NCBI RefSeq assembly: GCF_024223415.1
Contig: NZ_CP100500.1
DNA from: Escherichia coli
Lineage (GTDB): Bacteria > Pseudomonadota > Gammaproteobacteria > Enterobacterales > Enterobacteriaceae
Direction: 5' to 3' (one strand)
DNA length: 64,000 bases
Shown: positions 1-64,000 of the stretch, one piece after another
Numbering within the stretch: the stretch's first letter is position 1
How the letters are laid out: every line of letters begins with the position of its first letter
Notes under the pieces: generated by a model
What the model was told of the DNA's origin: nothing
What the model saw: the letters and a program-made list of their open reading frames with translations, nothing else
The model's database searches: none
Program-made: the position numbers and the translations under genes

Positions 1-235
1 GACGACATCAGCCGCTCCCACAGCCAGCAACTGAGAGTAACGAATATAGCTGTTATCCCGAAGCCATATCAGCGTATCAATAAAATACCGGCACTTTTTC
101 TGATCGTGATCAACCTGGTCCGGGATATCGAAAAAACCAGAATAAATCAAAACCTGAGGAGCCGGATGCGTGTTCAGTAATCGGCAGAATATTTTGCCGG
201 TGAGTACATAAAAATCATCATTTAAGGAGTGCATC

Positions 236-451
236 ATGAATCCCCGATTAACGTTAACAGAACATCAGCGCCGTGCCGAAGCAGTGAACAATGTTCTGGA
301 AGATATTATCCGGTTACATCGCGGAGAACTGAGTGTCTGTCGTGCCACTGTTCATTTTCAGGAAATACAAAAGCAGTTTGATACTTCTGTTTTTGCAGAA
401 GGGATCACTTATGCCCTGGACCAGATAAGGTCAGAAAATCGCCCCGGATAA
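236..451 (+). CDS. hypothetical small protein (71 aa), prophage-associated
   Basis: ORF with AAGGAG Shine-Dalgarno just upstream of ATG; no recognisable motif; lies upstream of a phage-type Dam methylase. Confidence 0.4.
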   Translation: MNPRLTLTEHQRRAEAVNNVLEDIIRLHRGELSVCRATVHFQEIQKQFDTSVFAEGITYALDQIRSENRPG

Positions 452-643
452 TCCCTAAACCACATTAACAGAAATCACTTCATCCCTGCCGCATCATGAA
501 AGAACGACCAGCCCGGTGCTTCGGACCCACCAGGCTGGCCATCGTCCCACAGGAATGCGCTGTGAGCCGACCGGGGTTCAGTCAGTCTCGCGAGACCAGA
601 CTAGCCTGCCATATTTTTAATAATTGTAAAAGGCTTACAGATT

Positions 644-1408
644 ATGAAAATGCAGACATTACCCATCGTTCCATGGATTGGTGGCAAACGTCGCCTGGCA
701 AAACACATCCTGCCGCTGTTTCCGGCGCATGAATGTTACGTGGAGCCGTTCTGCGGCGCAGCAGCGCTCTATTTTCTTAAGACACCTGGTAAGCTCGAAG
801 TCATTAACGATATCAATGGTGAACTGGTAAATCTGTATCGGGTGGTAAAACATCATCTGGAAGAATTTGTCCGCCAGTTCAAATGGGCGCTGGTCAGCCG
901 GCAGATCTACAAATGGCTGCAGATCACCCCGACAGAAACACTGACGGATATCCAGCGTGCAGCACGGTTCTACTACCTCCAGAAGCAGGCGTTTGGCGGC
1001 AAGGTGGCAGAGCACAGCTTCGGCACCTCCACCACATCCCCGCCACGCTTCAACCTGCTGCGTATCGAGGAAGAACTGTCAGCGGCACACCTGCGGCTTT
1101 CCAGAACGGTGATAGAACACATGGACTGGCAACAGTGCATTGAGCGCTATGACCGTCCGCACACGCTGTTCTACTGTGACCCGCCGTATCTGGGTACAGA
1201 AGGCTATGGTGTGGATTTTCCTGAAGGGAACTACTCGCGGCTGGCAGAGCTGGCCCGGTGCATCAGAGGAAAGATGATAATTTCGGTGAACGACATCCCG
1301 CAGATGCGCGAGGTGTTCACTGGACTGAACATACAGACAGTGAACATCAACTACAGTCTGGCAGGCAAATCAACTCCACGCCGTGAGCTGGTGATCTGCA
1401 ATTTCTAA
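644..1408 (+). CDS. Dam-family (D12 class) N6-adenine DNA methyltransferase, orphan/phage type
   Basis: N-terminal WIGGK AdoMet-binding motif (PWIGGKRRL) and catalytic DPPY motif (YCDPPYLGTEGY); no adjacent nuclease partner. Confidence 0.85.
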   Translation: MKMQTLPIVPWIGGKRRLAKHILPLFPAHECYVEPFCGAAALYFLKTPGKLEVINDINGELVNLYRVVKHHLEEFVRQFKWALVSRQIYKWLQITPTETLTDIQRAARFYYLQKQAFGGKVAEHSFGTSTTSPPRFNLLRIEEELSAAHLRLSRTVIEHMDWQQCIERYDRPHTLFYCDPPYLGTEGYGVDFPEGNYSRLAELARCIRGKMIISVNDIPQMREVFTGLNIQTVNINYSLAGKSTPRRELVICNF

Positions 1409-1526
1409 AAGCCATAACCGGAAAGTACAGTGCTTTCCGGTAAGCCCGCCGATTTCTGCCATGCTACTGACGGCGTTTTCTGAAAGCATCCAGATCAACC
1501 ACCTGTCCTTTCTGTCCAGGTCAGAA

Positions 1527-1865
1527 TCAGCCTGCGAGTTTGCCTGGTTTGGGTTGAATGAAGACTTTGCCGACCTCAAGAATTGCCCTCCGTTGTTCGG
1601 GGCTCATCTCGTCGAATGCATCCATTAACTCTTTCTTTTCTTGTGACATATAAGGTGCAACAACAGGCTGACTCCGCACCCCAGTAACTACATACAAAAC
1701 ATCTACACCGATTTCTGATAGTGCAGATAACTGCACTGCAGTAGGAGAAGTGCGATCTTTTTCCCAATCAATAAAAGTTCTCTTTGCCACACCGATAGCA
1801 TCAGCCAACCCTTGCTGTGTAAGAGATAGACGCTCTCTTTCTTCTTTAATACGTAACCCGATCAT
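1527..1865 (-). CDS. XRE-family helix-turn-helix repressor (prophage repressor candidate)
   Basis: track ORF 1527..2018 trimmed to internal Met (MIGLRIKEERERLSLTQQGLADAIGV...); classic HTH pattern; divergent from the Ner-like gene. Confidence 0.65.
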   Translation of the reverse strand: MIGLRIKEERERLSLTQQGLADAIGVAKRTFIDWEKDRTSPTAVQLSALSEIGVDVLYVVTGVRSQPVVAPYMSQEKKELMDAFDEMSPEQRRAILEVGKVFIQPKPGKLAG

Positions 1866-1889
1866 GTGAGTTTTTCTGCACTCTTTAAG

Positions 1890-1918
1890 TTGACTGGTGA
1901 GATAATCTGCACCATAAT
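1890..1918 (+). promoter_or_regulatory. candidate sigma70 promoter for the Ner-like/early operon (TTGACT - 17 bp - CATAAT)
   Basis: -35 TTGACT and -10 CATAAT separated by 17 bp, about 45 bp upstream of the 1966 start codon; sequence-only prediction. Confidence 0.3.
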
Positions 1919-1965
1919 CTATCACACATAAGGCAAACATCATTGCATCAACAAAGGAGACAACG

Positions 1966-2154
1966 ATGACTGCAGAACAAGTCAAAGCTCTCTTCCGCCA
2001 GCGCGGGATCACTTTCACCCGCTGGGCAGAAGAAAACGGCTACAACCGCAATGAGGTATACCGCGTTCTCAATGGGCAGAGCAAAGCACGTTACGGTAAA
2101 TCCCATGAAATCGCCGTGAAACTGGGGCTGAAATCAACAGCTCAGGCAGCCTGA
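1966..2154 (+). CDS. ner: Ner-like (Ner/Nlp family) small DNA-binding protein
   Basis: 62 aa; length and HTH layout resemble phage Mu Ner (GITFTRWAEENGY...GKSHEIAVKLGL); divergent from repressor, upstream of transposase. Confidence 0.6.
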   Translation: MTAEQVKALFRQRGITFTRWAEENGYNRNEVYRVLNGQSKARYGKSHEIAVKLGLKSTAQAA

Positions 2155-2200
2155 ATATTTTGATTCTTTGTAAAAGGTTATCACATATCGCAAAAGAGGT

Positions 2201-2515
2201 ATGCAGATGAGTAAGACGAATGTTTCAAGCTCCGGCAGTCGCATCCTCCGGGTACTCAAAGCGCTGCGCGGTCATGCCCTGAACGGTATTTCCAATGGTG
2301 AACTGGCGGCAGCACTGCACGAGTCACCGGCAAACATCAACCGGGCACTCAACACCCTCATTGAAGAAGGACTGGCCCTGAAACTGGAAAACGGGCGTTT
2401 CGCACCGGGCATCCAGTTGCTGCAGATCGCCATGGCCCACAGTAACGAGATGGCACGTGCACAGGATCGCATTAACGAAATCAACCAACGTGTCATTTCA
2501 GGTAGTCGTTTGTAA
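2201..2515 (+). CDS. winged-helix (IclR N-terminal-like) DNA-binding protein, function unknown
   Basis: 104 aa; SRILRVLKAL...ISNGELAAAL...INRALNTLIEEGL pattern typical of a winged HTH. Confidence 0.45.
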   Translation: MQMSKTNVSSSGSRILRVLKALRGHALNGISNGELAAALHESPANINRALNTLIEEGLALKLENGRFAPGIQLLQIAMAHSNEMARAQDRINEINQRVISGSRL

Positions 2516-2525
2516 GGAGTAATCA

Positions 2526-3443
2526 ATGGGACGCACCAAATCACCGGTTAACACTGAACTGAACGCCGAGGTACCGCTGTCGGATGATCTCAACGTCAGC
2601 CTGAATGCCATGACACAGCATCGCATGGAGATCATGCAGCAGTTTGGTGATGGACTGCCTTATGAACGTGATCGCATCGTTCACGAAGCACGTTTTTATA
2701 TGGCGCAGAGTGCTGAATCTATGCTGGAAGCGGGTAAACGGCTGATCATCTTAAAAGAAAATGAGCCACACGGGGACTTTGTTGGAATTGTAGAAGAACA
2801 ACTTGGTTTGCACGTGCGCGCAGCACAACGAATGATGAAAGCATCTTTGAAATACCTTTCACCAAAACTAGAGCCAAAAGCGACAACGTTGTCGCTTTTG
2901 GGTAAGGCAAAATTATTTGAACTTGTTGCTGAAGACGATGAAGACCTTGCCGAACTGGCCGACGGCGGCACAGTTGCCGGCCTGACGCTTGATGATGTTG
3001 ATCGCATGTCAGTACGTGAACTTCGCCAGGCCCTGCGTGAAGCGCGCGAAACTAACGCAGCTCAGCAACAGGTGCTTGCCGGAAAGGACGAAAAAATCAA
3101 CGAACTGGCCACAAAACTGGAGAAGAAATCCCGTATTCAACCGCCTGAGCCTGATGAAGAGGTGAAGAAGCTGCGGGCGGAAGTGACCGCATTAGCGGTT
3201 GAGGCGGAATCTGCCATCGCCGTCCGGCTCTCCGGTGCCTTTGAAACCCTGTGTGAATACTGCAGTAAAAACATGATTGATACCCCCAGAGATTTCATGG
3301 CCGGTCTGGTCTGCCAGATTGAACGCAGTGTTCATGCATTGCGTGAGACGTTCGACCTTGATGCCGCACCATCGGGTAACGATGCCCCCGCCTGGCTGAC
3401 CGAACCGGAGCCTGAAATCAACCGACCGGAGGGCATGCAGTAA
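2526..3443 (+). CDS. hypothetical protein (305 aa), acidic and coiled-coil rich
   Basis: good RBS (AAGGAG) upstream; no catalytic motif recognised; sits between Ner-like gene and transposase. Confidence 0.45.
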   Translation: MGRTKSPVNTELNAEVPLSDDLNVSLNAMTQHRMEIMQQFGDGLPYERDRIVHEARFYMAQSAESMLEAGKRLIILKENEPHGDFVGIVEEQLGLHVRAAQRMMKASLKYLSPKLEPKATTLSLLGKAKLFELVAEDDEDLAELADGGTVAGLTLDDVDRMSVRELRQALREARETNAAQQQVLAGKDEKINELATKLEKKSRIQPPEPDEEVKKLRAEVTALAVEAESAIAVRLSGAFETLCEYCSKNMIDTPRDFMAGLVCQIERSVHALRETFDLDAAPSGNDAPAWLTEPEPEINRPEGMQ

Positions 3444-3760
3444 TGAACACGGATAACACACAAAATATCCTGATGGACAGCCCGGAAGCACTGGGGCACG
3501 CACTGTGTAATCTGCTGCCGGAGATGGTGCAGGGTTTCCGCGTGGTGACACCTTCCGGTGAAATCTGCGTACCCGCACAGGAGGCGCATCCGTTTGTACT
3601 GACGATGGAAGTGATGCTGATGCAGCAGATAAGACGTCTGCAGCATCAGTCAGCATTGCGCCCGGCAGTTGCGCCGCAACCGGTAAATAACGTGGTGAAA
3701 ACCTGCGATGGCGAAACACTGTACGACCTCGCCAGAAAAATTGCCGCCAGAATCGGATAA
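3443..3760 (+). CDS. hypothetical protein (105 aa)
   Basis: start overlaps upstream stop (ATGA-type coupling); no motif recognised. Confidence 0.35.
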   Translation: MNTDNTQNILMDSPEALGHALCNLLPEMVQGFRVVTPSGEICVPAQEAHPFVLTMEVMLMQQIRRLQHQSALRPAVAPQPVNNVVKTCDGETLYDLARKIAARIG

Positions 3761-3775
3761 CAGGGAAGACAAGCT

Positions 3776-5545
3776 ATGACCCCGGCACTGACTGAAAAAC
3801 TTGTTGAAACAGCCCGCGCGGCACGTAATGCAGGGCATGGTAAACGCGGTGCAATATACGACGCTGCCTGTGCTGAACTTGGCATGTCCCGCGCCACTCT
3901 GCTGCGCAGGCTGAAGGAGGTCTCTGTGACTGATAAACGCAAAAAACGCGCCGATGCCGGACGCAGCACCCTGACCCGCGACGAAGCCGCGCTGATATCT
4001 GCCACACTACGTGAGGCCACCCGCAAGAACGGTAAGCGTCTCTATTCCATCGCGGATGCAGTGGAAACCCTGCGGGCTAACGGCTTTATCTCCGCAGGCA
4101 GAACAGATGAAACCACCGGTGAGTTTTTCCCGTTGTCCGAAGATGCCATCAGTCGTGCCCTGCGTAACTATGGCCTGCACCCGGAACAACTGGATGCCCC
4201 TGCACCGCATACCGAAGTGGCCAGTCTGCACCCCAATCATGTCTGGCAGATTGACGCCTCACTCTGCACGCTTTACTACCTGAGCAATGGACATAAAGGG
4301 CTGCAGGTGATGGACAGCGCGAAATTCTACAAGAACAAGCCCGCTAACCTTGCCCGTATCGCCAGTGACCGCGTGTGGAGTTACGAGATTACCGACCATG
4401 CCAGCGGCTGGATTTACGTTGAGTATGTGACGGGTGCGGAATCCGGTGAGAACCTGTGTTCTGTGCTTATCAACGCCATGCAGGAGCGTGGCGGCGCAGA
4501 CGTGCTGCACGGCGTGCCAAAAATACTCTATCTCGACCCCGGCTCGGCAAACACCGCGGGTATGACGAAAAACATGTGCCGCTCACTGGGCATCGACCTG
4601 ATAGCGCACAAGCCGCATAACGCCCGCGCCACCGGACAGGTGGAAAAGGCGCGTGACATTATCGAACGCAAGCTGGAGCCGGGTCTGAAGTTCCGGCCGG
4701 TTCACAGTCTGGAAGAACTCAACGCGCTGGCCGCGAAATGGCGCAGCCACTTTAACGCCACGGCTGTTCACAGCCGCCACGGTAAAACCCGCACGGATAT
4801 CTGGCTGAAGATTACTGCTGAGCAGCTGAAAAAAGCGCCTTCCGTTGAGGTATGTCGTGAACTGGCTGTGGCGGCACCAGAACTCCGCAAAGTCACGCCA
4901 AAACTTCGTGTCTCGTTCCGGGGCACTGAATTTGACGTATCAACGGTACCGGGCGTACTGGTCGGTGAAAAACTGATGATTACCCGTAACCCGTGGCGCA
5001 GCGATGTGGCACAGGTGGTTCTGACCGGTGAGGACGGCCACGAGACGTTCTTCCTGGTCGAAGAGGTCAGAAAGAACGAGTTTGGCTTTGCTGAAGGCGC
5101 GGCGGTATTTGGCGAAAGTTACAAAGCCCTGCCGGAAACCCCGGCGCAGATGGCGGCAAAAGAAACCGAAGCGCTGGTCACCGGTACAGACAACGCCGCA
5201 GATGCAGCTGCCGCACGCAAGGCGAAGGCGCTGCCGTTCGGCGGGCGGCTTGACCCGTATAAACATATTGATGACGCCACACTTCCGGCCTGTATACCGA
5301 AGCGTGGTCAGGCCTCTGACGTACGCGGACCGCGCACTGAACAGCGTCCCATGACTCATGTGGAGGCCGCGAAAGCCCTGCGCGGGAAGTTTAGCGCAAA
5401 CGGCCTGACCTGGACGCCGGAACATTACCGCCAGTTAACGGCACAGTACCCGGACGGCGTACCGGAAGCCGCACTGGATGAAGTCATGGCCACGCTGACC
5501 ACGCCGGCCCGCAGCAGCGTTATCAGCATTGTTAACGGCAACTGA
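3776..5545 (+). CDS. Mu-like DDE transposase (MuA-type, integrase catalytic core)
   Basis: 589 aa; N-terminal HTH region, central rve-like core (HVWQIDAS...), immediately followed by an AAA+ B-like gene as in transposable phages. Confidence 0.85.
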   Translation: MTPALTEKLVETARAARNAGHGKRGAIYDAACAELGMSRATLLRRLKEVSVTDKRKKRADAGRSTLTRDEAALISATLREATRKNGKRLYSIADAVETLRANGFISAGRTDETTGEFFPLSEDAISRALRNYGLHPEQLDAPAPHTEVASLHPNHVWQIDASLCTLYYLSNGHKGLQVMDSAKFYKNKPANLARIASDRVWSYEITDHASGWIYVEYVTGAESGENLCSVLINAMQERGGADVLHGVPKILYLDPGSANTAGMTKNMCRSLGIDLIAHKPHNARATGQVEKARDIIERKLEPGLKFRPVHSLEELNALAAKWRSHFNATAVHSRHGKTRTDIWLKITAEQLKKAPSVEVCRELAVAAPELRKVTPKLRVSFRGTEFDVSTVPGVLVGEKLMITRNPWRSDVAQVVLTGEDGHETFFLVEEVRKNEFGFAEGAAVFGESYKALPETPAQMAAKETEALVTGTDNAADAAAARKAKALPFGGRLDPYKHIDDATLPACIPKRGQASDVRGPRTEQRPMTHVEAAKALRGKFSANGLTWTPEHYRQLTAQYPDGVPEAALDEVMATLTTPARSSVISIVNGN

Positions 5546-5555
5546 GGAGGGAAAC

Positions 5556-6722
5556 ATGCTGGTACTGAAGCAGCAACTGAAAGAGGCCCGTATTCCACAG
5601 GCGGTGGCGGCGAGAGCTGTCGATGTTTCTGAGGCCACGCTGGCCCAGATTGTGAATCATAACGCGTGGCCCCGCACCAGCCCCGGAGAAGTGCGCCGGC
5701 GTCTTGCGTCCTGGCTGGAAAGTCAGGGGATTGATACAACGAAGAGTTTTGATGCTGTACAGGGCGCGGCCACGCCCCGTACAGCGAGTACCACAGATAA
5801 AACGAGCCTCAGTGAGGAAGAGAATATGTTACTCAAAAAACAGGTGTTATTTCCAGCAACCAAAAAAGCGTTTGGTCTTTTCCGTGACCCGTTCGCCGAC
5901 GAAGCCATGCAGGGTTCTGATGATGTGTTCACCACCCCGGACATTCGCTACGTGCGTGAGGCGCTGTACCAGACAGCCCGTCATGGTGGGTTTATGGCCG
6001 TCATCGGTGAGTCCGGTGCGGGTAAATCCACGCTGCGCCGCGACCTGACTGAACGTATTAACCGCGAGAATGCGCCGGTAATTGTTATCGAGCCATACAT
6101 CATTGCCATGGAAGACAACGATGTGAAAGGGAAAACCCTGAAGGCTGCAGCGATTGCCGAAGCCATTATCAGTACCATCGCACCACTGGAAAGCATCAGA
6201 CGCAGTCAGGACGCCCGCTTTCGCCAGTTGCATCGCGTCCTGAAAGGCAGCAGCCAGGCGGGGTTCAGCCACGTTCTGGTGATTGAGGAGGCCCACAGTC
6301 TGCCCATTCCGACACTGAAACACCTCAAACGCTTTTTTGAGCTGGAGTCCGGTTTCAAAAAACTGCTGTCCATCGTGCTGATTGGCCAGCCGGAACTGGC
6401 GACAAAACTGTCTGAACGCAATATGGAAGTCCGTGAAGTCGTTCAGCGCTGTGAGGTGGTCGAACTTCTGCCTCTGGACAATAACCTTGAAGAATTTCTG
6501 ACGTTCAAACTGCAACGGGCCGGTAAACAACTGACGGACATTATGGACGCCAGCGCAGTGGATGCCATACGTGCCCGCCTGAGCAATCCGGGAAGTCATC
6601 GTAAAAATATGGTCAGCCTGCTGTATCCGCTGGCCGTCAGTAACCTGGTAATAGCCGCCATGAATCTGGCCGCTGAAATCGGGGTTCCACAGGTCAACGC
6701 TGACGTTGTCAAAGGAGTTTAA
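5556..6722 (+). CDS. MuB-like AAA+ ATPase (transposition target-DNA activator)
   Basis: Walker A GESGAGKST, Walker B-like VLVIEEAH, N-terminal HTH; start set at ATG 5556 with GAGGAGG RBS (track ORF begins 5529). Confidence 0.8.
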   Translation: MLVLKQQLKEARIPQAVAARAVDVSEATLAQIVNHNAWPRTSPGEVRRRLASWLESQGIDTTKSFDAVQGAATPRTASTTDKTSLSEEENMLLKKQVLFPATKKAFGLFRDPFADEAMQGSDDVFTTPDIRYVREALYQTARHGGFMAVIGESGAGKSTLRRDLTERINRENAPVIVIEPYIIAMEDNDVKGKTLKAAAIAEAIISTIAPLESIRRSQDARFRQLHRVLKGSSQAGFSHVLVIEEAHSLPIPTLKHLKRFFELESGFKKLLSIVLIGQPELATKLSERNMEVREVVQRCEVVELLPLDNNLEEFLTFKLQRAGKQLTDIMDASAVDAIRARLSNPGSHRKNMVSLLYPLAVSNLVIAAMNLAAEIGVPQVNADVVKGV

Positions 6723-6724
6723 TA

Positions 6725-6994
6725 ATGAAATCCACCACAGGTATCAACCAGCAAATCAGCAAAGTGCAGTCAGCCATTATGGCGCTTAAGGCGACGAACA
6801 CGGATGTACAAAGCATCACCATCAGGGGTAACAAACCTGTCATCCGCGTTTCCCGGAGTGCGCATTGCATGCGCATGCTTGAGCAGGGAAAGGCCTGTTA
6901 TCTGTATACCGGACATGACCACAGGGGATATTTCCGTCAGGGCGTTTTCGAACTGCACGGCTGTCGCGTCGTGTGGCCGGAATCTTTGTGGTAA
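6725..6994 (+). CDS. hypothetical early-region protein (89 aa)
   Basis: AAGGAG RBS; no motif recognised. Confidence 0.45.
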   Translation: MKSTTGINQQISKVQSAIMALKATNTDVQSITIRGNKPVIRVSRSAHCMRMLEQGKACYLYTGHDHRGYFRQGVFELHGCRVVWPESLW

Positions 6995-7021
6995 TCAGCA
7001 CAACCGGAGAAATCATAAAAT

Positions 7022-7552
7022 ATGGCAAAAAGTACAAAAGGGGCAAAACGTATCAAGGCCGCAGCGGCACTCTGGGTACCAGGGACACGCGAAGAGGTCA
7101 TTGAGGGAATCAGACTACTCGGTGACGCACAACGTGAACTGGTCAGGGCTGAAACAGAAATGAATGACGCCATTGGCGATATCACCGCACGTTATGCCCC
7201 GCTCACCGAGAGCCTGAAAAAACGCATGGCCGAACTGCAGTCCGGTATTCAGACATGGTGTGAGGCACACCGTGATGAACTGACCGGCAACGGGAAGGTG
7301 AAGTTCGCTAACCTCACCACCGGCGAGGTGCAGTGGCGAAACCGTCCGCCATCAGTCAGTATCCGTGGGGCGGATAATGTTATTGAATTACTGAGACGTC
7401 TGGGGCTTGAGCGCTTTATTCGTGTAAAAGAGGAAATAAATAAAGACGCTATCCTGAATGAAAAAGAGGCCGTGAAAAATATTCCCGGTATTTCCATTAA
7501 AAGCGACATTGAGGATTTTTCAATAATTCCTTTTGAGCAGGATGTGCAGTAA
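7022..7552 (+). CDS. gam: Gam-like host-nuclease inhibitor (Mu Gam family, DNA-end binding)
   Basis: 176 aa; closely resembles phage Mu Gam along its whole length as recalled (N-terminal KRIK..AAA, central ETEMND, C-terminal EDFSIIPFEQ). Confidence 0.85.
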   Translation: MAKSTKGAKRIKAAAALWVPGTREEVIEGIRLLGDAQRELVRAETEMNDAIGDITARYAPLTESLKKRMAELQSGIQTWCEAHRDELTGNGKVKFANLTTGEVQWRNRPPSVSIRGADNVIELLRRLGLERFIRVKEEINKDAILNEKEAVKNIPGISIKSDIEDFSIIPFEQDVQ

Positions 7553-7649
7553 ACACACCACGTTAATTATTTAATAAAAACATTTTCTTTTTTATTCCGG
7601 CGTCAGCGCCGCGGGCTTCTGCACGCCGGAAACAGAGGAGAATTAAATC

Positions 7650-7844
7650 ATGATATTTAAATGTATTCAGTGCGAGAGGGATATAACAGCCCTGCGTTTT
7701 CACAGCGCCATCGCCGTGATGTCCGGTAAATACCACATCCCTGCGGTACGCGTCACCCTGGTCTGTCCGTACTGCAGCCAGCATTTTTCGGCAGACGTGC
7801 CCGTCATGGAATTCTCCCGCCCTGACAGGGAGGACGCGCAATGA
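7650..7844 (+). CDS. small zinc-ribbon protein (two CxxC pairs)
   Basis: CIQC ... CPYC; GAGGAG RBS. Confidence 0.45.
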   Translation: MIFKCIQCERDITALRFHSAIAVMSGKYHIPAVRVTLVCPYCSQHFSADVPVMEFSRPDREDAQ

Positions 7845-8113
7845 TTACCCCACAGGAAGCACGACAGCGCACCCGAACCCTTGTTGAACACTATGTCAAC
7901 GAGTGTGAATGTCGCGACCTCACCGATGTGAAGCACGTCCTGACGGCGCTAATCAGCATGGCCACACAGGCCATTGTGGCAACCAACGGAAAGGCGGCTG
8001 CCCTGCAGGTACTGATGAACACACTCACCCACACGGCAGAGCATGAGGTGCCGTACCGGATGGAAACCACTGCAGAAGGCGGCCTGCACATCACCGTCAG
8101 CCGGAAGCACTGA
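7841..8113 (+). CDS. hypothetical protein (90 aa)
   Basis: start overlaps upstream stop (ATGA); no motif recognised. Confidence 0.4.
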   Translation: MITPQEARQRTRTLVEHYVNECECRDLTDVKHVLTALISMATQAIVATNGKAAALQVLMNTLTHTAEHEVPYRMETTAEGGLHITVSRKH

Positions 8114-8122
8114 GGGTGCGGC

Positions 8123-8419
8123 ATGACACGAAACACCGAACTCACCCGCACCGCCCTCTACCGTCTGGCCCTGCAGCGTTTCGGGCCGGATGCACAGGCC
8201 CTGAAACTGACAGAAGAGGCCGCTGAACTGGCGGCCAGTGCTGCCCGCAACCTGAACGGACAGGGCAGCGAAAGTGACCTCGCGGCAGAGCTGGCAGACG
8301 TGGAAATCATGACAGAGCAACTGCGCCTTCAGGGGATGGACCGGCTGATTGACTTCCACAAACAGAAAAAACTGGAACGTCTGGCTGCACGACTGGGCGT
8401 GATTTACACGAACGAGTAA
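8123..8419 (+). CDS. MazG-like nucleotide pyrophosphohydrolase candidate (all-alpha NTP-PPase fold)
   Basis: 98 aa; EExxE ... ExxD acidic motif pair (EEAAELAAS ... AAELADVEIMTEQL) at MazG-like spacing. Confidence 0.5.
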   Translation: MTRNTELTRTALYRLALQRFGPDAQALKLTEEAAELAASAARNLNGQGSESDLAAELADVEIMTEQLRLQGMDRLIDFHKQKKLERLAARLGVIYTNE

Positions 8420-8433
8420 CCGGGAGGCATTCA

Positions 8434-8556
8434 ATGGCTGACATACTCAGGGAAATCACCGCATGGACACTGATTCTTACTGGTCTGGCGACATGCCTCA
8501 GTGCGGGAGCAGCCCTGGCTGCCCTGCTGATGCACATAACAACACAGTGGTTATGA
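8434..8556 (+). CDS. small hydrophobic peptide (40 aa, one predicted TM helix)
   Basis: not in supplied track (<60 aa); GGGAGG RBS about 7 nt upstream of ATG; hand-counted coordinates. Confidence 0.3.
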   Translation: MADILREITAWTLILTGLATCLSAGAALAALLMHITTQWL

Positions 8557-8645
8557 GAAAAGCTTAAAGCAGCATACAGCCTGAAAGAGCTGTCCGACGC
8601 TGTCCGGGCATGGAAACGGCAGAAAAATACCGGAGATACAGAACA

Positions 8646-9329
8646 ATGACAGACCAGAATAAACACATTGAGAAACTGAAAAAGTTGCTGGCGCTGGCCG
8701 CATCCGGCAACCCGCATGAGGCTGCTCTGGCACTGCGCCGCGCCCGTAAACTGATGGATGTTCACGGCATCACACATTCCGACATCGCCATGAGTGATAT
8801 TGATGAAACCATCAGTCACTACTGGCCGACAGGCAGCCTCCGTCCGCCGCGCTACATGCCAGGGCTGATGAACATCATCCGCGAGGCATTTGGTGTTAAC
8901 TCCATCATTCACCCCGGCACATATCCGGGTGTGGGGTTCTACGGCAAACGGGAACGGGCCGCACTGGCCGCGTACACCTGGGAAGTGCTGGCCCGTCAGC
9001 TGAAAAAGGCGCGTCAGCAGTATATCAGTGCACAGAACAAAAGAATAAAAACCGCCACCCGCACCAGCCGTGGAGACCAGTTTGCTGAAGGCTGGGTGCT
9101 GGCCGTTATCAGTGAAATACAGTCCTTCGCCCTGACCAATGACGAACGTGAACTGATGCAGCAGTGGCTGGAACATAAATACCCGCAGACGCAAACCACC
9201 AGGGCGCGTAAACCGGGAAGAAGTCGCAATGGCGACGCCTCGCGCTATGCGGGGTTTCGAGAAGGGCAGAACGTCAGACTGCACCGACCGGTCAGTGGGC
9301 GGGAACAGCAGAAACTGGAGGCCAGATGA
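8646..9329 (+). CDS. DUF2786-like phage protein
   Basis: track ORF 8610..9329 trimmed to Met with GGAGA RBS; N-terminal KLLALAASGNPHEAALALRRARKLM motif typical of this family. Confidence 0.5.
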   Translation: MTDQNKHIEKLKKLLALAASGNPHEAALALRRARKLMDVHGITHSDIAMSDIDETISHYWPTGSLRPPRYMPGLMNIIREAFGVNSIIHPGTYPGVGFYGKRERAALAAYTWEVLARQLKKARQQYISAQNKRIKTATRTSRGDQFAEGWVLAVISEIQSFALTNDERELMQQWLEHKYPQTQTTRARKPGRSRNGDASRYAGFREGQNVRLHRPVSGREQQKLEAR

Positions 9330-9556
9330 TGACGTTATCAGGTAACAGCCGGAAATTAAAAGCCTGCCGAATATCTGCCAGATACCTTTTTGCCCGCGCC
9401 TTTTTTAAGAACGTCAGGCCGGGGATCACAATTGGTGTTATTGCCGGACGCGAACAGGTTGAAAAATACATGTCAGGTGCATGGTGGAATAAAGACCCTG
9501 TCATTGCTGCCCGTAATATTCATATCAGTTGGGGAGATATTCAGAATGACTGCTGA
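9326..9556 (+). CDS. hypothetical protein (76 aa)
   Basis: GGAGG RBS; overlaps neighbours head-to-tail. Confidence 0.35.
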   Translation: MMTLSGNSRKLKACRISARYLFARAFFKNVRPGITIGVIAGREQVEKYMSGAWWNKDPVIAARNIHISWGDIQNDC

Positions 9557-9761
9557 ATCTGTTGTATGTGCCCTGTTCTGGTATTGTTTTGTCGGTTGGT
9601 GTACTGCTGAACTGCACCGCCGTTCAGGGTTTTATTCACGTTACAGTGGTGCCGGTTACTGGATTAGCTGGTCGGTGATGTTCCTGTGCTGGCCTGTGGC
9701 ATTTCCTTTATATGTCGATTATATCGGTGATGCAGGCAGAAGGAGCAACGATGATGACTAA
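9546..9761 (+). CDS. small Trp/Cys-rich membrane protein (71 aa)
   Basis: track ORF 9390..9761 trimmed to ATG 9546; hydrophobic. Confidence 0.35.
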   Translation: MTAESVVCALFWYCFVGWCTAELHRRSGFYSRYSGAGYWISWSVMFLCWPVAFPLYVDYIGDAGRRSNDDD

Positions 9762-10203
9762 ACAACGTCTTATCCAGCTTATCCATATTGCCCGTAATGA
9801 ACTGGGTATGGATGAAGACACCTACCGCCAGATGTTACAGGGGCTGACCGGTAAAGCCTCAACCAAAGGAATGGATACCACACAACTAAACTGCGTGCTG
9901 GAATCCATGAAAAGGAAAGGCTTTCGCGTTAAGCCTGCCGGAAAAGCCAGCTCCGGTTTACCGCTGGATAACCATCCGCAGTCCAGGAAAATCCGTGCGC
10001 TATGGCTTGAAATGGCTGCTGCCGGCATTGTTCGTGACCGTTCAGAAAATGCATTAGCGCGGTGGATCAAGCGGGAAACGGGCATCAGCGCCCTGCGCTG
10101 GCTCAATACTGAACAGGCAAGCAGTGTTATTGAGAAACTGAAGAAGTGGCAGCACAGAGCTGCGGGAGTAAAACATGAGCGACCTGAATCAGTTTCGAAG
10201 TAA
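9751..10203 (+). CDS. gemA: GemA-like protein (Mu GemA family)
   Basis: N-terminal KQRLIQLIHIARNELGMDEDTYRQML pattern; positioned directly upstream of mor as in Mu. Confidence 0.75.
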   Translation: MMTKQRLIQLIHIARNELGMDEDTYRQMLQGLTGKASTKGMDTTQLNCVLESMKRKGFRVKPAGKASSGLPLDNHPQSRKIRALWLEMAAAGIVRDRSENALARWIKRETGISALRWLNTEQASSVIEKLKKWQHRAAGVKHERPESVSK

Positions 10204-10573
10204 AGGGCCGGAACTCCTGGTGGAGCTGGCACAGCATACCTCTGAGACCGTTCGCGAGATTATTGATATTGAGCCCGCAATTGCCGACCAGATTGGTCAG
10301 GCCGTCGCGAACCGAATGATGCAGGTCTGGGGCGGGCAAAACGTTTATTTCCCGATGGGCATGGTATGGAAGGTCAGTCAGCGCGACCGGGAAATCTTCA
10401 GGGAGTTTAACGGACGCAACCACCACGAACTGGCCCGCAAGTTTGGTGTTTCGCTTCAGTGGGTCTACAGCGTGGTTAAGCGGGTCAGAAAAGAAGAACT
10501 GGATCGGATGCAGGGCAGGTTGTTTGATGAAGATCTGCCAGAGGAGACGAAAGACGTTAACAAATCCAGATAA
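10175..10573 (+). CDS. mor: Mor-family transcriptional activator (Mu middle operon regulator)
   Basis: 132 aa; C-terminal HTH REIFREFNGRNHHELARKFGVSLQWVYSVVKR typical of Mor/C family. Confidence 0.85.
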   Translation: MSDLNQFRSKGPELLVELAQHTSETVREIIDIEPAIADQIGQAVANRMMQVWGGQNVYFPMGMVWKVSQRDREIFREFNGRNHHELARKFGVSLQWVYSVVKRVRKEELDRMQGRLFDEDLPEETKDVNKSR

Positions 10574-10618
10574 TTCCTGCTTGTTAAAGTCCTTTCAAAA
10601 ATCTCCTTATTGTATAAA

Positions 10619-10649
10619 AGCACGGTAGACCCCGTACCGTGCTTTTTTT
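10619..10649 (+). terminator. rho-independent terminator downstream of mor
   Basis: GC-rich hairpin AGCACGGTA...TACCGTGCT followed by a run of 7 T. Confidence 0.5.
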
Positions 10650-10687
10650 ATGCTCTCTCTTTAGTATTCAGGATGCAGGGAGAAAAT

Positions 10688-11320
10688 ATGTTTGACGTTT
10701 CGTTGTTAAATCTGCCATGGGCAACACTGGTGACCCTGACCAGTGGCTATATTGGGTATTTTATTGCGAATGTGGGACTGAAGGATCACCACAAGCCCAT
10801 TGAGGTGACTTTTTCTTCGCTGATTTTTGGCCTGACAGCAATGATGGCTTACCAGGCTGTTATGTGGGCAGGTCTGAATGCCTGGCTGGCAACACCACCA
10901 GCACTTCTGTGTGCCGTTACATGCGGTGCGTGGTGGCGCAGGTACGGTCGCAAATGGATGTACAGATTACTGTGGAATAATGATATTTCATGGTCTGACG
11001 ATACCAGCTCAGCATGGCAGGCAATGTTTGATCAAACAGGCTTCAGCGTTACCGAGGTCAGAGTGATTCTTCGCGATGGTTCCGGTATGATGTCACGGCT
11101 GCCAGGGAACTTTGAACAGTGGCCTAACGGTCCGTTTACCCTGGGGAATAAAGGCGATATGGTTCTTTACGTCACGCACAGCAGCCCTTCAGGCAGTAAC
11201 GAATGGGAAGAGTATAAAGGCGTGGTTGATAAGTACTGGGGAGCTCTGGCAACCTATATTCCAGCAGATCAGATTGCCAGAGTGGAGATCAGGCGCGTTC
11301 GTGCAACGAACGATGAATGA
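10688..11320 (+). CDS. membrane protein (210 aa), N-terminal TM helices plus soluble C-terminal domain
   Basis: track ORF 10610..11320 trimmed to ATG 10688 (GGGAGAA RBS) because the upstream part overlaps the mor terminator. Confidence 0.5.
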   Translation: MFDVSLLNLPWATLVTLTSGYIGYFIANVGLKDHHKPIEVTFSSLIFGLTAMMAYQAVMWAGLNAWLATPPALLCAVTCGAWWRRYGRKWMYRLLWNNDISWSDDTSSAWQAMFDQTGFSVTEVRVILRDGSGMMSRLPGNFEQWPNGPFTLGNKGDMVLYVTHSSPSGSNEWEEYKGVVDKYWGALATYIPADQIARVEIRRVRATNDE

Positions 11321-11670
11321 TGTTTATTTTTTCCCTGGGGCAGGGGCTGCCGGCATAGTGGTTTTATTGGCAGAGGAAGACGATTCTCCTTTTCTACCGG
11401 AATCGCGCTCGAACGTCACGATGTGCTTGCTTTTGGGATTTTCTGAGTAATCCAGGCTATCATGCTTATTGTTTTGAGTAGTCATTGGAATCATCCTTTT
11501 TGTTGCGGGTCATGTTTCAGCAAACTCGATTCTAAGTTGCCAGGAAGGATGATTTCAATGCCCGACTTATCTATCGTATAGCGGAAAAGAATTTCAGTTC
11601 TGTTCACCAGAACCCATGTTAACCCACTCCAATTCGTTATTTATCTCACGGATCCCCCTTCATTTATCTC

Positions 11671-12012
11671 ATGTCTGATCAGGTGCGTAAGCTCTCTGGC
11701 GGCAACCAGCAGAAAGTTATCCTCGCGCGCTGCATGGCGCTCAATCCACGGGTGTTGATTGTCGATGAGCCGACGCGTGGCATCGACGTTGGAACCAAAT
11801 CGGAAGTGCACCAGGTGTTGTTTGATATGGCGAAAAAGGGCGTGGCGGTGATCGTGATCTCCTCCGATCTGCTTGAAGTGATGGCGGTGTCTGACCGGAT
11901 CATCACCCTTAGTGAAGGCCGGTTAACTGGCGAGATCCACGGTGACGACGCTAACGAAGAACGGCTGATGACGATGATGGCTATCAACCACAACGCCCTG
12001 AACGCGGCATAA
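11671..12012 (+). pseudogene. 5'-truncated sugar ABC transporter ATP-binding protein (C-terminal ~113 aa only)
   Basis: LSGGNQQK signature, Walker B LIVDEPTRGIDV; the N-terminal ~390 aa expected for a RbsA-like two-domain ATPase are missing. Confidence 0.8.
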
Positions 12013-12023
12013 CGGAGTTTCTC

Positions 12024-13052
12024 ATGACGCAGATGATTCCTAAAACGCAGGTCCCGGTAAAACGCGTCGGACGCATCGATCCCATTGCCTTCTTCGAGCG
12101 CTTCGGGGTACTGATTTTCATGATCCTGCTGCTGATCTTCTTTCAGTCGCAGAACAGTAATTTTTTCTCTGAACGCAATATTTTCAACATCCTGACCGAA
12201 GTCTCCATCTACGGGATCATGGCCGTGGGGATGACCTTCGTCATTCTGACCGCTGGGATCGACCTCTCCGTGGGCTCTATTCTGGCAGTGTGCGCCATGA
12301 CAGCGGCGTACGTGATCAAAGGCGACAATTTCACCACAGTCGATCCGAACGCTTGGGGCGGTATGAGCTGGCTGATTGGGCTGGGGATTTGTCTGACCAT
12401 GGGTACAGCGATTGGCTTCCTGCACGGTCTGGGCGTCACTCGCCTGCGCCTACCACCGTTCATCGTCACCCTTGGCGGGATGACCATCTGGCGTGGTCTG
12501 ACGCTCGTGATTAACGACGGTGCGCCGATTGCCGGCTTCGATCAGGGTTATCGCTGGTGGGGACGAGGGGAATTGCTCGGCATCTCCATTCCGATCTGGA
12601 TCTTCGCCATCGTTGCCATTGGTGGTTATCTGGCACTGCATAAAACCCGTTGGGGGCGCTTCGTCTATGCCATCGGTGGCAACCCGGAGGCGGCACGTCT
12701 GGCTGGGGTAAACGTGAAGCGTGTGCTGGTTAGCGTCTATGTGCTGATTGGCTGTCTGGCGGGGCTGGCGGGCTTCATCCTGAGCGCTCGTCTGGGGAGC
12801 GCTGAGGCGGTTGCCGGGATCTCCTTTGAGCTGCGTGTTATTGCCTCGGTGGTTATTGGCGGCACGTCGTTGATGGGGGGATATGGGCGCATCGGCGGCA
12901 CTATCATCGGCTCCATCATCATGGGCATTCTGATTAATGGCCTGGTACTGATGAACGTCTCGGCCTACTACCAGCAAATTATCACCGGATTAATTATCGT
13001 TCTGGCGGTGGCATTCGACACCTATGCCAAGAGCCGTCGCGGCGCACTGTGA
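12024..13052 (+). CDS. sugar ABC transporter permease (RbsC-like)
   Basis: 342 aa polytopic membrane protein downstream of the ATPase fragment. Confidence 0.8.
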   Translation: MTQMIPKTQVPVKRVGRIDPIAFFERFGVLIFMILLLIFFQSQNSNFFSERNIFNILTEVSIYGIMAVGMTFVILTAGIDLSVGSILAVCAMTAAYVIKGDNFTTVDPNAWGGMSWLIGLGICLTMGTAIGFLHGLGVTRLRLPPFIVTLGGMTIWRGLTLVINDGAPIAGFDQGYRWWGRGELLGISIPIWIFAIVAIGGYLALHKTRWGRFVYAIGGNPEAARLAGVNVKRVLVSVYVLIGCLAGLAGFILSARLGSAEAVAGISFELRVIASVVIGGTSLMGGYGRIGGTIIGSIIMGILINGLVLMNVSAYYQQIITGLIIVLAVAFDTYAKSRRGAL

Positions 13053-13060
13053 GGATCACG

Positions 13061-14194
13061 ATGAAAGAGGTTCGTATTGGATTGATTGGCACCGGGTATA
13101 TTGGCAAGGCGCATGCCATTGCCTATGCCCAGGCACCGACGGTGTTCAATCTGCGCGGCAAACTGGTGCGCGAGATGGTGGCTGAGGTGAACCCGGCGCT
13201 GGCGGCAGAACGCGCGCAGGCGTTTGGCTTCAATCGCTCAACCGGAGACTGGCGGGTGCTCGTGGCCGACCCGGCCATTGATGTGGTGGATATTTGCTCC
13301 CCTAACCATCTTCACAAAGAGATGGCGCTGGAGGCGATCCGCCACGGCAAGCACGTCTATTCGGAAAAGCCGCTGGCACTGAATGCCCACGACGCGCGTG
13401 AGATGGTCGACGCTGCGAAGCGGGCAGGGGTGAAAACGCTGGTGGGTTTCAATTACATGAAAAACCCGACGGCACAGTTGGCGAAAGAGATTATTGCGCG
13501 CGGCGAAATTGGTGAGGTGATCCACTTCTACGGAACCCACAACGAAGACTATATGGCCGACCCGCTTTCCCCTATTCACTGGCACTGTTTTAAAGAGACC
13601 GCCGGACTGGGGGCTCTGGGTGACTTGGCGGCACATATCGTCAATATGGCCCAGTATCTGGTGGGAGAGATTGAGCAGGTCTGTGGCGATCTGAAAATTG
13701 TGGTGCCGGCACGTCCGGCAAAGGCCGGATCGTCGGAAATGGTCACCGTGGAAAATGAAGATCAGGCCCACGCGATGGTGCGCTTTGCGGGCGGGGCGCA
13801 GGGCGTCATTGAAACTTCCCGCGTCGCCTGCGGCCGCAAGATGGGGCTGTCATATGTCATTACTGGTACCAAAGGAGCGATCAGTTTTACCCAAGAGCGG
13901 ATGGCAGAGATAAAGCTCTATCTACATGATGATCCGGTGAACCGTCAGGGGTTCCGGACACTGTTGGTCGGTCCGGCACACCCGGATTACGGCGCGTTTT
14001 GCATGGGCGCAGGTCATGGTATCGGCTTTAACGATCAAAAAACGGTGGAAGTGCGTGATCTGGTAGACGGCATTGCCACCGACGCACCGATGTGGCCGGA
14101 CTTCGAAGAGGGCTGGAAGGTCTCGCGCGTGCTGGATGCCATCGCACTCTCACACCAGCAGGGCCTCTGGCTGAACGTGAATGACATTGTCTGA
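13061..14194 (+). CDS. Gfo/Idh/MocA-family NAD(P)-dependent oxidoreductase (inositol 2-dehydrogenase-like)
   Basis: N-terminal Rossmann motif IGLIGTGYIGKAH; clustered with iol genes. Confidence 0.75.
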   Translation: MKEVRIGLIGTGYIGKAHAIAYAQAPTVFNLRGKLVREMVAEVNPALAAERAQAFGFNRSTGDWRVLVADPAIDVVDICSPNHLHKEMALEAIRHGKHVYSEKPLALNAHDAREMVDAAKRAGVKTLVGFNYMKNPTAQLAKEIIARGEIGEVIHFYGTHNEDYMADPLSPIHWHCFKETAGLGALGDLAAHIVNMAQYLVGEIEQVCGDLKIVVPARPAKAGSSEMVTVENEDQAHAMVRFAGGAQGVIETSRVACGRKMGLSYVITGTKGAISFTQERMAEIKLYLHDDPVNRQGFRTLLVGPAHPDYGAFCMGAGHGIGFNDQKTVEVRDLVDGIATDAPMWPDFEEGWKVSRVLDAIALSHQQGLWLNVNDIV

Positions 14195-14206
14195 AGAGGG
14201 TTCAAC

Positions 14207-16111
14207 GTGGAAAAGCAGTTTGATGTGATATGCATGGGCCGCGTGGCGGTAGACCTCTACAGCCAGCAAATTGGTGCCCGCCTGGAGGATGTGTCGAGCT
14301 TCGCCAAATATCTCGGCGGCTCGTCCGGCAACGTGGCGTACGGTACCGCGCGTCAGGGCTTACGCTCGTCAATGCTGGCGCGCGTTGGCGATGAACATAT
14401 GGGGCGCTTCCTGCGGGAAGAGTTAAACCAGGTGGGCTGCGATACCAGCCATCTGATCACCGATAAAGAACGCCTTACGGCGCTGGTGCTACTCGGCATT
14501 AAAGACCGGGACACCTTTCCTCTGATTTTTTATCGCGATAACTGCGCGGATATGGCGATTACTGCCAGCGATGTGGACGAAAGCTACATTGCCTCCGCAC
14601 GGTGTATTGCCATCACCGGGACTCACCTTTCTCACCCGCAGACCCGCGAGGCGGTGCTGACGGCGCTGAATTACGCCCGCCGTCACGGCGTGCGCACGGT
14701 GCTGGACATCGACTACCGTCCGGTGCTGTGGGGACTAACCTCTCTAGGAGACGGCGAAACGCGTTTTATCGTTGCCGAACAGGTTACCCGTGAACTTCAG
14801 GAGGTGCTACACCTTTTCGACGTCGTTGTCGGCACCGAAGAGGAGTTTCACATTGCGGGGGGCAGCACCGATACGTTGCAGGCGCTGGCGCAGGTGCGCC
14901 ACGTCAGCAAGGCGACACTGGTTTGCAAGCGCGGCGCGCTGGGCTGTTCGGTGTATACCGATGCCATTCCACCTCGGCTGGATGACGGTCTGACGGTGAC
15001 CGGCGTGCGTGTGGAGGTGCTTAACGTCCTTGGCGCGGGAGATGCGTTTATGTCTGGCCTGCTGCGCGGTTACCTGAACGACGAGGGCTGGGAGCAGGCG
15101 TGCCGCTACGCCAACGCCTGTGGGGCGCTGGTGGTCTCGCGCCACGGCTGTGCACCGGCGATGCCGAGCAAAATTGAGCTGGATGATTACCTCTCCCGCG
15201 CCGCGCTCGTTCCGCGCCCGGACATTGACCCGCGTCTTAACCATCTGCACCGGGTGACCACCCGCCGCCGCGAATGGCCGGAGCTGTGCGTGATGGCGTT
15301 CGATCACCGCAGTCAACTGGAAGATATGGCGCTGCAGTGCGGCGCGTCGCTTAAGCGTATTCCGGCGCTGAAACAGCTGATCCTGCAGGCCAGCCGAGAG
15401 GCGGCAAGCTCTGCCGGGCTGGAGGGGAAAGCCGGCCTGCTGTGCGATGGCACCTTTGGTCAGGATGCGCTGAACGCCATTACCGGCGAAGGGTGGTGGA
15501 TTGGTCGTCCCATTGAACTGCCAGGCTCGCGTCCGCTGGAGATGGAGCACGGTAACATTGGTACCCAGCTTATCAGTTGGCCGCAGGAGCATGTGGTGAA
15601 GTGCCTGGTCTTTTTCCATCCGGAAGATGCCCACGGCTTGCGTCTGGAGCAGGAGCAGAAAATCGCCGAGGTGTACCACGCCTGCTGTCAGTCCGGACAT
15701 GAACTGCTGCTGGAGGTGATATTACCCGCCACTATGCCGCGCAGTGACGAACTTTATCTGCGTGCCATTTCCCGCTTCTACAACCTTGGCATTTACCCCG
15801 ACTGGTGGAAACTGCCGCCGCTCTCCGCCGAAGGCTGGACGGCACTGAGCGAGATTATCGCGCGCCGGGACCCGCACTGCCGCGGCGTGGTGATCCTCGG
15901 TCTGGATGCTCCGGCGGAACAGCTGCGTGCCGACTTCAAAGCTGCCGCGGGGCAGGCGCTGGTGAAAGGCTTCGCCGTGGGGCGCACGCTGTTTGGCGAT
16001 GCCTCCCGCGCATGGCTGAAACACGATATTGACGATGCGCAGCTGGTGGCGCGCATCCGGGACAACTACCTGCAGCTTATCGCCTGGTGGCGCGAGCGCG
16101 GACACGCATAA
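14207..16111 (+). CDS. iolC: 5-dehydro-2-deoxygluconokinase (PfkB kinase fused to C-terminal aldolase-like domain)
   Basis: 634 aa; GTG start with GAAGAGGG RBS; PfkB motif GAGDAF; long C-terminal extension as in enterobacterial IolC. Confidence 0.75.
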   Translation: MEKQFDVICMGRVAVDLYSQQIGARLEDVSSFAKYLGGSSGNVAYGTARQGLRSSMLARVGDEHMGRFLREELNQVGCDTSHLITDKERLTALVLLGIKDRDTFPLIFYRDNCADMAITASDVDESYIASARCIAITGTHLSHPQTREAVLTALNYARRHGVRTVLDIDYRPVLWGLTSLGDGETRFIVAEQVTRELQEVLHLFDVVVGTEEEFHIAGGSTDTLQALAQVRHVSKATLVCKRGALGCSVYTDAIPPRLDDGLTVTGVRVEVLNVLGAGDAFMSGLLRGYLNDEGWEQACRYANACGALVVSRHGCAPAMPSKIELDDYLSRAALVPRPDIDPRLNHLHRVTTRRREWPELCVMAFDHRSQLEDMALQCGASLKRIPALKQLILQASREAASSAGLEGKAGLLCDGTFGQDALNAITGEGWWIGRPIELPGSRPLEMEHGNIGTQLISWPQEHVVKCLVFFHPEDAHGLRLEQEQKIAEVYHACCQSGHELLLEVILPATMPRSDELYLRAISRFYNLGIYPDWWKLPPLSAEGWTALSEIIARRDPHCRGVVILGLDAPAEQLRADFKAAAGQALVKGFAVGRTLFGDASRAWLKHDIDDAQLVARIRDNYLQLIAWWRERGHA

Positions 16112-17013
16112 TGGAGACGACAATGAGTGTACAACTGGGCATCAACCCGCTGACGTGGACGAACGATGATCTGCCTTCACTGGGCGCGGAGACATCTCTG
16201 GAGACCTGCCTGAGTGAAGGGAAAGAGGCCGGTTTTGCCGGCTTCGAACTGGGCAATAAATTCCCGAGAGAAGCGCGCCTGCTCGGCCCCATTTTGCAGC
16301 GCCACGACCTGCAGTTGGTCTCCGGCTGGTATTCCGGCCGCCTGTTGGAACGCAGTGTAGAGGACGAGATTGCTGCTGTGCAGTCGCATCTGACGCTGCT
16401 GCGAGAGCTGGGTGCAAAAGTACTGGTTTTTGCGGAAGTGAGTGGCTGCATTCACGGTGAGCAGCAGACGCCGGTTCACCTGCGCCCACGTTTCCCGCAG
16501 GAATGCTGGAAAGAGTATGGTGAGAAACTCACCGTGTTCGCCCGCTATACGCAGCAACAGGGGGTACAGATTGCTTACCACCATCATATGGGCACGGTGA
16601 TTGAGTCCGCTCAAGACGTGGACAACCTGATGCTCCACACGGGTGAGGAGGTTGGTTTACTGCTGGATACTGGCCACCTGACCTTTGCCGGGGCCGATCC
16701 GCTGGCGGTGGCACAGCGATGGGCATCGCGCATCAATCATGTTCACTGCAAAGATGTGCGCGCCGACGTGCTGGCGGACGTCAAAAACCGTAAAACCAGC
16801 TTCCTCGACGCGGTGCTGAGCGGCGTGTTTACCGTGCCGGGTGACGGCTGCGTGGATTATCCGCCGATTATGCAACTGCTGAAAACGCAGGATTATCACG
16901 GTTGGCTGGTGGTGGAGGCTGAACAGGACCCGGCGATCGCCCATCCGCTGACCTACGCCCGTCTGGGATATAACAATCTGAGCCGCCTGGCGCGCGACGC
17001 CGGGCTTATCTGA
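16111..17013 (+). CDS. iolE: sugar-phosphate isomerase/epimerase TIM-barrel protein (inosose dehydratase-like)
   Basis: start overlaps iolC stop (TAATG); N-terminal LGINPLTWTNDDLPSLG motif resembles IolE. Confidence 0.65.
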   Translation: METTMSVQLGINPLTWTNDDLPSLGAETSLETCLSEGKEAGFAGFELGNKFPREARLLGPILQRHDLQLVSGWYSGRLLERSVEDEIAAVQSHLTLLRELGAKVLVFAEVSGCIHGEQQTPVHLRPRFPQECWKEYGEKLTVFARYTQQQGVQIAYHHHMGTVIESAQDVDNLMLHTGEEVGLLLDTGHLTFAGADPLAVAQRWASRINHVHCKDVRADVLADVKNRKTSFLDAVLSGVFTVPGDGCVDYPPIMQLLKTQDYHGWLVVEAEQDPAIAHPLTYARLGYNNLSRLARDAGLI

Positions 17014-17022
17014 GGAGGTGAC

Positions 17023-17844
17023 ATGTCACGTCTGTTATCACGCTGGCAACAGCCGAACGCTGAGGGGCGGACTCAGTCTGTCACGCCGGAAAGCGCCGGA
17101 TGGGGATATGTTGGCTTTGAGGCCTATGAACTTGAGGAAGGGCAGCAACTGACGCTGCCCGCTGTCAGTGAAGAGCGCTGTCTGGTGCTGGTGGCCGGGC
17201 GCGCTTTCATCAGCACTCCTTCTGCACAGTTTATTGATATCGGGGAGCGGATGAGCCCGTTCGAGCGCATCAAACCTTGGGCGGTTTACGTCACCCCGCA
17301 GGAGGCAGTGCAGGTGAAGGCGCTGACGAAACTGGAGCTGGCAGTCTGTACCGCTCCGGGAAAAGGGACATACCCGACGCGGTTGATTGCACCTCAGGAT
17401 ATCGATGGCGAAGCGCGCGGTAACGGCCACAACCAGCGTTATGTGCATAATATTTTGCCGGAAGACAAGCCCGCTGACAGCCTGCTGGTCGTCGAGGTCT
17501 GGACCAACGAAGGCTGTACCAGTTCGTACCCGAGCCATAAACACGATACGAATAACCCGCCTCAGGAGAGCTATCTGGAGGAGACCTATTACCATCGCCT
17601 CAACCCGGAACAGGGGTTCTGCATGCAGCGGGTGTATACCGATGACCGCACACTTGATGAATGTATGGCGGTCTATAACCGTGACGTGGTCATGGTGCCG
17701 AAAGGGTACCACCCGGTGGCGACGATGGCCGGGTATGACAGTTATTACCTTAACGTGATGGCCGGACCAGTACGTAAATGGATATTCACCTGGGAAAAGG
17801 AACACTCATGGATAAACACAGAGTATTCTGCCATTTCTTTATAA
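17023..17844 (+). CDS. iolB: 5-deoxy-glucuronate isomerase-like protein
   Basis: 273 aa; family assigned from memory and from position after iolC/iolE. Confidence 0.6.
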   Translation: MSRLLSRWQQPNAEGRTQSVTPESAGWGYVGFEAYELEEGQQLTLPAVSEERCLVLVAGRAFISTPSAQFIDIGERMSPFERIKPWAVYVTPQEAVQVKALTKLELAVCTAPGKGTYPTRLIAPQDIDGEARGNGHNQRYVHNILPEDKPADSLLVVEVWTNEGCTSSYPSHKHDTNNPPQESYLEETYYHRLNPEQGFCMQRVYTDDRTLDECMAVYNRDVVMVPKGYHPVATMAGYDSYYLNVMAGPVRKWIFTWEKEHSWINTEYSAISL

Positions 17845-17866
17845 ACTGAGTACCTAAGCTAAAAAA

Positions 17867-17885
17867 GGGGAATGACTCCCCTTTT
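17867..17885 (+). terminator. rho-independent terminator after the iol genes
   Basis: GGGGA-loop-TCCCC hairpin flanked by A-run and T-run. Confidence 0.45.
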
Positions 17886-18588
17886 GTATAATATGACTCG
17901 ACAATGTTATTTCAAAGTCTGAGTGATGATTTTTCTCTCAGGCAGTATGTTCCTCAATAAGGATGAGAATGTATTCTGTTCATTGGCATATGCATTTATA
18001 TTCTAATGAGCTGAATTTTATAAAGGTTGTGGCTATTCTGGAGTATAAATATTTTTTTTCATTAGACATGAAAGTCTATATGATGGTGTATTAATATTTT
18101 TAGCAATTATGAACGGTTTGTCATGAACCAGTGACCAATTCGTTATGGTGGTGTGCGGTTATATGGTACCTGCTTATGGTGTTATGTTTTTGTCACGTTT
18201 TTGCTGGGGGGTAACATATGTATTGTTTATTTTATATGGTTTATTAAAAAGCTATGAACTCTTTTCAGAGTAATCTCTCACAGTTTTTTTTAATGTTTTA
18301 AAGTTGGTAGTGGTTTGTTATTTTATTTAACTATGTGTTCTTGAAAAAGAACAATGTTTTAAGTGTTGGTTTTTTATCCTTATGATTTTTTAAATGAACT
18401 ATTCAACAATTTACGCTGTGCTGTCCTACAGTTAAAGAGCGTTAATGTAATATCAAATGTAATTATTACGGACAGGCTGAAATCTGGTTGTGTACATCAG
18501 TTGGTGCAAAAAGGCTTATCAAAGTACTGAAATAATAGTAAGTACAATAATAATGATGAATATTGCTACATGGAGATTGGATTTGCCC

Positions 18589-19494
18589 CTATATTTCCAG
18601 ACACCTGTTATCACTTAACCCATTACTGGCTTGCTGCCGTAGATATTCCCGTGGCGAGCGATAACCCAGTGCACTATGCGGATGCCATTCGTTATAATGC
18701 TCGAACGCCTCTGCAAGGTTCTTTGCTGCCGTTAACCCGTCTGGTTTGGGCATGACACTGATGTAGTCACGCTTTATCGTTTTCACGAAGCTCTCTGCTA
18801 TGCCGTTACTCTCCGGACTCCGCACCGCCGTGCTCTTCGGTTCAAGCCCCAACATCCGGGCAAACTGCCGTGTTTCATTAGCCCGGTAGCATGAACCATT
18901 ATCCGTCAGCCACTCTACTGGAGACGCCGGAAGCTCGTTGCCGAAGCGGCGTTCCACCGCTCCTGGCATGACGTCCTGTACTGTTTCACTGTTGAAGCCG
19001 CCCGTAGTGACCGCCCAGTGCAGTGCCTCACGGTCACAGCAGTCCAGCGCGAACGTGACTCGCAGTTTTTCTCCGTTATCACAGCGGAACTCGAACCCGT
19101 CAGAGCACCATCGCTGATTACTTTCTTTCACAGCCACTCTGCCTGTATGTGCCCGTTTCGATGGCGGTACAGCAGGTTTTCGCTCAAGCAACAGCGCATT
19201 CTGGCGCATGATCCGGTAAACACGTTTGGCATTGATCGCAGGCATACCATCAAGTTCGGCCTGTCTGCGAAGCAGCGCCCATACCCGACGATAACCATAC
19301 GTGGGCAGCTCTCCGATAACATGGTGTATACGGAGAAGCACATCCGTATCATCAGTGTGACGACTGCGGCGGCCATCCATCCAGTCATCGGTTCGTCTGA
19401 GAATGACGTGCAACTGCGCACGCGACACCCGGAGACAACGGCTGACTAAGCTTACTCCCCATCCCCGGGCAATAAGGGCGCGTGCGCTATCCAC
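18589..19494 (-). CDS. insD: IS2 transposase ORFB (InsD)
   Basis: 301 aa DDE transposase, IS3 family. Confidence 0.9.
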
Positions 19495-19817
19495 TTTTTT
19501 GCCCGTCCATATTCAACGGCTTCTTTGAGGAGTTCATTTTCCATCGTTTTCTTGCCGAGCAGGCGCTGGAGTTCTTTAATCTGCTTCATGGCGGCAGCAA
19601 GTTCAGAGGCAGGAACAACCTGTTCTCCGGCGGCGACAGCAGTAAGACTTCCTTCCTGGTATTGCTTACGCCAGAGAAATAACTGGCTGGCTGCTACACC
19701 ATGTTGCCGGGCAACGAGGGAGACCGTCATCCCCGGTTCAAAGCTCTGCTGAACAATTGCGATCTTTTCCTGTGTGGTAAGCCGTCTGCGTTTCTCCGGT
19801 CCTAAGACATCAATCAT
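19452..19817 (-). CDS. insC: IS2 ORFA (InsC)
   Basis: track ORF trimmed to [12 protein letters not shown] start; 121 aa HTH protein. Confidence 0.85.
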
Positions 19818-20030
19818 CTGCTCTCCAATGACTAGTCTAAAAACTAGTATTAAGACTATCACTTAAATAAGTGATACTGGTTGTCTGGAGATTCAGGGGG
19901 CCAGTCTAGAGATATAAAGAGCGTCTAGCTCCGGATATATCTTTGACACTACGACAGTACTTGCAAAACGGGGTTGGTAATGCTGCCAACTTACTGATTT
20001 AGTGTATGATGGTGATTTTAAGGTGCTTGC

Positions 20031-20306
20031 GTGGCTTCCATTTCCATCAGATGTCCTTCCTGCTCCGCTACTGAAGGCGTGGTGCGTAACGGCAAAAGCA
20101 CTGCCGGACATCAGCGCTATCTCTGCTCTCATTGCCGTAAAACATGGCAACTACAGTTCACTTACACCGCCTCTCAGCCCGGTACGCACCAGAAAATCAT
20201 TGATATGGCCATGAATGGCGTCGGATGTCGCGCCAGTGCACGCATTATGGGCGTTGGCCTCAACACGGTTTTACGTCACTTAAAAAACTCAGGCCGCAGT
20301 CGGTAA
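20031..20306 (+). CDS. insA: IS1 InsA
   Basis: 91 aa, GTG start, CPSC...CSHC zinc finger. Confidence 0.9.
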
Positions 20307-20728
20307 CCTCGCGCATACAACCGGGCAGTGATGTGATTGTCTGCGCTGAAATGGACGAACAGTGGGGCTACGTCGGTGCTAAATCACGTCAGCGCTGGCT
20401 GTTTTACGCGTATGACAGGATACGGAGGACGGTTATGGCGCACGTATTCGGTGAACGCACTCTGGCCACACTGGAGCGTCTTCTGAGCCTGCTGTCGGCC
20501 TTTGACGTGGTGATATGGATGACGGATGGCTGGCCACTGTATGAATCCCGCCTGAAGGGAAAGCTGCACGTAATCAGCAAGCGATATACGCAGCGAATTG
20601 AGCGGCATAACCTGAATCTGAGGCAGCACCTGGCACGGCTGGGACGGAAGTCGCTGTCGTTCTCAAAATCGGTGGAGCTGCATGACAAAGTCATCGGGCA
20701 TTATCTGAACATAAAACACTATCAATAA
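20225..20728 (+). CDS. insB: IS1 InsB (expressed as InsAB' by frameshift)
   Basis: 167 aa; matches IS1 InsB. Confidence 0.9.
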
Positions 20729-20745
20729 GTTGGAGTCATTACCAG

Positions 20746-21432
20746 GAACGAGTACAGGAAAAATTCAGTTCTTTTTTAATTGCCTTTAAAGATGGTGTCA
20801 TCGGAGGGATACTGTCAGGTATTACCACAACGCTGTTAAATATATTCCTGACGACGGAAAGAATGATTGTCCGGCTTATCAGGGAAATGTGGAACAACCT
20901 CGTTCAGGCCTTTAAAGTCCTGGTATTTAACCCGGAGGGATTATCGCCGGGGCAGTTAGCCAAAGCGGTCACTAAACTGATAGCAGCAGGTGTGGCTGTT
21001 GCCGGTGGGGTGATGATAAATGAGGCGATGGCGCAGATCCTTATTTTTCCATTTGGTTCAGAGCTTGCTGCCTTTTGTGGTGCGCTGACGACAGGTATTC
21101 TCGGGCTGGTGATGAATTATTATCTCGAATATAGCGAGGTTATGCAGCGGGTATGGGCATTTCTGGACAAATTTAAGGACAAATTCCAGCGGTCACTGGA
21201 ATACTTTCAGGCAGTCAATGCTGAACTTGATCGCTATCTTGTGGAACTTACTGCACTGGAATTTTCTGTTGATGCTGCCGCGTTAAATCATTTTTCACTT
21301 CATCTGGATAGCGTAAACAGTGAGATAGAGCGCGGACTTCTGCTGAGAGAAGAAGTCAGCCGACGAGGGATTGCGTTGCCGTTTGAGTCAGGAAATGTGG
21401 CTTCTGTTCGTGACTGGTTAAATAAGCGATGA
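20746..21432 (+). pseudogene. 5'-truncated ORF of unknown protein, interrupted by IS1
   Basis: reading frame is open from inside the IS1 right end through to the stop at 21432; first ATG only at 20863. Confidence 0.4.
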
Positions 21433-21695
21433 AATTACACCCTCCATTTCCCTGTAACCAGTGTGGGGCCTGTTGTCGTCATGTCAACAGGGCGGGTGAA
21501 ACGCAATGTCTGGATCGTGGTGACGGTATTTGCCGTCACTATCAGACTGATTCTCATTTGTGTGCAATTTATGATAAACGCCCACAGATTTGCCGGGTTG
21601 AAGACCAGTATTTACTGAATTATCAGTCTCAGTACAGCTGGCAGGAGTTTATTGCATTAAACCAGGCCGCCTGCCTTATTCTGAATAAACTGTAA
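21429..21695 (+). CDS. YkgJ-family cysteine-cluster (CxxCxxCC) protein
   Basis: CNQCGACC ... C..C ... C motif. Confidence 0.65.
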   Translation: MKLHPPFPCNQCGACCRHVNRAGETQCLDRGDGICRHYQTDSHLCAIYDKRPQICRVEDQYLLNYQSQYSWQEFIALNQAACLILNKL

Positions 21696-21834
21696 TGCCA
21701 TTAATGGCGGCGTCAGGACAGAAACTGAGAGAACATAAAACAGTAAAATGTCATTCCGTTCAGCAGCCAGCGTTGCTTTCTCCGGCTGCTGTTATTGTAA
21801 GGCATTTTCGTTAAGAACGCAGAAGGAGAGGATC

Positions 21835-22032
21835 GTGAGATTGCTGTTAAAAGGGCTCGTCGGAATGGCGCTGGTCTGGCTTGTTATTGGTTTCGGGATG
21901 GAGTTATTTTTTCTCGCCGATCGGGTTCATCCGGCATTAAGAGTAATCGTTGGCCTGGGGATGTTATTCCTGATGATAATGATTGCGGGTGGTATGTGCG
22001 GTTCTCTTCTGTCACGAAAGAAAACATCATGA
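21835..22032 (+). CDS. small inner-membrane protein (65 aa)
   Basis: track ORF 21748..22032 trimmed to GTG with GAAGGAGAGG RBS; two hydrophobic helices. Confidence 0.4.
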   Translation: MRLLLKGLVGMALVWLVIGFGMELFFLADRVHPALRVIVGLGMLFLMIMIAGGMCGSLLSRKKTS

Positions 22033-22166
22033 CGTTCCTGTTTACGCCGTTACATTTGTGGCGGCGGATGATACCTGTTTTATGATTATTCAGAAAAATG
22101 TATTTACCTGTCACGGCATGTTCAGCGAGCGGCGCCGGACAGAAATATCGCTTTTACTCAATTATT

Positions 22167-23771
22167 ATGAAAATTAATCTTCCATTCATACACTGGCCAC
22201 GGATTAGCAATGATAAGCGCCTCGTGTTATCAGTGGTTGTCTTTATCCTTTTTAATCTCCTTGTATCCTCAGGAGCGCATCTGATTTACCGGATATTATT
22301 CTTTATCCTGGCGCTTCTTATTATTAAGGCAATGAAATCGCTTACGTTGCGTTTGATTCTTGCCTTCCCGTTCACATTACTGACTGCTGCAGATATCAGT
22401 ATCAGCCTGTATTCATGGTGTACATTTGGCACAACATTTAATGATGGTTTTGCAATCAGTATCCTTCAGACAGATCCTGATGAAGTAATAAGAATGTTCA
22501 GGATGTATGTTGTTTATGTTATCGCATTTATTATCCTCTTTTTATTGTTCTTCTGTTCAGCAATAAATAAAACGTCCTCATTGCCATCGGAAAAGGTCAC
22601 GGTAATTACATTTTTATTGTTAATTACAGTAACGTTATATTCTTCCTTCCAGTTTGCGTTGAAGAAACAGTATCAAATAAATGAAGTTGATCCTTACATA
22701 GTCGCTTCCCGGTTTGCCACATATACCTCTTTCTTTAATCTGAACTATTTTGCACTGGCCGCAAAGGAGCATCAGAGATTAATGACGATTGCTGATACCA
22801 TACCTCACTACGATCTGGTGATTACGGATAACAACACTGACGTATTTGTTCTGGTGATTGGTGAATCTGCAAGGACTGATAACATGTCCATTTACGGGTA
22901 TTCGCGCCCTACCACACCAGAGCTTCAGAAACAGAAATCACGACTGAAACTGTTCACTCAGGCAATCAGCGGGGCACCTTATACCGCTCTTGCGGTACCG
23001 CTGGCATTATCTGCTGATACCGTGCTGCATCATGATGTTCGCCGTTACCCCGATAATATTATCAACATGGCGAATCAGGCGGGGTTCGATACCTGGTGGC
23101 TCAGTGCGCAGTCCGCTTTCCGACAGAACGGAACGGCTGTGGCCAGTATCGCCATGCGGGCCAGAAACAGAATTTATGTCAGAGGCTATGATGAATTACT
23201 GCTCCCACACCTGGCTGAAGCACTGAACAGTAATCCGGGGAGCAGGAAACTGATTGTTCTGCATCTGACGGGCAGCCATGAGCCAGTCTGCAGTAACTGG
23301 CCCAGAGATAAAGCCGTGTTTAAACCGCTGGATACAGAAGAAGTCTGCTACGATAATTCCATTCATTATACCGACAGTTTGTTGGGACAGGTTTTCACCA
23401 TGCTGGAAACGCGTCAGGCATCCGTCATGTATTTTTCAGATCATGGCCTGGAGTATGACCCGACAAAAGAGCATGCCTATTTTCATGGCGGAATAAAACC
23501 CAGCCAGCAGGCTTATCATGTTCCGATGTTTATCTGGTACAGCCCGGCACTGGGAGAGCATGTCGATCGCCAGACGGTGAACAGCGTTTTTTCCACTGCG
23601 TATAATGATTATCTGATTAATGCATGGATGGGCGTAACCAGACCGGCTCAACCGAAAACGCCGGAGGAGGTGATTACCCGCTGGCAGGGGAAATCCGTGG
23701 TTTTTGATGCCAGTCATAACGTGTTTGATTACAAAGTATTACGAAAGAACTTTAATGAACTCCAGGAATAA
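22167..23771 (+). CDS. phosphoethanolamine transferase-like membrane protein (EptA/OpgE-type sulfatase domain)
   Basis: about 5 N-terminal TM helices plus sulfatase-like domain (VIGESARTDNMSIYGYSRPTTP, LHLTGSHEP); start chosen at MKINLPF, alternative 22098. Confidence 0.7.
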   Translation: MKINLPFIHWPRISNDKRLVLSVVVFILFNLLVSSGAHLIYRILFFILALLIIKAMKSLTLRLILAFPFTLLTAADISISLYSWCTFGTTFNDGFAISILQTDPDEVIRMFRMYVVYVIAFIILFLLFFCSAINKTSSLPSEKVTVITFLLLITVTLYSSFQFALKKQYQINEVDPYIVASRFATYTSFFNLNYFALAAKEHQRLMTIADTIPHYDLVITDNNTDVFVLVIGESARTDNMSIYGYSRPTTPELQKQKSRLKLFTQAISGAPYTALAVPLALSADTVLHHDVRRYPDNIINMANQAGFDTWWLSAQSAFRQNGTAVASIAMRARNRIYVRGYDELLLPHLAEALNSNPGSRKLIVLHLTGSHEPVCSNWPRDKAVFKPLDTEEVCYDNSIHYTDSLLGQVFTMLETRQASVMYFSDHGLEYDPTKEHAYFHGGIKPSQQAYHVPMFIWYSPALGEHVDRQTVNSVFSTAYNDYLINAWMGVTRPAQPKTPEEVITRWQGKSVVFDASHNVFDYKVLRKNFNELQE

Positions 23772-23867
23772 TTCATTAAAGTAATTTACTTCGCTATCCT
23801 TTTTCCAGTTACTCACAAAGAAAAATATTCAGAAAATAATTCCCGGGTTGGCAGCCCGGGATGATTA

Positions 23868-24143
23868 CTATTTTAATGGATTGTTAATCTTTGCATATTC
23901 AAACGGGCTGATACATTGTTCTCTGTTCGCATCCAGAAAATCTGCCCACCACTGTAGCATCAGTCGACGTTCTTCCAGATGTTCTGCTTTATGGATATAC
24001 GCAGCACGTACACCATTACGCTCCTGATGACTCATCTGACGTTCCACTGCATCGCGGGACCACAAACCTGATTTAATCAATGCACTGCACGCCATCGCCC
24101 GGAATCCATGGCCACAGACCTCTTCCTGCGTATTGTATCTCAT
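23868..24143 (-). pseudogene. 3' remnant of a P4-family tyrosine integrase (C-terminal ~90 aa only)
   Basis: GHGFR...RAAYIH...MLQWWADFLD aligns with the C-terminus of the intact integrase at 27068..28252; 5' two-thirds absent. Confidence 0.75.
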
Positions 24144-24451
24144 CAGTCTCAGTGCGTTATTGACCGTATTTTAACTAACGAGCTTGTGCCTGATTACCAA
24201 TAATTATCAGTTCATATTTTATGCAGACTTGTGCCAATCACTTGTTTTGAAAGAGGTTCTAAGATTCGTTGCATGCATTCTTGACCCTCAATGGTAATGT
24301 CTCGTTAAATATGATAGATATTAGCCGTAATTTTATTTTAGCGGGGTCGGTAAATTGGGGTGGAATTAGTCGATAAAAATATTAGAATACACTATTTTGC
24401 AGGCAAAATAGTGATATGATACATTTTTGTGTAAATTTATAAGGAGATAAG

Positions 24452-25375
24452 ATGGATAAGTTAAGGGCGCTAATTAGCCGAGCATCTAAGCTTTATAACA
24501 GGAATATAGATCATCTTCCAATAACTTTAGAACTAATCGAGTATTCAATGGGGCTTTTGGATAAGAAAGCAAGTTACGGTTATTTTGGTTCATTTGAAGG
24601 GAAAAAAGAAATAGACTACTATGCATTCTTTAGTAATAACGAGATCTCAAGACCTATTAGAGATGATTTATATATCAGAGATGTAAGTATCTATAAGAAA
24701 TTAAGTGACAACTTGTTTGTCGATTTAAAACAGTTCCGTTCTGTCTGGAGTTCAGATAAATCAATAGTAGCAAATAAAATTATATATACATCAGTTATGT
24801 CAGTTGCCTGCGCTTTTGATTTGTGGAAGAAAGGTAGTAGAAAAACACCTGGTACATTTTTTGAGATTTATATTGCTGCTCTATTGAAAGTAATGCTTCC
24901 GAATGAAGTTTTTTCAAAGCATATCCCATTGATTGATTCGATGAAAAATGATGAGGGGCTTAGAGATTCGGCGAATATTTCTACTGATCTGGTAATAAAA
25001 AGCCGCGCAAATGTTAATCGCGGAGTAGTTATCCCATTAAAAATAACAACAAGAGAGCGTATTGTTCAGCCATTTGCTCATCAACGAATTCTGGATTCAT
25101 ATTTTGGGAATGGTTTTTTTCATTCTTTCTTGGCATGCATTAGTGAAACTCAACAAGATAAGTTTAATCGAGAAGTAAACCATATATGTGTTCCTGGAAC
25201 AATACGATTGTATCAGAAATATTTATCAAGTATTGCGGGAATATATTATTGTGATATTCCAGAGAGATATTTACAAGCTGATTTGACCAGTATAATACCG
25301 GTCAAATCAATGGGGGAGTTTTTGTCAGATATAAATGATTTTTTTATGGAAATAGCTGAATCTGATCCTCATTAG
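24452..25375 (+). CDS. unknown 307-aa protein convergent with the C5-methyltransferase; putative Type II restriction endonuclease
   Basis: strong RBS (TAAGGAGATAAG); very AT-rich; 3' end overlaps the MTase 3' end by 32 bp; no nuclease motif recognised by eye. Confidence 0.45.
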   Translation: MDKLRALISRASKLYNRNIDHLPITLELIEYSMGLLDKKASYGYFGSFEGKKEIDYYAFFSNNEISRPIRDDLYIRDVSIYKKLSDNLFVDLKQFRSVWSSDKSIVANKIIYTSVMSVACAFDLWKKGSRKTPGTFFEIYIAALLKVMLPNEVFSKHIPLIDSMKNDEGLRDSANISTDLVIKSRANVNRGVVIPLKITTRERIVQPFAHQRILDSYFGNGFFHSFLACISETQQDKFNREVNHICVPGTIRLYQKYLSSIAGIYYCDIPERYLQADLTSIIPVKSMGEFLSDINDFFMEIAESDPH

Positions 25376-26468
25376 TCTTCTCAACAGGGTTTTGATAGTT
25401 GCTTTTTTCATAATTTTGTTTATTAAGACATTTAATAATTGCTGTTCCTGCCGCTTTAGCTACTGGCGGCGGAACAGCATTCCCAATTTGTAATCTTATG
25501 GCATCTCTTTTACCATAAAACCGATAGTCAACAGGGAATCCTTGTAACATTGCACCCTCTCTAAGAGTTATAGCTCTGTTCTGAGAAGGATGTCCATATC
25601 TGCCTCTGGTGAAGCTATCAAATCCCGCAGTAATTGTTGGACATTGTTTATCCCATTCAAGCCTCCCGTACACGTCAGGCCATCCGCCGGAGTTAGTATC
25701 AACATTTTGATGGCATTTTAGTCTCAAATCATGCGGAATATCCTTCCACCCCCCTCCGGGGGGAACATAAGAGAACCTTTCTTCATTAAGTTTAGTTATT
25801 TTACACTTAATATGATTAGGTATCTCGCAATGTTCACTATAATCGTCAGGAGGGGGAGGAAGATTACCAATAACATCTTTGATAGTAAGTTCGTTATCAA
25901 CTTTCTCCAGTTTAGGATAATCGCAGTTCTCAGATTTATCTATTCCGATCATAATAAAGCGCCCTCTCTTCTGGGCAACGCCAAAATCTGAAGAGCAAAT
26001 GAAAAAAGTGAATATGTTATATTTAAATAATTTCTCTTTTACTTCTCTTATTAAATCCTGTCCTCTCTTTTGTCCAAAAATTTCGACATTTTCAAACAGA
26101 AAAGCCCGGGGGTTTAGCTCATTTACCAGTCTGGAATATTCCAGTACTAACTTATTTCTTTCATCATTTAACAGATGAGCTCCTTTTCTTTGTTTGGAAA
26201 AGCCCTGACATGGCGGCCCGCCGCTAAAAAGATCCAGTCGGGAGTTTATTCCCGCTTTGTCTAAAAGAAACTTACCGCTAATAACCGAAGCATCTAATTG
26301 AAGACAATGCCCTCCAAGATTATTATTATATGTTTTCACGGCATCCTCATTGATATCAAATGCTAATTTGATATCGAACCCCGCTTGCTTAAGCCCAAGG
26401 GACATTCCTCCAGCACCACAGAAGCCTTCAATGCATGTAAGTTTTTGAACAGTATCAGCTTTACTCAT
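25344..26468 (-). CDS. DNA cytosine-5 methyltransferase
   Basis: motif I FCGAGG, motif IV PPCQGFS, motif VI ENV, motif VIII QKRGRF, motif X GNAVPPP. Confidence 0.9.
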   Translation of the reverse strand: MSKADTVQKLTCIEGFCGAGGMSLGLKQAGFDIKLAFDINEDAVKTYNNNLGGHCLQLDASVISGKFLLDKAGINSRLDLFSGGPPCQGFSKQRKGAHLLNDERNKLVLEYSRLVNELNPRAFLFENVEIFGQKRGQDLIREVKEKLFKYNIFTFFICSSDFGVAQKRGRFIMIGIDKSENCDYPKLEKVDNELTIKDVIGNLPPPPDDYSEHCEIPNHIKCKITKLNEERFSYVPPGGGWKDIPHDLRLKCHQNVDTNSGGWPDVYGRLEWDKQCPTITAGFDSFTRGRYGHPSQNRAITLREGAMLQGFPVDYRFYGKRDAIRLQIGNAVPPPVAKAAGTAIIKCLNKQNYEKSNYQNPVEKTNEDQIQLFP

Positions 26469-27067
26469 GTTAACTCACTTAATGCTCATTAATCTTCCTA
26501 GTATAACGATATTTATCAAACAAAACCATAGCTACATTTTAAACTAAAAGTAGCTAATAAGAACGATTGAATGACTTAATTTATATAAATAAGATATCCA
26601 GTATTGATACATCATGTGTTCAGCATGATGTATGTGCAACTGAAGCATCATTCGAAGTTTTCCTCAATATTCATATTCTGCATATATGCTATTCCAGATA
26701 ACTGGCCTGCCATTCGATATTATGACGAAGCCTGATTATGCTAATGCATCATACGCTATAACCCGGTATTTATGGCCACAGATATTTTGGATTGTGTCAT
26801 CTCCTGTAACCTTAAGGGGGGGATTGACGGTGTTTTATCTGCTTGCCCTGTGAGTACATGCATTTCCATAACATTCAGGCTATTTTCACCTACCGGAATC
26901 TGAAGTTCAGTCAGTATGCCTGCAACCTGTTTATGGTGTTGAACAGGGTTCAATAGCAGAATTTGGGCTTCTGGAGTGAGTTCAGAATGTGTTGGTAAAT
27001 CAAGCCACAATAAAACCGTTCAGTGGTCTGACTGGATGGCTCGTTATTATATCCACAGAGCTCTCAT

Positions 27068-28252
27068 TTATAGTGCGCACCTGGAGAGCGAATCAATGTA
27101 ATCTGCGTACCATTGCATCATTTCACGACGACCATCCAGGTACTGCGCATGGTTATAGGTACCCCTGATGGAATTTTTATCCACATGAGCTAACTGCATT
27201 TCAATCCAGGCAGAATTAAAGCCCTGTTCGTGCAGAATGGTACTCATGGTGTGACGAAAACCATGACCGGTTGCCCTGCCATCGTAACCGATACGTTTGA
27301 GCACCATATTGATGCTGGCTTCGCTCATTGGCTTGTTGATATCACAACGTCCCGGAAAAACCAGCCGGTATTGCCCGGAGAAAGTTTTGAGCTGCAGCAG
27401 AATGTCAGTGGCCTGTCGTGACAGTGGTACGACATGTTTACGTCGCATTTTCATGCGGCTTTCAGGGATTGTCCACAGGGCATTATCAAAATCAATTTCT
27501 GACCATTCAGCGAACCGTAGCTCAATGGTTCTGAGACCTGTCAGAAGCAGAAGATTTGTCGCCATGCGGGTAACAGGACTGCCATGATATTCAGCGAGCT
27601 TCCGGATAAAAGCTGGGAGCTCATCTGCTCTCAGGTGAGGGAAATGCGCCGCTTTTGGTGCCGCCAGTGTACTGGTCAGTTCAGATGCCGGATTGACAGT
27701 GGCTCGTCCGGTGGCGATGGCATAACGAAAAATCTGATTACAGTATTGGCGTACCTTACGAAGTTTCTCCAGCGAGCCACGTTTTTCTATGCGGCGCAGA
27801 ATTTCCAGCATTTCCAGCGGGAGGATATCAGTAACGCTTCGTTTGCCCAGATACGGAAAAATATCTTTATCCAGAGCCTCCAGTACGCTTCTGGCGTAAC
27901 TTTCAGACCATGACAAAGATTTATGCTGGTGCCATTCCGTAGCGAGGGCATGGAACGTATTGGTGGCAGAGATTTTCTGAGTGAGTTTTTCCTTTCGCTT
28001 CTTTTCGCCCGGGTCACCACCTTCGGAGATGATTTTTCGGGCATCGTCGCGTTTGATTCTGGCCTCAGCAAGGGAGACGTCGGGATAGACGCCGAGGGCC
28101 AGTTTTTTCTCTTTTCCTGCTATCCGGTATTTAAGCCGCCAGTAGCGGGCTCCCGTGGTTTTTACCAGCAGATATAAACCACGTTCGTCAGAGAGTTTAT
28201 AGTCTTTTTCTTTAGGTCTGGCTGTTTCGACCTGTCTGGCTGTAAGTGCCAT
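27068..28252 (-). CDS. P4-family tyrosine integrase (site-specific recombinase)
   Basis: 394 aa from MALTARQVETA; C-terminal HGFRHT...Y catalytic region; adjacent to tRNA-Phe 3' end. Confidence 0.9.
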   Translation of the reverse strand: MALTARQVETARPKEKDYKLSDERGLYLLVKTTGARYWRLKYRIAGKEKKLALGVYPDVSLAEARIKRDDARKIISEGGDPGEKKRKEKLTQKISATNTFHALATEWHQHKSLSWSESYARSVLEALDKDIFPYLGKRSVTDILPLEMLEILRRIEKRGSLEKLRKVRQYCNQIFRYAIATGRATVNPASELTSTLAAPKAAHFPHLRADELPAFIRKLAEYHGSPVTRMATNLLLLTGLRTIELRFAEWSEIDFDNALWTIPESRMKMRRKHVVPLSRQATDILLQLKTFSGQYRLVFPGRCDINKPMSEASINMVLKRIGYDGRATGHGFRHTMSTILHEQGFNSAWIEMQLAHVDKNSIRGTYNHAQYLDGRREMMQWYADYIDSLSRCAL

Positions 28253-28320
28253 ATGGGGGCTCCTGAAACTGACTGAACACAATGAGCCCCCACCGGTGCC
28301 CCCAATGAACGCTTGATTGA

Positions 28321-28410
28321 GAGAGAGTTCAGTAGAGTTCGGTGGAGTTCAGGATGTTCAGATTGCTTGTAACGATGTGATTATACTTGAGTTTCGTGGA
28401 GTTCGGGAGA
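28321..28410. repeat. cluster of 4-5 direct GAGTTC(A/G)G repeats between integrase and tRNA (possible arm-type recombinase-binding sites)
   Basis: GAGTTCAG, GAGTTCGG, GAGTTCAGG, GAGTTCGGG within about 90 bp. Confidence 0.4.
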
Positions 28411-28428
28411 TGAATCTGGAAGTGAAAG

Positions 28429-28504
28429 TGGTGCCCGGACTCGGAATCGAACCAAGGACACGGGGATTTTCAATCCCCTGCTCTACCGACTGAGCTATCC
28501 GGGC
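28429..28504 (-). tRNA. pheV: tRNA-Phe (anticodon GAA)
   Basis: reverse complement reads GCCCGGATAGCTCAGTCGGTAGAGCAGGGGATTGAAAATCCCCGTGTCCTTGGTTCGATTCCGAGTCCGGGCACCA, 76 nt with CCA end; flanked by yqgA-speC. Confidence 0.95.
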
Positions 28505-28609
28505 AACGGGGCGAATTAAACCTGATTCGCCTCGTCTCGTCAATCAAATTTCTTCAATTTACTGCAGACTGCACAATCTATCATCACTTTGCCGCTATTG
28601 CACGCATTG

Positions 28610-29317
28610 TCAGGCAAACCAGGCGGTCCAGGCGGCGGAAAGCGGCATTGCCAGAAGGAGTGCTGGAAGCATGTTGACCACCGGGAACATTTTAATGCCA
28701 CAGATGCGTAATCCGGTTGCCAGCAGCAATAAACCGCCTACGGCGCTGAAGTCTGCCATCATCGACGGTGTGGTCAGCGGTAATATCAGCGCGGCAGCCC
28801 ACGCCAGCGTTAACTGGATGATCAGTAATGGGATACTAATCACCGATACCGCAATACCCAGCGAGCAGGCGAAGATCATCGCCGTAAAGAAATCAAGAAA
28901 TGACTTGGCGATTAAAATACTCGGATCGCCGGTCATCCCTTCGTTCATCGCCCCGAAGATCCCGGTGCCGCTGGCGCAAAACAGGACAATAATCGCGACA
29001 TAATTCTGAATAAAAGATTCATGCGCTGGCTTCTTACGTGAGTGACGAAACAGATTTTGTGCTTTGGCGACCGCTGTATTGACGCCTTTCTCCAGCAGAC
29101 AAATTTCGCCGATTAATGCTCCGAGTAAGGTTGCTAAAACCATCGCTGGAAGGTTGGCGCATTTCACCACCAGTAAAATACCAATCCCCAGCGATGCCAG
29201 ACCAAAAATTGATGTCATGGAGACGCGGATACGTTCCGGTAAGCGTTGGCTAAGCAGTGCACCGAGCATGCCACCCAGTAATATTGCACTTGCGTTGATA
29301 AAAGGGCCGATGACCAC
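28610..29317 (-). CDS. yqgA: DUF554-family inner-membrane protein YqgA
   Basis: 235 aa polytopic membrane protein; conserved position next to pheV. Confidence 0.85.
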   Translation of the reverse strand: MVIGPFINASAILLGGMLGALLSQRLPERIRVSMTSIFGLASLGIGILLVVKCANLPAMVLATLLGALIGEICLLEKGVNTAVAKAQNLFRHSRKKPAHESFIQNYVAIIVLFCASGTGIFGAMNEGMTGDPSILIAKSFLDFFTAMIFACSLGIAVSVISIPLLIIQLTLAWAAALILPLTTPSMMADFSAVGGLLLLATGLRICGIKMFPVVNMLPALLLAMPLSAAWTAWFA

Positions 29318-29715
29318 AAGAGTTCCTGTTAACTGTATTGTTTGATTTTCTTATTATGAACTTTTTGCCTTGTTGATGGCTTGTCTGGTCGCAAAGTCCT
29401 GGCTTGCACGTCTTAGCGAAAGGTGCCATGATTGCGCGAATTTTCTCCTCTCTGTACGGAGTTTGCCCGATGCACGCCATCTCCTTACATTCTCTCGCTT
29501 ATCGCCGTTTCGCGCGAAACCCTTCTCTTTTTATGCTACTGCTCATGCGGTGAAGTTAACGCACGTTCACTGCAGGACAACAGTAAAATCAGAGCGTTTC
29601 TGCTTTTACTGATGTCTGGCGGTCGGAGCTGGTGACCAGTTTGACCCATATCTCATGGGGCAGGGTTTTACACCTTGTCCGGTATTCTTACTTCCCCGAA
29701 ACGGGTTTTGCGCTT

Positions 29716-31851
29716 ATGAAATCAATGAATATTGCCGCCAGTAGTGAACTGGTATCCCGACTTTCTACTCATCGCCGCGTGGTGGCGTTGGGAGATACTG
29801 ATTTTACGGACGTCGCGGCAGTCGTCATTACCGCTGCGGATAGTCGCAGTGGCATTCTTACGTTGCTTAAGCGCACCGGTTTTCATCTACCGGTGTTTTT
29901 GTATTCCGAACATGCTGTTGAATTACCTGCGGGCGTTACGGCGGTAATCAACGGCAACGAGCAGCATTGGCTGGAGCTGGAATCCGCAGCCTGTCAGTAT
30001 GAAGAGAATTTGCTGCCACCGTTTTATGACACGCTGACGCAGTACGTTGAGATGGGCAACAGCACCTTTGCTTGCCCTGGGCATCAACATGGTGCGTTTT
30101 TTAAAAAGCATCCTGCCGGACGCCATTTTTACGATTTCTTTGGTGAGAACGTCTTTCGCGCCGATATGTGTAACGCTGACGTAAAATTGGGCGATCTGCT
30201 TATTCATGAAGGATCGGCGAAAGATGCGCAGAAATTCGCAGCCAAAGTCTTTCATGCCGATAAAACCTATTTTGTACTGAACGGCACATCGGCAGCGAAT
30301 AAAGTGGTGACGAATGCGCTGTTAACGCGTGGCGATCTGGTGCTCTTCGACCGTAACAACCATAAGTCGAATCATCACGGCGCGCTGATTCAGGCGGGGG
30401 CGACGCCGGTCTATCTGGAAGCTTCACGCAACCCGTTTGGTTTCATTGGCGGTATTGATGCGCACTGTTTTAATGAAGAGTATCTGCGCCAGCAAATTCG
30501 CGACGTTGCGCCAGAAAAAGCCGACCTGCCGCGCCCGTTTCGCCTGGCGATTATTCAGCTGGGAACCTATGACGGCACTGTCTATAACGCCCGTCAGGTG
30601 ATCGATACCATTGGGCACCTGTGTGATTACATTCTGTTTGATTCCGCGTGGGTCGGTTACGAACAGTTTATCCCGATGATGGCGGATAGCTCGCCGCTGC
30701 TGTTAGAACTTAACGAAAACGATCCAGGGATCTTTGTGACTCAGTCGGTGCACAAACAGCAGGCGGGATTCTCACAGACGTCGCAGATCCATAAAAAAGA
30801 TAACCATATCCGCGGACAGGCGCGTTTTTGCCCGCATAAGCGATTGAATAACGCCTTTATGTTCCATGCTTCTACCAGCCCTTTCTATCCGCTGTTTGCT
30901 GCACTGGATGTTAACGCCAAAATTCATGAAGGGGAGAGTGGGCGTCGGCTGTGGGCTGAGTGCGTTGAGTTGGGTATTGAGTCGCGCAAGGCTATTCTTG
31001 CGCGCTGTAAGCTGTTCCGCCCGTTTATCCCGCCCGTTGTTGATGGCAAATTGTGGCAGGATTATCCGACATCAGTGTTAGCCAGCGACCGCCGTTTTTT
31101 CAGTTTTGAGCCGGGGGCGAAGTGGCACGGCTTTGAAGGATATGCCGCGGATCAGTATTTTGTTGATCCGTGCAAGCTGTTACTCACTACACCAGGTATC
31201 GATGCCGAAACCGGCGAATATAGCGACTTTGGCGTTCCGGCGACGATTCTGGCGCACTATCTGCGTGAGAACGGCATTGTGCCGGAGAAGTGCGATCTCA
31301 ACTCCATTCTGTTCTTATTAACTCCGGCGGAAAGCCACGAGAAGCTGGCACAACTGGTGGCGATGCTGGCGCAATTTGAACAGCATATTGAGGATGACTC
31401 GCCGCTGGCTGAGGTGTTGCCGAGCGTTTATAACAAATATCCGGTGCGCTATCGCGACTACACCCTGCGCCAGTTGTGTCAGGAGATGCACGATCTGTAT
31501 GTCAGTTTCGACGTCAAAGACCTACAAAAAGCGATGTTCCGCCAGCAGAGTTTCCCGTCAGTGGTGATGAACCCCCAGGATGCGCATAGCGCTTATATTC
31601 GCGGTGACGTGGAGTTGGTGCGGATTCGTGATGCCGAAGGGCGAATTGCGGCAGAAGGGGCGTTGCCTTATCCACCTGGCGTGCTTTGCGTGGTACCCGG
31701 GGAAGTCTGGGGTGGGGCGGTTCAACGTTATTTCCTTGCACTGGAAGAAGGGGTGAATTTGTTGCCGGGATTTTCGCCGGAGCTGCAAGGTGTTTATAGC
31801 GAAACCGATGCGGATGGCATGAAACGGTTGTACGGTTATGTGTTGAAGTAA
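29716..31851 (+). CDS. speC: ornithine decarboxylase (constitutive)
   Basis: 711 aa from MKSMNIAASS; fold-type I PLP decarboxylase. Confidence 0.95.
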   Translation: MKSMNIAASSELVSRLSTHRRVVALGDTDFTDVAAVVITAADSRSGILTLLKRTGFHLPVFLYSEHAVELPAGVTAVINGNEQHWLELESAACQYEENLLPPFYDTLTQYVEMGNSTFACPGHQHGAFFKKHPAGRHFYDFFGENVFRADMCNADVKLGDLLIHEGSAKDAQKFAAKVFHADKTYFVLNGTSAANKVVTNALLTRGDLVLFDRNNHKSNHHGALIQAGATPVYLEASRNPFGFIGGIDAHCFNEEYLRQQIRDVAPEKADLPRPFRLAIIQLGTYDGTVYNARQVIDTIGHLCDYILFDSAWVGYEQFIPMMADSSPLLLELNENDPGIFVTQSVHKQQAGFSQTSQIHKKDNHIRGQARFCPHKRLNNAFMFHASTSPFYPLFAALDVNAKIHEGESGRRLWAECVELGIESRKAILARCKLFRPFIPPVVDGKLWQDYPTSVLASDRRFFSFEPGAKWHGFEGYAADQYFVDPCKLLLTTPGIDAETGEYSDFGVPATILAHYLRENGIVPEKCDLNSILFLLTPAESHEKLAQLVAMLAQFEQHIEDDSPLAEVLPSVYNKYPVRYRDYTLRQLCQEMHDLYVSFDVKDLQKAMFRQQSFPSVVMNPQDAHSAYIRGDVELVRIRDAEGRIAAEGALPYPPGVLCVVPGEVWGGAVQRYFLALEEGVNLLPGFSPELQGVYSETDADGMKRLYGYVLK

Positions 31852-31861
31852 GAATAAAAAA

Positions 31862-31890
31862 AACGGGTCGCCTTCTGGCGACCCGTTTTT
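31862..31890. terminator. bidirectional rho-independent terminator between speC and nupG
   Basis: AACGGGTCGCC-TTCT-GGCGACCCGTT hairpin flanked by A-run and T-run. Confidence 0.6.
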
Positions 31891-31900
31891 CTTTGCGTAA

Positions 31901-33157
31901 TTAGTGGCTAACCGTCTGTGTACCTGTCGGGACACGAACGTGTTTATATTTGAACATCGCCATGAACGCGAAGGCCAGAACCACGGAGTAACCAGCGAAA
32001 ATCAACCATACGGTCTGCCAGTCGGTAATGCCGTTTTGGGTGTACATCTCAACAACTTTACCGCTCACGATGCCGCCGAGGATACAGCCGAAGCCGTTAG
32101 TCATCATCAGGAACATCCCTTGTGCACTGGCGCGAATTGCCGGGCTAACTTCTTTTTCGACAAACACCGAACCAGAGATGTTGAAGAAGTCGAATGCGCA
32201 ACCGTAAACGATCATCGACAGAACCAGCAGTACGGTGCCGAACGGAGTCGGGTCGCCGTAAGCAAACAGCGCAAAACGCAGGATCCACGCCACAATACTG
32301 ATCATCATTACGTTCTTAATACCGTAGCGGCTTAAGAAGAACGGGATGGTCAGAATGAACAGGGTTTCAGAGATCTGCGAAATCGACATGATGATTGACG
32401 CATGCTGCACAATAAAGCTGCTGGCAAACATCGGATCTTTGTCGAAGCTGTGCAGGAAGGTATTACCGAACATGTTGGTAATCTGCAGTTCCGCGCCCAG
32501 CAGCATTGAGAAGATGAAGAAGATTGCCATACGCTTGTTTTTAAACAGCGCGAATGCATCGAGGCCCAGCAGGGTTGTCCAGCTCTGATTCGCTTGCTGT
32601 TTAGCAACCGGAATATGCGGCAGAGTCAGGGTAAACAGAACCAGAATGGCGGAAAGTGCTGCGCCAATATACAGCTGCATGTGGCTTAATTCGAAGCCAG
32701 ACAGGCTCACCACCCACATTGCCATGATAAAGCCGATGGTGCCCCAGATACGGATTGGCGGGAAGTCAGTAACGATATCCATCCCGGCATTTTGCAGGCG
32801 ATAGTAAGAGATGGTGTTGATTAACCCAAGCGTTGGCATATAAGCAAACGAGTTAATCAATATCACAAGGAACATCGCTTCCGGCGTCGTGACCTGTGCC
32901 GCCATGAACAGCGTGATAGCGCCAATGGTGTGGCAAATGGCATATACCCATTTCGCACTTAACCATTTGTCGGCCACAATCCCCAGCAGCGCAGGCATAA
33001 AGACCGCGGCGATACCCAGTGAACTATAAACTGCGCCAATAGAAGCACCGTCAAACTTCAGGGTAACAAACATATAGGAGCCGAGGGTCGTCAGCCAACT
33101 TCCCCACAGACAGAACTGCAGAAAAGAGAGGATTTTCAGCTGCAGCTTAAGATTCAT
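31901..33157 (-). CDS. nupG: nucleoside:H+ symporter
   Basis: 418 aa MFS transporter from MNLKLQLKILSFLQF. Confidence 0.95.
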   Translation of the reverse strand: MNLKLQLKILSFLQFCLWGSWLTTLGSYMFVTLKFDGASIGAVYSSLGIAAVFMPALLGIVADKWLSAKWVYAICHTIGAITLFMAAQVTTPEAMFLVILINSFAYMPTLGLINTISYYRLQNAGMDIVTDFPPIRIWGTIGFIMAMWVVSLSGFELSHMQLYIGAALSAILVLFTLTLPHIPVAKQQANQSWTTLLGLDAFALFKNKRMAIFFIFSMLLGAELQITNMFGNTFLHSFDKDPMFASSFIVQHASIIMSISQISETLFILTIPFFLSRYGIKNVMMISIVAWILRFALFAYGDPTPFGTVLLVLSMIVYGCAFDFFNISGSVFVEKEVSPAIRASAQGMFLMMTNGFGCILGGIVSGKVVEMYTQNGITDWQTVWLIFAGYSVVLAFAFMAMFKYKHVRVPTGTQTVSH

Positions 33158-33358
33158 GTTAATTTCCTCACATCGTGATGCGGATGAGTGTTTGAAAAAG
33201 CACATTTGACCGTGCGAGATGATGGGATTCTATCAACTTCGCGGACTGGTTTTTTGTTACCTGTGGCAAATAATTGCAAACATTCCTAATTTGCAAAACG
33301 AAATTGTGATATGGATAACATTTTTGCCCCTGAGCATCGTCAGGGGCGGTTAGTGGAA

Positions 33359-34465
<1,107 letters not shown>

Positions 34466-34502
34466 TTATGCAAGCTGCCGGAGGCGTGCTCCGGCACTGT
34501 TT

Positions 34503-34781
<279 letters not shown>

Positions 34782-34805
34782 TCATCCTCTTTATCGACTC
34801 ACGCG

Positions 34806-35858
34806 CTAAACCGGCGCGCCAGTGCGTAACTGCTGTAACAAACGCTCCACGGGAGCCGCCAGGCCAACTGACGGCGGTTGCGCTAAGTTATACCAGAGCG
34901 CATTGCCTTCATCCATGCAGCCGGTGAATGACGACACGGGAAGCCACATAGGCACAATATCTAAGTGGAAATGGCTGAAGGTATGCCGAAACGCGGTCAG
35001 CTGCGTCAGGTTATCGGCAGCAATCTGCCGTTGCGCCAGCCACTGCCGCAAACTTTCTTCGTCGGCAAACTGCGGGAAACAGTATAAACCGCCCCACAAT
35101 CCGCTCGGCGGACGCTGCGCCAGCAATACTTCATCTTCGTGCTGTAACAGGAGAAAGTAGCCGGTGCGCTCCGGCAGCGTCTGTTTCGGTTTTTTGCCCG
35201 GATAAAGCGACCAGCTATTGTTGGTGGCGGCAATACATCCGTTTTGTAGCGGACAGAGCGAACATTTCGGCTTCGAACGCGTGCAAATCATCGCGCCCAA
35301 ATCCATCATCGCCTGATTAAACCGTTCCACGCCGACCGCGGGCGTCACCTGCTCGCTTAAACTCCATAATTTATTCTCGACCTCTTTTTTCCCAGGCCAG
35401 CCGCTTACAGCATAGCAGCGCGCCAGCACCCGTTTGACGTTACCGTCGAGAATCGGAAAGTGCTTACCCAGAGAAAGCGAGAGAATCGCGCCTGCGGTGG
35501 AACGCCCGACGCCCGGCAGTGCTGCAACTTCCTCAAAGGTTTCCGGGAATATACCGCCGTGTAAGGTCGCCACTTGTTGTGCCGCTTTATGCAGATTGCG
35601 CGCGCGGGCGTAATAGCCAAGCCCGGTCCACAAGTGGAGAACTTCGTCGAGCGGCGCATTGGCGAGATCGGTCACCGTCGGGAAGCGCGCCATAAAGCGT
35701 TCAAAATAGGGGATAACGGTCGCAACCTGAGTTTGTTGCAACATCACTTCTGAGAGCCATACTTTGTAGGGCGTCTTGTCAATTTGCCAGGGCAGAGTTT
35801 TTCGCCCGTATTTATCGTACCAGTCCAGAACCTGGGCTGAAAATTGCGACGCTTGCAT
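34806..35858 (-). CDS. mutY: adenine DNA glycosylase
   Basis: 350 aa from [14 protein letters not shown]; HhH-GPD and C-x6-C-x2-C-x5-C cluster. Confidence 0.95.
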
Positions 35859-36018
35859 GGTCACCGAATTCACTGTTGTTGGGGGCAAGATTGCAGCACA
35901 GCGACGGCAGGGTGTAAACCGGAACTTTCCGCAGCCACGGCCTTATCATGCTTGCATCCGGCAACTAACTTTGGATAATGCCCGTTTTCAGAACACTTTC
36001 ACAAGCGACTAAATCTTT

Positions 36019-36738
36019 ATGAAAAACGACGTCATTTCACCGGAATTTGATGAAAACGGCCGCCCACTGCGCCGTATCCGTAGTTTTGTGCGCCGCCAGG
36101 GGCGACTGACCAAAGGCCAGGAACATGCGCTGGAAAACTACTGGCCGGTGATGGGCGTTGAGTTCAGCGAAGATATGCTGGATTTCCCCGCGCTTTTTGG
36201 CCGTGAAGCGCCGGTGACGCTTGAGATTGGTTTTGGCATGGGGGCGTCGCTGGTGGCAATGGCTAAAGATCGCCCCGAGCAGGACTTCCTCGGCATTGAA
36301 GTGCATTCACCGGGCGTTGGTGCGTGCCTGGCTTCTGCGCATGAAGAGGGCTTAAGCAACCTGCGCGTGATGTGTCACGATGCGGTTGAAGTGCTGCATA
36401 AAATGATTCCTGACAATTCATTGCGCATGGTGCAGCTCTTTTTCCCTGACCCGTGGCACAAAGCGCGCCATAATAAACGCCGTATCGTTCAGGTGCCGTT
36501 TGCCGAACTGGTAAAAAGCAAACTGCAGCTGGGGGGCGTATTCCATATGGCGACCGACTGGGAACCTTATGCGGAACATATGCTTGAAGTGATGTCTTCT
36601 ATTGACGGTTATAAAAACCTGTCAGAGAGCAATGATTACGTACCGCGTCCGGCATCACGTCCGGTGACGAAATTTGAACAACGTGGTCATCGTCTTGGTC
36701 ACGGAGTATGGGACTTAATGTTCGAGAGGGTGAAATAA
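36019..36738 (+). CDS. trmB: tRNA (guanine46-N7)-methyltransferase
   Basis: 239 aa; SAM MTase. Confidence 0.9.
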
Positions 36739-37064
36739 TGGCAAAGAACCGTAGCCGTCGTCTGCGTAAAAAAATGCACATCGACGAATTCCAGGAATTA
36801 GGATTTTCGGTGGCATGGCGATTCCCGGAAGGTACATCGGAAGAACAGATTGATAAAACCGTTGATGATTTTATTAACGAGGTTATCGAACCGAACAAAC
36901 TGGCCTTTGACGGCAGCGGTTATCTGGCCTGGGAAGGTCTGATCTGCATGCAGGAAATCGGCAAATGCACTGAAGAACATCAGGCGATTGTGCGTAAGTG
37001 GCTGGAAGAGCGCAAACTGGATGAGGTACGCACCAGCGAACTTTTCGACGTTTGGTGGGACTAA
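36738..37064 (+). CDS. yggL: DUF469 protein YggL
   Basis: 108 aa from [12 protein letters not shown]; ATG overlaps trmB stop (TAATG). Confidence 0.8.
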   Translation: MAKNRSRRLRKKMHIDEFQELGFSVAWRFPEGTSEEQIDKTVDDFINEVIEPNKLAFDGSGYLAWEGLICMQEIGKCTEEHQAIVRKWLEERKLDEVRTSELFDVWWD

Positions 37065-37247
37065 GAAAGCATACGGGCGATGACAAATGCAAAACTGCCT
37101 GATGCGCTACGCTTATCATGCCTACAAAGATGCACGATCGAGTAGGCGGGATAAGGCGTTTACGCCGCATCCGGCATGGAAAACGCGTACTTTGTTATCA
37201 ATCTGGGGCCAGCAAATGCTGGCCTGATTTGTTCTTGAGGGAAGACT

Positions 37248-37967
37248 ATGATGCGCAAAATGCTGCTGGCGGCAGCACTTTCAGTGACGGCAATGACCGC
37301 TCACGCCGACTACCAGTGCAGCGTCACGCCGCGTGACGATGTGATTGTCAGCCCGCAAACCGTGCAGGTGAAGGGCGAAAACGGCAATCTGGTGATCACG
37401 CCAGACGGCAACGTGATGTATAACGGTAAGCAATATTCCCTGAATGCCGCCCAGCGCGAGCAGGCGAAGGATTATCAGGCTGAACTACGTAGCACGCTGC
37501 CGTGGATTGATGAAGGCGCGAAAAGCCGCGTCGAGAAAGCCCGTATTGCTCTGGATAAAATTATCGTTCAGGAGATGGGCGAAAGCAGCAAAATGCGCAG
37601 CCGTCTGACCAAACTTGATGCGCAGCTGAAAGAGCAGATGAACCGCATTATCGAAACGCGCAGCGATGGCCTGACGTTCCACTATAAAGCCATTGATCAG
37701 GTTCGCGCTGAAGGCCAGCAATTAGTGAATCAGGCAATGGGCGGAATTTTACAGGACAGCATTAATGAAATGGGCGCGAAAGCGGTGCTGAAAAGCGGCG
37801 GTAACCCATTACAGAATGTGCTGGGAAGCCTGGGGGGGCTGCAATCCTCAATCCAAACCGAGTGGAAAAAGCAGGAAAAAGATTTCCAGCAGTTTGGCAA
37901 AGATGTTTGTAGCCGCGTTGTGACTCTGGAAGATAGCCGCAAAGCCCTGGTCGGGAATTTAAAATAA
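37248..37967 (+). CDS. yggN: DUF2884 periplasmic protein YggN
   Basis: 239 aa with signal peptide. Confidence 0.8.
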   Translation: MMRKMLLAAALSVTAMTAHADYQCSVTPRDDVIVSPQTVQVKGENGNLVITPDGNVMYNGKQYSLNAAQREQAKDYQAELRSTLPWIDEGAKSRVEKARIALDKIIVQEMGESSKMRSRLTKLDAQLKEQMNRIIETRSDGLTFHYKAIDQVRAEGQQLVNQAMGGILQDSINEMGAKAVLKSGGNPLQNVLGSLGGLQSSIQTEWKKQEKDFQQFGKDVCSRVVTLEDSRKALVGNLK

Positions 37968-38142
37968 TCCTCTATTTTAAGACGGCATAATACTTTTTTA
38001 TGCCGTTTAATTCTTCGTTTTGTTACCTGCCTCTAACTTTGTAGATCTCCAAAATATATTCACGTTGTAAATTGTTTAACGTCAAATTTCCCATACAGAG
38101 CTAAGGGATAATGCGTAGCGTTCACGTAACTGGAGGAATGAA

Positions 38143-39189
38143 ATGGAGTTTTTCAAAAAGACGGCACTTGCCGCACTGGTTATGGGTTTTAGTGGTGCAG
38201 CATTGGCATTACCCAATATCACCATTTTAGCAACCGGCGGGACCATTGCCGGTGGTGGTGACTCCGCAACCAAATCTAACTACACAGCGGGTAAAGTTGG
38301 CGTAGAAAATCTGGTTAATGCGGTGCCGCAACTGAAGGACATTGCGAACGTTAAAGGCGAGCAGGTAGTGAATATCGGCTCCCAGGACATGAACGATGAT
38401 GTCTGGCTGACACTGGCGAAAAAAATTAACACCGACTGCGATAAAACCGACGGCTTCGTCATTACTCACGGTACCGACACGATGGAAGAAACCGCTTACT
38501 TCCTCGACCTGACGGTGAAATGCGACAAACCGGTGGTGATGGTCGGCGCAATGCGTCCGTCCACGTCTATGAGCGCAGACGGTCCATTCAACCTGTATAA
38601 CGCGGTAGTGACTGCAGCTGATAAAGCCTCCGCTAATCGTGGCGTGCTGGTGGTGATGAACGACACCGTACTGGACGGTCGCGATGTCACCAAAACCAAC
38701 ACCACCGACGTAGCGACCTTCAAGTCTGTTAACTACGGTCCTCTGGGTTACATTCACAACGGTAAGATTGACTACCAACGTACCCCGGCACGTAAGCACA
38801 CCAGCGACACGCCGTTCGATGTCTCTAAGCTGAATGAACTGCCGAAAGTCGGCATTGTTTATAACTACGCTAACGCATCCGATCTTCCGGCTAAAGCACT
38901 GGTAGATGCGGGCTATGATGGCATCGTTAGCGCTGGTGTGGGTAACGGCAACCTGTATAAAACCGTATTTGACACTCTGGCGACCGCCGCGAAAAACGGC
39001 ACTGCAGTAGTGCGTTCTTCCCGCGTACCGACGGGCGCTACCACTCAGGATGCCGAAGTGGATGATGCGAAATACGGCTTCGTCGCCTCTGGCACGCTGA
39101 ACCCGCAAAAAGCGCGCGTTCTGCTGCAACTGGCTCTGACGCAAACCAAAGATCCGCAGCAGATCCAGCAGATCTTCAATCAGTACTAA
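38143..39189 (+). CDS. ansB: periplasmic L-asparaginase 2
   Basis: 348 aa; signal peptide; TGGTIAG active-site motif. Confidence 0.95.
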   Translation: MEFFKKTALAALVMGFSGAALALPNITILATGGTIAGGGDSATKSNYTAGKVGVENLVNAVPQLKDIANVKGEQVVNIGSQDMNDDVWLTLAKKINTDCDKTDGFVITHGTDTMEETAYFLDLTVKCDKPVVMVGAMRPSTSMSADGPFNLYNAVVTAADKASANRGVLVVMNDTVLDGRDVTKTNTTDVATFKSVNYGPLGYIHNGKIDYQRTPARKHTSDTPFDVSKLNELPKVGIVYNYANASDLPAKALVDAGYDGIVSAGVGNGNLYKTVFDTLATAAKNGTAVVRSSRVPTGATTQDAEVDDAKYGFVASGTLNPQKARVLLQLALTQTKDPQQIQQIFNQY

Positions 39190-39196
39190 TCACCTC

Positions 39197-39222
39197 GCCC
39201 CGGTATCGTGCCGGGGCTTTTT
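39197..39222 (+). terminator. rho-independent terminator after ansB
   Basis: GCCCCGG-TATCGTG-CCGGGGC hairpin followed by TTTTT. Confidence 0.6.
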
Positions 39223-39305
39223 CACTTCAGACTTACGTCCATTGCCAATTTTTATTACCATGATGATAATCACTGGAATAAATTATTCCGCGCGAGGGTT
39301 TTCGG

Positions 39306-40313
39306 GTGAAAAAGCAATGGATTGTTGGCACGGCGCTGCTTATGTTGATGACTGGTAATGTCTGGGCAGATGGCGAACCGCCAACTGAAAATATCTTAAA
39401 AGATCAATTCAAAAAGCAGTATCACGGCATTCTCAAGCTTGATGCTATCACCTTAAAAAATCTTGATGCTAAGGGTAATCAGGCCACCTGGTCAGCGGAA
39501 GGCGATGTCTCTTCCAATGACGATCTCTATACCTGGGTCGGTCAGTTGGCAGATTACGAACTGCTCGAACAGACCTGGACGAAAGATAAAGCGGTAAAAT
39601 TCTCGGCGATGTTAACCAGTAAAGGAACGCCCGCGTCTGGCTGGTCGGTGAACTTTTACTCTTTTCAGGCGGCAGCCAGCGATCGTGGGCGGGTGGTCGA
39701 CGATATCAAAACGAATAATAAATATCTGATCGTGAATAGCGAAGATTTCAATTATCGCTTTAGTCAGCTTGAATCTGCGTTGAATACCCAGAAGAACTCG
39801 ATTCCTGCGCTGGAAAAGGAAGTGAAAGCGCTTGATAAGCAAATGGTGGCGGCGCAGAAAGCAGCGGATGCATATTGGGGAAAAGATGCAAACGGTAAGC
39901 AAATGACCCGCGAAGACGCCTTTAAAAAAATTCACCAACAGCGTGATGAGTTTAATAAACAGAACGATAGCGAGGCGTTCGCGGTTAAATATGACAAAGA
40001 GGTTTATCAACCGGCGATTGCGGCATGTCATAAACAGAGTGAAGAGTGTTATGAAGTGCCGATTCAGCAGAAACGAGATTTCGATATCAACGAACAACGG
40101 CGACAGACTTTTCTGCAATCACAAAAACTTAGCCGTAAATTGCAGGATGACTGGATAACGCTCGAAAAAGGGCAATATCCGCTAACGATGAAAGTTTCAG
40201 AAATAAACAGTAAAAAAGTCGCGATTTTGATGAAAATTGACGATATCAACCAGGCTAATGAACGCTGGAAAAAAGATACCGAACAACTGCGGCGCAATGG
40301 GGTGATTAAGTAA
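39306..40313 (+). CDS. yggM: DUF1202 protein YggM
   Basis: 335 aa with signal peptide. Confidence 0.8.
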   Translation: MKKQWIVGTALLMLMTGNVWADGEPPTENILKDQFKKQYHGILKLDAITLKNLDAKGNQATWSAEGDVSSNDDLYTWVGQLADYELLEQTWTKDKAVKFSAMLTSKGTPASGWSVNFYSFQAAASDRGRVVDDIKTNNKYLIVNSEDFNYRFSQLESALNTQKNSIPALEKEVKALDKQMVAAQKAADAYWGKDANGKQMTREDAFKKIHQQRDEFNKQNDSEAFAVKYDKEVYQPAIAACHKQSEECYEVPIQQKRDFDINEQRRQTFLQSQKLSRKLQDDWITLEKGQYPLTMKVSEINSKKVAILMKIDDINQANERWKKDTEQLRRNGVIK

Positions 40314-40329
40314 GTTTTGATATAGCGCA

Positions 40330-40550
40330 CGATTTGTAGCAGGATGCGGCGTTGACCCCGCATCCGGCAATCAACGTCTGATGCGACGCTAGCGCGTCTT
40401 ATCAGACCTACAACAGCTGCCACATGTCGGCTGAGGTGCTCACGCCGCATCCGGCAATCAACGTCTGATGCGACGCTTGCGCGTCTTATCAGACCTACAA
40501 CCGTTGCCACATGTAGGCTGGATAAGGCGTTCACGCCGCATCCGGCAATA
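40330..40550. repeat. REP/palindromic-unit cluster with a tandemly duplicated ~80-bp unit
   Basis: unit CGCATCCGGCAATCAACGTCTGATGCGACGCT.GCGCGTCTTATCAGACCTACAAC...TGCCACATGT.GGCTG occurs twice back to back. Confidence 0.8.
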
Positions 40551-40555
40551 CAAGT

Positions 40556-53060: not shown

Positions 53061-55037
53061 ATGTCTGACGACATGTCTATGGGTTTGCCTTCGTCAGCGG
53101 GCGAACACGGTGTACTACGCTCCATGCAGGAGGTTGCAATGAGCTCCCAGGAAGCCAGCAAGATGCTGCGTACTTACAATATTGCCTGGTGGGGCAATAA
53201 CTACTATGACGTTAACGAGCTGGGCCACATTAGCGTGTGCCCGGACCCGGACGTCCCGGAAGCTCGCGTCGATCTCGCGCAGTTAGTGAAAACTCGTGAA
53301 GCACAGGGTCAGCGTCTGCCTGCACTGTTCTGTTTCCCACAGATCCTGCAGCACCGTTTGCGTTCCATCAACGCCGCGTTTAAACGTGCGCGGGAATCCT
53401 ACGGCTATAACGGCGATTACTTCCTTGTTTATCCGATCAAAGTTAACCAGCACCGTCGCGTGATTGAGTCCCTGATTCATTCGGGCGAACCGCTGGGTCT
53501 GGAAGCCGGTTCCAAAGCCGAGTTGATGGCAGTGCTGGCACATGCTGGCATGACCCGTAGCGTCATCGTCTGCAACGGTTATAAAGACCGCGAATATATC
53601 CGCCTGGCATTAATTGGTGAGAAGATGGGGCACAAGGTCTATCTGGTCATTGAGAAGATGTCAGAAATCGCCATTGTGCTGGATGAAGCAGAACGTCTGA
53701 ATGTCGTTCCTCGTCTGGGCGTGCGTGCACGTCTGGCTTCGCAGGGCTCGGGTAAATGGCAGTCTTCCGGCGGGGAAAAATCGAAGTTCGGCCTGGCTGC
53801 GACTCAGGTACTGCAACTGGTTGAAACGCTGCGTGAAGCTGGGCGTCTCGACAGCCTGCAACTACTGCACTTCCACCTCGGTTCGCAGATGGCGAATATT
53901 CGCGATATCGCCACGGGCGTTCGTGAATCCGCGCGTTTCTATGTGGAACTGCACAAGCTGGGCGTCAATATTCAGTGCTTCGACGTCGGCGGCGGTCTGG
54001 GCGTGGACTATGAAGGCACCCGTTCGCAGTCTGACTGCTCCGTAAACTATGGCCTCAATGAATACGCCAACAATATCATCTGGGCGATTGGTGATGCGTG
54101 TGAAGAAAATGGTCTGCCGCATCCGACGGTAATCACTGAATCGGGGCGTGCAGTGACTGCGCATCACACCGTGCTGGTGTCTAATATCATCGGCGTGGAA
54201 CGTAACGAATACACGGTGCCGACCGCGCCTGCAGAAGATGCGCCGCGCGCGCTGCAAAGCATGTGGGAAACCTGGCAGGAGATGCACGAACCGGGAACTC
54301 GCCGTTCTCTGCGTGAATGGTTACACGACAGTCAGATGGATCTGCACGACATTCATATCGGCTACTCTTCCGGCACCTTTAGCCTGCAAGAACGTGCATG
54401 GGCTGAGCAGCTTTATTTGAGCATGTGCCATGAAGTGCAAAAGCAGCTGGATCCGCAAAACCGTGCTCATCGTCCGATTATCGACGAGCTGCAGGAACGT
54501 ATGGCGGACAAAATGTACGTCAACTTCTCGCTGTTCCAGTCGATGCCGGATGCGTGGGGGATCGACCAGTTGTTCCCGGTTCTGCCGCTGGAAGGGCTGG
54601 ATCAAGTGCCGGAACGCCGCGCTGTGCTGCTGGATATTACCTGTGACTCTGACGGTGCTATCGACCACTATATCGATGGTGATGGTATTGCCACGACAAT
54701 GCCTATGCCGGAGTACGATCCAGAGAATCCGCCGATGCTCGGTTTCTTTATGGTCGGCGCATATCAGGAGATCCTCGGCAACATGCACAACCTGTTCGGT
54801 GATACCGAAGCGGTTGACGTGTTCGTGTTCCCTGACGGTAGTGTCGAAGTGGAACTGTCTGACGAAGGTGATACCGTGGCGGACATGCTGCAATATGTGC
54901 AGCTCGATCCGAAAACGCTGTTAACCCAGTTCCGCGATCAAGTGAAGAAAACCGATCTTGATGCTGAACTGCAACAACAGTTCCTTGAAGAGTTCGAGGC
55001 AGGTTTGTACGGTTATACCTATCTTGAAGATGAATAA
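53061..55037 (+). CDS. speA: biosynthetic arginine decarboxylase
   Basis: 658 aa from [12 protein letters not shown]. Confidence 0.95.
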
Positions 55038-55182
55038 TTAAGATTATTCCGCTGGCGGGTCGATTTATTTACGTAAATCGGCCCGCTTTCTTTTTATATA
55101 TTCTTAAAAATAATTTAGCTGCTTTTCTTATTAAATAATCTCCCTACAATCGCTGCATTAATTAAATGCAGAGGGAACGGTT

Positions 55183-55914
55183 ATGAAAAAATGGAAAGTA
55201 CGTAGCGCGTTGGTGGCATTAATCGTGCTGCTGGCCGGTTGTTCCAGTAATGCGCAGTATAATAGCAGTGCATCGGGCAATGTCGGCACCGCCTGGGGTG
55301 GGGATGTGCACTCAACGGTTCAGGGCGTATCTGCTGAGCGAGCCTGGCGCGATCCGGCGGAGATGATCGTTATTAGTTATTCGACTAATGTTCCTTCCGG
55401 CTACGACCGCGTTTATAGCATTCGTATTAACGAACTGGAATATGCTATTCGCGATAGTAATTTTAATTCTCTACCTATTACGCGTGTTTATGATTCATCC
55501 AATAATGAACCACGCTATATTGTCCATGCCAGAGTCGGAATGAATTATCAATTATATGTCCGTAATTACAGTCGTAACACCAACTACGAGATCGTTGCTA
55601 CGGTTGATGGCCTGGATGTGCTGAACGGCAAGCAAGGTTCGCTGAATAACAACGGCTATATTGTGAATGCCGGAGATTCTTTAGCGATTAAAGGATTCCG
55701 CAAAGATAAACATACCGAAGCGGCTTTTCAGTTCGCCAACGTTGTTGATTCCTACGCAGCCAATTCGGCGCAAGGCGATGTGCGTAATACCGGGGTAATC
55801 GGCTTTGCCGCCTTTGAATTACAAGGCCCGGCGCAAAACGCGCTGCCGCCGTGCTCTGGACAAGCTTTTCCGGCAGATAACAATGGCTATGCGCCGCCAC
55901 CGTGTCGGAAATAG
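55183..55914 (+). CDS. uncharacterised lipoprotein (243 aa) between speA and speB
   Basis: signal peptide with lipobox LLAGCSS; Asn/Tyr-rich mature protein; good RBS (GAGGGAA). Confidence 0.6.
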   Translation: MKKWKVRSALVALIVLLAGCSSNAQYNSSASGNVGTAWGGDVHSTVQGVSAERAWRDPAEMIVISYSTNVPSGYDRVYSIRINELEYAIRDSNFNSLPITRVYDSSNNEPRYIVHARVGMNYQLYVRNYSRNTNYEIVATVDGLDVLNGKQGSLNNNGYIVNAGDSLAIKGFRKDKHTEAAFQFANVVDSYAANSAQGDVRNTGVIGFAAFELQGPAQNALPPCSGQAFPADNNGYAPPPCRK

Positions 55915-56049
55915 CAACCTCGCTTGATGCCTCGCCCATTTAAGGCGATAATTAGCACAAACTTGTGTTTCGCAAATCCAACCCTTCCTCGTCGGGCCTA
56001 ACGACGCGGAAGGGTTTTTTTATATCGACTTTGTAATAGGAGTCCATCC

Positions 56050-56970
56050 ATGAGCACCTTAGGTCATCAATACGATAACTCACTGGTTTCCAACGCCTTT
56101 GGTTTTTTACGCCTGCCGATGAACTTCCAGCCGTATGACAGCGATGCTGACTGGGTGATTACTGGTGTGCCGTTCGATATGGCCACTTCTGGTCGTGCGG
56201 GGGGACGCCACGGTCCGGCAGCTATCCGTCAGGTTTCGACGAATCTGGCCTGGGAACACAACCGCTTCCCGTGGAATTTCGACATGCGTGAGCGTCTGAA
56301 CGTCGTGGACTGTGGTGATCTGGTATATGCTTTCGGCGATGCCCGTGAGATGAGCGAGAAGCTGCAGGCGCACGCCGAGAAGCTGCTGGCTGCCGGTAAG
56401 CGTATGCTCTCCTTCGGTGGTGACCACTTTGTTACGCTGCCGCTGCTGCGTGCTCATGCGAAGCATTTCGGCAAAATGGCGCTGGTACACTTTGACGCCC
56501 ACACCGATACCTACGCGAACGGTTGTGAATTTGACCACGGCACCATGTTCTATACCGCGCCGAAAGAAGGTCTGATCGACCCGAATCATTCCGTGCAGAT
56601 TGGTATTCGTACCGAATTTGATAAAGACAACGGCTTTACCGTGCTGGACGCCTGCCAGGTGAACGATCGCAGCGTGGATGACGTTATCGCCCAGGTGAAA
56701 CAAATTGTGGGTGATATGCCGGTTTACCTGACCTTTGATATCGACTGCCTGGATCCTGCATTTGCGCCGGGAACCGGTACGCCGGTAATTGGCGGTCTGA
56801 CCTCCGATCGCGCTATTAAACTGGTACGCGGCCTGAAAGATCTCAACATCGTTGGGATGGACGTAGTGGAAGTGGCTCCGGCATACGATCAGTCGGAAAT
56901 CACCGCTCTGGCAGCGGCAACGCTGGCGCTGGAAATGCTGTATATTCAGGCGGCGAAAAAGGGCGAGTAA
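56050..56970 (+). CDS. speB: agmatinase
   Basis: 306 aa ureohydrolase; His/Asp manganese ligands (HFDAHTD, DIDCLDP). Confidence 0.95.
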
Positions 56971-56974
56971 GCGC

Positions 56975-57077
<103 letters not shown>

Positions 57078-57119
57078 TGAACTGCACCCCAAATGTTGGA
57101 CATAATCTGACATCTGAAG

Positions 57120-57650
57120 GTGCAGTTTATGAAACATTCATTTGAAGTAAAACTTGCCGCTGTAAATCATTACCTGGCCGGTCATGCAGGCATCATTTCT
57201 ACGGCAAAACTCTTTCAACTTTCTCACACCAGCCTCTCACACTGGATTAATCTTTTTCTTCTTCACGGTCCTCAGGCACTGGATTGCAGACACAAGCGTA
57301 GCTATTCTCCTGAAGATAAACTTTGCGTGGTTCTTTATGCTCTCGGGCATTCTGAGTCTCTACCCCGGGTAGCTGCCCGGTTTAACATTCCCAGCCACAA
57401 CATGGTTAAAAACTGGATAAAAGGCTACCGCAAATCTGGTAATGAGGCCTTTATCAGGCGCAGGAAGGAGAAAAGCATGACCCGTTCTGATGATACCCAT
57501 GAAAACGAGGCAAACATGACGCCGGAAGAGATGAAGAATGAGCTGCGTTATCTTCGCGCAGAAAATGCATATCTGAAAGCCATGCAGGAGCATCTCCTGG
57601 AAAAAAAGCGCCAGGAGCTGGAGAAAAAACGAAAGTCATCCAGAGCCTGA
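57120..57650 (+). CDS. IS3-family transposase ORFA (HTH/leucine-zipper)
   Basis: 176 aa; contains A-AAA-AAG -1 frameshift heptamer near 57602..57608. Confidence 0.8.
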   Translation: MQFMKHSFEVKLAAVNHYLAGHAGIISTAKLFQLSHTSLSHWINLFLLHGPQALDCRHKRSYSPEDKLCVVLYALGHSESLPRVAARFNIPSHNMVKNWIKGYRKSGNEAFIRRRKEKSMTRSDDTHENEANMTPEEMKNELRYLRAENAYLKAMQEHLLEKKRQELEKKRKSSRA

Positions 57651-57754
57651 AGTGCGGACACTGCCAGTCTGACCTGTTAAAGGCTGCAGGGCTGGCCAGA
57701 AGCACGCTGTACTACCAGCTGTCACTGCAGAAGGCTAAGGACAAGTATGCTGAT

Positions 57755-58605
<851 letters not shown>

Positions 58606-58611
58606 CAGGCT

Positions 58612-59370
58612 TTACTTAATCCCATCCGCGCTCATGCGATCGCGAATATGCTGGGCGCGTTCGGCGGATGCAGGATGGTCGTCAAACATTGAGCTTTGGC
58701 GACCTTCTTCCAGTTTTGCCAGTTTTTCAAAGCTGGTGGCAAGACCTGCCGGGCTGATGCCGCGTTGGCGCAGAAGATCGTAAGAATAATCATCGGCTTC
58801 TGCTTCCTGGCGCTGGGAGAATTGCGAATTGACTAATTTCTCGCCCAGATCACCGAGTTGTGATTGAGATAAACTGCCGACAATCCCGCCCGCAGAGGCC
58901 GCAGCTACTCGCACGGCATTTGTACCAAGTGCCACCTGCATTCCTTTTTTCACATGGCCTAACGCCACGTGCCCCATTTCGTGACCGATCACCGCTTCGA
59001 CTTCGTTATCCGTCATCATATCCATCAGCCCGCTATAGACACGGATACAGCCGTTAGCCATTGCAAAGGCGTTCACATCCTTCGCCATATACACTTTGTA
59101 ATTTACCGGCTGACCGTTGATATTGTTGCCTAGCGCATTGGCAATAGTTGTCAGACGTTTAGCGTATTCGCTATTGGCTGGCGCAATCGTCGCCTTGCTG
59201 TCCATCTCCTGACATGCCTGATCGCTCAGGGTTTTCACCTGCGCATCACTCAAACTGTAAGCCTGAAAAGCTTCCGCTCCTGATGAGAGCAGTCCGTTGG
59301 AGTCCATATTCTGGCAACCAGTCAGTACCGTTGCCACGCTCATTGCTACCAATAAGGCGCGAATTTTCAT
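58612..59370 (-). CDS. loiP: M48-family metalloprotease LoiP (YggG)
   Basis: 252 aa from MKIRALLVAM; lipobox LTGC; HEMGH zinc motif. Confidence 0.9.
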   Translation of the reverse strand: MKIRALLVAMSVATVLTGCQNMDSNGLLSSGAEAFQAYSLSDAQVKTLSDQACQEMDSKATIAPANSEYAKRLTTIANALGNNINGQPVNYKVYMAKDVNAFAMANGCIRVYSGLMDMMTDNEVEAVIGHEMGHVALGHVKKGMQVALGTNAVRVAAASAGGIVGSLSQSQLGDLGEKLVNSQFSQRQEAEADDYSYDLLRQRGISPAGLATSFEKLAKLEEGRQSSMFDDHPASAERAQHIRDRMSADGIK

Positions 59371-59647
59371 GTTTTTTCTTCCGCACAAGGTCAGGATTAT
59401 TCTAAAAATGCGCCGTTTGCAGGTGAACCGACGCTCAGTCTCAGTATAAGGAAAAGCGCAGCGGACGGGCGAGTAGATTGCGCAACATGCGAGCATGATC
59501 CAGAGATTTCTGAAGCGGCAAAAGGATGTTCCATGTACATGACGCGCGGCTTGCGGTAAATTGTTGGCAAATTTTCCGGCGTAGCCCAAAACGCGCTGTC
59601 GTCAAGTCGTTAAGGGCGTGCCCTTCATCATCCGATCTGGAGTCAAA

Positions 59648-61639
59648 ATGTCCTCACGTAAAGAGCTTGCCAATGCTATTCGTGCGCTGAGCATGGACGC
59701 AGTACAGAAAGCCAAATCCGGTCACCCGGGTGCCCCTATGGGTATGGCTGACATTGCCGAAGTCCTGTGGCGTGATTTCCTGAAACACAACCCGCAGAAT
59801 CCGTCCTGGGCTGACCGTGACCGCTTCGTGCTGTCTAACGGTCACGGCTCCATGCTGATGTATAGCCTGCTGCACCTCACCGGCTACGATCTGCCGATGT
59901 CCGAGCTGCAAAACTTCCGTCAACTGCACTCCAAAACTCCGGGCCACCCGGAAGTGGGTTACACCGCTGGTGTGGAAACCACCACCGGTCCGCTGGGGCA
60001 GGGTATTGCCAACGCAGTAGGTATGGCGATTGCAGAAAAAACGCTGGCGGCGCAGTTTAACCGTCCGGGCCACGACATTGTCGACCACTACACCTACGCC
60101 TTCATGGGCGACGGCTGCATGATGGAAGGCATCTCCCACGAAGTTTGCTCTCTGGCGGGTACGCTGAAGCTGGGTAAACTGATTGCGTTCTACGATGACA
60201 ACGGTATCTCTATTGATGGTCACGTTGAAGGCTGGTTCACCGACGACACCGCAATGCGTTTCGAAGCTTACGGCTGGCACGTTATTCGCGACATCGACGG
60301 TCATGACGCAGCATCCATCAAACGCGCAGTAGAAGAAGCGCGCGCAGTGACTGACAAACCGTCCCTGCTGATGTGCAAAACCATCATCGGTTTCGGTTCC
60401 CCGAACAAAGCCGGTACTCACGACTCCCACGGTGCGCCGCTGGGTGATGCAGAAATCGCTCTGACCCGCGAACAGCTGGGCTGGAAATACGCACCGTTCG
60501 AAATCCCGTCTGAAATCTATGCGCAGTGGGATGCGAAAGAAGCAGGTCAGGCGAAAGAATCCGCATGGAACGAGAAGTTTGCTGCTTACGCCAAAGCTTA
60601 TCCGCAGGAAGCTGCTGAATTCACCCGTCGTATGAAAGGCGAAATGCCGTCTGACTTCGACGCGAAAGCGAAAGAGTTCATTGCTAAACTGCAGGCTAAT
60701 CCGGCGAAAATCGCCAGCCGTAAAGCGTCGCAGAATGCTATCGAAGCGTTCGGTCCGCTGTTGCCGGAATTCCTCGGCGGCTCCGCTGACCTGGCACCGT
60801 CTAACCTGACCCTGTGGTCTGGTTCTAAAGCAATCAACGAAGATGCTGCGGGTAACTACATCCACTACGGTGTTCGCGAGTTCGGTATGACCGCGATTGC
60901 TAACGGTATCTCCCTGCACGGTGGCTTCCTGCCGTACACCTCCACCTTCCTGATGTTCGTAGAATACGCACGTAATGCCGTACGTATGGCTGCGCTGATG
61001 AAACAGCGTCAGGTGATGGTTTACACCCACGACTCCATCGGTCTGGGCGAAGATGGCCCGACTCACCAGCCGGTAGAGCAGGTTGCTTCTCTGCGCGTGA
61101 CCCCGAACATGTCTACATGGCGTCCGTGTGACCAGGTTGAATCCGCGGTCGCGTGGAAATACGGTGTTGAGCGTCAGGACGGTCCGACCGCGCTTATCCT
61201 CTCCCGTCAGAACCTGGCGCAGCAGGAACGTACTGAAGAGCAACTGGCAAACATCGCGCGCGGTGGTTATGTGCTGAAAGACTGTGCTGGTCAGCCGGAA
61301 CTGATCTTCATCGCTACCGGTTCAGAAGTTGAACTGGCGGTTGCTGCCTACGAAAAACTGACTGCTGAAGGCGTGAAAGCGCGCGTGGTTTCCATGCCGT
61401 CTACCGACGCATTCGACAAGCAGGACGCGGCTTACCGTGAGTCTGTCCTGCCGAAAGCTGTTACTGCACGCGTTGCGGTGGAAGCGGGTATTGCTGACTA
61501 CTGGTACAAGTATGTTGGCCTGAATGGCGCTATCATCGGTATGACCACCTTCGGTGAATCTGCTCCGGCAGAGCTGCTGTTTGAAGAGTTCGGCTTCACT
61601 GTTGATAACGTTGTTGCGAAAGCAAAAGCGCTGCTGTAA
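59648..61639 (+). CDS. tktA: transketolase 1
   Basis: 663 aa from [19 protein letters not shown]; ThDP-binding motifs. Confidence 0.95.
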
Positions 61640-61661
61640 TCAGTAAGACGTTTTGTGAGAA

Positions 61662-61684
61662 GGGCCGCGAAAGCGGCCCTTTAG
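61662..61684 (+). terminator. rho-independent terminator after tktA
   Basis: GGGCCGC-GAAA-GCGGCCC hairpin followed by TTT. Confidence 0.5.
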
Positions 61685-61689
61685 ATTAT

Positions 61690-61800
<111 letters not shown>

Positions 61801-61835
61801 GCATCAGGCAGTTTTGCTTTTGCCATCACTCTCAA

Positions 61836-61860
61836 GGGCCGCGAAAGCGGCCCTTTTTTT
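61836..61860 (+). terminator. second copy of the GGGCCGCGAAAGCGGCCC hairpin with a 7-T tail
   Basis: identical stem-loop to 61662..61684, followed by TTTTTTT; abuts the stop codon of the minus-strand SPFH gene. Confidence 0.5.
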
Positions 61861-62767
61861 ACTTAGTAGAGATAAACGGAACTGTGCTGCCGGGGATCAT
61901 GGTATCGGGCAGTTTACCGTCCCAACGTTCGGCAGTGGTGAGGGCTACAAGTCCGGGATTATCCCGCAGAGCTTCACCGCGCAGGCGGATTGCTTCTGCT
62001 TCAGCCGCACTTTTTAAACGAATAGTTTCAGCCTCTGCCGCGCCTCTTACGCGAATAGTTTCCGCTTCTGCTTTGGCTGCCGCCAGTTTACTGTCTGCTT
62101 CTGCCTGGGCCTGAGTTACCGCTATTTGCGCCTGGATTTTCTCTGTTTCCAGATTTTGCTTACGCGTGGCAATGGCGACTTCTGCTTTCATTCGGTCTTC
62201 AATCGACTTTTCATAAGCGTCAGAAAAATCAATATTTTCAATCTGGACCCCGTCAATTACCACTGGCCCAACAACGGCTTTGCGCATGGCATTTTGCAGA
62301 TCCTGAACCAGTTTTGTACGATCCTGTACAGCGCTGATGGCGGTATATTGGCCGAAAACGTTCTCCAGTTGAGTTGGCAACTGACGGACAATCAGACGAT
62401 CTTTTAATGCTTCAATGGTGTTGTAGGTGGTATAAACCGCGCCTGCTTCTGAAGGTTTAATGTGGAAGCTGACTGATACTGTCATTTGTGCCGGTTGCTG
62501 GTCGCGGCTGTAGGCCTGTAATCCCTGATAGACCACAGCCTGATTACGCGTGGAAATTTTCTCCACGCTTTCCATAAACGGGATCTTAAAACCCAGACCC
62601 GGCTCGGCAACTTTTACGATTTTTCCGTAGCGCAGCAAAATGCCGCGTTCACCTTCATTAACGGTGTAATACGAGAGAAATGGCAGCACAACCACGGCAA
62701 GCACGCCGATGGCGATAGCAAGAGATTTTTGTGGGCGAAATGAGGTTAATGAAACAGGTGCTTTCAT
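61859..62767 (-). CDS. SPFH/band-7 (prohibitin/HflC-like) membrane protein with Ala/Glu-rich repetitive C-terminus
   Basis: 302 aa; N-terminal TM helix then band-7 core (YYTVNEGERGILLRYGKIV); C-terminal AEAETIR-type repeats. Confidence 0.7.
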   Translation of the reverse strand: MKAPVSLTSFRPQKSLAIAIGVLAVVVLPFLSYYTVNEGERGILLRYGKIVKVAEPGLGFKIPFMESVEKISTRNQAVVYQGLQAYSRDQQPAQMTVSVSFHIKPSEAGAVYTTYNTIEALKDRLIVRQLPTQLENVFGQYTAISAVQDRTKLVQDLQNAMRKAVVGPVVIDGVQIENIDFSDAYEKSIEDRMKAEVAIATRKQNLETEKIQAQIAVTQAQAEADSKLAAAKAEAETIRVRGAAEAETIRLKSAAEAEAIRLRGEALRDNPGLVALTTAERWDGKLPDTMIPGSTVPFISTK

Positions 62768-63144
62768 GACAATCTTCCTTGAGTAAAGTGTGGGAATATG
62801 TCACATGAGATGAGGAGAAAACAGCCGACAGGTGAGAATTCAGAATCTATAAAGGGGTATAGCGAAAAAACATTGCATTAGGAAAGTATGTTTTCGAACA
62901 TTCAATAAATAAATAGAGATATTCATCACAAATACAATAACAAACAAAATGTTGATTTTGTGATAAGCATAACAAATACAAAGTTGACTTTAAAAATATC
63001 AATTTCATATTGTTGTTATTTAAGGTTTTATTATTTTGGTTTATGGGGTTTTTCTTCTCGCGTACCCAATTGCTTTCATTAAACCGCACGAGTATTTTAT
63101 TTTTACCGCCGGACGGTACCCTAAAAATAAAATAAGGATAATTT

Positions 63145-63588
63145 ATGCGGCTTAGTGATTATTTTCCAGAATCATCAATCTCAGTTATACATTCAGCAAA
63201 AGATTGGCAGGAAGCTATCGATTTCTCGATGGTATCATTGCTGGATAAAAACTATATCAGCGAGAATTACATTCAGGCAATTAAAGATTCCACCATTAAC
63301 AATGGCCCTTATTATATTCTCGCACCAGGCGTGGCAATGCCTCATGCGCGACCGGAATGTGGGGCGCTTAAAACCGGGATGTCTTTGACATTACTTGAAC
63401 AAGGTGTTTATTTTCCGGGGAATGACGAACCAATTAAATTACTCATCGGACTCTCTGCTACCGATGCCGATTCGCACATTGGCGCTATTCAGGCGTTAAG
63501 TGAATTACTGTGCGAAGAAGAAATACTCGAACAACTCTTAACAGCATCATCAGAAAAACAATTAGCGGACATTATCAGCCGCGGATAA
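63145..63588 (+). CDS. cmtB: mannitol-type PTS EIIA component (cryptic)
   Basis: 147 aa; PTS EIIA fold with conserved His (GVAMPHARPE). Confidence 0.85.
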   Translation: MRLSDYFPESSISVIHSAKDWQEAIDFSMVSLLDKNYISENYIQAIKDSTINNGPYYILAPGVAMPHARPECGALKTGMSLTLLEQGVYFPGNDEPIKLLIGLSATDADSHIGAIQALSELLCEEEILEQLLTASSEKQLADIISRG

Positions 63589-63615
63589 TTACTCTCTCCT
63601 CTACAGGATAATATT

Positions 63616-64000
63616 ATGGAAAACAAGTCTGCTCGTGCAAAGGTCCAGGCTTTTGGGGGCTTTTTGACTGCAATGGTCATCCCCAATATTGGTGCTTTTA
63701 TTGCCTGGGGTTTTATTACTGCGTTATTTATTCCCACCGGTTGGCTGCCTAACGAACATTTCGCCAAAATTGTCGGCCCGATGATTACCTATTTATTGCC
63801 CGTGATGATTGGTTCTACCGGTGGTCATCTGGTCGGCGGTAAACGCGGCGCGGTCATGGGCGGAATAGGTACTATTGGTGTGATCGTCGGCGCAGAGATC
63901 CCGATGTTCCTTGGCTCAATGATTATGGGGCCGCTCGGTGGTCTGGTCATAAAATATGTTGATAAGGCACTGGAAAAACGCATACCTGCCGGTTTTGAGA
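63616..64000 (+). CDS. cmtA: mannitol-type PTS EIICB component (cryptic), 5' part only; runs off the window
   Basis: [33 protein letters not shown]; no stop before window end. Confidence 0.8.

Follow-up and report, generated by a model that had tools for sequence, protein, structure and literature searches.

Two described systems stand closest to the locus analyzed here, KplE1 (CPS-53) and phage P4. In attL of KplE1, five binding sites of the TorI protein were mapped as 8-mers, namely I1 and I2 (CAGTTCGC and CAGTCCGC) and I3-I5 (CAGTTCGT, TGGTTCGC and CAGATCGT, with a 10-bp period); the arm-type sites of the integrase IntS are located between this array and the int ATG, with the P' sites following the TorI sites and lying next to the ATG (PMC2951348). 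In the GenBank record of P4, a 12-bp "attP arm sequence repeat", TGGGGGCA(T/C), is annotated as a direct pair immediately upstream of int, as an inverted copy covering the int start and as another direct pair about 53 nt past the core. In the segment from the core to these arm repeats, P4 has GTCC repeats spaced 10-11 bp apart; footprinting papers for the P4 Vis protein were not found in our literature search. IHF sites were reported upstream of P4 int and of intI of PAI I536 (PMC7286903). For the islands inserted at the tRNA gene pheV, 23-bp and 19-bp repeats have been tabulated (PMC11537424), and the integrase type described below was set aside as an outlier in the same study (Nhu et al. 2024, PMC11537424). 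No papers describing repeats of the present kind at pheV were found in the literature search.

In this work, we analyzed a 64-kb stretch of Escherichia coli DNA, referred to as the window, that contains the junction between pheV and the integrase gene of a genomic island. Two classes of repeats, GAGTTC-type (class A) and TGGGGGC-type (class B), were distinguished in the spacer between the two genes. The junction comprises the following features.

28429-28504, minus strand: tRNA-Phe (GAA) gene pheV, detected by ARAGORN as the single tRNA-Phe
28429-28451: last 23 nt of pheV, which serve pheV islands as core and direct repeat
28253-28428: spacer between pheV and int, 176 bp
28389-28406, plus strand: class A block 1, GAGTTTCG (28389) and GAGTTCGG (28399), 10 bp apart; proposed excisionase (RDF) sites
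28370-28385, minus strand: conserved element TATAATCACATCGTTA between the class A blocks, one mismatch from the IHF consensus WATCAANNNNTTR
28325-28361, plus strand: class A block 2, GAGTTCAG (28325), GAGTTCGG (28335), GAGTTCAG (28345) and degenerate ATGTTCAG (28354), 10-bp spacing; proposed RDF sites
28286-28304, minus strand: class B direct pair TGGGGGC-N5-TGGGGGC with a 12-bp period (plus-strand GCCCCCA at 28286-28292 and 28298-28304); proposed integrase arm-type sites
28254-28262, minus strand: class B copy in inverted orientation, reading GAGCCCCCA on the int strand; it stops one nucleotide short of the int ATG and overlaps the Shine-Dalgarno sequence AGGAG
27068-28252, minus strand: intact integrase gene of the divergent "SMS-3-5-type" at pheV, 394 aa, ATG at 28252, with Pfam domains

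The flanking genes yqgA, speC, nupG, mltC and mutY identify the tRNA gene as pheV of E. coli. The integrase contains the Pfam domains Arm-DNA-bind_3 (residues 3-88, E = 1.7e-26), Phage_int_M (100-193) and Phage_integrase (207-371), that is, the domain order of heterobivalent tyrosine integrases: an N-terminal arm-binding domain, a central domain and a catalytic tyrosine-recombinase domain. Its catalytic motifs (LRTIELR at 240, GHGFRH at 329, LAH at 354 and RGTYNH at 363) are in an open frame and line up with those of IntS and P4 Int. The amino acid identity is 47% to IntS over the full length, 42% to P4 Int and 43% to the common pheV intP4, and E. coli SMS-3-5 has an integrase of the same type as the window. 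A reading made from the sequence alone had placed an intact P4-family integrase about 175 bp from the 3' end of tRNA-Phe, in agreement with the 394-aa frame and the 176-bp spacer found here. In most of 80 related loci, a tRNA gene (Phe, Asn, Arg, SeC, Thr, Gly, Ser, Leu or Ala) ends about 160-180 bp upstream of int; the int gene of the window likewise starts 176 bp past the tRNA 3' end and reads away from it. The layout of the spacer is common to about 70 related integrase loci, phage P4, KplE1 and CP4-57.

The spacer of the window is present in 527 of 5,426 complete E. coli genomes. In the comparison with strain Eco_70239, the int genes differ at 39 nucleotides, with 26 synonymous and 7 non-synonymous codon differences, and the spacers do not differ at all; the stretch free of differences comprises the tRNA gene, the spacer and the first 101 nt of int.

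Exact copies of the class A motif GAGTTCRG begin at 28325, 28335, 28345 and 28399 on the plus strand, and two degenerate copies begin at 28354 (ATGTTCAG) and 28389 (GAGTTTCG), which bears out the four to five GAGTTC(A/G)G direct repeats noticed in the sequence-only reading. The period determined by Tandem Repeats Finder is 10. GAGTTCRG occurs 11 times in the 64-kb window, compared with 3.06 times expected from shuffled sequences, and a count of 11 was not attained in any of 100 shuffles; for the four matches in the 176-bp spacer, about 0.008 are expected (Poisson P ~2e-10). An alignment (A1) was built from 10 sequences, eight of them from other taxa; it is nearly gapless and covers Phe-type loci of Pectobacterium, Serratia, Lelliottia, Enterobacter, Yersinia and Pluralibacter as well as an Enterobacteriaceae MAG. 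Across this alignment, the A..TC columns are invariant every 10 bp. In block 1 the invariant columns are 33-37 and 43-47, and the TATAATCACATCGTTA element accounts for the invariant columns 51-59 and 65-66; this element may be a bend site or a -10 element. Single class A copies differ among E. coli strains (CCGAACTC vs CCAGACTC; GAACTC vs GAATTC).

The class A array is located between the tRNA core and the TGGGGGC pair. Block 1 is the positional equivalent of the TorI sites I1 and I2 in KplE1 attL, and block 2 of I3-I5. The array thus shows what is expected of excisionase sites: direct repeats about one helical turn apart, located in the int-side arm with the core on one side and the arm-type sites on the other, at the position of the mapped TorI sites of a homologous system. 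The best match between the motif of the window and the TorI 8-mer is obtained on opposite strands (GAGTTCRG vs CAGTTCGY), so that the orientation of the sites relative to KplE1 is ambiguous, which counts against an excisionase array. The arm-type sites P'1-P'3 of phage lambda are tandem direct repeats as well, and spacing alone therefore cannot separate excisionase from integrase models.

The class B repeats were absent from the sequence-only reading. The window has the full set expected of integrase arm repeats, two direct copies repeating every 12 bp and one in inverted orientation where int begins (the inverted TGGGGGC itself at 28260-28254), and the same arrangement was found in 72 of 73 related loci. 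The annotated arm repeat of P4 is the class B motif of the window. Class B motifs also recur on distal arms: GGGTAAAAtagcGGGTAAAA in KplE1, AGGACCAacaatGGGACCA in CP4-57 (vs AGGCCCAttgatAGGCCCA on the int side), GGGTACAaaagaGGGTACA in PAI V of E. coli 536, and TGGGGGCC/GGTGGCC in CFT073 and SMS-3-5. The class A motif was not found on the distal arms of these relatives (KplE1, CP4-57, 536, CFT073 and SMS-3-5); judged on the relatives' arms, the GAGTTC repeats therefore lack the presence on both arms that is expected of integrase arm-type sites.

The sequence of class B follows the arm-binding domain of the integrase. The residue X in the motif W[RQ]xX[YF] of this domain tracks the class B motif, K going with GGGG(G) in 42 of 43 cases, R with GTATA/GGGTA in 14 of 16 and D with CGGTA in six of seven, a raw association, uncorrected for phylogeny. 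Two Proteus loci, L046 and L058, provide a natural domain swap: the C-terminal parts of their integrases are 96% identical, the RDFs 91%, and class A is the same (GTCTCCT), whereas identity falls to 49% between the arm-binding domains, and class B is GGGGTAC in one and GTATAG in the other. Class A, unchanged between these loci, does not follow the arm-binding domain as an integrase arm-type site should. In both loci, class B and the region coding for the N-terminal domain are adjacent, and their joint replacement could reflect linkage and not function, a point against the excisionase reading of class A. Loci L069 and L081 share one class B motif.

The positions of the TorI sites in KplE1, the annotated arm repeats of P4, the recurrence of class B on distal arms, its co-variation with the arm domain and the conservation of the spacer lead us to interpret class A as an excisionase-binding array and class B as the arm-type sites of the integrase, with a probability of about 0.7. 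The 176-bp spacer would then be the integrase-side attachment site attL, corresponding to the arm of P4 attP that lies from the core to int. The class A sites, in two plus four copies of one orientation and a helical turn apart, would serve as docking sites for an excisionase (RDF) of the AlpA/TorI/Vis family, a small winged-helix protein. If available, such a protein would coat and bend the arm and steer the integrase to excision, and it would probably also repress or block int expression. The integrase itself would dock at class B, that is, at the two direct copies 12 bp apart and the inverted copy at the start codon. The repeats, their conservation, the shared architecture and the co-variation of class B with the N-terminal domain are directly visible in the compared loci; the assignment of a binder to each class and the effects on regulation are inferred.

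According to this reading, a partner attachment site is anticipated at the far end of the island, with TTCGATTCCGAGTCCGGGCACCA or its variants as the direct repeat. The sequence-only reading had proposed to locate the distal direct repeat of the tRNA 3' end. A search of the window with 23-nt and 16-nt queries (up to 3 mismatches, with 1-nt-deletion and CFT073-type variants from PMC11537424) detected no second tRNA 3' end, and an equal search of 20 kb of the Eco_70239 island gave the same result. Only chance-level matches to a second TGGGGGC pair occur in the island part of the window, which accordingly shows no direct repeat that has a pair of arm repeats about 50-60 bp to its inner side. Excisionase genes were searched for among all ORFs of at least 35-40 aa, with phmmer and then with a profile of TorI, AlpA and 12 ORFs from related loci. 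The 64-kb window, 50 kb of the SMS-3-5 island and 20 kb of the Eco_70239 island all lacked an AlpA/TorI-type ORF, and the profile had no match in the window or in loci L001, L002, L004 (the distal 7 kb of the SMS-3-5 island) and L089 (its first 50 kb). The parts searched thus contain no cognate RDF gene; in contrast, related loci such as L015, L031, L041, L046 and L058 encode an RDF within 2 kb of int. Since the window has neither an excisionase gene nor a partner attachment site, its array is orphaned there, and the local lack of the binder proposed for class A counts against the excisionase reading. The SMS-3-5 island was considered as a "native" reference and dropped, being a mosaic full of IS elements whose first 50 kb contain no RDF, and the duplicated selC of locus L027, looked at as a possible collapsed island, was uninformative.

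The part of the island next to the integrase is an islet of 4.25 kb, which ends at 24176/24177 inside a cut-off second integrase gene. Its left part comprises the following features.

24177-27081: islet cargo, with limits from homology breakpoints
26756-27010, minus strand: ORF of 84 aa downstream of int
25344-26468, minus strand: Dcm-type cytosine methyltransferase
24452-25375, plus strand: ORF of 307 aa, convergent with and overlapping the methyltransferase gene
23871-24176, minus strand: what is left of a second integrase gene, related to the common pheV intP4 and reduced to its C-terminal 91 aa, at the left edge of the islet

The 84-aa ORF has no match in Pfam or PHROG, and the stretch 24177-27081 has no megablast match in any of the 5,426 complete E. 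coli genomes. The remnant is 92% identical in amino acid sequence to residues 330-420 of the NCTC10444 pheV integrase, and the 85% nucleotide match stops at 24176. The island as a whole is pieced together from a Mu-like prophage, IS2, IS1 remnants and the cut-off second integrase; it continues past the left end of the window, and its distal end lies outside the 64 kb. The earlier suggestion that the island, or at least the islet, may still be excisable is not supported by the visible part, which has no second tRNA end, no second TGGGGGC pair and no AlpA/TorI gene and in which the islet ends in a cut-off integrase; this applies to the visible part, the distal end of the whole island being off the window. 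The visible part of the island looks fixed, and the integrase and its control region are well preserved. The junction of pheV and int is an ordinary island junction, and the island is probably immobilised.

Among the alternatives, the one that survives best is that the GAGTTC array consists of inherited excisionase sites without function, a relic in a decayed and fixed island, conserved through recent ancestry or recombination tracts and not through selection. The window without an RDF gene or partner attachment site, the patchwork structure of the island and the variation of single copies among E. coli fit this explanation, and a recombination tract could account for the difference-free stretch of tRNA gene, spacer and first 101 nt of int. 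However, the integrase is under purifying selection, with 26 synonymous against 3 internal non-synonymous codon differences, and the phased A..TC columns are invariant across genera while the positions between them have diverged. In addition, other AlpA-family genes are usual in E. coli genomes (for example, alpA in K-12) and could act in trans. We regard a functionless array as possible, and as clearly less probable than the excisionase reading.

It is unlikely that the spacer works mainly at the level of RNA or transcription, with transcription from the pheV promoter running on into int and the repeats acting as 5'-UTR structures or roadblocks that attenuate int, as described for ICEKp1. A consensus scan of the spacer revealed no terminator-like and no sigma-70-like site, in keeping with such read-through, and in ICEKp1, ICEEc1 and ICEclc the tRNA promoter drives int, with stem-loops in the 5'-UTR attenuating its expression (PMC13023037). 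In the RNA folding of the int leader, the inverted class B copy is able to pair with the second direct copy, and the class B copies form a 10-bp hairpin over the Shine-Dalgarno sequence and ribosome-binding site. However, the fold does not stand out from shuffled sequences (z = -1.24), 24 of 200 of which reach the same or a better energy, the GAGTTC copies are direct and cannot pair mutually, and the class B pairs on distal arms are left unexplained. Control at the RNA level is moreover compatible with protein binding sites and not an alternative to them.

The sequence-only reading had taken the repeats for plausible arm-type binding sites, which holds for their role as accessory protein sites in an attachment-site arm and is probably wrong for the integrase as binder: the least likely of the explanations is that GAGTTCRG is bound by the N-terminal Arm-DNA-bind_3 domain, bridging arm and core, as the presence of that domain, the direct, conserved and far above chance repeats in the arm and their helical spacing like that of the lambda P' sites might suggest, since the homologous KplE1 array is bound by TorI and not IntS, the annotated P4 arm repeats belong to the TGGGGGC class, GAGTTC-type motifs are absent near the distal repeats examined, and class A stays constant despite the arm-domain swap between L046 and L058.

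Returning to class A as excisionase sites and class B as integrase sites, a rule can be proposed for P4-type junctions: a phased array by the tRNA gene would be the excisionase dock, a 12-bp pair with an inverted copy at the int start would be the dock of the integrase arm domain, and a cognate pair would be expected 50-60 bp inside the far repeat. The rule would predict the mobility of an island from its genome, by whether both cognate arms and an excisionase are present. The TGGGGGC motif shared by the window and P4 is also found on the distal arm of the CFT073 and SMS-3-5 islands. The proximal arm of CFT073 has GGGTATA, so that its two arms are mismatched, whereas the two arms of strain 536 match. 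A tentative and rather doubtful extension is that E. coli pheV islands split into two incompatible classes of arm-site specificity. If true, widespread uropathogenic islands would be immobile, locked by a mismatch between integrase and arm, and it would be the minority "SMS-3-5-type" integrase, carried by about 10% of E. coli, that could act on their distal arms in trans. The conserved orphaned array of excisionase sites might then let a foreign AlpA-type protein trigger this action.

On its integrase side, the junction of the window follows the P4/KplE1-type module of a heterobivalent tyrosine integrase at a tRNA gene. In both KplE1 and the window, the integrases of which are 47% identical, about 160-176 bp of spacer separate the tRNA 3' end from int, which reads away from the tRNA gene, and the spacer contains two blocks of 8-bp direct repeats with 10-bp spacing and then direct and inverted repeats abutting the ATG; the site classes have the same order and similar spacing, and KplE1 has a pair of the second repeat class on its distal arm. 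The two differ in the target tRNA gene (argW in KplE1, pheV in the window), in the motifs (CAGTTCGY and GGGTAAAA vs GAGTTCRG and TGGGGGC) and in the spacing of block 1 (20 bp vs 10 bp). KplE1 has torI and attR and is recombination-proficient, whereas no counterpart of torI or attR is visible in the window. P4 shares with the window TGGGGGC(A) in two direct copies with a 12-bp period, the inverted copy over the int start, the N-terminal signature YWRxKYR and, at the position of class A, phased short repeats between core and arm repeats. Unlike the window, it has its core in a Leu tRNA gene and class A equivalents of the GTCC and not the GAACTC type, its integrase is only 42% identical, and it encodes Vis while the window encodes no RDF. 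The common GI-pheV islands (intP4.1-intP4.5; CFT073, 536 and EC958) resemble the window in their insertion site, a P4-type integrase beside pheV and mosaic modular cargo (Nhu et al. 2024, PMC11537424), but their int-side arm repeats are GGGTATA and not TGGGGGC, and they keep the terminator hairpin after pheV that is absent in the window. The IntS/RdfS system of ICEMlSymR7A from Mesorhizobium, a large conjugative element, is a distant relative with other motifs, the RdfS sites of which are without clear consensus.

The 176-bp spacer between the tRNA gene and the integrase gene contains two classes of short repeats: class A (GAGTTCRG, which reads CYGAACTC on the int strand) and class B (TGGGGGC). 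We predict, with a probability of about 0.7, that class B is bound by the arm-binding domain of the integrase and the class A array by an excisionase of the AlpA/TorI/Vis family. The features concerned are:

28429-28504, minus strand: tRNA-Phe(GAA), the sole tRNA gene of the window
28325, 28335, 28345 and 28399: exact class A copies; degenerate copies at 28354 and 28389
28304-28298 and 28292-28286: direct class B copies; 28260-28254: inverted class B copy
27068-28252, minus strand: integrase gene (int), 394 aa, left of the tRNA gene and oriented away from it

The window is chromosomal DNA of E. coli. The single tRNA-Phe(GAA) and the genes to the right of 28504 (yqgA, speC, nupG, mltC and mutY; 100% identity with several sequenced strains) identify the tRNA gene as pheV. 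The integrase is full-length, with the three domains of a heterobivalent tyrosine integrase (Arm-DNA-bind_3, Phage_int_M and Phage_integrase) and complete catalytic motifs, so that the intact P4-family integrase near tRNA-Phe described in the sequence-only reading is borne out. Judged by sequence identity, it differs in type from the integrase usually seen at pheV: identity is 43% with the common type (NCTC10444), 42% with P4 Int, and 47% with KplE1 prophage IntS and the integrases of phages HK620 and Sf6. Strain SMS-3-5 carries the same type, which was left out by Nhu et al. 2024 as the most divergent intP4 (PMC11537424). Compared with E. coli strain Eco_70239, no change occurs from the tRNA through the spacer to nucleotide 101 of int, and the remaining int differs by ~3%; the codon changes, 26 synonymous against 3 internal non-synonymous, indicate that the integrase is under purifying selection. 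Of 5,426 complete E. coli genomes, about 530 carry the int-spacer-tRNA module (best identity 98%), and it occupies pheU as well as pheV. Similarity to other genomes stops 12-14 nt ahead of the int stop codon, and thus the module is a conserved anchor with variable cargo. The break (27068-27081) lies within the final four int codons, RCAL in the window and IQES in Eco_70239 and SMS-3-5, so the cargo junction rewrites the integrase C-terminus. In E. coli F11 (locus L095, 1401-1583), the same integrase type and a 78% identical spacer adjoin ynjA; the record annotates no tRNA gene, and GGTACTACC occupies the tRNA-end position where GGCACCACT would stand. The sequence suggests a secondary or pseudo attachment site.

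The repeats themselves had been described correctly in every detail: four exact and two degenerate copies, with a period of 10 bp. Four copies of GAGTTCRG in the spacer, against about 0.008 expected, are far beyond chance (11 against 3.06 in the whole window). A survey of one genome per species yielded 80 loci with integrases 43-81% identical; their hosts range from Enterobacterales to Nitrosomonas and Beggiatoa. At most of these loci the end of a tRNA gene lies about 160-180 bp ahead of int, and nine tRNA specificities are represented. Nearly every spacer, read from the tRNA to int, has the same order: two short direct repeats, a TATAAT-like/IHF-like element, three or four more of these repeats at intervals of one helical turn (class A), a conserved AATCAAG, and class B, consisting of a direct pair at 12-bp spacing and an inverted copy that abuts the start codon. 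Alignment of the spacers of the window, SMS-3-5 and eight Phe-type loci of other taxa (integrases 70-98% identical) required just one one-base gap; A..TC, at 10-bp intervals, and the TGGGGGC copies do not vary, while the positions in between have diverged. In the window, two elements are invariant across genera: TATAATCAC...TTA between the repeat blocks (28370-28385), either IHF-like or a perfect -10 hexamer, and AATCAAG past the second block (28312-28319). At the selC loci (L022-L030 and L082), the inverted class B copy, with an ATG after it, is separated from the start of the integrase match by an insertion of about 135 nt, which could reflect an added leader or a displaced start. In the Proteus mirabilis and P. 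cibi loci (L046 and L058, ~1930-2270), the class B repeats and the first 90 int codons are exchanged as a block between otherwise near-identical modules.

The sequence-only reading took the GAGTTC repeats for plausible arm-type binding sites. Five agreeing lines of evidence favour assigning them to an excisionase instead, and TGGGGGC to the integrase. First, in the experimentally dissected attL of KplE1, five 8-mer sites for the excisionase TorI form two blocks, I1-I2 and then I3-I5 2 nt apart, and the stretch from I5 to the ATG holds the arm-type P' sites of IntS, which overlap the -10 element (PMC2951348). When the published coordinates were put on the K-12 sequence, the TorI sites read CAGTTCGC, CAGTCCGC, CAGTTCGT, TGGTTCGC and CAGATCGT, and direct and inverted repeats of the GGGTAAAA type come next, which is exactly the class A to class B order of the window; the orientation of the GAGTTC sites relative to the TorI 8-mer is ambiguous. 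Second, the P4 GenBank record lists "attP arm sequence repeats": a direct pair ahead of int, an inverted copy across its start codon, and a further direct pair some 53 nt past the core. All have the sequence TGGGGGCA, the class B motif of the window. Third, the distal arms of KplE1, CP4-57, strain 536, CFT073 and SMS-3-5 carry a class B pair, spaced by 12 bp and 50-60 nt inside the distal repeat, and no class A motif. Fourth, the two Proteus loci share the class A motif, the C-terminal part of the integrase (96% identical) and the excisionase (91%), whereas identity falls to 49% in the arm-binding domains and each locus has a class B motif of its own; this argument is weakened by the physical linkage of class B and the N-terminal domain. 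Among 70 loci, tallied regardless of kinship, an arm-domain residue tracks class B (K with GGGGG, R with GTATA or GGGTA, D with CGGTA). Fifth, the arm-type consensus TGKTGGTATC, needed for integration of ICEMlSymR7A (PMC11963761), is the class B motif of two of the compared loci (L069 and L081).

The arms of two other islands were also inspected. In the CFT073 pheV island (L090:500-523 and L091:320-345), the int side has GGGTATA-type repeats and the distal side has TGGGGGCC/GGTGGCC, of the P4/SMS-3-5 type, 52 nt inside the repeat. In strain 536 (L092:236-256), the distal arm GGGTACA matches its own integrase type, and the arms agree. By these motifs, an integrase/arm mismatch in the widespread intP4.1 islands is possible.

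By analogy with KplE1 and P4, occupancy of the TGGGGGC sites by the integrase would repress or block production of the enzyme. The ribosome-binding site is overlapped by the inverted copy, which in the transcript could pair with a direct copy: between the second TGGGGGCTC and the inverted GAGCCCCCA (28254-28292), a 10-bp hairpin may form over the int Shine-Dalgarno; its energy is not significant relative to shuffled sequences (z = -1.24). An excisionase, if supplied, would polymerise on the phased GAGTTC sites and bend the arm; IHF may assist at the conserved TAATCACATCGTTA that separates the two blocks. In this way the excisionase would assemble the excisive complex and shut off int. Since a scan of the spacer recognised neither a promoter nor a terminator, read-through from pheV into int is plausible, as shown from the tRNA promoter in ICEKp1 (PMC13023037).

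The integrase-proximal islet of the sequence-only reading proved to be real, its left edge being a breakpoint inside a second integrase gene. The islet and the island to its left comprise:

24177-28428: islet
26756-27010: 84-aa ORF, islet cargo
25344-26468, minus strand: Dcm-type cytosine-5 methyltransferase, islet cargo
24452-25375, plus strand: 307-aa ORF without a Pfam match
23871-24176, minus strand: remnant of the second integrase, of the common pheV intP4 type (last 91 codons, 92% amino acid identity to NCTC10444)
about 18.6-19.9 kb: IS2, after the inositol cluster
12024-17844: inositol-catabolism cluster (iolC-like kinase/aldolase, iolE, iolB, sugar ABC permease), abutting the Mu-like segment
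1-11681: Mu-like transposable prophage segment (DDE transposase, MuB-like ATPase, Dam), continuing beyond the window

The methyltransferase gene and the 307-aa ORF, possibly a restriction enzyme, are convergent with a 32-nt overlap. Megablast found the cargo (24177-27081) in none of the 5,426 complete E. coli genomes. The islet with its intact integrase has taken the place of the 5' two-thirds of the second integrase gene and of that gene's attachment site, and the remnant beside the islet provides sequence evidence of accretion at pheV followed by deletion. Left of it lie a phosphoethanolamine transferase gene, IS1 and IS2 remnants, the inositol-catabolism cluster and the Mu-like segment; in no complete E. 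coli genome do the Mu-like segment, the inositol cluster and IS2 (1-19900) occur together beside pheV.

For the suggestion that the island or islet may still be excisable, the visible evidence is negative or silent, and the island continues left of the window. The distal direct repeat of the tRNA 3' end was sought in the 28.4 kb left of pheV, where no second tRNA 3' end of any known variant was present; the window has neither a second TGGGGGC pair nor an AlpA/TorI-type ORF. The left edge of the islet is a breakpoint in the second integrase gene; the distal site of the islet, if ever present, has been deleted. The purifying selection on the integrase and the unchanged stretch of tRNA, spacer and early int count in the opposite direction.

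No description of the GAACTC-type array of this pheV/pheU integrase subtype was found in the literature searched. The architecture and the roles of both site classes are already known from KplE1, P4 and ICEMlSymR7A, and the attL-int region of the window is a well-preserved addition to the P4/KplE1-type modules.

Follow-up and report, generated by a model that had tools for sequence, protein, structure and literature searches.

A probable BIME-2 array of five REP hairpins between the convergent genes yggM and hemW of Escherichia coli and its copy-number alleles

BIME-2 elements are composed of alternating y and z2 REPs that are separated by short linkers and occur in tandem copies, and the number of copies at a locus depends on the strain (PMC3333891). 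Such arrays and their variation in copy number between strains have been known since the 1990s, and the roles published for the REP family include those of transcript stabilizer and protein-binding site (PMC3333891, PMC6379681, PMC12306157). REP325, located between yjdM and yjdN, contains six units of a Y-linker-Z2 type, and it is on this unit that the Rfam model naRNA4 (RF02564) was built. The BIME-1, RIB, or RIP elements are intergenic REP pairs found in 3′ regions; they combine Y and Z1 REPs with a long L linker that binds IHF. Here we compare with these systems a tandem repeat lying between yggM and hemW in a 64-kb stretch of Escherichia coli DNA, the whole of which is referred to as the window. 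This repeat is very probably a BIME-2 made of five alternating Y and Z2 REP hairpins, with one Z2-Y unit more than the three-REP allele of K-12. It is thus an ordinary member of an already known kind of E. coli intergenic repeat, and the locus behaves as expected for its family.

The yggM open reading frame extends from 39306 to 40313 on the plus strand (stop codon at 40311-40313) and that of hemW from 40556 to 41692 on the minus strand (stop codon at 40556-40558). Both names are those annotated by RefSeq in a genome with 100% identity and in K-12 MG1655, in agreement with the location given in the first-pass annotation of this DNA. The two genes are convergent, and the array (40336-40547) lies wholly between their stop codons, in a gap of 242 bp (40314-40555). 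The first-pass annotation had described two near-identical copies of a ~80-bp REP-containing unit, placed back to back. That the repeat is in tandem was borne out by Tandem Repeats Finder, which reported for 40358-40549 a period of 87, 2.2 copies, 90% matches, and a score of 310. It was also borne out by an ungapped 87-nt direct repeat (40342-40428 versus 40429-40515) with 77 of 87 positions identical (89%). The binomial tail for this identity at a fixed offset is 1e-35, and 4e-28 once corrected over all positions and all offsets up to 500. The same search returned a three-copy family of 33 nt, as well as short hairpin arms within each element. However, the unit measures 87 or 91 bp rather than ~80 bp, and the two copies are only part of the array, which consists of a founder Y and two Z2-Y units. 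Alignment of the copies confirmed that they are colinear, but "near-identical" was an overstatement: the units have mismatches at 11% of positions and a 4-nt indel, and the Y of the first one has lost 4 nt, carries GTCG, and is no more stable as a hairpin than shuffled sequence. The NC_000913 annotation table has no repeat_region feature in the yggM-hemW gap, and a literature search combining yggM and REP found nothing relevant.

The strand of a REP was defined as the one on which 5′-GTAG comes first. With this convention, the order of the elements, each 31-36 nt long, is Y′, Z2, Y, Z2, Y, that is, the founder Y′ followed by unit 1 (40372-40458, plus strand, 87 nt) and unit 2 (40459-40549, plus strand, 91 nt), both built of a linker, a Z2, a second linker, and a Y. 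After a 22-nt spacer that follows the yggM stop codon (40314-40335), Y′ (40336-40369, plus strand) starts with GTAG and continues as an imperfect palindrome, GTAGCAGGATGCGGCGTTGACCCCGCATCCGGCA. Its match to the Y consensus is partial, and it forms a DNA hairpin of −11.2 kcal/mol (z −3.7). Y′ is common to all K-12-type E. coli alleles with one, three, or five REPs, and the single REP that other Escherichia species have is its ortholog. It is joined head to head, through the linker ATCAAC (40370-40375), to the first Z2 (40376-40411, minus strand); this linker has 6 nt, which is 6 nt shorter than that of the Rfam naRNA4 consensus. The first Z2 reads GTCTGATGCGACGCTAGCGCGTCTTATCAGACCTAC on the plus strand, ends with CTAC, matches the Z2 consensus at 94% over 34 nt, and has a hairpin of −10.0 kcal/mol (z −4.0). 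The tail-to-tail linker AACAGCTGCCACAT (40412-40425, 14 nt) leads to the middle Y (40426-40456, plus strand), a decayed copy that reads GTCG instead of GTAG and lacks 4 nt. Its match to the Y consensus is limited to the 16-nt head, and its hairpin of −6.3 kcal/mol (z −0.8) was equalled by 50 of 200 shuffles. The array continues with a second head-to-head ATCAAC linker (40457-40462, 6 nt) and the second Z2 (40463-40498, minus strand), which ends with CTAC, matches the Z2 consensus at 94%, and folds at −10.0 kcal/mol (z −5.0). Finally, the tail-to-tail linker AACCGTTGCCACAT (40499-40512, 14 nt) precedes the last Y (40513-40547, plus strand), GTAGGCTGGATAAGGCGTTCACGCCGCATCCGGCA, composed of GTAG and a palindrome, with 97% identity to the Y consensus over 34 nt and a hairpin of −9.0 kcal/mol. 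A spacer of 8 nt (40548-40555) separates it from the hemW stop codon; on the hemW mRNA, the last Y is thus found 8 nt past the stop.

Single-stranded DNA folding gave hairpins of −9 to −11.2 kcal/mol, with z scores of −2.7 to −5.0, for all five REPs but the middle Y. The GTAG foot is likewise kept in four of the five, at 40336, at 40513, and on the minus strand of both Z2 REPs, where it is read as CTAC at 40408-40411 and 40495-40498. Folded as RNA, the whole array is far more stable than its shuffled versions on the plus strand (z −7.0) and on the minus strand (z −6.0).

The REPs were typed by a blastn-short comparison of the Y, Z1, and Z2 consensus sequences with the window, in which the Z2 REPs matched at 94% and the Y REPs at 90-100% of the aligned part, on alternating strands. 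The consensus sequences used are those of Gilson and Bachellier, and this typing is a lead rather than the result of a tool. Rfam provides tool-based support that is independent of these consensus sequences. The naRNA4 model matches 40425-40495 on the plus strand, in the sense of yggM, with 63.0 bits (E 4e-11; the gathering score is 59.5), and the other Y-linker-Z2 unit, at 40338-40408, with 58.8 bits, just under that score. Both hairpins are present in the alignment, and a change in the Z2 stem from G:C to A:U is compensated. As for the repetition expected of a REP family, related sequence is found by megablast at a median of ~31 places per genome, and ~20 REP-like matches lie within the 64-kb window.

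Like a typical BIME-2, the array is extragenic, located between convergent genes, arranged in tandem with alternating Y and Z2 REPs, free of an IHF site, and variable in copy number, so that the BIME-like nature proposed in the first-pass annotation can be narrowed to BIME-2. Compared with the BIME-2 consensus, the Z2 stem is GTCTGAT...ATCAGAC instead of GCCTGAT...ATCAGGC, a compensated change, and the middle Y carries GTCG; nothing essential differs. With REP325, the array shares the two-hairpin Y-linker-Z2 unit on the sense strand of the upstream gene, but it is located between yggM and hemW and not yjdM and yjdN, has two units and not six, and its Y-Z2 linker is 6 nt shorter. The IHF consensus WATCAANNNNTTR is absent within 40314-40555, which excludes BIME-1. 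More generally, an assignment to BIME-1, RIB, or RIP was rejected: the REPs beside Y are Z2 and not Z1, and the linkers have 6 or 14 nt, with neither an L linker nor an IHF site. A CRISPR-like array was also rejected, as the units are contiguous and lack unique spacers.

The first-pass annotation had proposed comparing the copy number at this locus across strains, and this comparison identified the extra unit as a copy-number variant. In alignments, the length classes of the gap correspond to clean alleles with one, three, or five REPs and shared flanks. Among 5,426 complete E. coli genomes, the five-REP allele of this window (gap of 242 or 241 bp) is present in 447 (8%), counted by a 96-nt junction that is exclusive to it, and many of these are O157:H7. 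The shares of the other classes were obtained by subtraction and are estimates among the matches listed, whose number was capped in 1,893 records: about 2,351 genomes (43%) for the three-REP allele, as in K-12 (gap of 154 bp), about 1,110 (20%) for the one-REP allele, as in A37 and O145 (gap of 63 or 68 bp), and about 1,517 (28%) for genomes such as strain 746, which have no REP and a TRAP operon in the gap. They derive from the genomes in which, among the matches listed, at least 80% of a query was covered, namely, 2,798 for a 601-nt query (three- and five-REP alleles together) and 3,908 for a 1,501-nt query (any REP allele). An even sample of 59 chromosomes, with 6, 25, 12, and 16 carrying five, three, one, and no REP, respectively, agrees with these estimates; alleles with seven or more REPs were absent from these 59 chromosomes. 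The allele series offers a clean natural set for studying the effects of REP copy number, and the five-REP allele, at ~8% of complete genomes, is usable as a strain-typing marker.

In the genomes with no REP left, a three-gene TRAP-transporter operon of ~3.2 kb replaces the whole gap. The break points of this allele coincide exactly with the stop codons of the two genes, yggM and hemW, and the 3′ end of hemW has diverged; examples are loci L003 to L007 (e.g., L007 1271-4473) and L015. In this allele, classical AT-flanked hairpins are found after yggM and after hemW. We also observed two contigs, one of 289 bp assigned to Caballeronia mineralivorans (L017) and one of 3.3 kb from a Bacillota metagenome-assembled genome (L018), that encode partial sequences with 97-100% identity to E. 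coli YggM; both contigs most likely represent E. coli contamination of these assemblies.

A single Y REP occupies the orthologous site in E. albertii, E. whittamii, Escherichia sp. E1V33, and the species of SCPM-O-B-8794, and Escherichia sp. MOD1-EC7003 has the TRAP allele. The single REP of the sister species is thus likely the ancestral state, with the Z2-Y units gained inside E. coli. Between Escherichia species, one arm of the single ancestral REP carries substitutions that the other arm does not compensate, and its hairpin is therefore not obviously under selection. The 91-nt segment that separates the three-REP from the one-REP allele has the head of the Y REP, CCGCATCCGGCAAT, as a direct repeat at its two borders. 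By their junctions, the three-REP alleles are of two kinds. The K-12 type (K-12, GB089, 50579417, and AST20) is a hybrid with the linker and GTCG of unit 1 and the remainder of the Y of unit 2; the hemW-proximal Y of K-12 (L001 8404-8558) reads GTCG and not GTAG. The MS6193 type (L020) corresponds to unit 2 entire. The existence of two junction types points to more than one change in unit number, in different registers, as expected from recombination or slippage between repeats. A single deletion converts the five-REP allele into that of K-12, whereas the reverse takes a duplication, several substitutions, and an indel; the three-REP allele may have been duplicated to five REPs, or the five-REP allele may have been reduced to three.

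Unit number would change by homologous or unequal recombination, or by replication slippage, between the repeated blocks, and it is possible that TnpA-REP (RAYT) aids this turnover. TnpA-REP cleaves and recombines BIMEs in vitro, where it requires GTAG and a stem mismatch (PMC3333891), and these are kept by four of the five REPs of the array. Based on the in vitro data on GTAG mutants, the Y REPs with GTCG, namely, the middle one here and the hemW-proximal one in K-12, are predicted to be left unbound by the enzyme. Unlike a REPtron, the array has no adjoining tnpA-REP gene.

From a functional perspective, we infer what the array might do from its REP/BIME-2 family alone. At the DNA level, the cruciform-prone Y and Z2 palindromes are candidate sites for gyrase binding and cleavage, and convergent transcription of yggM and hemW would pile up positive supercoils in the gap, where gyrase would act. 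Gyrase cleavage sites are strongly over-represented in BIME-2, mostly in the Y loops, with Y cut more than Z2, and cleavage there persists when transcription is blocked (PMC6379681). The genes yggM, hemW, yggW, and yggR are not named in the accessible portions of the Sutormin 2019 gyrase-site supplements. At the RNA level, the array would give both transcripts a strongly folded 3′ end with no U-tract terminator, which may block 3′ exonucleases. Indeed, the combination of stable folds on both strands and the lack of a classical terminator implies that both mRNAs would end in, or run through, these hairpins, whose kind is reported to shield transcripts from 3′ exonucleases. At the level of translation, ribosomes are reported to stall at REPs located at most 15 nt from a stop codon (Liang 2015, as summarized in PMC12306157). 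The hairpin of the last Y, located 8 nt after the hemW stop, falls within this range and could stall terminating ribosomes, and a REP at this hemW-proximal 8-nt position is kept in the one-, three-, and five-REP alleles.

The extra Z2-Y unit itself is probably close to neutral. Healthy lineages have zero, one, three, or five REPs, the middle Y has decayed, the changes in the ancestral REP between species are uncompensated, and the outermost spacing is the same in all REP alleles. In addition, the ~28% of genomes with no REP in the gap argue against an important local role.

The position of the array, exactly between two convergent stop codons in a gap with no other terminator, raises the question of whether it is a bidirectional terminator for yggM and hemW, whose strength would be increased by the duplication. 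The very stable folds on both strands fit this explanation. However, we consider it rather unlikely, as none of the hairpins precedes a T/U run, and the classical AT-flanked hairpins are instead those of the TRAP allele. A search for intrinsic terminators, defined as a GC-rich hairpin with a T run directly after it, found none within 40314-40555 on either strand, and an identity as such a terminator was accordingly rejected. Reportedly (Espeli et al. 2001), BIMEs attenuate transcription only partially, which also counts against termination as the role of the array.

Still less probable is that the units are naRNA4-like noncoding RNA genes, with read-through from yggM being processed to Y-Z2 RNAs of ~71 nt. 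Like the RNA described for REP325, they would associate with HU and link DNA cruciforms. The two RF02564 matches, of 63.0 and 58.8 bits, are in the sense of yggM, with intact hairpins and the compensated Z2 change. Moreover, Qian et al. report that ~80% of REPs are transcribed and that, for DNA condensation with HU, the RNA needs two hairpins such as Y and Z2 (PMC4550694). Against this, the locus is not REP325, the linker is 6 nt shorter, the middle Y hairpin is decayed in the very unit that scores best, no sigma-70 promoter was found in the yggM-hemW gap, and about half of E. coli genomes have either no array or just one REP. Since the model fits any BIME-2 unit, its matches indicate membership in the repeat family rather than an RNA function. 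The same caution holds for other naRNA4 matches in Rfam, which flag any BIME-2 unit and identify no specific small RNA gene.

One could also imagine that the gap is a recombination hot spot, occupied by a single REP, a BIME-2, or a TRAP operon, and that the number of units tunes gyrase loading between the convergent genes, the amount of a naRNA-like, HU-binding RNA made from the yggM 3′ UTR, or the output of HemW by way of the hairpin 8 nt past its stop. We regard this as very improbable; if true, it would make the five-REP allele typical of O157:H7 a functional variant and not a neutral one. Finally, although the two units are adjacent and colinear, a private and recent slippage duplication of unique intergenic DNA, or an assembly artefact, outside any repeat family is refuted to near certainty by the occurrence of the allele in 447 independent complete genomes, by the 11% difference and 4-nt indel between units, and by the recurrence of the unit 4.4 kb away and of related sequence at a median of ~31 places per genome.

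The first-pass annotation had noted a single copy of the family at 44.87-45.0 kb, and it is indeed there: a single Z2-Y unit at 44906-44996 (plus strand) with a Z2 at 44910-44945, a linker at 44946-44959, and a Y at 44960-44994. Aligned with unit 2, it departs from it at only 3 of the 91 positions (97-98% identity), and partial naRNA4 matches of 44.5 and 33.3 bits were obtained at this locus. The unit lies between yggR and ruvX, which are also convergent, and is preceded in the gap by a short Z1-like REP (44869-44896, minus strand), a partial match to the Z1 consensus with a hairpin of −6.7 kcal/mol (z −3.5). This Z1-like REP starts 9 nt past the yggR stop codon and is therefore also within the 15-nt range reported for ribosome stalling at termination (PMC12306157). 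In a sample of 50 genomes, the length of the yggR/ruvX locus differs among strains, but not by whole units.

The two loci also have different distributions as segments. Among 5,426 genomes, only 7 share the yggR-ruvX segment (44450-45450) at 99% identity or more; K-12 and O157-like strains both match it at 96.9%. The yggM-hemW segment (39700-41200), 4 kb off, has at least 99% identity in hundreds of genomes, including O157:H7. This contrast suggests that the region is a recombination mosaic in this strain.

Within the 64-kb window, Z2-type REPs are confined to the yggM/hemW and yggR/ruvX loci. Other REPs are of different composition. At 61714-61809, a Y and a Z1 REP are joined tail to tail by an AT-rich linker of 35 nt, AAGATCGTGCAAATTCAATATATTGCAGGAAGTAT; this pair looks like a BIME-1/RIP element, although an exact IHF consensus was not matched in it. 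A Z1/Y pair with the same tail-to-tail arrangement and a 16-nt linker is present at 37097-37175, and single or paired Y REPs are also found at 51022-51043, 57013-57069, and 58562-58593.

Follow-up and report, generated by a model that had tools for sequence, protein, structure and literature searches.

Outer-membrane lipoproteins that are processed by Lgt, LspA and Lnt and sorted by LolCDE, LolA and LolB share with the protein described here, which we call X, an n-region, an h-region, a LAG/C lipobox with an invariant cysteine, a residue other than aspartate at position +2 and a flexible linker ahead of a folded domain. Lipidation of X is predicted, and X differs from these proteins in a mature domain that matches no Pfam or NCBIfam model. 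Among the systems nearest to X may also be the MATH/TRAF-like and Ig-like β-sandwich domains that bind peptides, as in the MATH domain of SPOP and the TRAF-like domain of USP7/HAUSP. Uncharacterised proteins of jumbo phages (EVB91_083 of Rhizobium phage RHph_I1_18, gp564 of Sinorhizobium phage Phosso and a protein of Agrobacterium phage Atu_ph07) and the viral protein BFVD A0A7S5RDU0 share the core motifs of X, namely G..Y.I...N, V.(T/S)VDG..VLDGK, GY, GW/GFR, F.F, SY and N.GV(I/L). The phage homologues were found by tblastn with E values of 4e-11 to 8e-6. Unlike X, the phage proteins lack a signal peptide and lipobox and are permuted, with a 'G(T/V)G.G…' segment after the core and not before it; this holds for the Rhizobium and Sinorhizobium proteins (locus L094, 2489..3214, and locus L095, 2453..3304), whereas Atu_ph07 is known here from its matching core region only. 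At the level of the locus, genome comparisons of EDL933 and Sakai are said to have defined the strain-specific segments of O157 versus K-12 as 'O-islands' and 'S-loops'. The X locus is like these in being a short stretch of O157:H7 DNA that is missing from K-12 and holds one gene of unknown function (its tag in Sakai, deduced from adjacent tags, is probably ECs3813). It differs in its polarity, which is loss in the K-12 lineage and not gain in O157, and in the 60-bp replacement that the K-12 allele carries.

We analysed a stretch of 64,000 nucleotides of Escherichia coli DNA (the window; contig NZ_CP100500.1 of assembly GCF_024223415.1), in which X lies between speA and speB. Both neighbours are named after RefSeq entries for the O157:H7 and K-12-type regions and for strain SCU-316, whose sequence here is 100% identical. 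speA, which encodes the biosynthetic arginine decarboxylase, lies at 53061..55037 of the plus strand and bears this name in the RefSeq entries for the SCU-316, O157 and K-12 regions, and speB, which encodes agmatinase, is an open reading frame at 56050..56970 of the same strand that RefSeq likewise annotates. For speA, the list of open reading frames gives an earlier TTG start at 53049; 5′ of it (52307..53060) are short genes that identical genomes list as yqgD, yqgG and yqgB, the last for an acid stress response protein. The gap between speA and speB measures 1012 bp, with 145 bp 5′ and 135 bp 3′ of X. X itself is an open reading frame on the plus strand (55183..55914) that starts with ATG, begins MKKWKVRSALVALIVLLAGCSSN and encodes 243 amino acids.

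Terminator-like hairpins flank the gene on both sides. After speA, a 15-pair stem (55054..55087) followed by TTCTTTTTAT makes up an intrinsic-terminator-like hairpin with a T-tract (55054..55097, plus strand), which is kept in Klebsiella and Salmonella. A candidate −10 element for X, (C)TACAAT, can be read at 55145..55150 (plus strand) and is kept as CCTACAAT in Salmonella and as CCGTACACT in Klebsiella. A consensus scan called no full or good sigma-70 promoter 5′ of X, so we only infer that X has a promoter of its own. On the other side, a strong terminator-like hairpin with a U7 tract (55980..56023, plus strand) follows the stop codon of X by 66 nt and ends some 26 nt short of the speB ATG. 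Its folding energy is −31.5 kcal/mol (z = −4.2), none of 200 shuffled sequences was equally stable, and its sequence does not differ between the window, O157 and K-12 and hardly differs in Klebsiella. This hairpin probably terminates X and, in K-12, speA. With such a hairpin on each flank, X appears to form its own monocistronic transcription unit outside any speA–speB message; co-transcription in a speA–speB operon found no support, as the hairpins part X from both genes.

A promoter scan placed a sigma-70 promoter-like site, TTGATG-N17-GATAAT, 5′ of speB at 55924..55952 (plus strand). Its hexamers and their spacing are kept in Klebsiella and in the K-12-type allele, where the site reads TTGAAT-N17-GATAAT. 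The site sits 5′ of the very stable hairpin, and both are kept in K-12 and Klebsiella. The region from 55924 to 56049 could be a leader or attenuator arrangement, or the terminator of the upstream gene could overlap the 5′ region of speB. A search of the intergenic regions against Rfam matched no RNA family.

The N terminus of X reads as a lipoprotein signal peptide (amino acids 1–19; 55183..55239, plus strand), with a basic n-region, MKKWKVR, that holds four basic residues and a hydrophobic h-region, SALVALIVLL. It ends in the lipobox LLAG/C, which places the putative lipid-attachment cysteine, Cys20, at codon 55240..55242 (plus strand). The lipobox residues L-A-G-C20 fit the pattern [LVI][ASTVI][GAS]C, equivalent N termini are found across 56 homologues, and the Cys20 column is invariant in their alignment. 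Residues +2 and +3 are both serine, and the aspartate at +2 that acts as an inner-membrane retention signal is absent. Asparagine makes up 9.9% and tyrosine 5.8% of the residues. The original prediction had described a 243-residue lipoprotein rich in Asn and Tyr, with a lipobox LLAGCSS, in a gap of about 1 kb, and this description proved right in every detail.

Beyond the signal peptide, X consists of an all-β core (residues ~33–213) and a conserved proline-rich tail, AFPADxxGYAPPP, flanked by two cysteines. The 56-member alignment has 29 invariant columns, Cys20 among them, and the motifs GTxWG, YxLxxxN, E(I/V)VxTVDGLDVxxG, GY, GFR, AxF and Y-A, with AFPxxxxxYAPPP in the tail. An AlphaFold2 model built from this alignment (mean pLDDT 81.9, pTM 0.73) predicts the core to be all-β, with 132 residues above a pLDDT of 90; residues 21–32 are modelled as a disordered linker and the tail, residues 214–243, with low confidence. 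The tail is conserved in sequence despite this low confidence, and the alignment has two cysteines bracketing it in enterics, which suggests a loop closed by a disulfide in these proteins. No internal duplication was detected in X (hhalign probability 0.2%). By the Nei–Gojobori method, dN/dS is 0.04–0.13 against other Escherichia and about 0.07–0.10 against Salmonella, Klebsiella and Citrobacter, at which distance dS is saturated. X is under purifying selection. A protein 100% identical to X is recorded on more than 1000 contigs, always under the name 'hypothetical protein', 'uncharacterized protein' or 'lipoprotein'; RefSeq names it lipoprotein, membrane protein or hypothetical protein. Given these records, the invariant Cys20 and the dN/dS of 0.04–0.13, X is a real gene and not a chance open reading frame.

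Salmonella, Klebsiella, Citrobacter, Kluyvera and Raoultella are among the genera with homologues of the same length, at 53–75% identity to X. More distant ones, at 36–45% identity, were found in Providencia, Proteus, Gilliamella, Neisseria, Kingella and Pseudomonas aeruginosa PA7, and also in Ralstonia, Variovorax and other Comamonadaceae, Paracoccus and Inquilinus. Taxa missing from our list of 80 homologue loci were not counted as lacking the gene; Salmonella enterica has X and yet is not on the list. To size the family, we ran a profile search of 1.84 billion representative sequences. With a cut-off of E ≤ 1e-3 it puts the family at no fewer than 4220 clusters (50% identity), of which 3270 also pass E ≤ 1e-10. 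The family takes the form of lipoproteins in Alpha-, Beta- and Gammaproteobacteria, of permuted secreted proteins and of the signal-less proteins of jumbo phages. Some members have long linkers rich in alanine and proline, and others (P0230 and P0242) are circular permutants in which the 'LGTxYGE…' segment has moved from the N terminus to a place between the core and the AFPxxxYAPPP tail, right next to the latter. In fold comparisons, the predicted structure of the viral protein BFVD A0A7S5RDU0 matched X with a Foldseek E value of 4.7e-8 and a TM score of 0.49, and several giant-virus proteins gave weaker matches. A homology search started from a phage homologue found no domain fusions in the phage branch.

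Family and structure libraries did not recognize X. In Pfam-A 2025, nothing scored above threshold, and the best match, DUF7537, reached 12.9 bits against a cut-off of 31.7 bits and covered the signal peptide only, as did all matches in NCBIfam 20.0. Ten distant relatives and all 56 members of the alignment, compared with the family libraries, gave no consistent family and only signal-peptide noise. A profile search of the PDB returned a single chance-level match, and X resembled no solved structure significantly, either in sequence or in fold. We found no experiment on the X protein in the literature. X is thus an annotated yet uncharacterised lipoprotein of no described family.

What such a protein might do can be taken further than our preferred reading of a general binding or scaffold role. 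X could be the enterobacterial member of a large unrecognised family of β-domains (at least 4220 clusters) with a specific envelope activity, such as neutralising an enzyme that acts in the periplasm or recognising a cell-wall ligand; it would have been missed because K-12 and BL21 lost the gene, and the unrelated 60-bp filler of K-12 would be a record of import or repair and not of a plain deletion. We regard this combination as possible and would bet against it.

A narrower proposal, which we judge unlikely, is that X is a periplasmic lipoprotein of the inhibitor or immunity type that binds an incoming envelope-acting enzyme, for example a peptidoglycan hydrolase or the effector of a competitor. 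Many type VI immunity proteins, and the known inhibitors of lysozyme too, are lipoproteins or β-proteins of the periplasm, and X would fit this pattern as a small, stand-alone β-sandwich predicted to be anchored in the outer membrane, with no catalytic signature, that is dispensable and has been lost repeatedly. In Variovorax and its relatives (Comamonadaceae), moreover, the gene order is hisD, X, a gene for a small secreted protein, and hisC, and the small protein is present in 25 of the 28 his loci (locus L006, 6824..7171; locus L078, 5679..6059; and 23 more). It has a match to Rap1a immunity proteins, but this match (E 2e-4) stays below the Pfam threshold, at 22.2 bits against a cut-off of 27.7 bits, and is confined to one clade. 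X is also strongly conserved (dN/dS ~0.07), sits at a fixed housekeeping locus and has no effector or secretion-system genes nearby, unlike typical immunity genes, which evolve fast. Searches of X against PADLOC 2.0 came back empty and those against PHROGs v4 yielded chance-level signal-peptide matches only, its structure matched none of MliC, PliG and the Tsi-type proteins, and the phage homologues have no signal peptides.

The genomic neighbourhood offers a separate set of clues. Among 87 loci with X or a homologue, speA and/or speB is adjacent in 19, all of them in Enterobacteriaceae, hisD and hisC flank the gene in 28 (Comamonadaceae), and 40 have neither context. Every enteric locus that we examined has X beside speA or speB, with the exception of one copy in a second context. 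The 40 loci of neither kind have unrelated neighbours: metJ and an outer-membrane barrel gene (Providencia), recO (Gilliamella), mltG (Neisseria), ahcY (Ralstonia) and, in one Zoogloeaceae genome, clpA. The copy filed under 'Citrobacter sp. 18056' (63% identical; loci L020 and L021, 5001..5729) lies away from speA and speB, so that it must be paralogous or have been relocated; its sequence turns up in a Chryseobacterium assembly as well, where contamination is the probable cause.

These neighbours leave little room for the idea that X belongs to the arginine decarboxylase and agmatinase pathway, as an envelope partner of SpeA or in the handling of polyamines, with its position reflecting shared function. 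The adjacency to speA and speB is indeed stable across Enterobacteriaceae, as the 19 of 87 loci attest, but no association with polyamine genes extends beyond these close relatives: outside the Enterobacteriaceae, a homologue never adjoins either gene and is found instead at the his operon, metJ, recO, mltG, ahcY or clpA. Within the family, the terminator-like hairpins part X from both neighbours, an island parts it from speB in Salmonella, and K-12 and BL21, which make putrescine via SpeA and SpeB, do so without X. We rate a polyamine link as slightly less probable still than an immunity role. The context differs from lineage to lineage (spe, his, metJ, recO, mltG and others) and is therefore uninformative for function; X behaves as a stand-alone unit between housekeeping genes, and its varied surroundings lend no support to a polyamine role.

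Insertions are frequent in the interval from speA to tkt, a hot spot. In Salmonella an island of several genes lies between X and speB (a GntR regulator, mannitol dehydrogenase and others; locus L005, 5733..~10700), E. coli IAI1 has the dga operon for a D-glucosaminate PTS between speB and loiP (locus L093, 11328..18644), and in SCU-316 an IS1 lies between speA and X (locus L003, 6285..6982). The window itself carries an IS3-family element between speB and loiP (57078..58509; IS1397 in the identical SCU-316 sequence), with transposase open reading frames at 57120..57650 and 57755..58477 and a target duplication of 3–4 bp relative to O157:H7.

We compared the speA–speB interval across E. coli by megablast of window positions 54900–56200 against 5426 complete genomes. 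The whole interval with X is present in 3542 of them (65%). Where the gene is missing, the match is limited to the flanks in speA and speB, or 28% of the query length, and a reciprocal query found the K-12-type junction to be contiguous in 1867 of the 5426 genomes (34%). The few genomes that remain have IS-disrupted or partial X loci. X is absent from K-12 and BL21(DE3) and present in O157:H7 and IAI1. In the K-12-type genome, 137 bp separate the speA stop codon from the speB start, with no gene between. The original prediction had taken speA and speB to be nearly adjacent in K-12, which is borne out, and would have fallen had K-12 carried the same gene there. It had offered X as either a strain-variable accessory gene or a gene lost from K-12, and both turn out to be true: the first within E. 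coli, where 3542 genomes with X stand against 1867 with the K-12-type junction, and the second because the same gene lies next to speA in sister genera and other Escherichia.

The gene-less junction carries a 60-nt spacer specific to K-12-type genomes, and a 67-nt query over this spacer matched exactly the same 1867 genomes, in one copy each; in 1791 genomes the identity was at least 99%. It was undetected in all other complete E. coli genomes, even with 11-nt words and E ≤ 1. E. coli thus has two alleles at speA–speB, and since the spacer query retrieves precisely the junction genomes, the gene-less allele is of single origin. Truncated X alleles also occur: frameshifted forms (P0025, P0050) of 174 amino acids in E. 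coli (a cluster of 448 sequences) and of 187 amino acids in Salmonella (132 sequences). Natural loss from a third of E. coli, together with the frameshifted alleles in E. coli and Salmonella, shows X to be dispensable.

Allele comparison defines the replaced segment as 935 bp (55038..55972) that comprise the speA terminator, X and the 58-bp spacer behind it, in place of which K-12-type E. coli have 60 bp, GTCCTGTGTTACTTGAATCCGCTTAATTTAGCGGTGATAATCCGCCACAATTTATTGTGA (locus L001, 3139..3198). The K-12 allele is not a clean deletion. The 60 bp align weakly with the normal spacer (36 identical positions, a result that 88 of 5000 shuffled sequences equal) and are less similar to the normal E. coli spacer than the spacer of Klebsiella is. 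The promoter-like TTGAAT-N17-GATAAT persists in them, and its distance to the conserved hairpin is unchanged. A comparison with both strands of the replaced 935-bp segment yielded no convincing similarity, and none of the 5426 complete E. coli genomes has a second copy. Around the junction, speA and speB of K-12 differ from the window to an ordinary extent, at 43 of 1977 and 27 of 998 positions. A single deletion would be an incomplete description of the event, as it leaves the 60-bp filler unaccounted for; the filler may have been imported from an unsampled donor or may have come with a deletion as filler DNA. Strain OkiPb01695 was considered as an intermediate haplotype and rejected, since its sequence is of the ordinary window type.

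At least nine enterobacterial genera, and other species of Escherichia besides, have their genes arranged as speA–X–speB or speA–X. X lies directly after speA in E. whittamii, in two cryptic Escherichia lineages and in Salmonella, Klebsiella, Citrobacter and Kluyvera, as well as in Kosakonia, Phytobacter, Intestinirhabdus, Entomohabitans and an Enterobacter sp.; in Salmonella, X is next to speA and the island then separates it from speB. In E. albertii, X lies directly before speB, on a contig that ends inside X and so reveals only the X–speB side. The 58-bp spacer 3′ of X is nearly unchanged from E. coli to E. albertii, and identity of X is 95% within Escherichia and 58–75% in other genera. 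The 1-kb gap contains neither mobility genes nor boundary repeats. X was found on no true plasmid, the 12 'plasmid' matches being chromosomes or chromids, and in no enterobacterial phage. X is vertically inherited and ancestral in the Enterobacteriaceae, and a single loss removed it from the lineage to which K-12 and BL21 belong. From the conserved synteny, the stable spacer, the lack of mobility genes and the lack of plasmid and phage copies, it follows that the compact speA–speB layout of K-12 is the derived state.

The opposite polarity, with X as a horizontally acquired mini-island and K-12 as the ancestral form, is already largely refuted, and we think it very improbable. It could appeal to base composition, as X has a GC content of 48.8% and a GC3 of 47.5% against 54–55% and 61–62% in speA and speB, to the variable presence of the gene within E. 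coli and to the insertions that gather around speA and speB (IS1, IS1397, the dga operon and the Salmonella island). An islet of this kind would be expected to spread sporadically with mobility genes or boundary repeats, and neither these nor copies on true plasmids or enterobacterial phages accompany X, which holds the same position in Salmonella, Klebsiella, Citrobacter, Kluyvera, Kosakonia, Phytobacter, Intestinirhabdus, E. albertii, E. whittamii and cryptic Escherichia. Its divergence follows that of the species, and the spacer of the gene-bearing allele is near-identical across Escherichia species, with the K-12 spacer as the outlier. That X is a decaying, non-functional remnant whose pseudogenisation the K-12 loss completed has the frameshifted alleles of some E. 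coli and Salmonella lineages (P0025, P0050) and the IS-disrupted or partial locus of a few genomes in its favour, but the full-length 243-residue protein is kept from E. coli to Klebsiella at a dN/dS of 0.04–0.13 in a large family with 29 invariant columns, and we give this reading, refuted already for the allele of the window, practically no credence.

Taken as a whole, the best explanation is that X is an ancestral gene, lost once, that forms a unit separate from speA and speB and encodes an outer-membrane lipoprotein with a binding or scaffold role and no link to polyamines; we put the probability of this at about 0.8. The signal peptide would lead the precursor to cleavage at the L-A-G-C lipobox and lipidation of Cys20, and the serine at +2 would permit Lol sorting to the inner leaflet of the outer membrane, so that X, judging from its N-terminal sequence, would be anchored there facing the periplasm. 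A short flexible linker (amino acids 21–32) would join the lipid anchor to an all-β domain some 180 residues long; behind this domain comes the conserved proline-rich tail, which is probably a disulfide loop in enterics. The β-domain, in which positions with Trp, Tyr, Arg, Asp, Glu and Asn are conserved, may bind or scaffold some envelope ligand. We infer that X is a non-enzymatic binding or scaffold protein of the envelope, dispensable and not needed for polyamine synthesis. In about one-third of E. coli, K-12 and BL21(DE3) included, a single event exchanged the speA terminator, X and the downstream spacer (935 bp) for 60 bp that retain a promoter-like site for speB.

The majority of E. coli, pathogens and commensals alike, carry X (65% of the complete genomes; O157:H7 and IAI1 are examples), as do Salmonella, Klebsiella and Citrobacter. 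Both laboratory workhorses lack it, which may explain why so strongly conserved an envelope protein has no name, Pfam family or phenotype. X neatly exemplifies the 'non-K-12 y-ome', and its interest, which is modest, comes from the size of an unrecognised family, from the absence of the gene from standard laboratory strains and from the 60-bp replacement in K-12. Because a natural knock-out and a wild type exist within one species, comparative and allelic-exchange work is straightforward. In K-12, the 'speAB' arrangement of the textbooks is derived, and this matters when the regulation of speB is extrapolated from that strain to other enterics.
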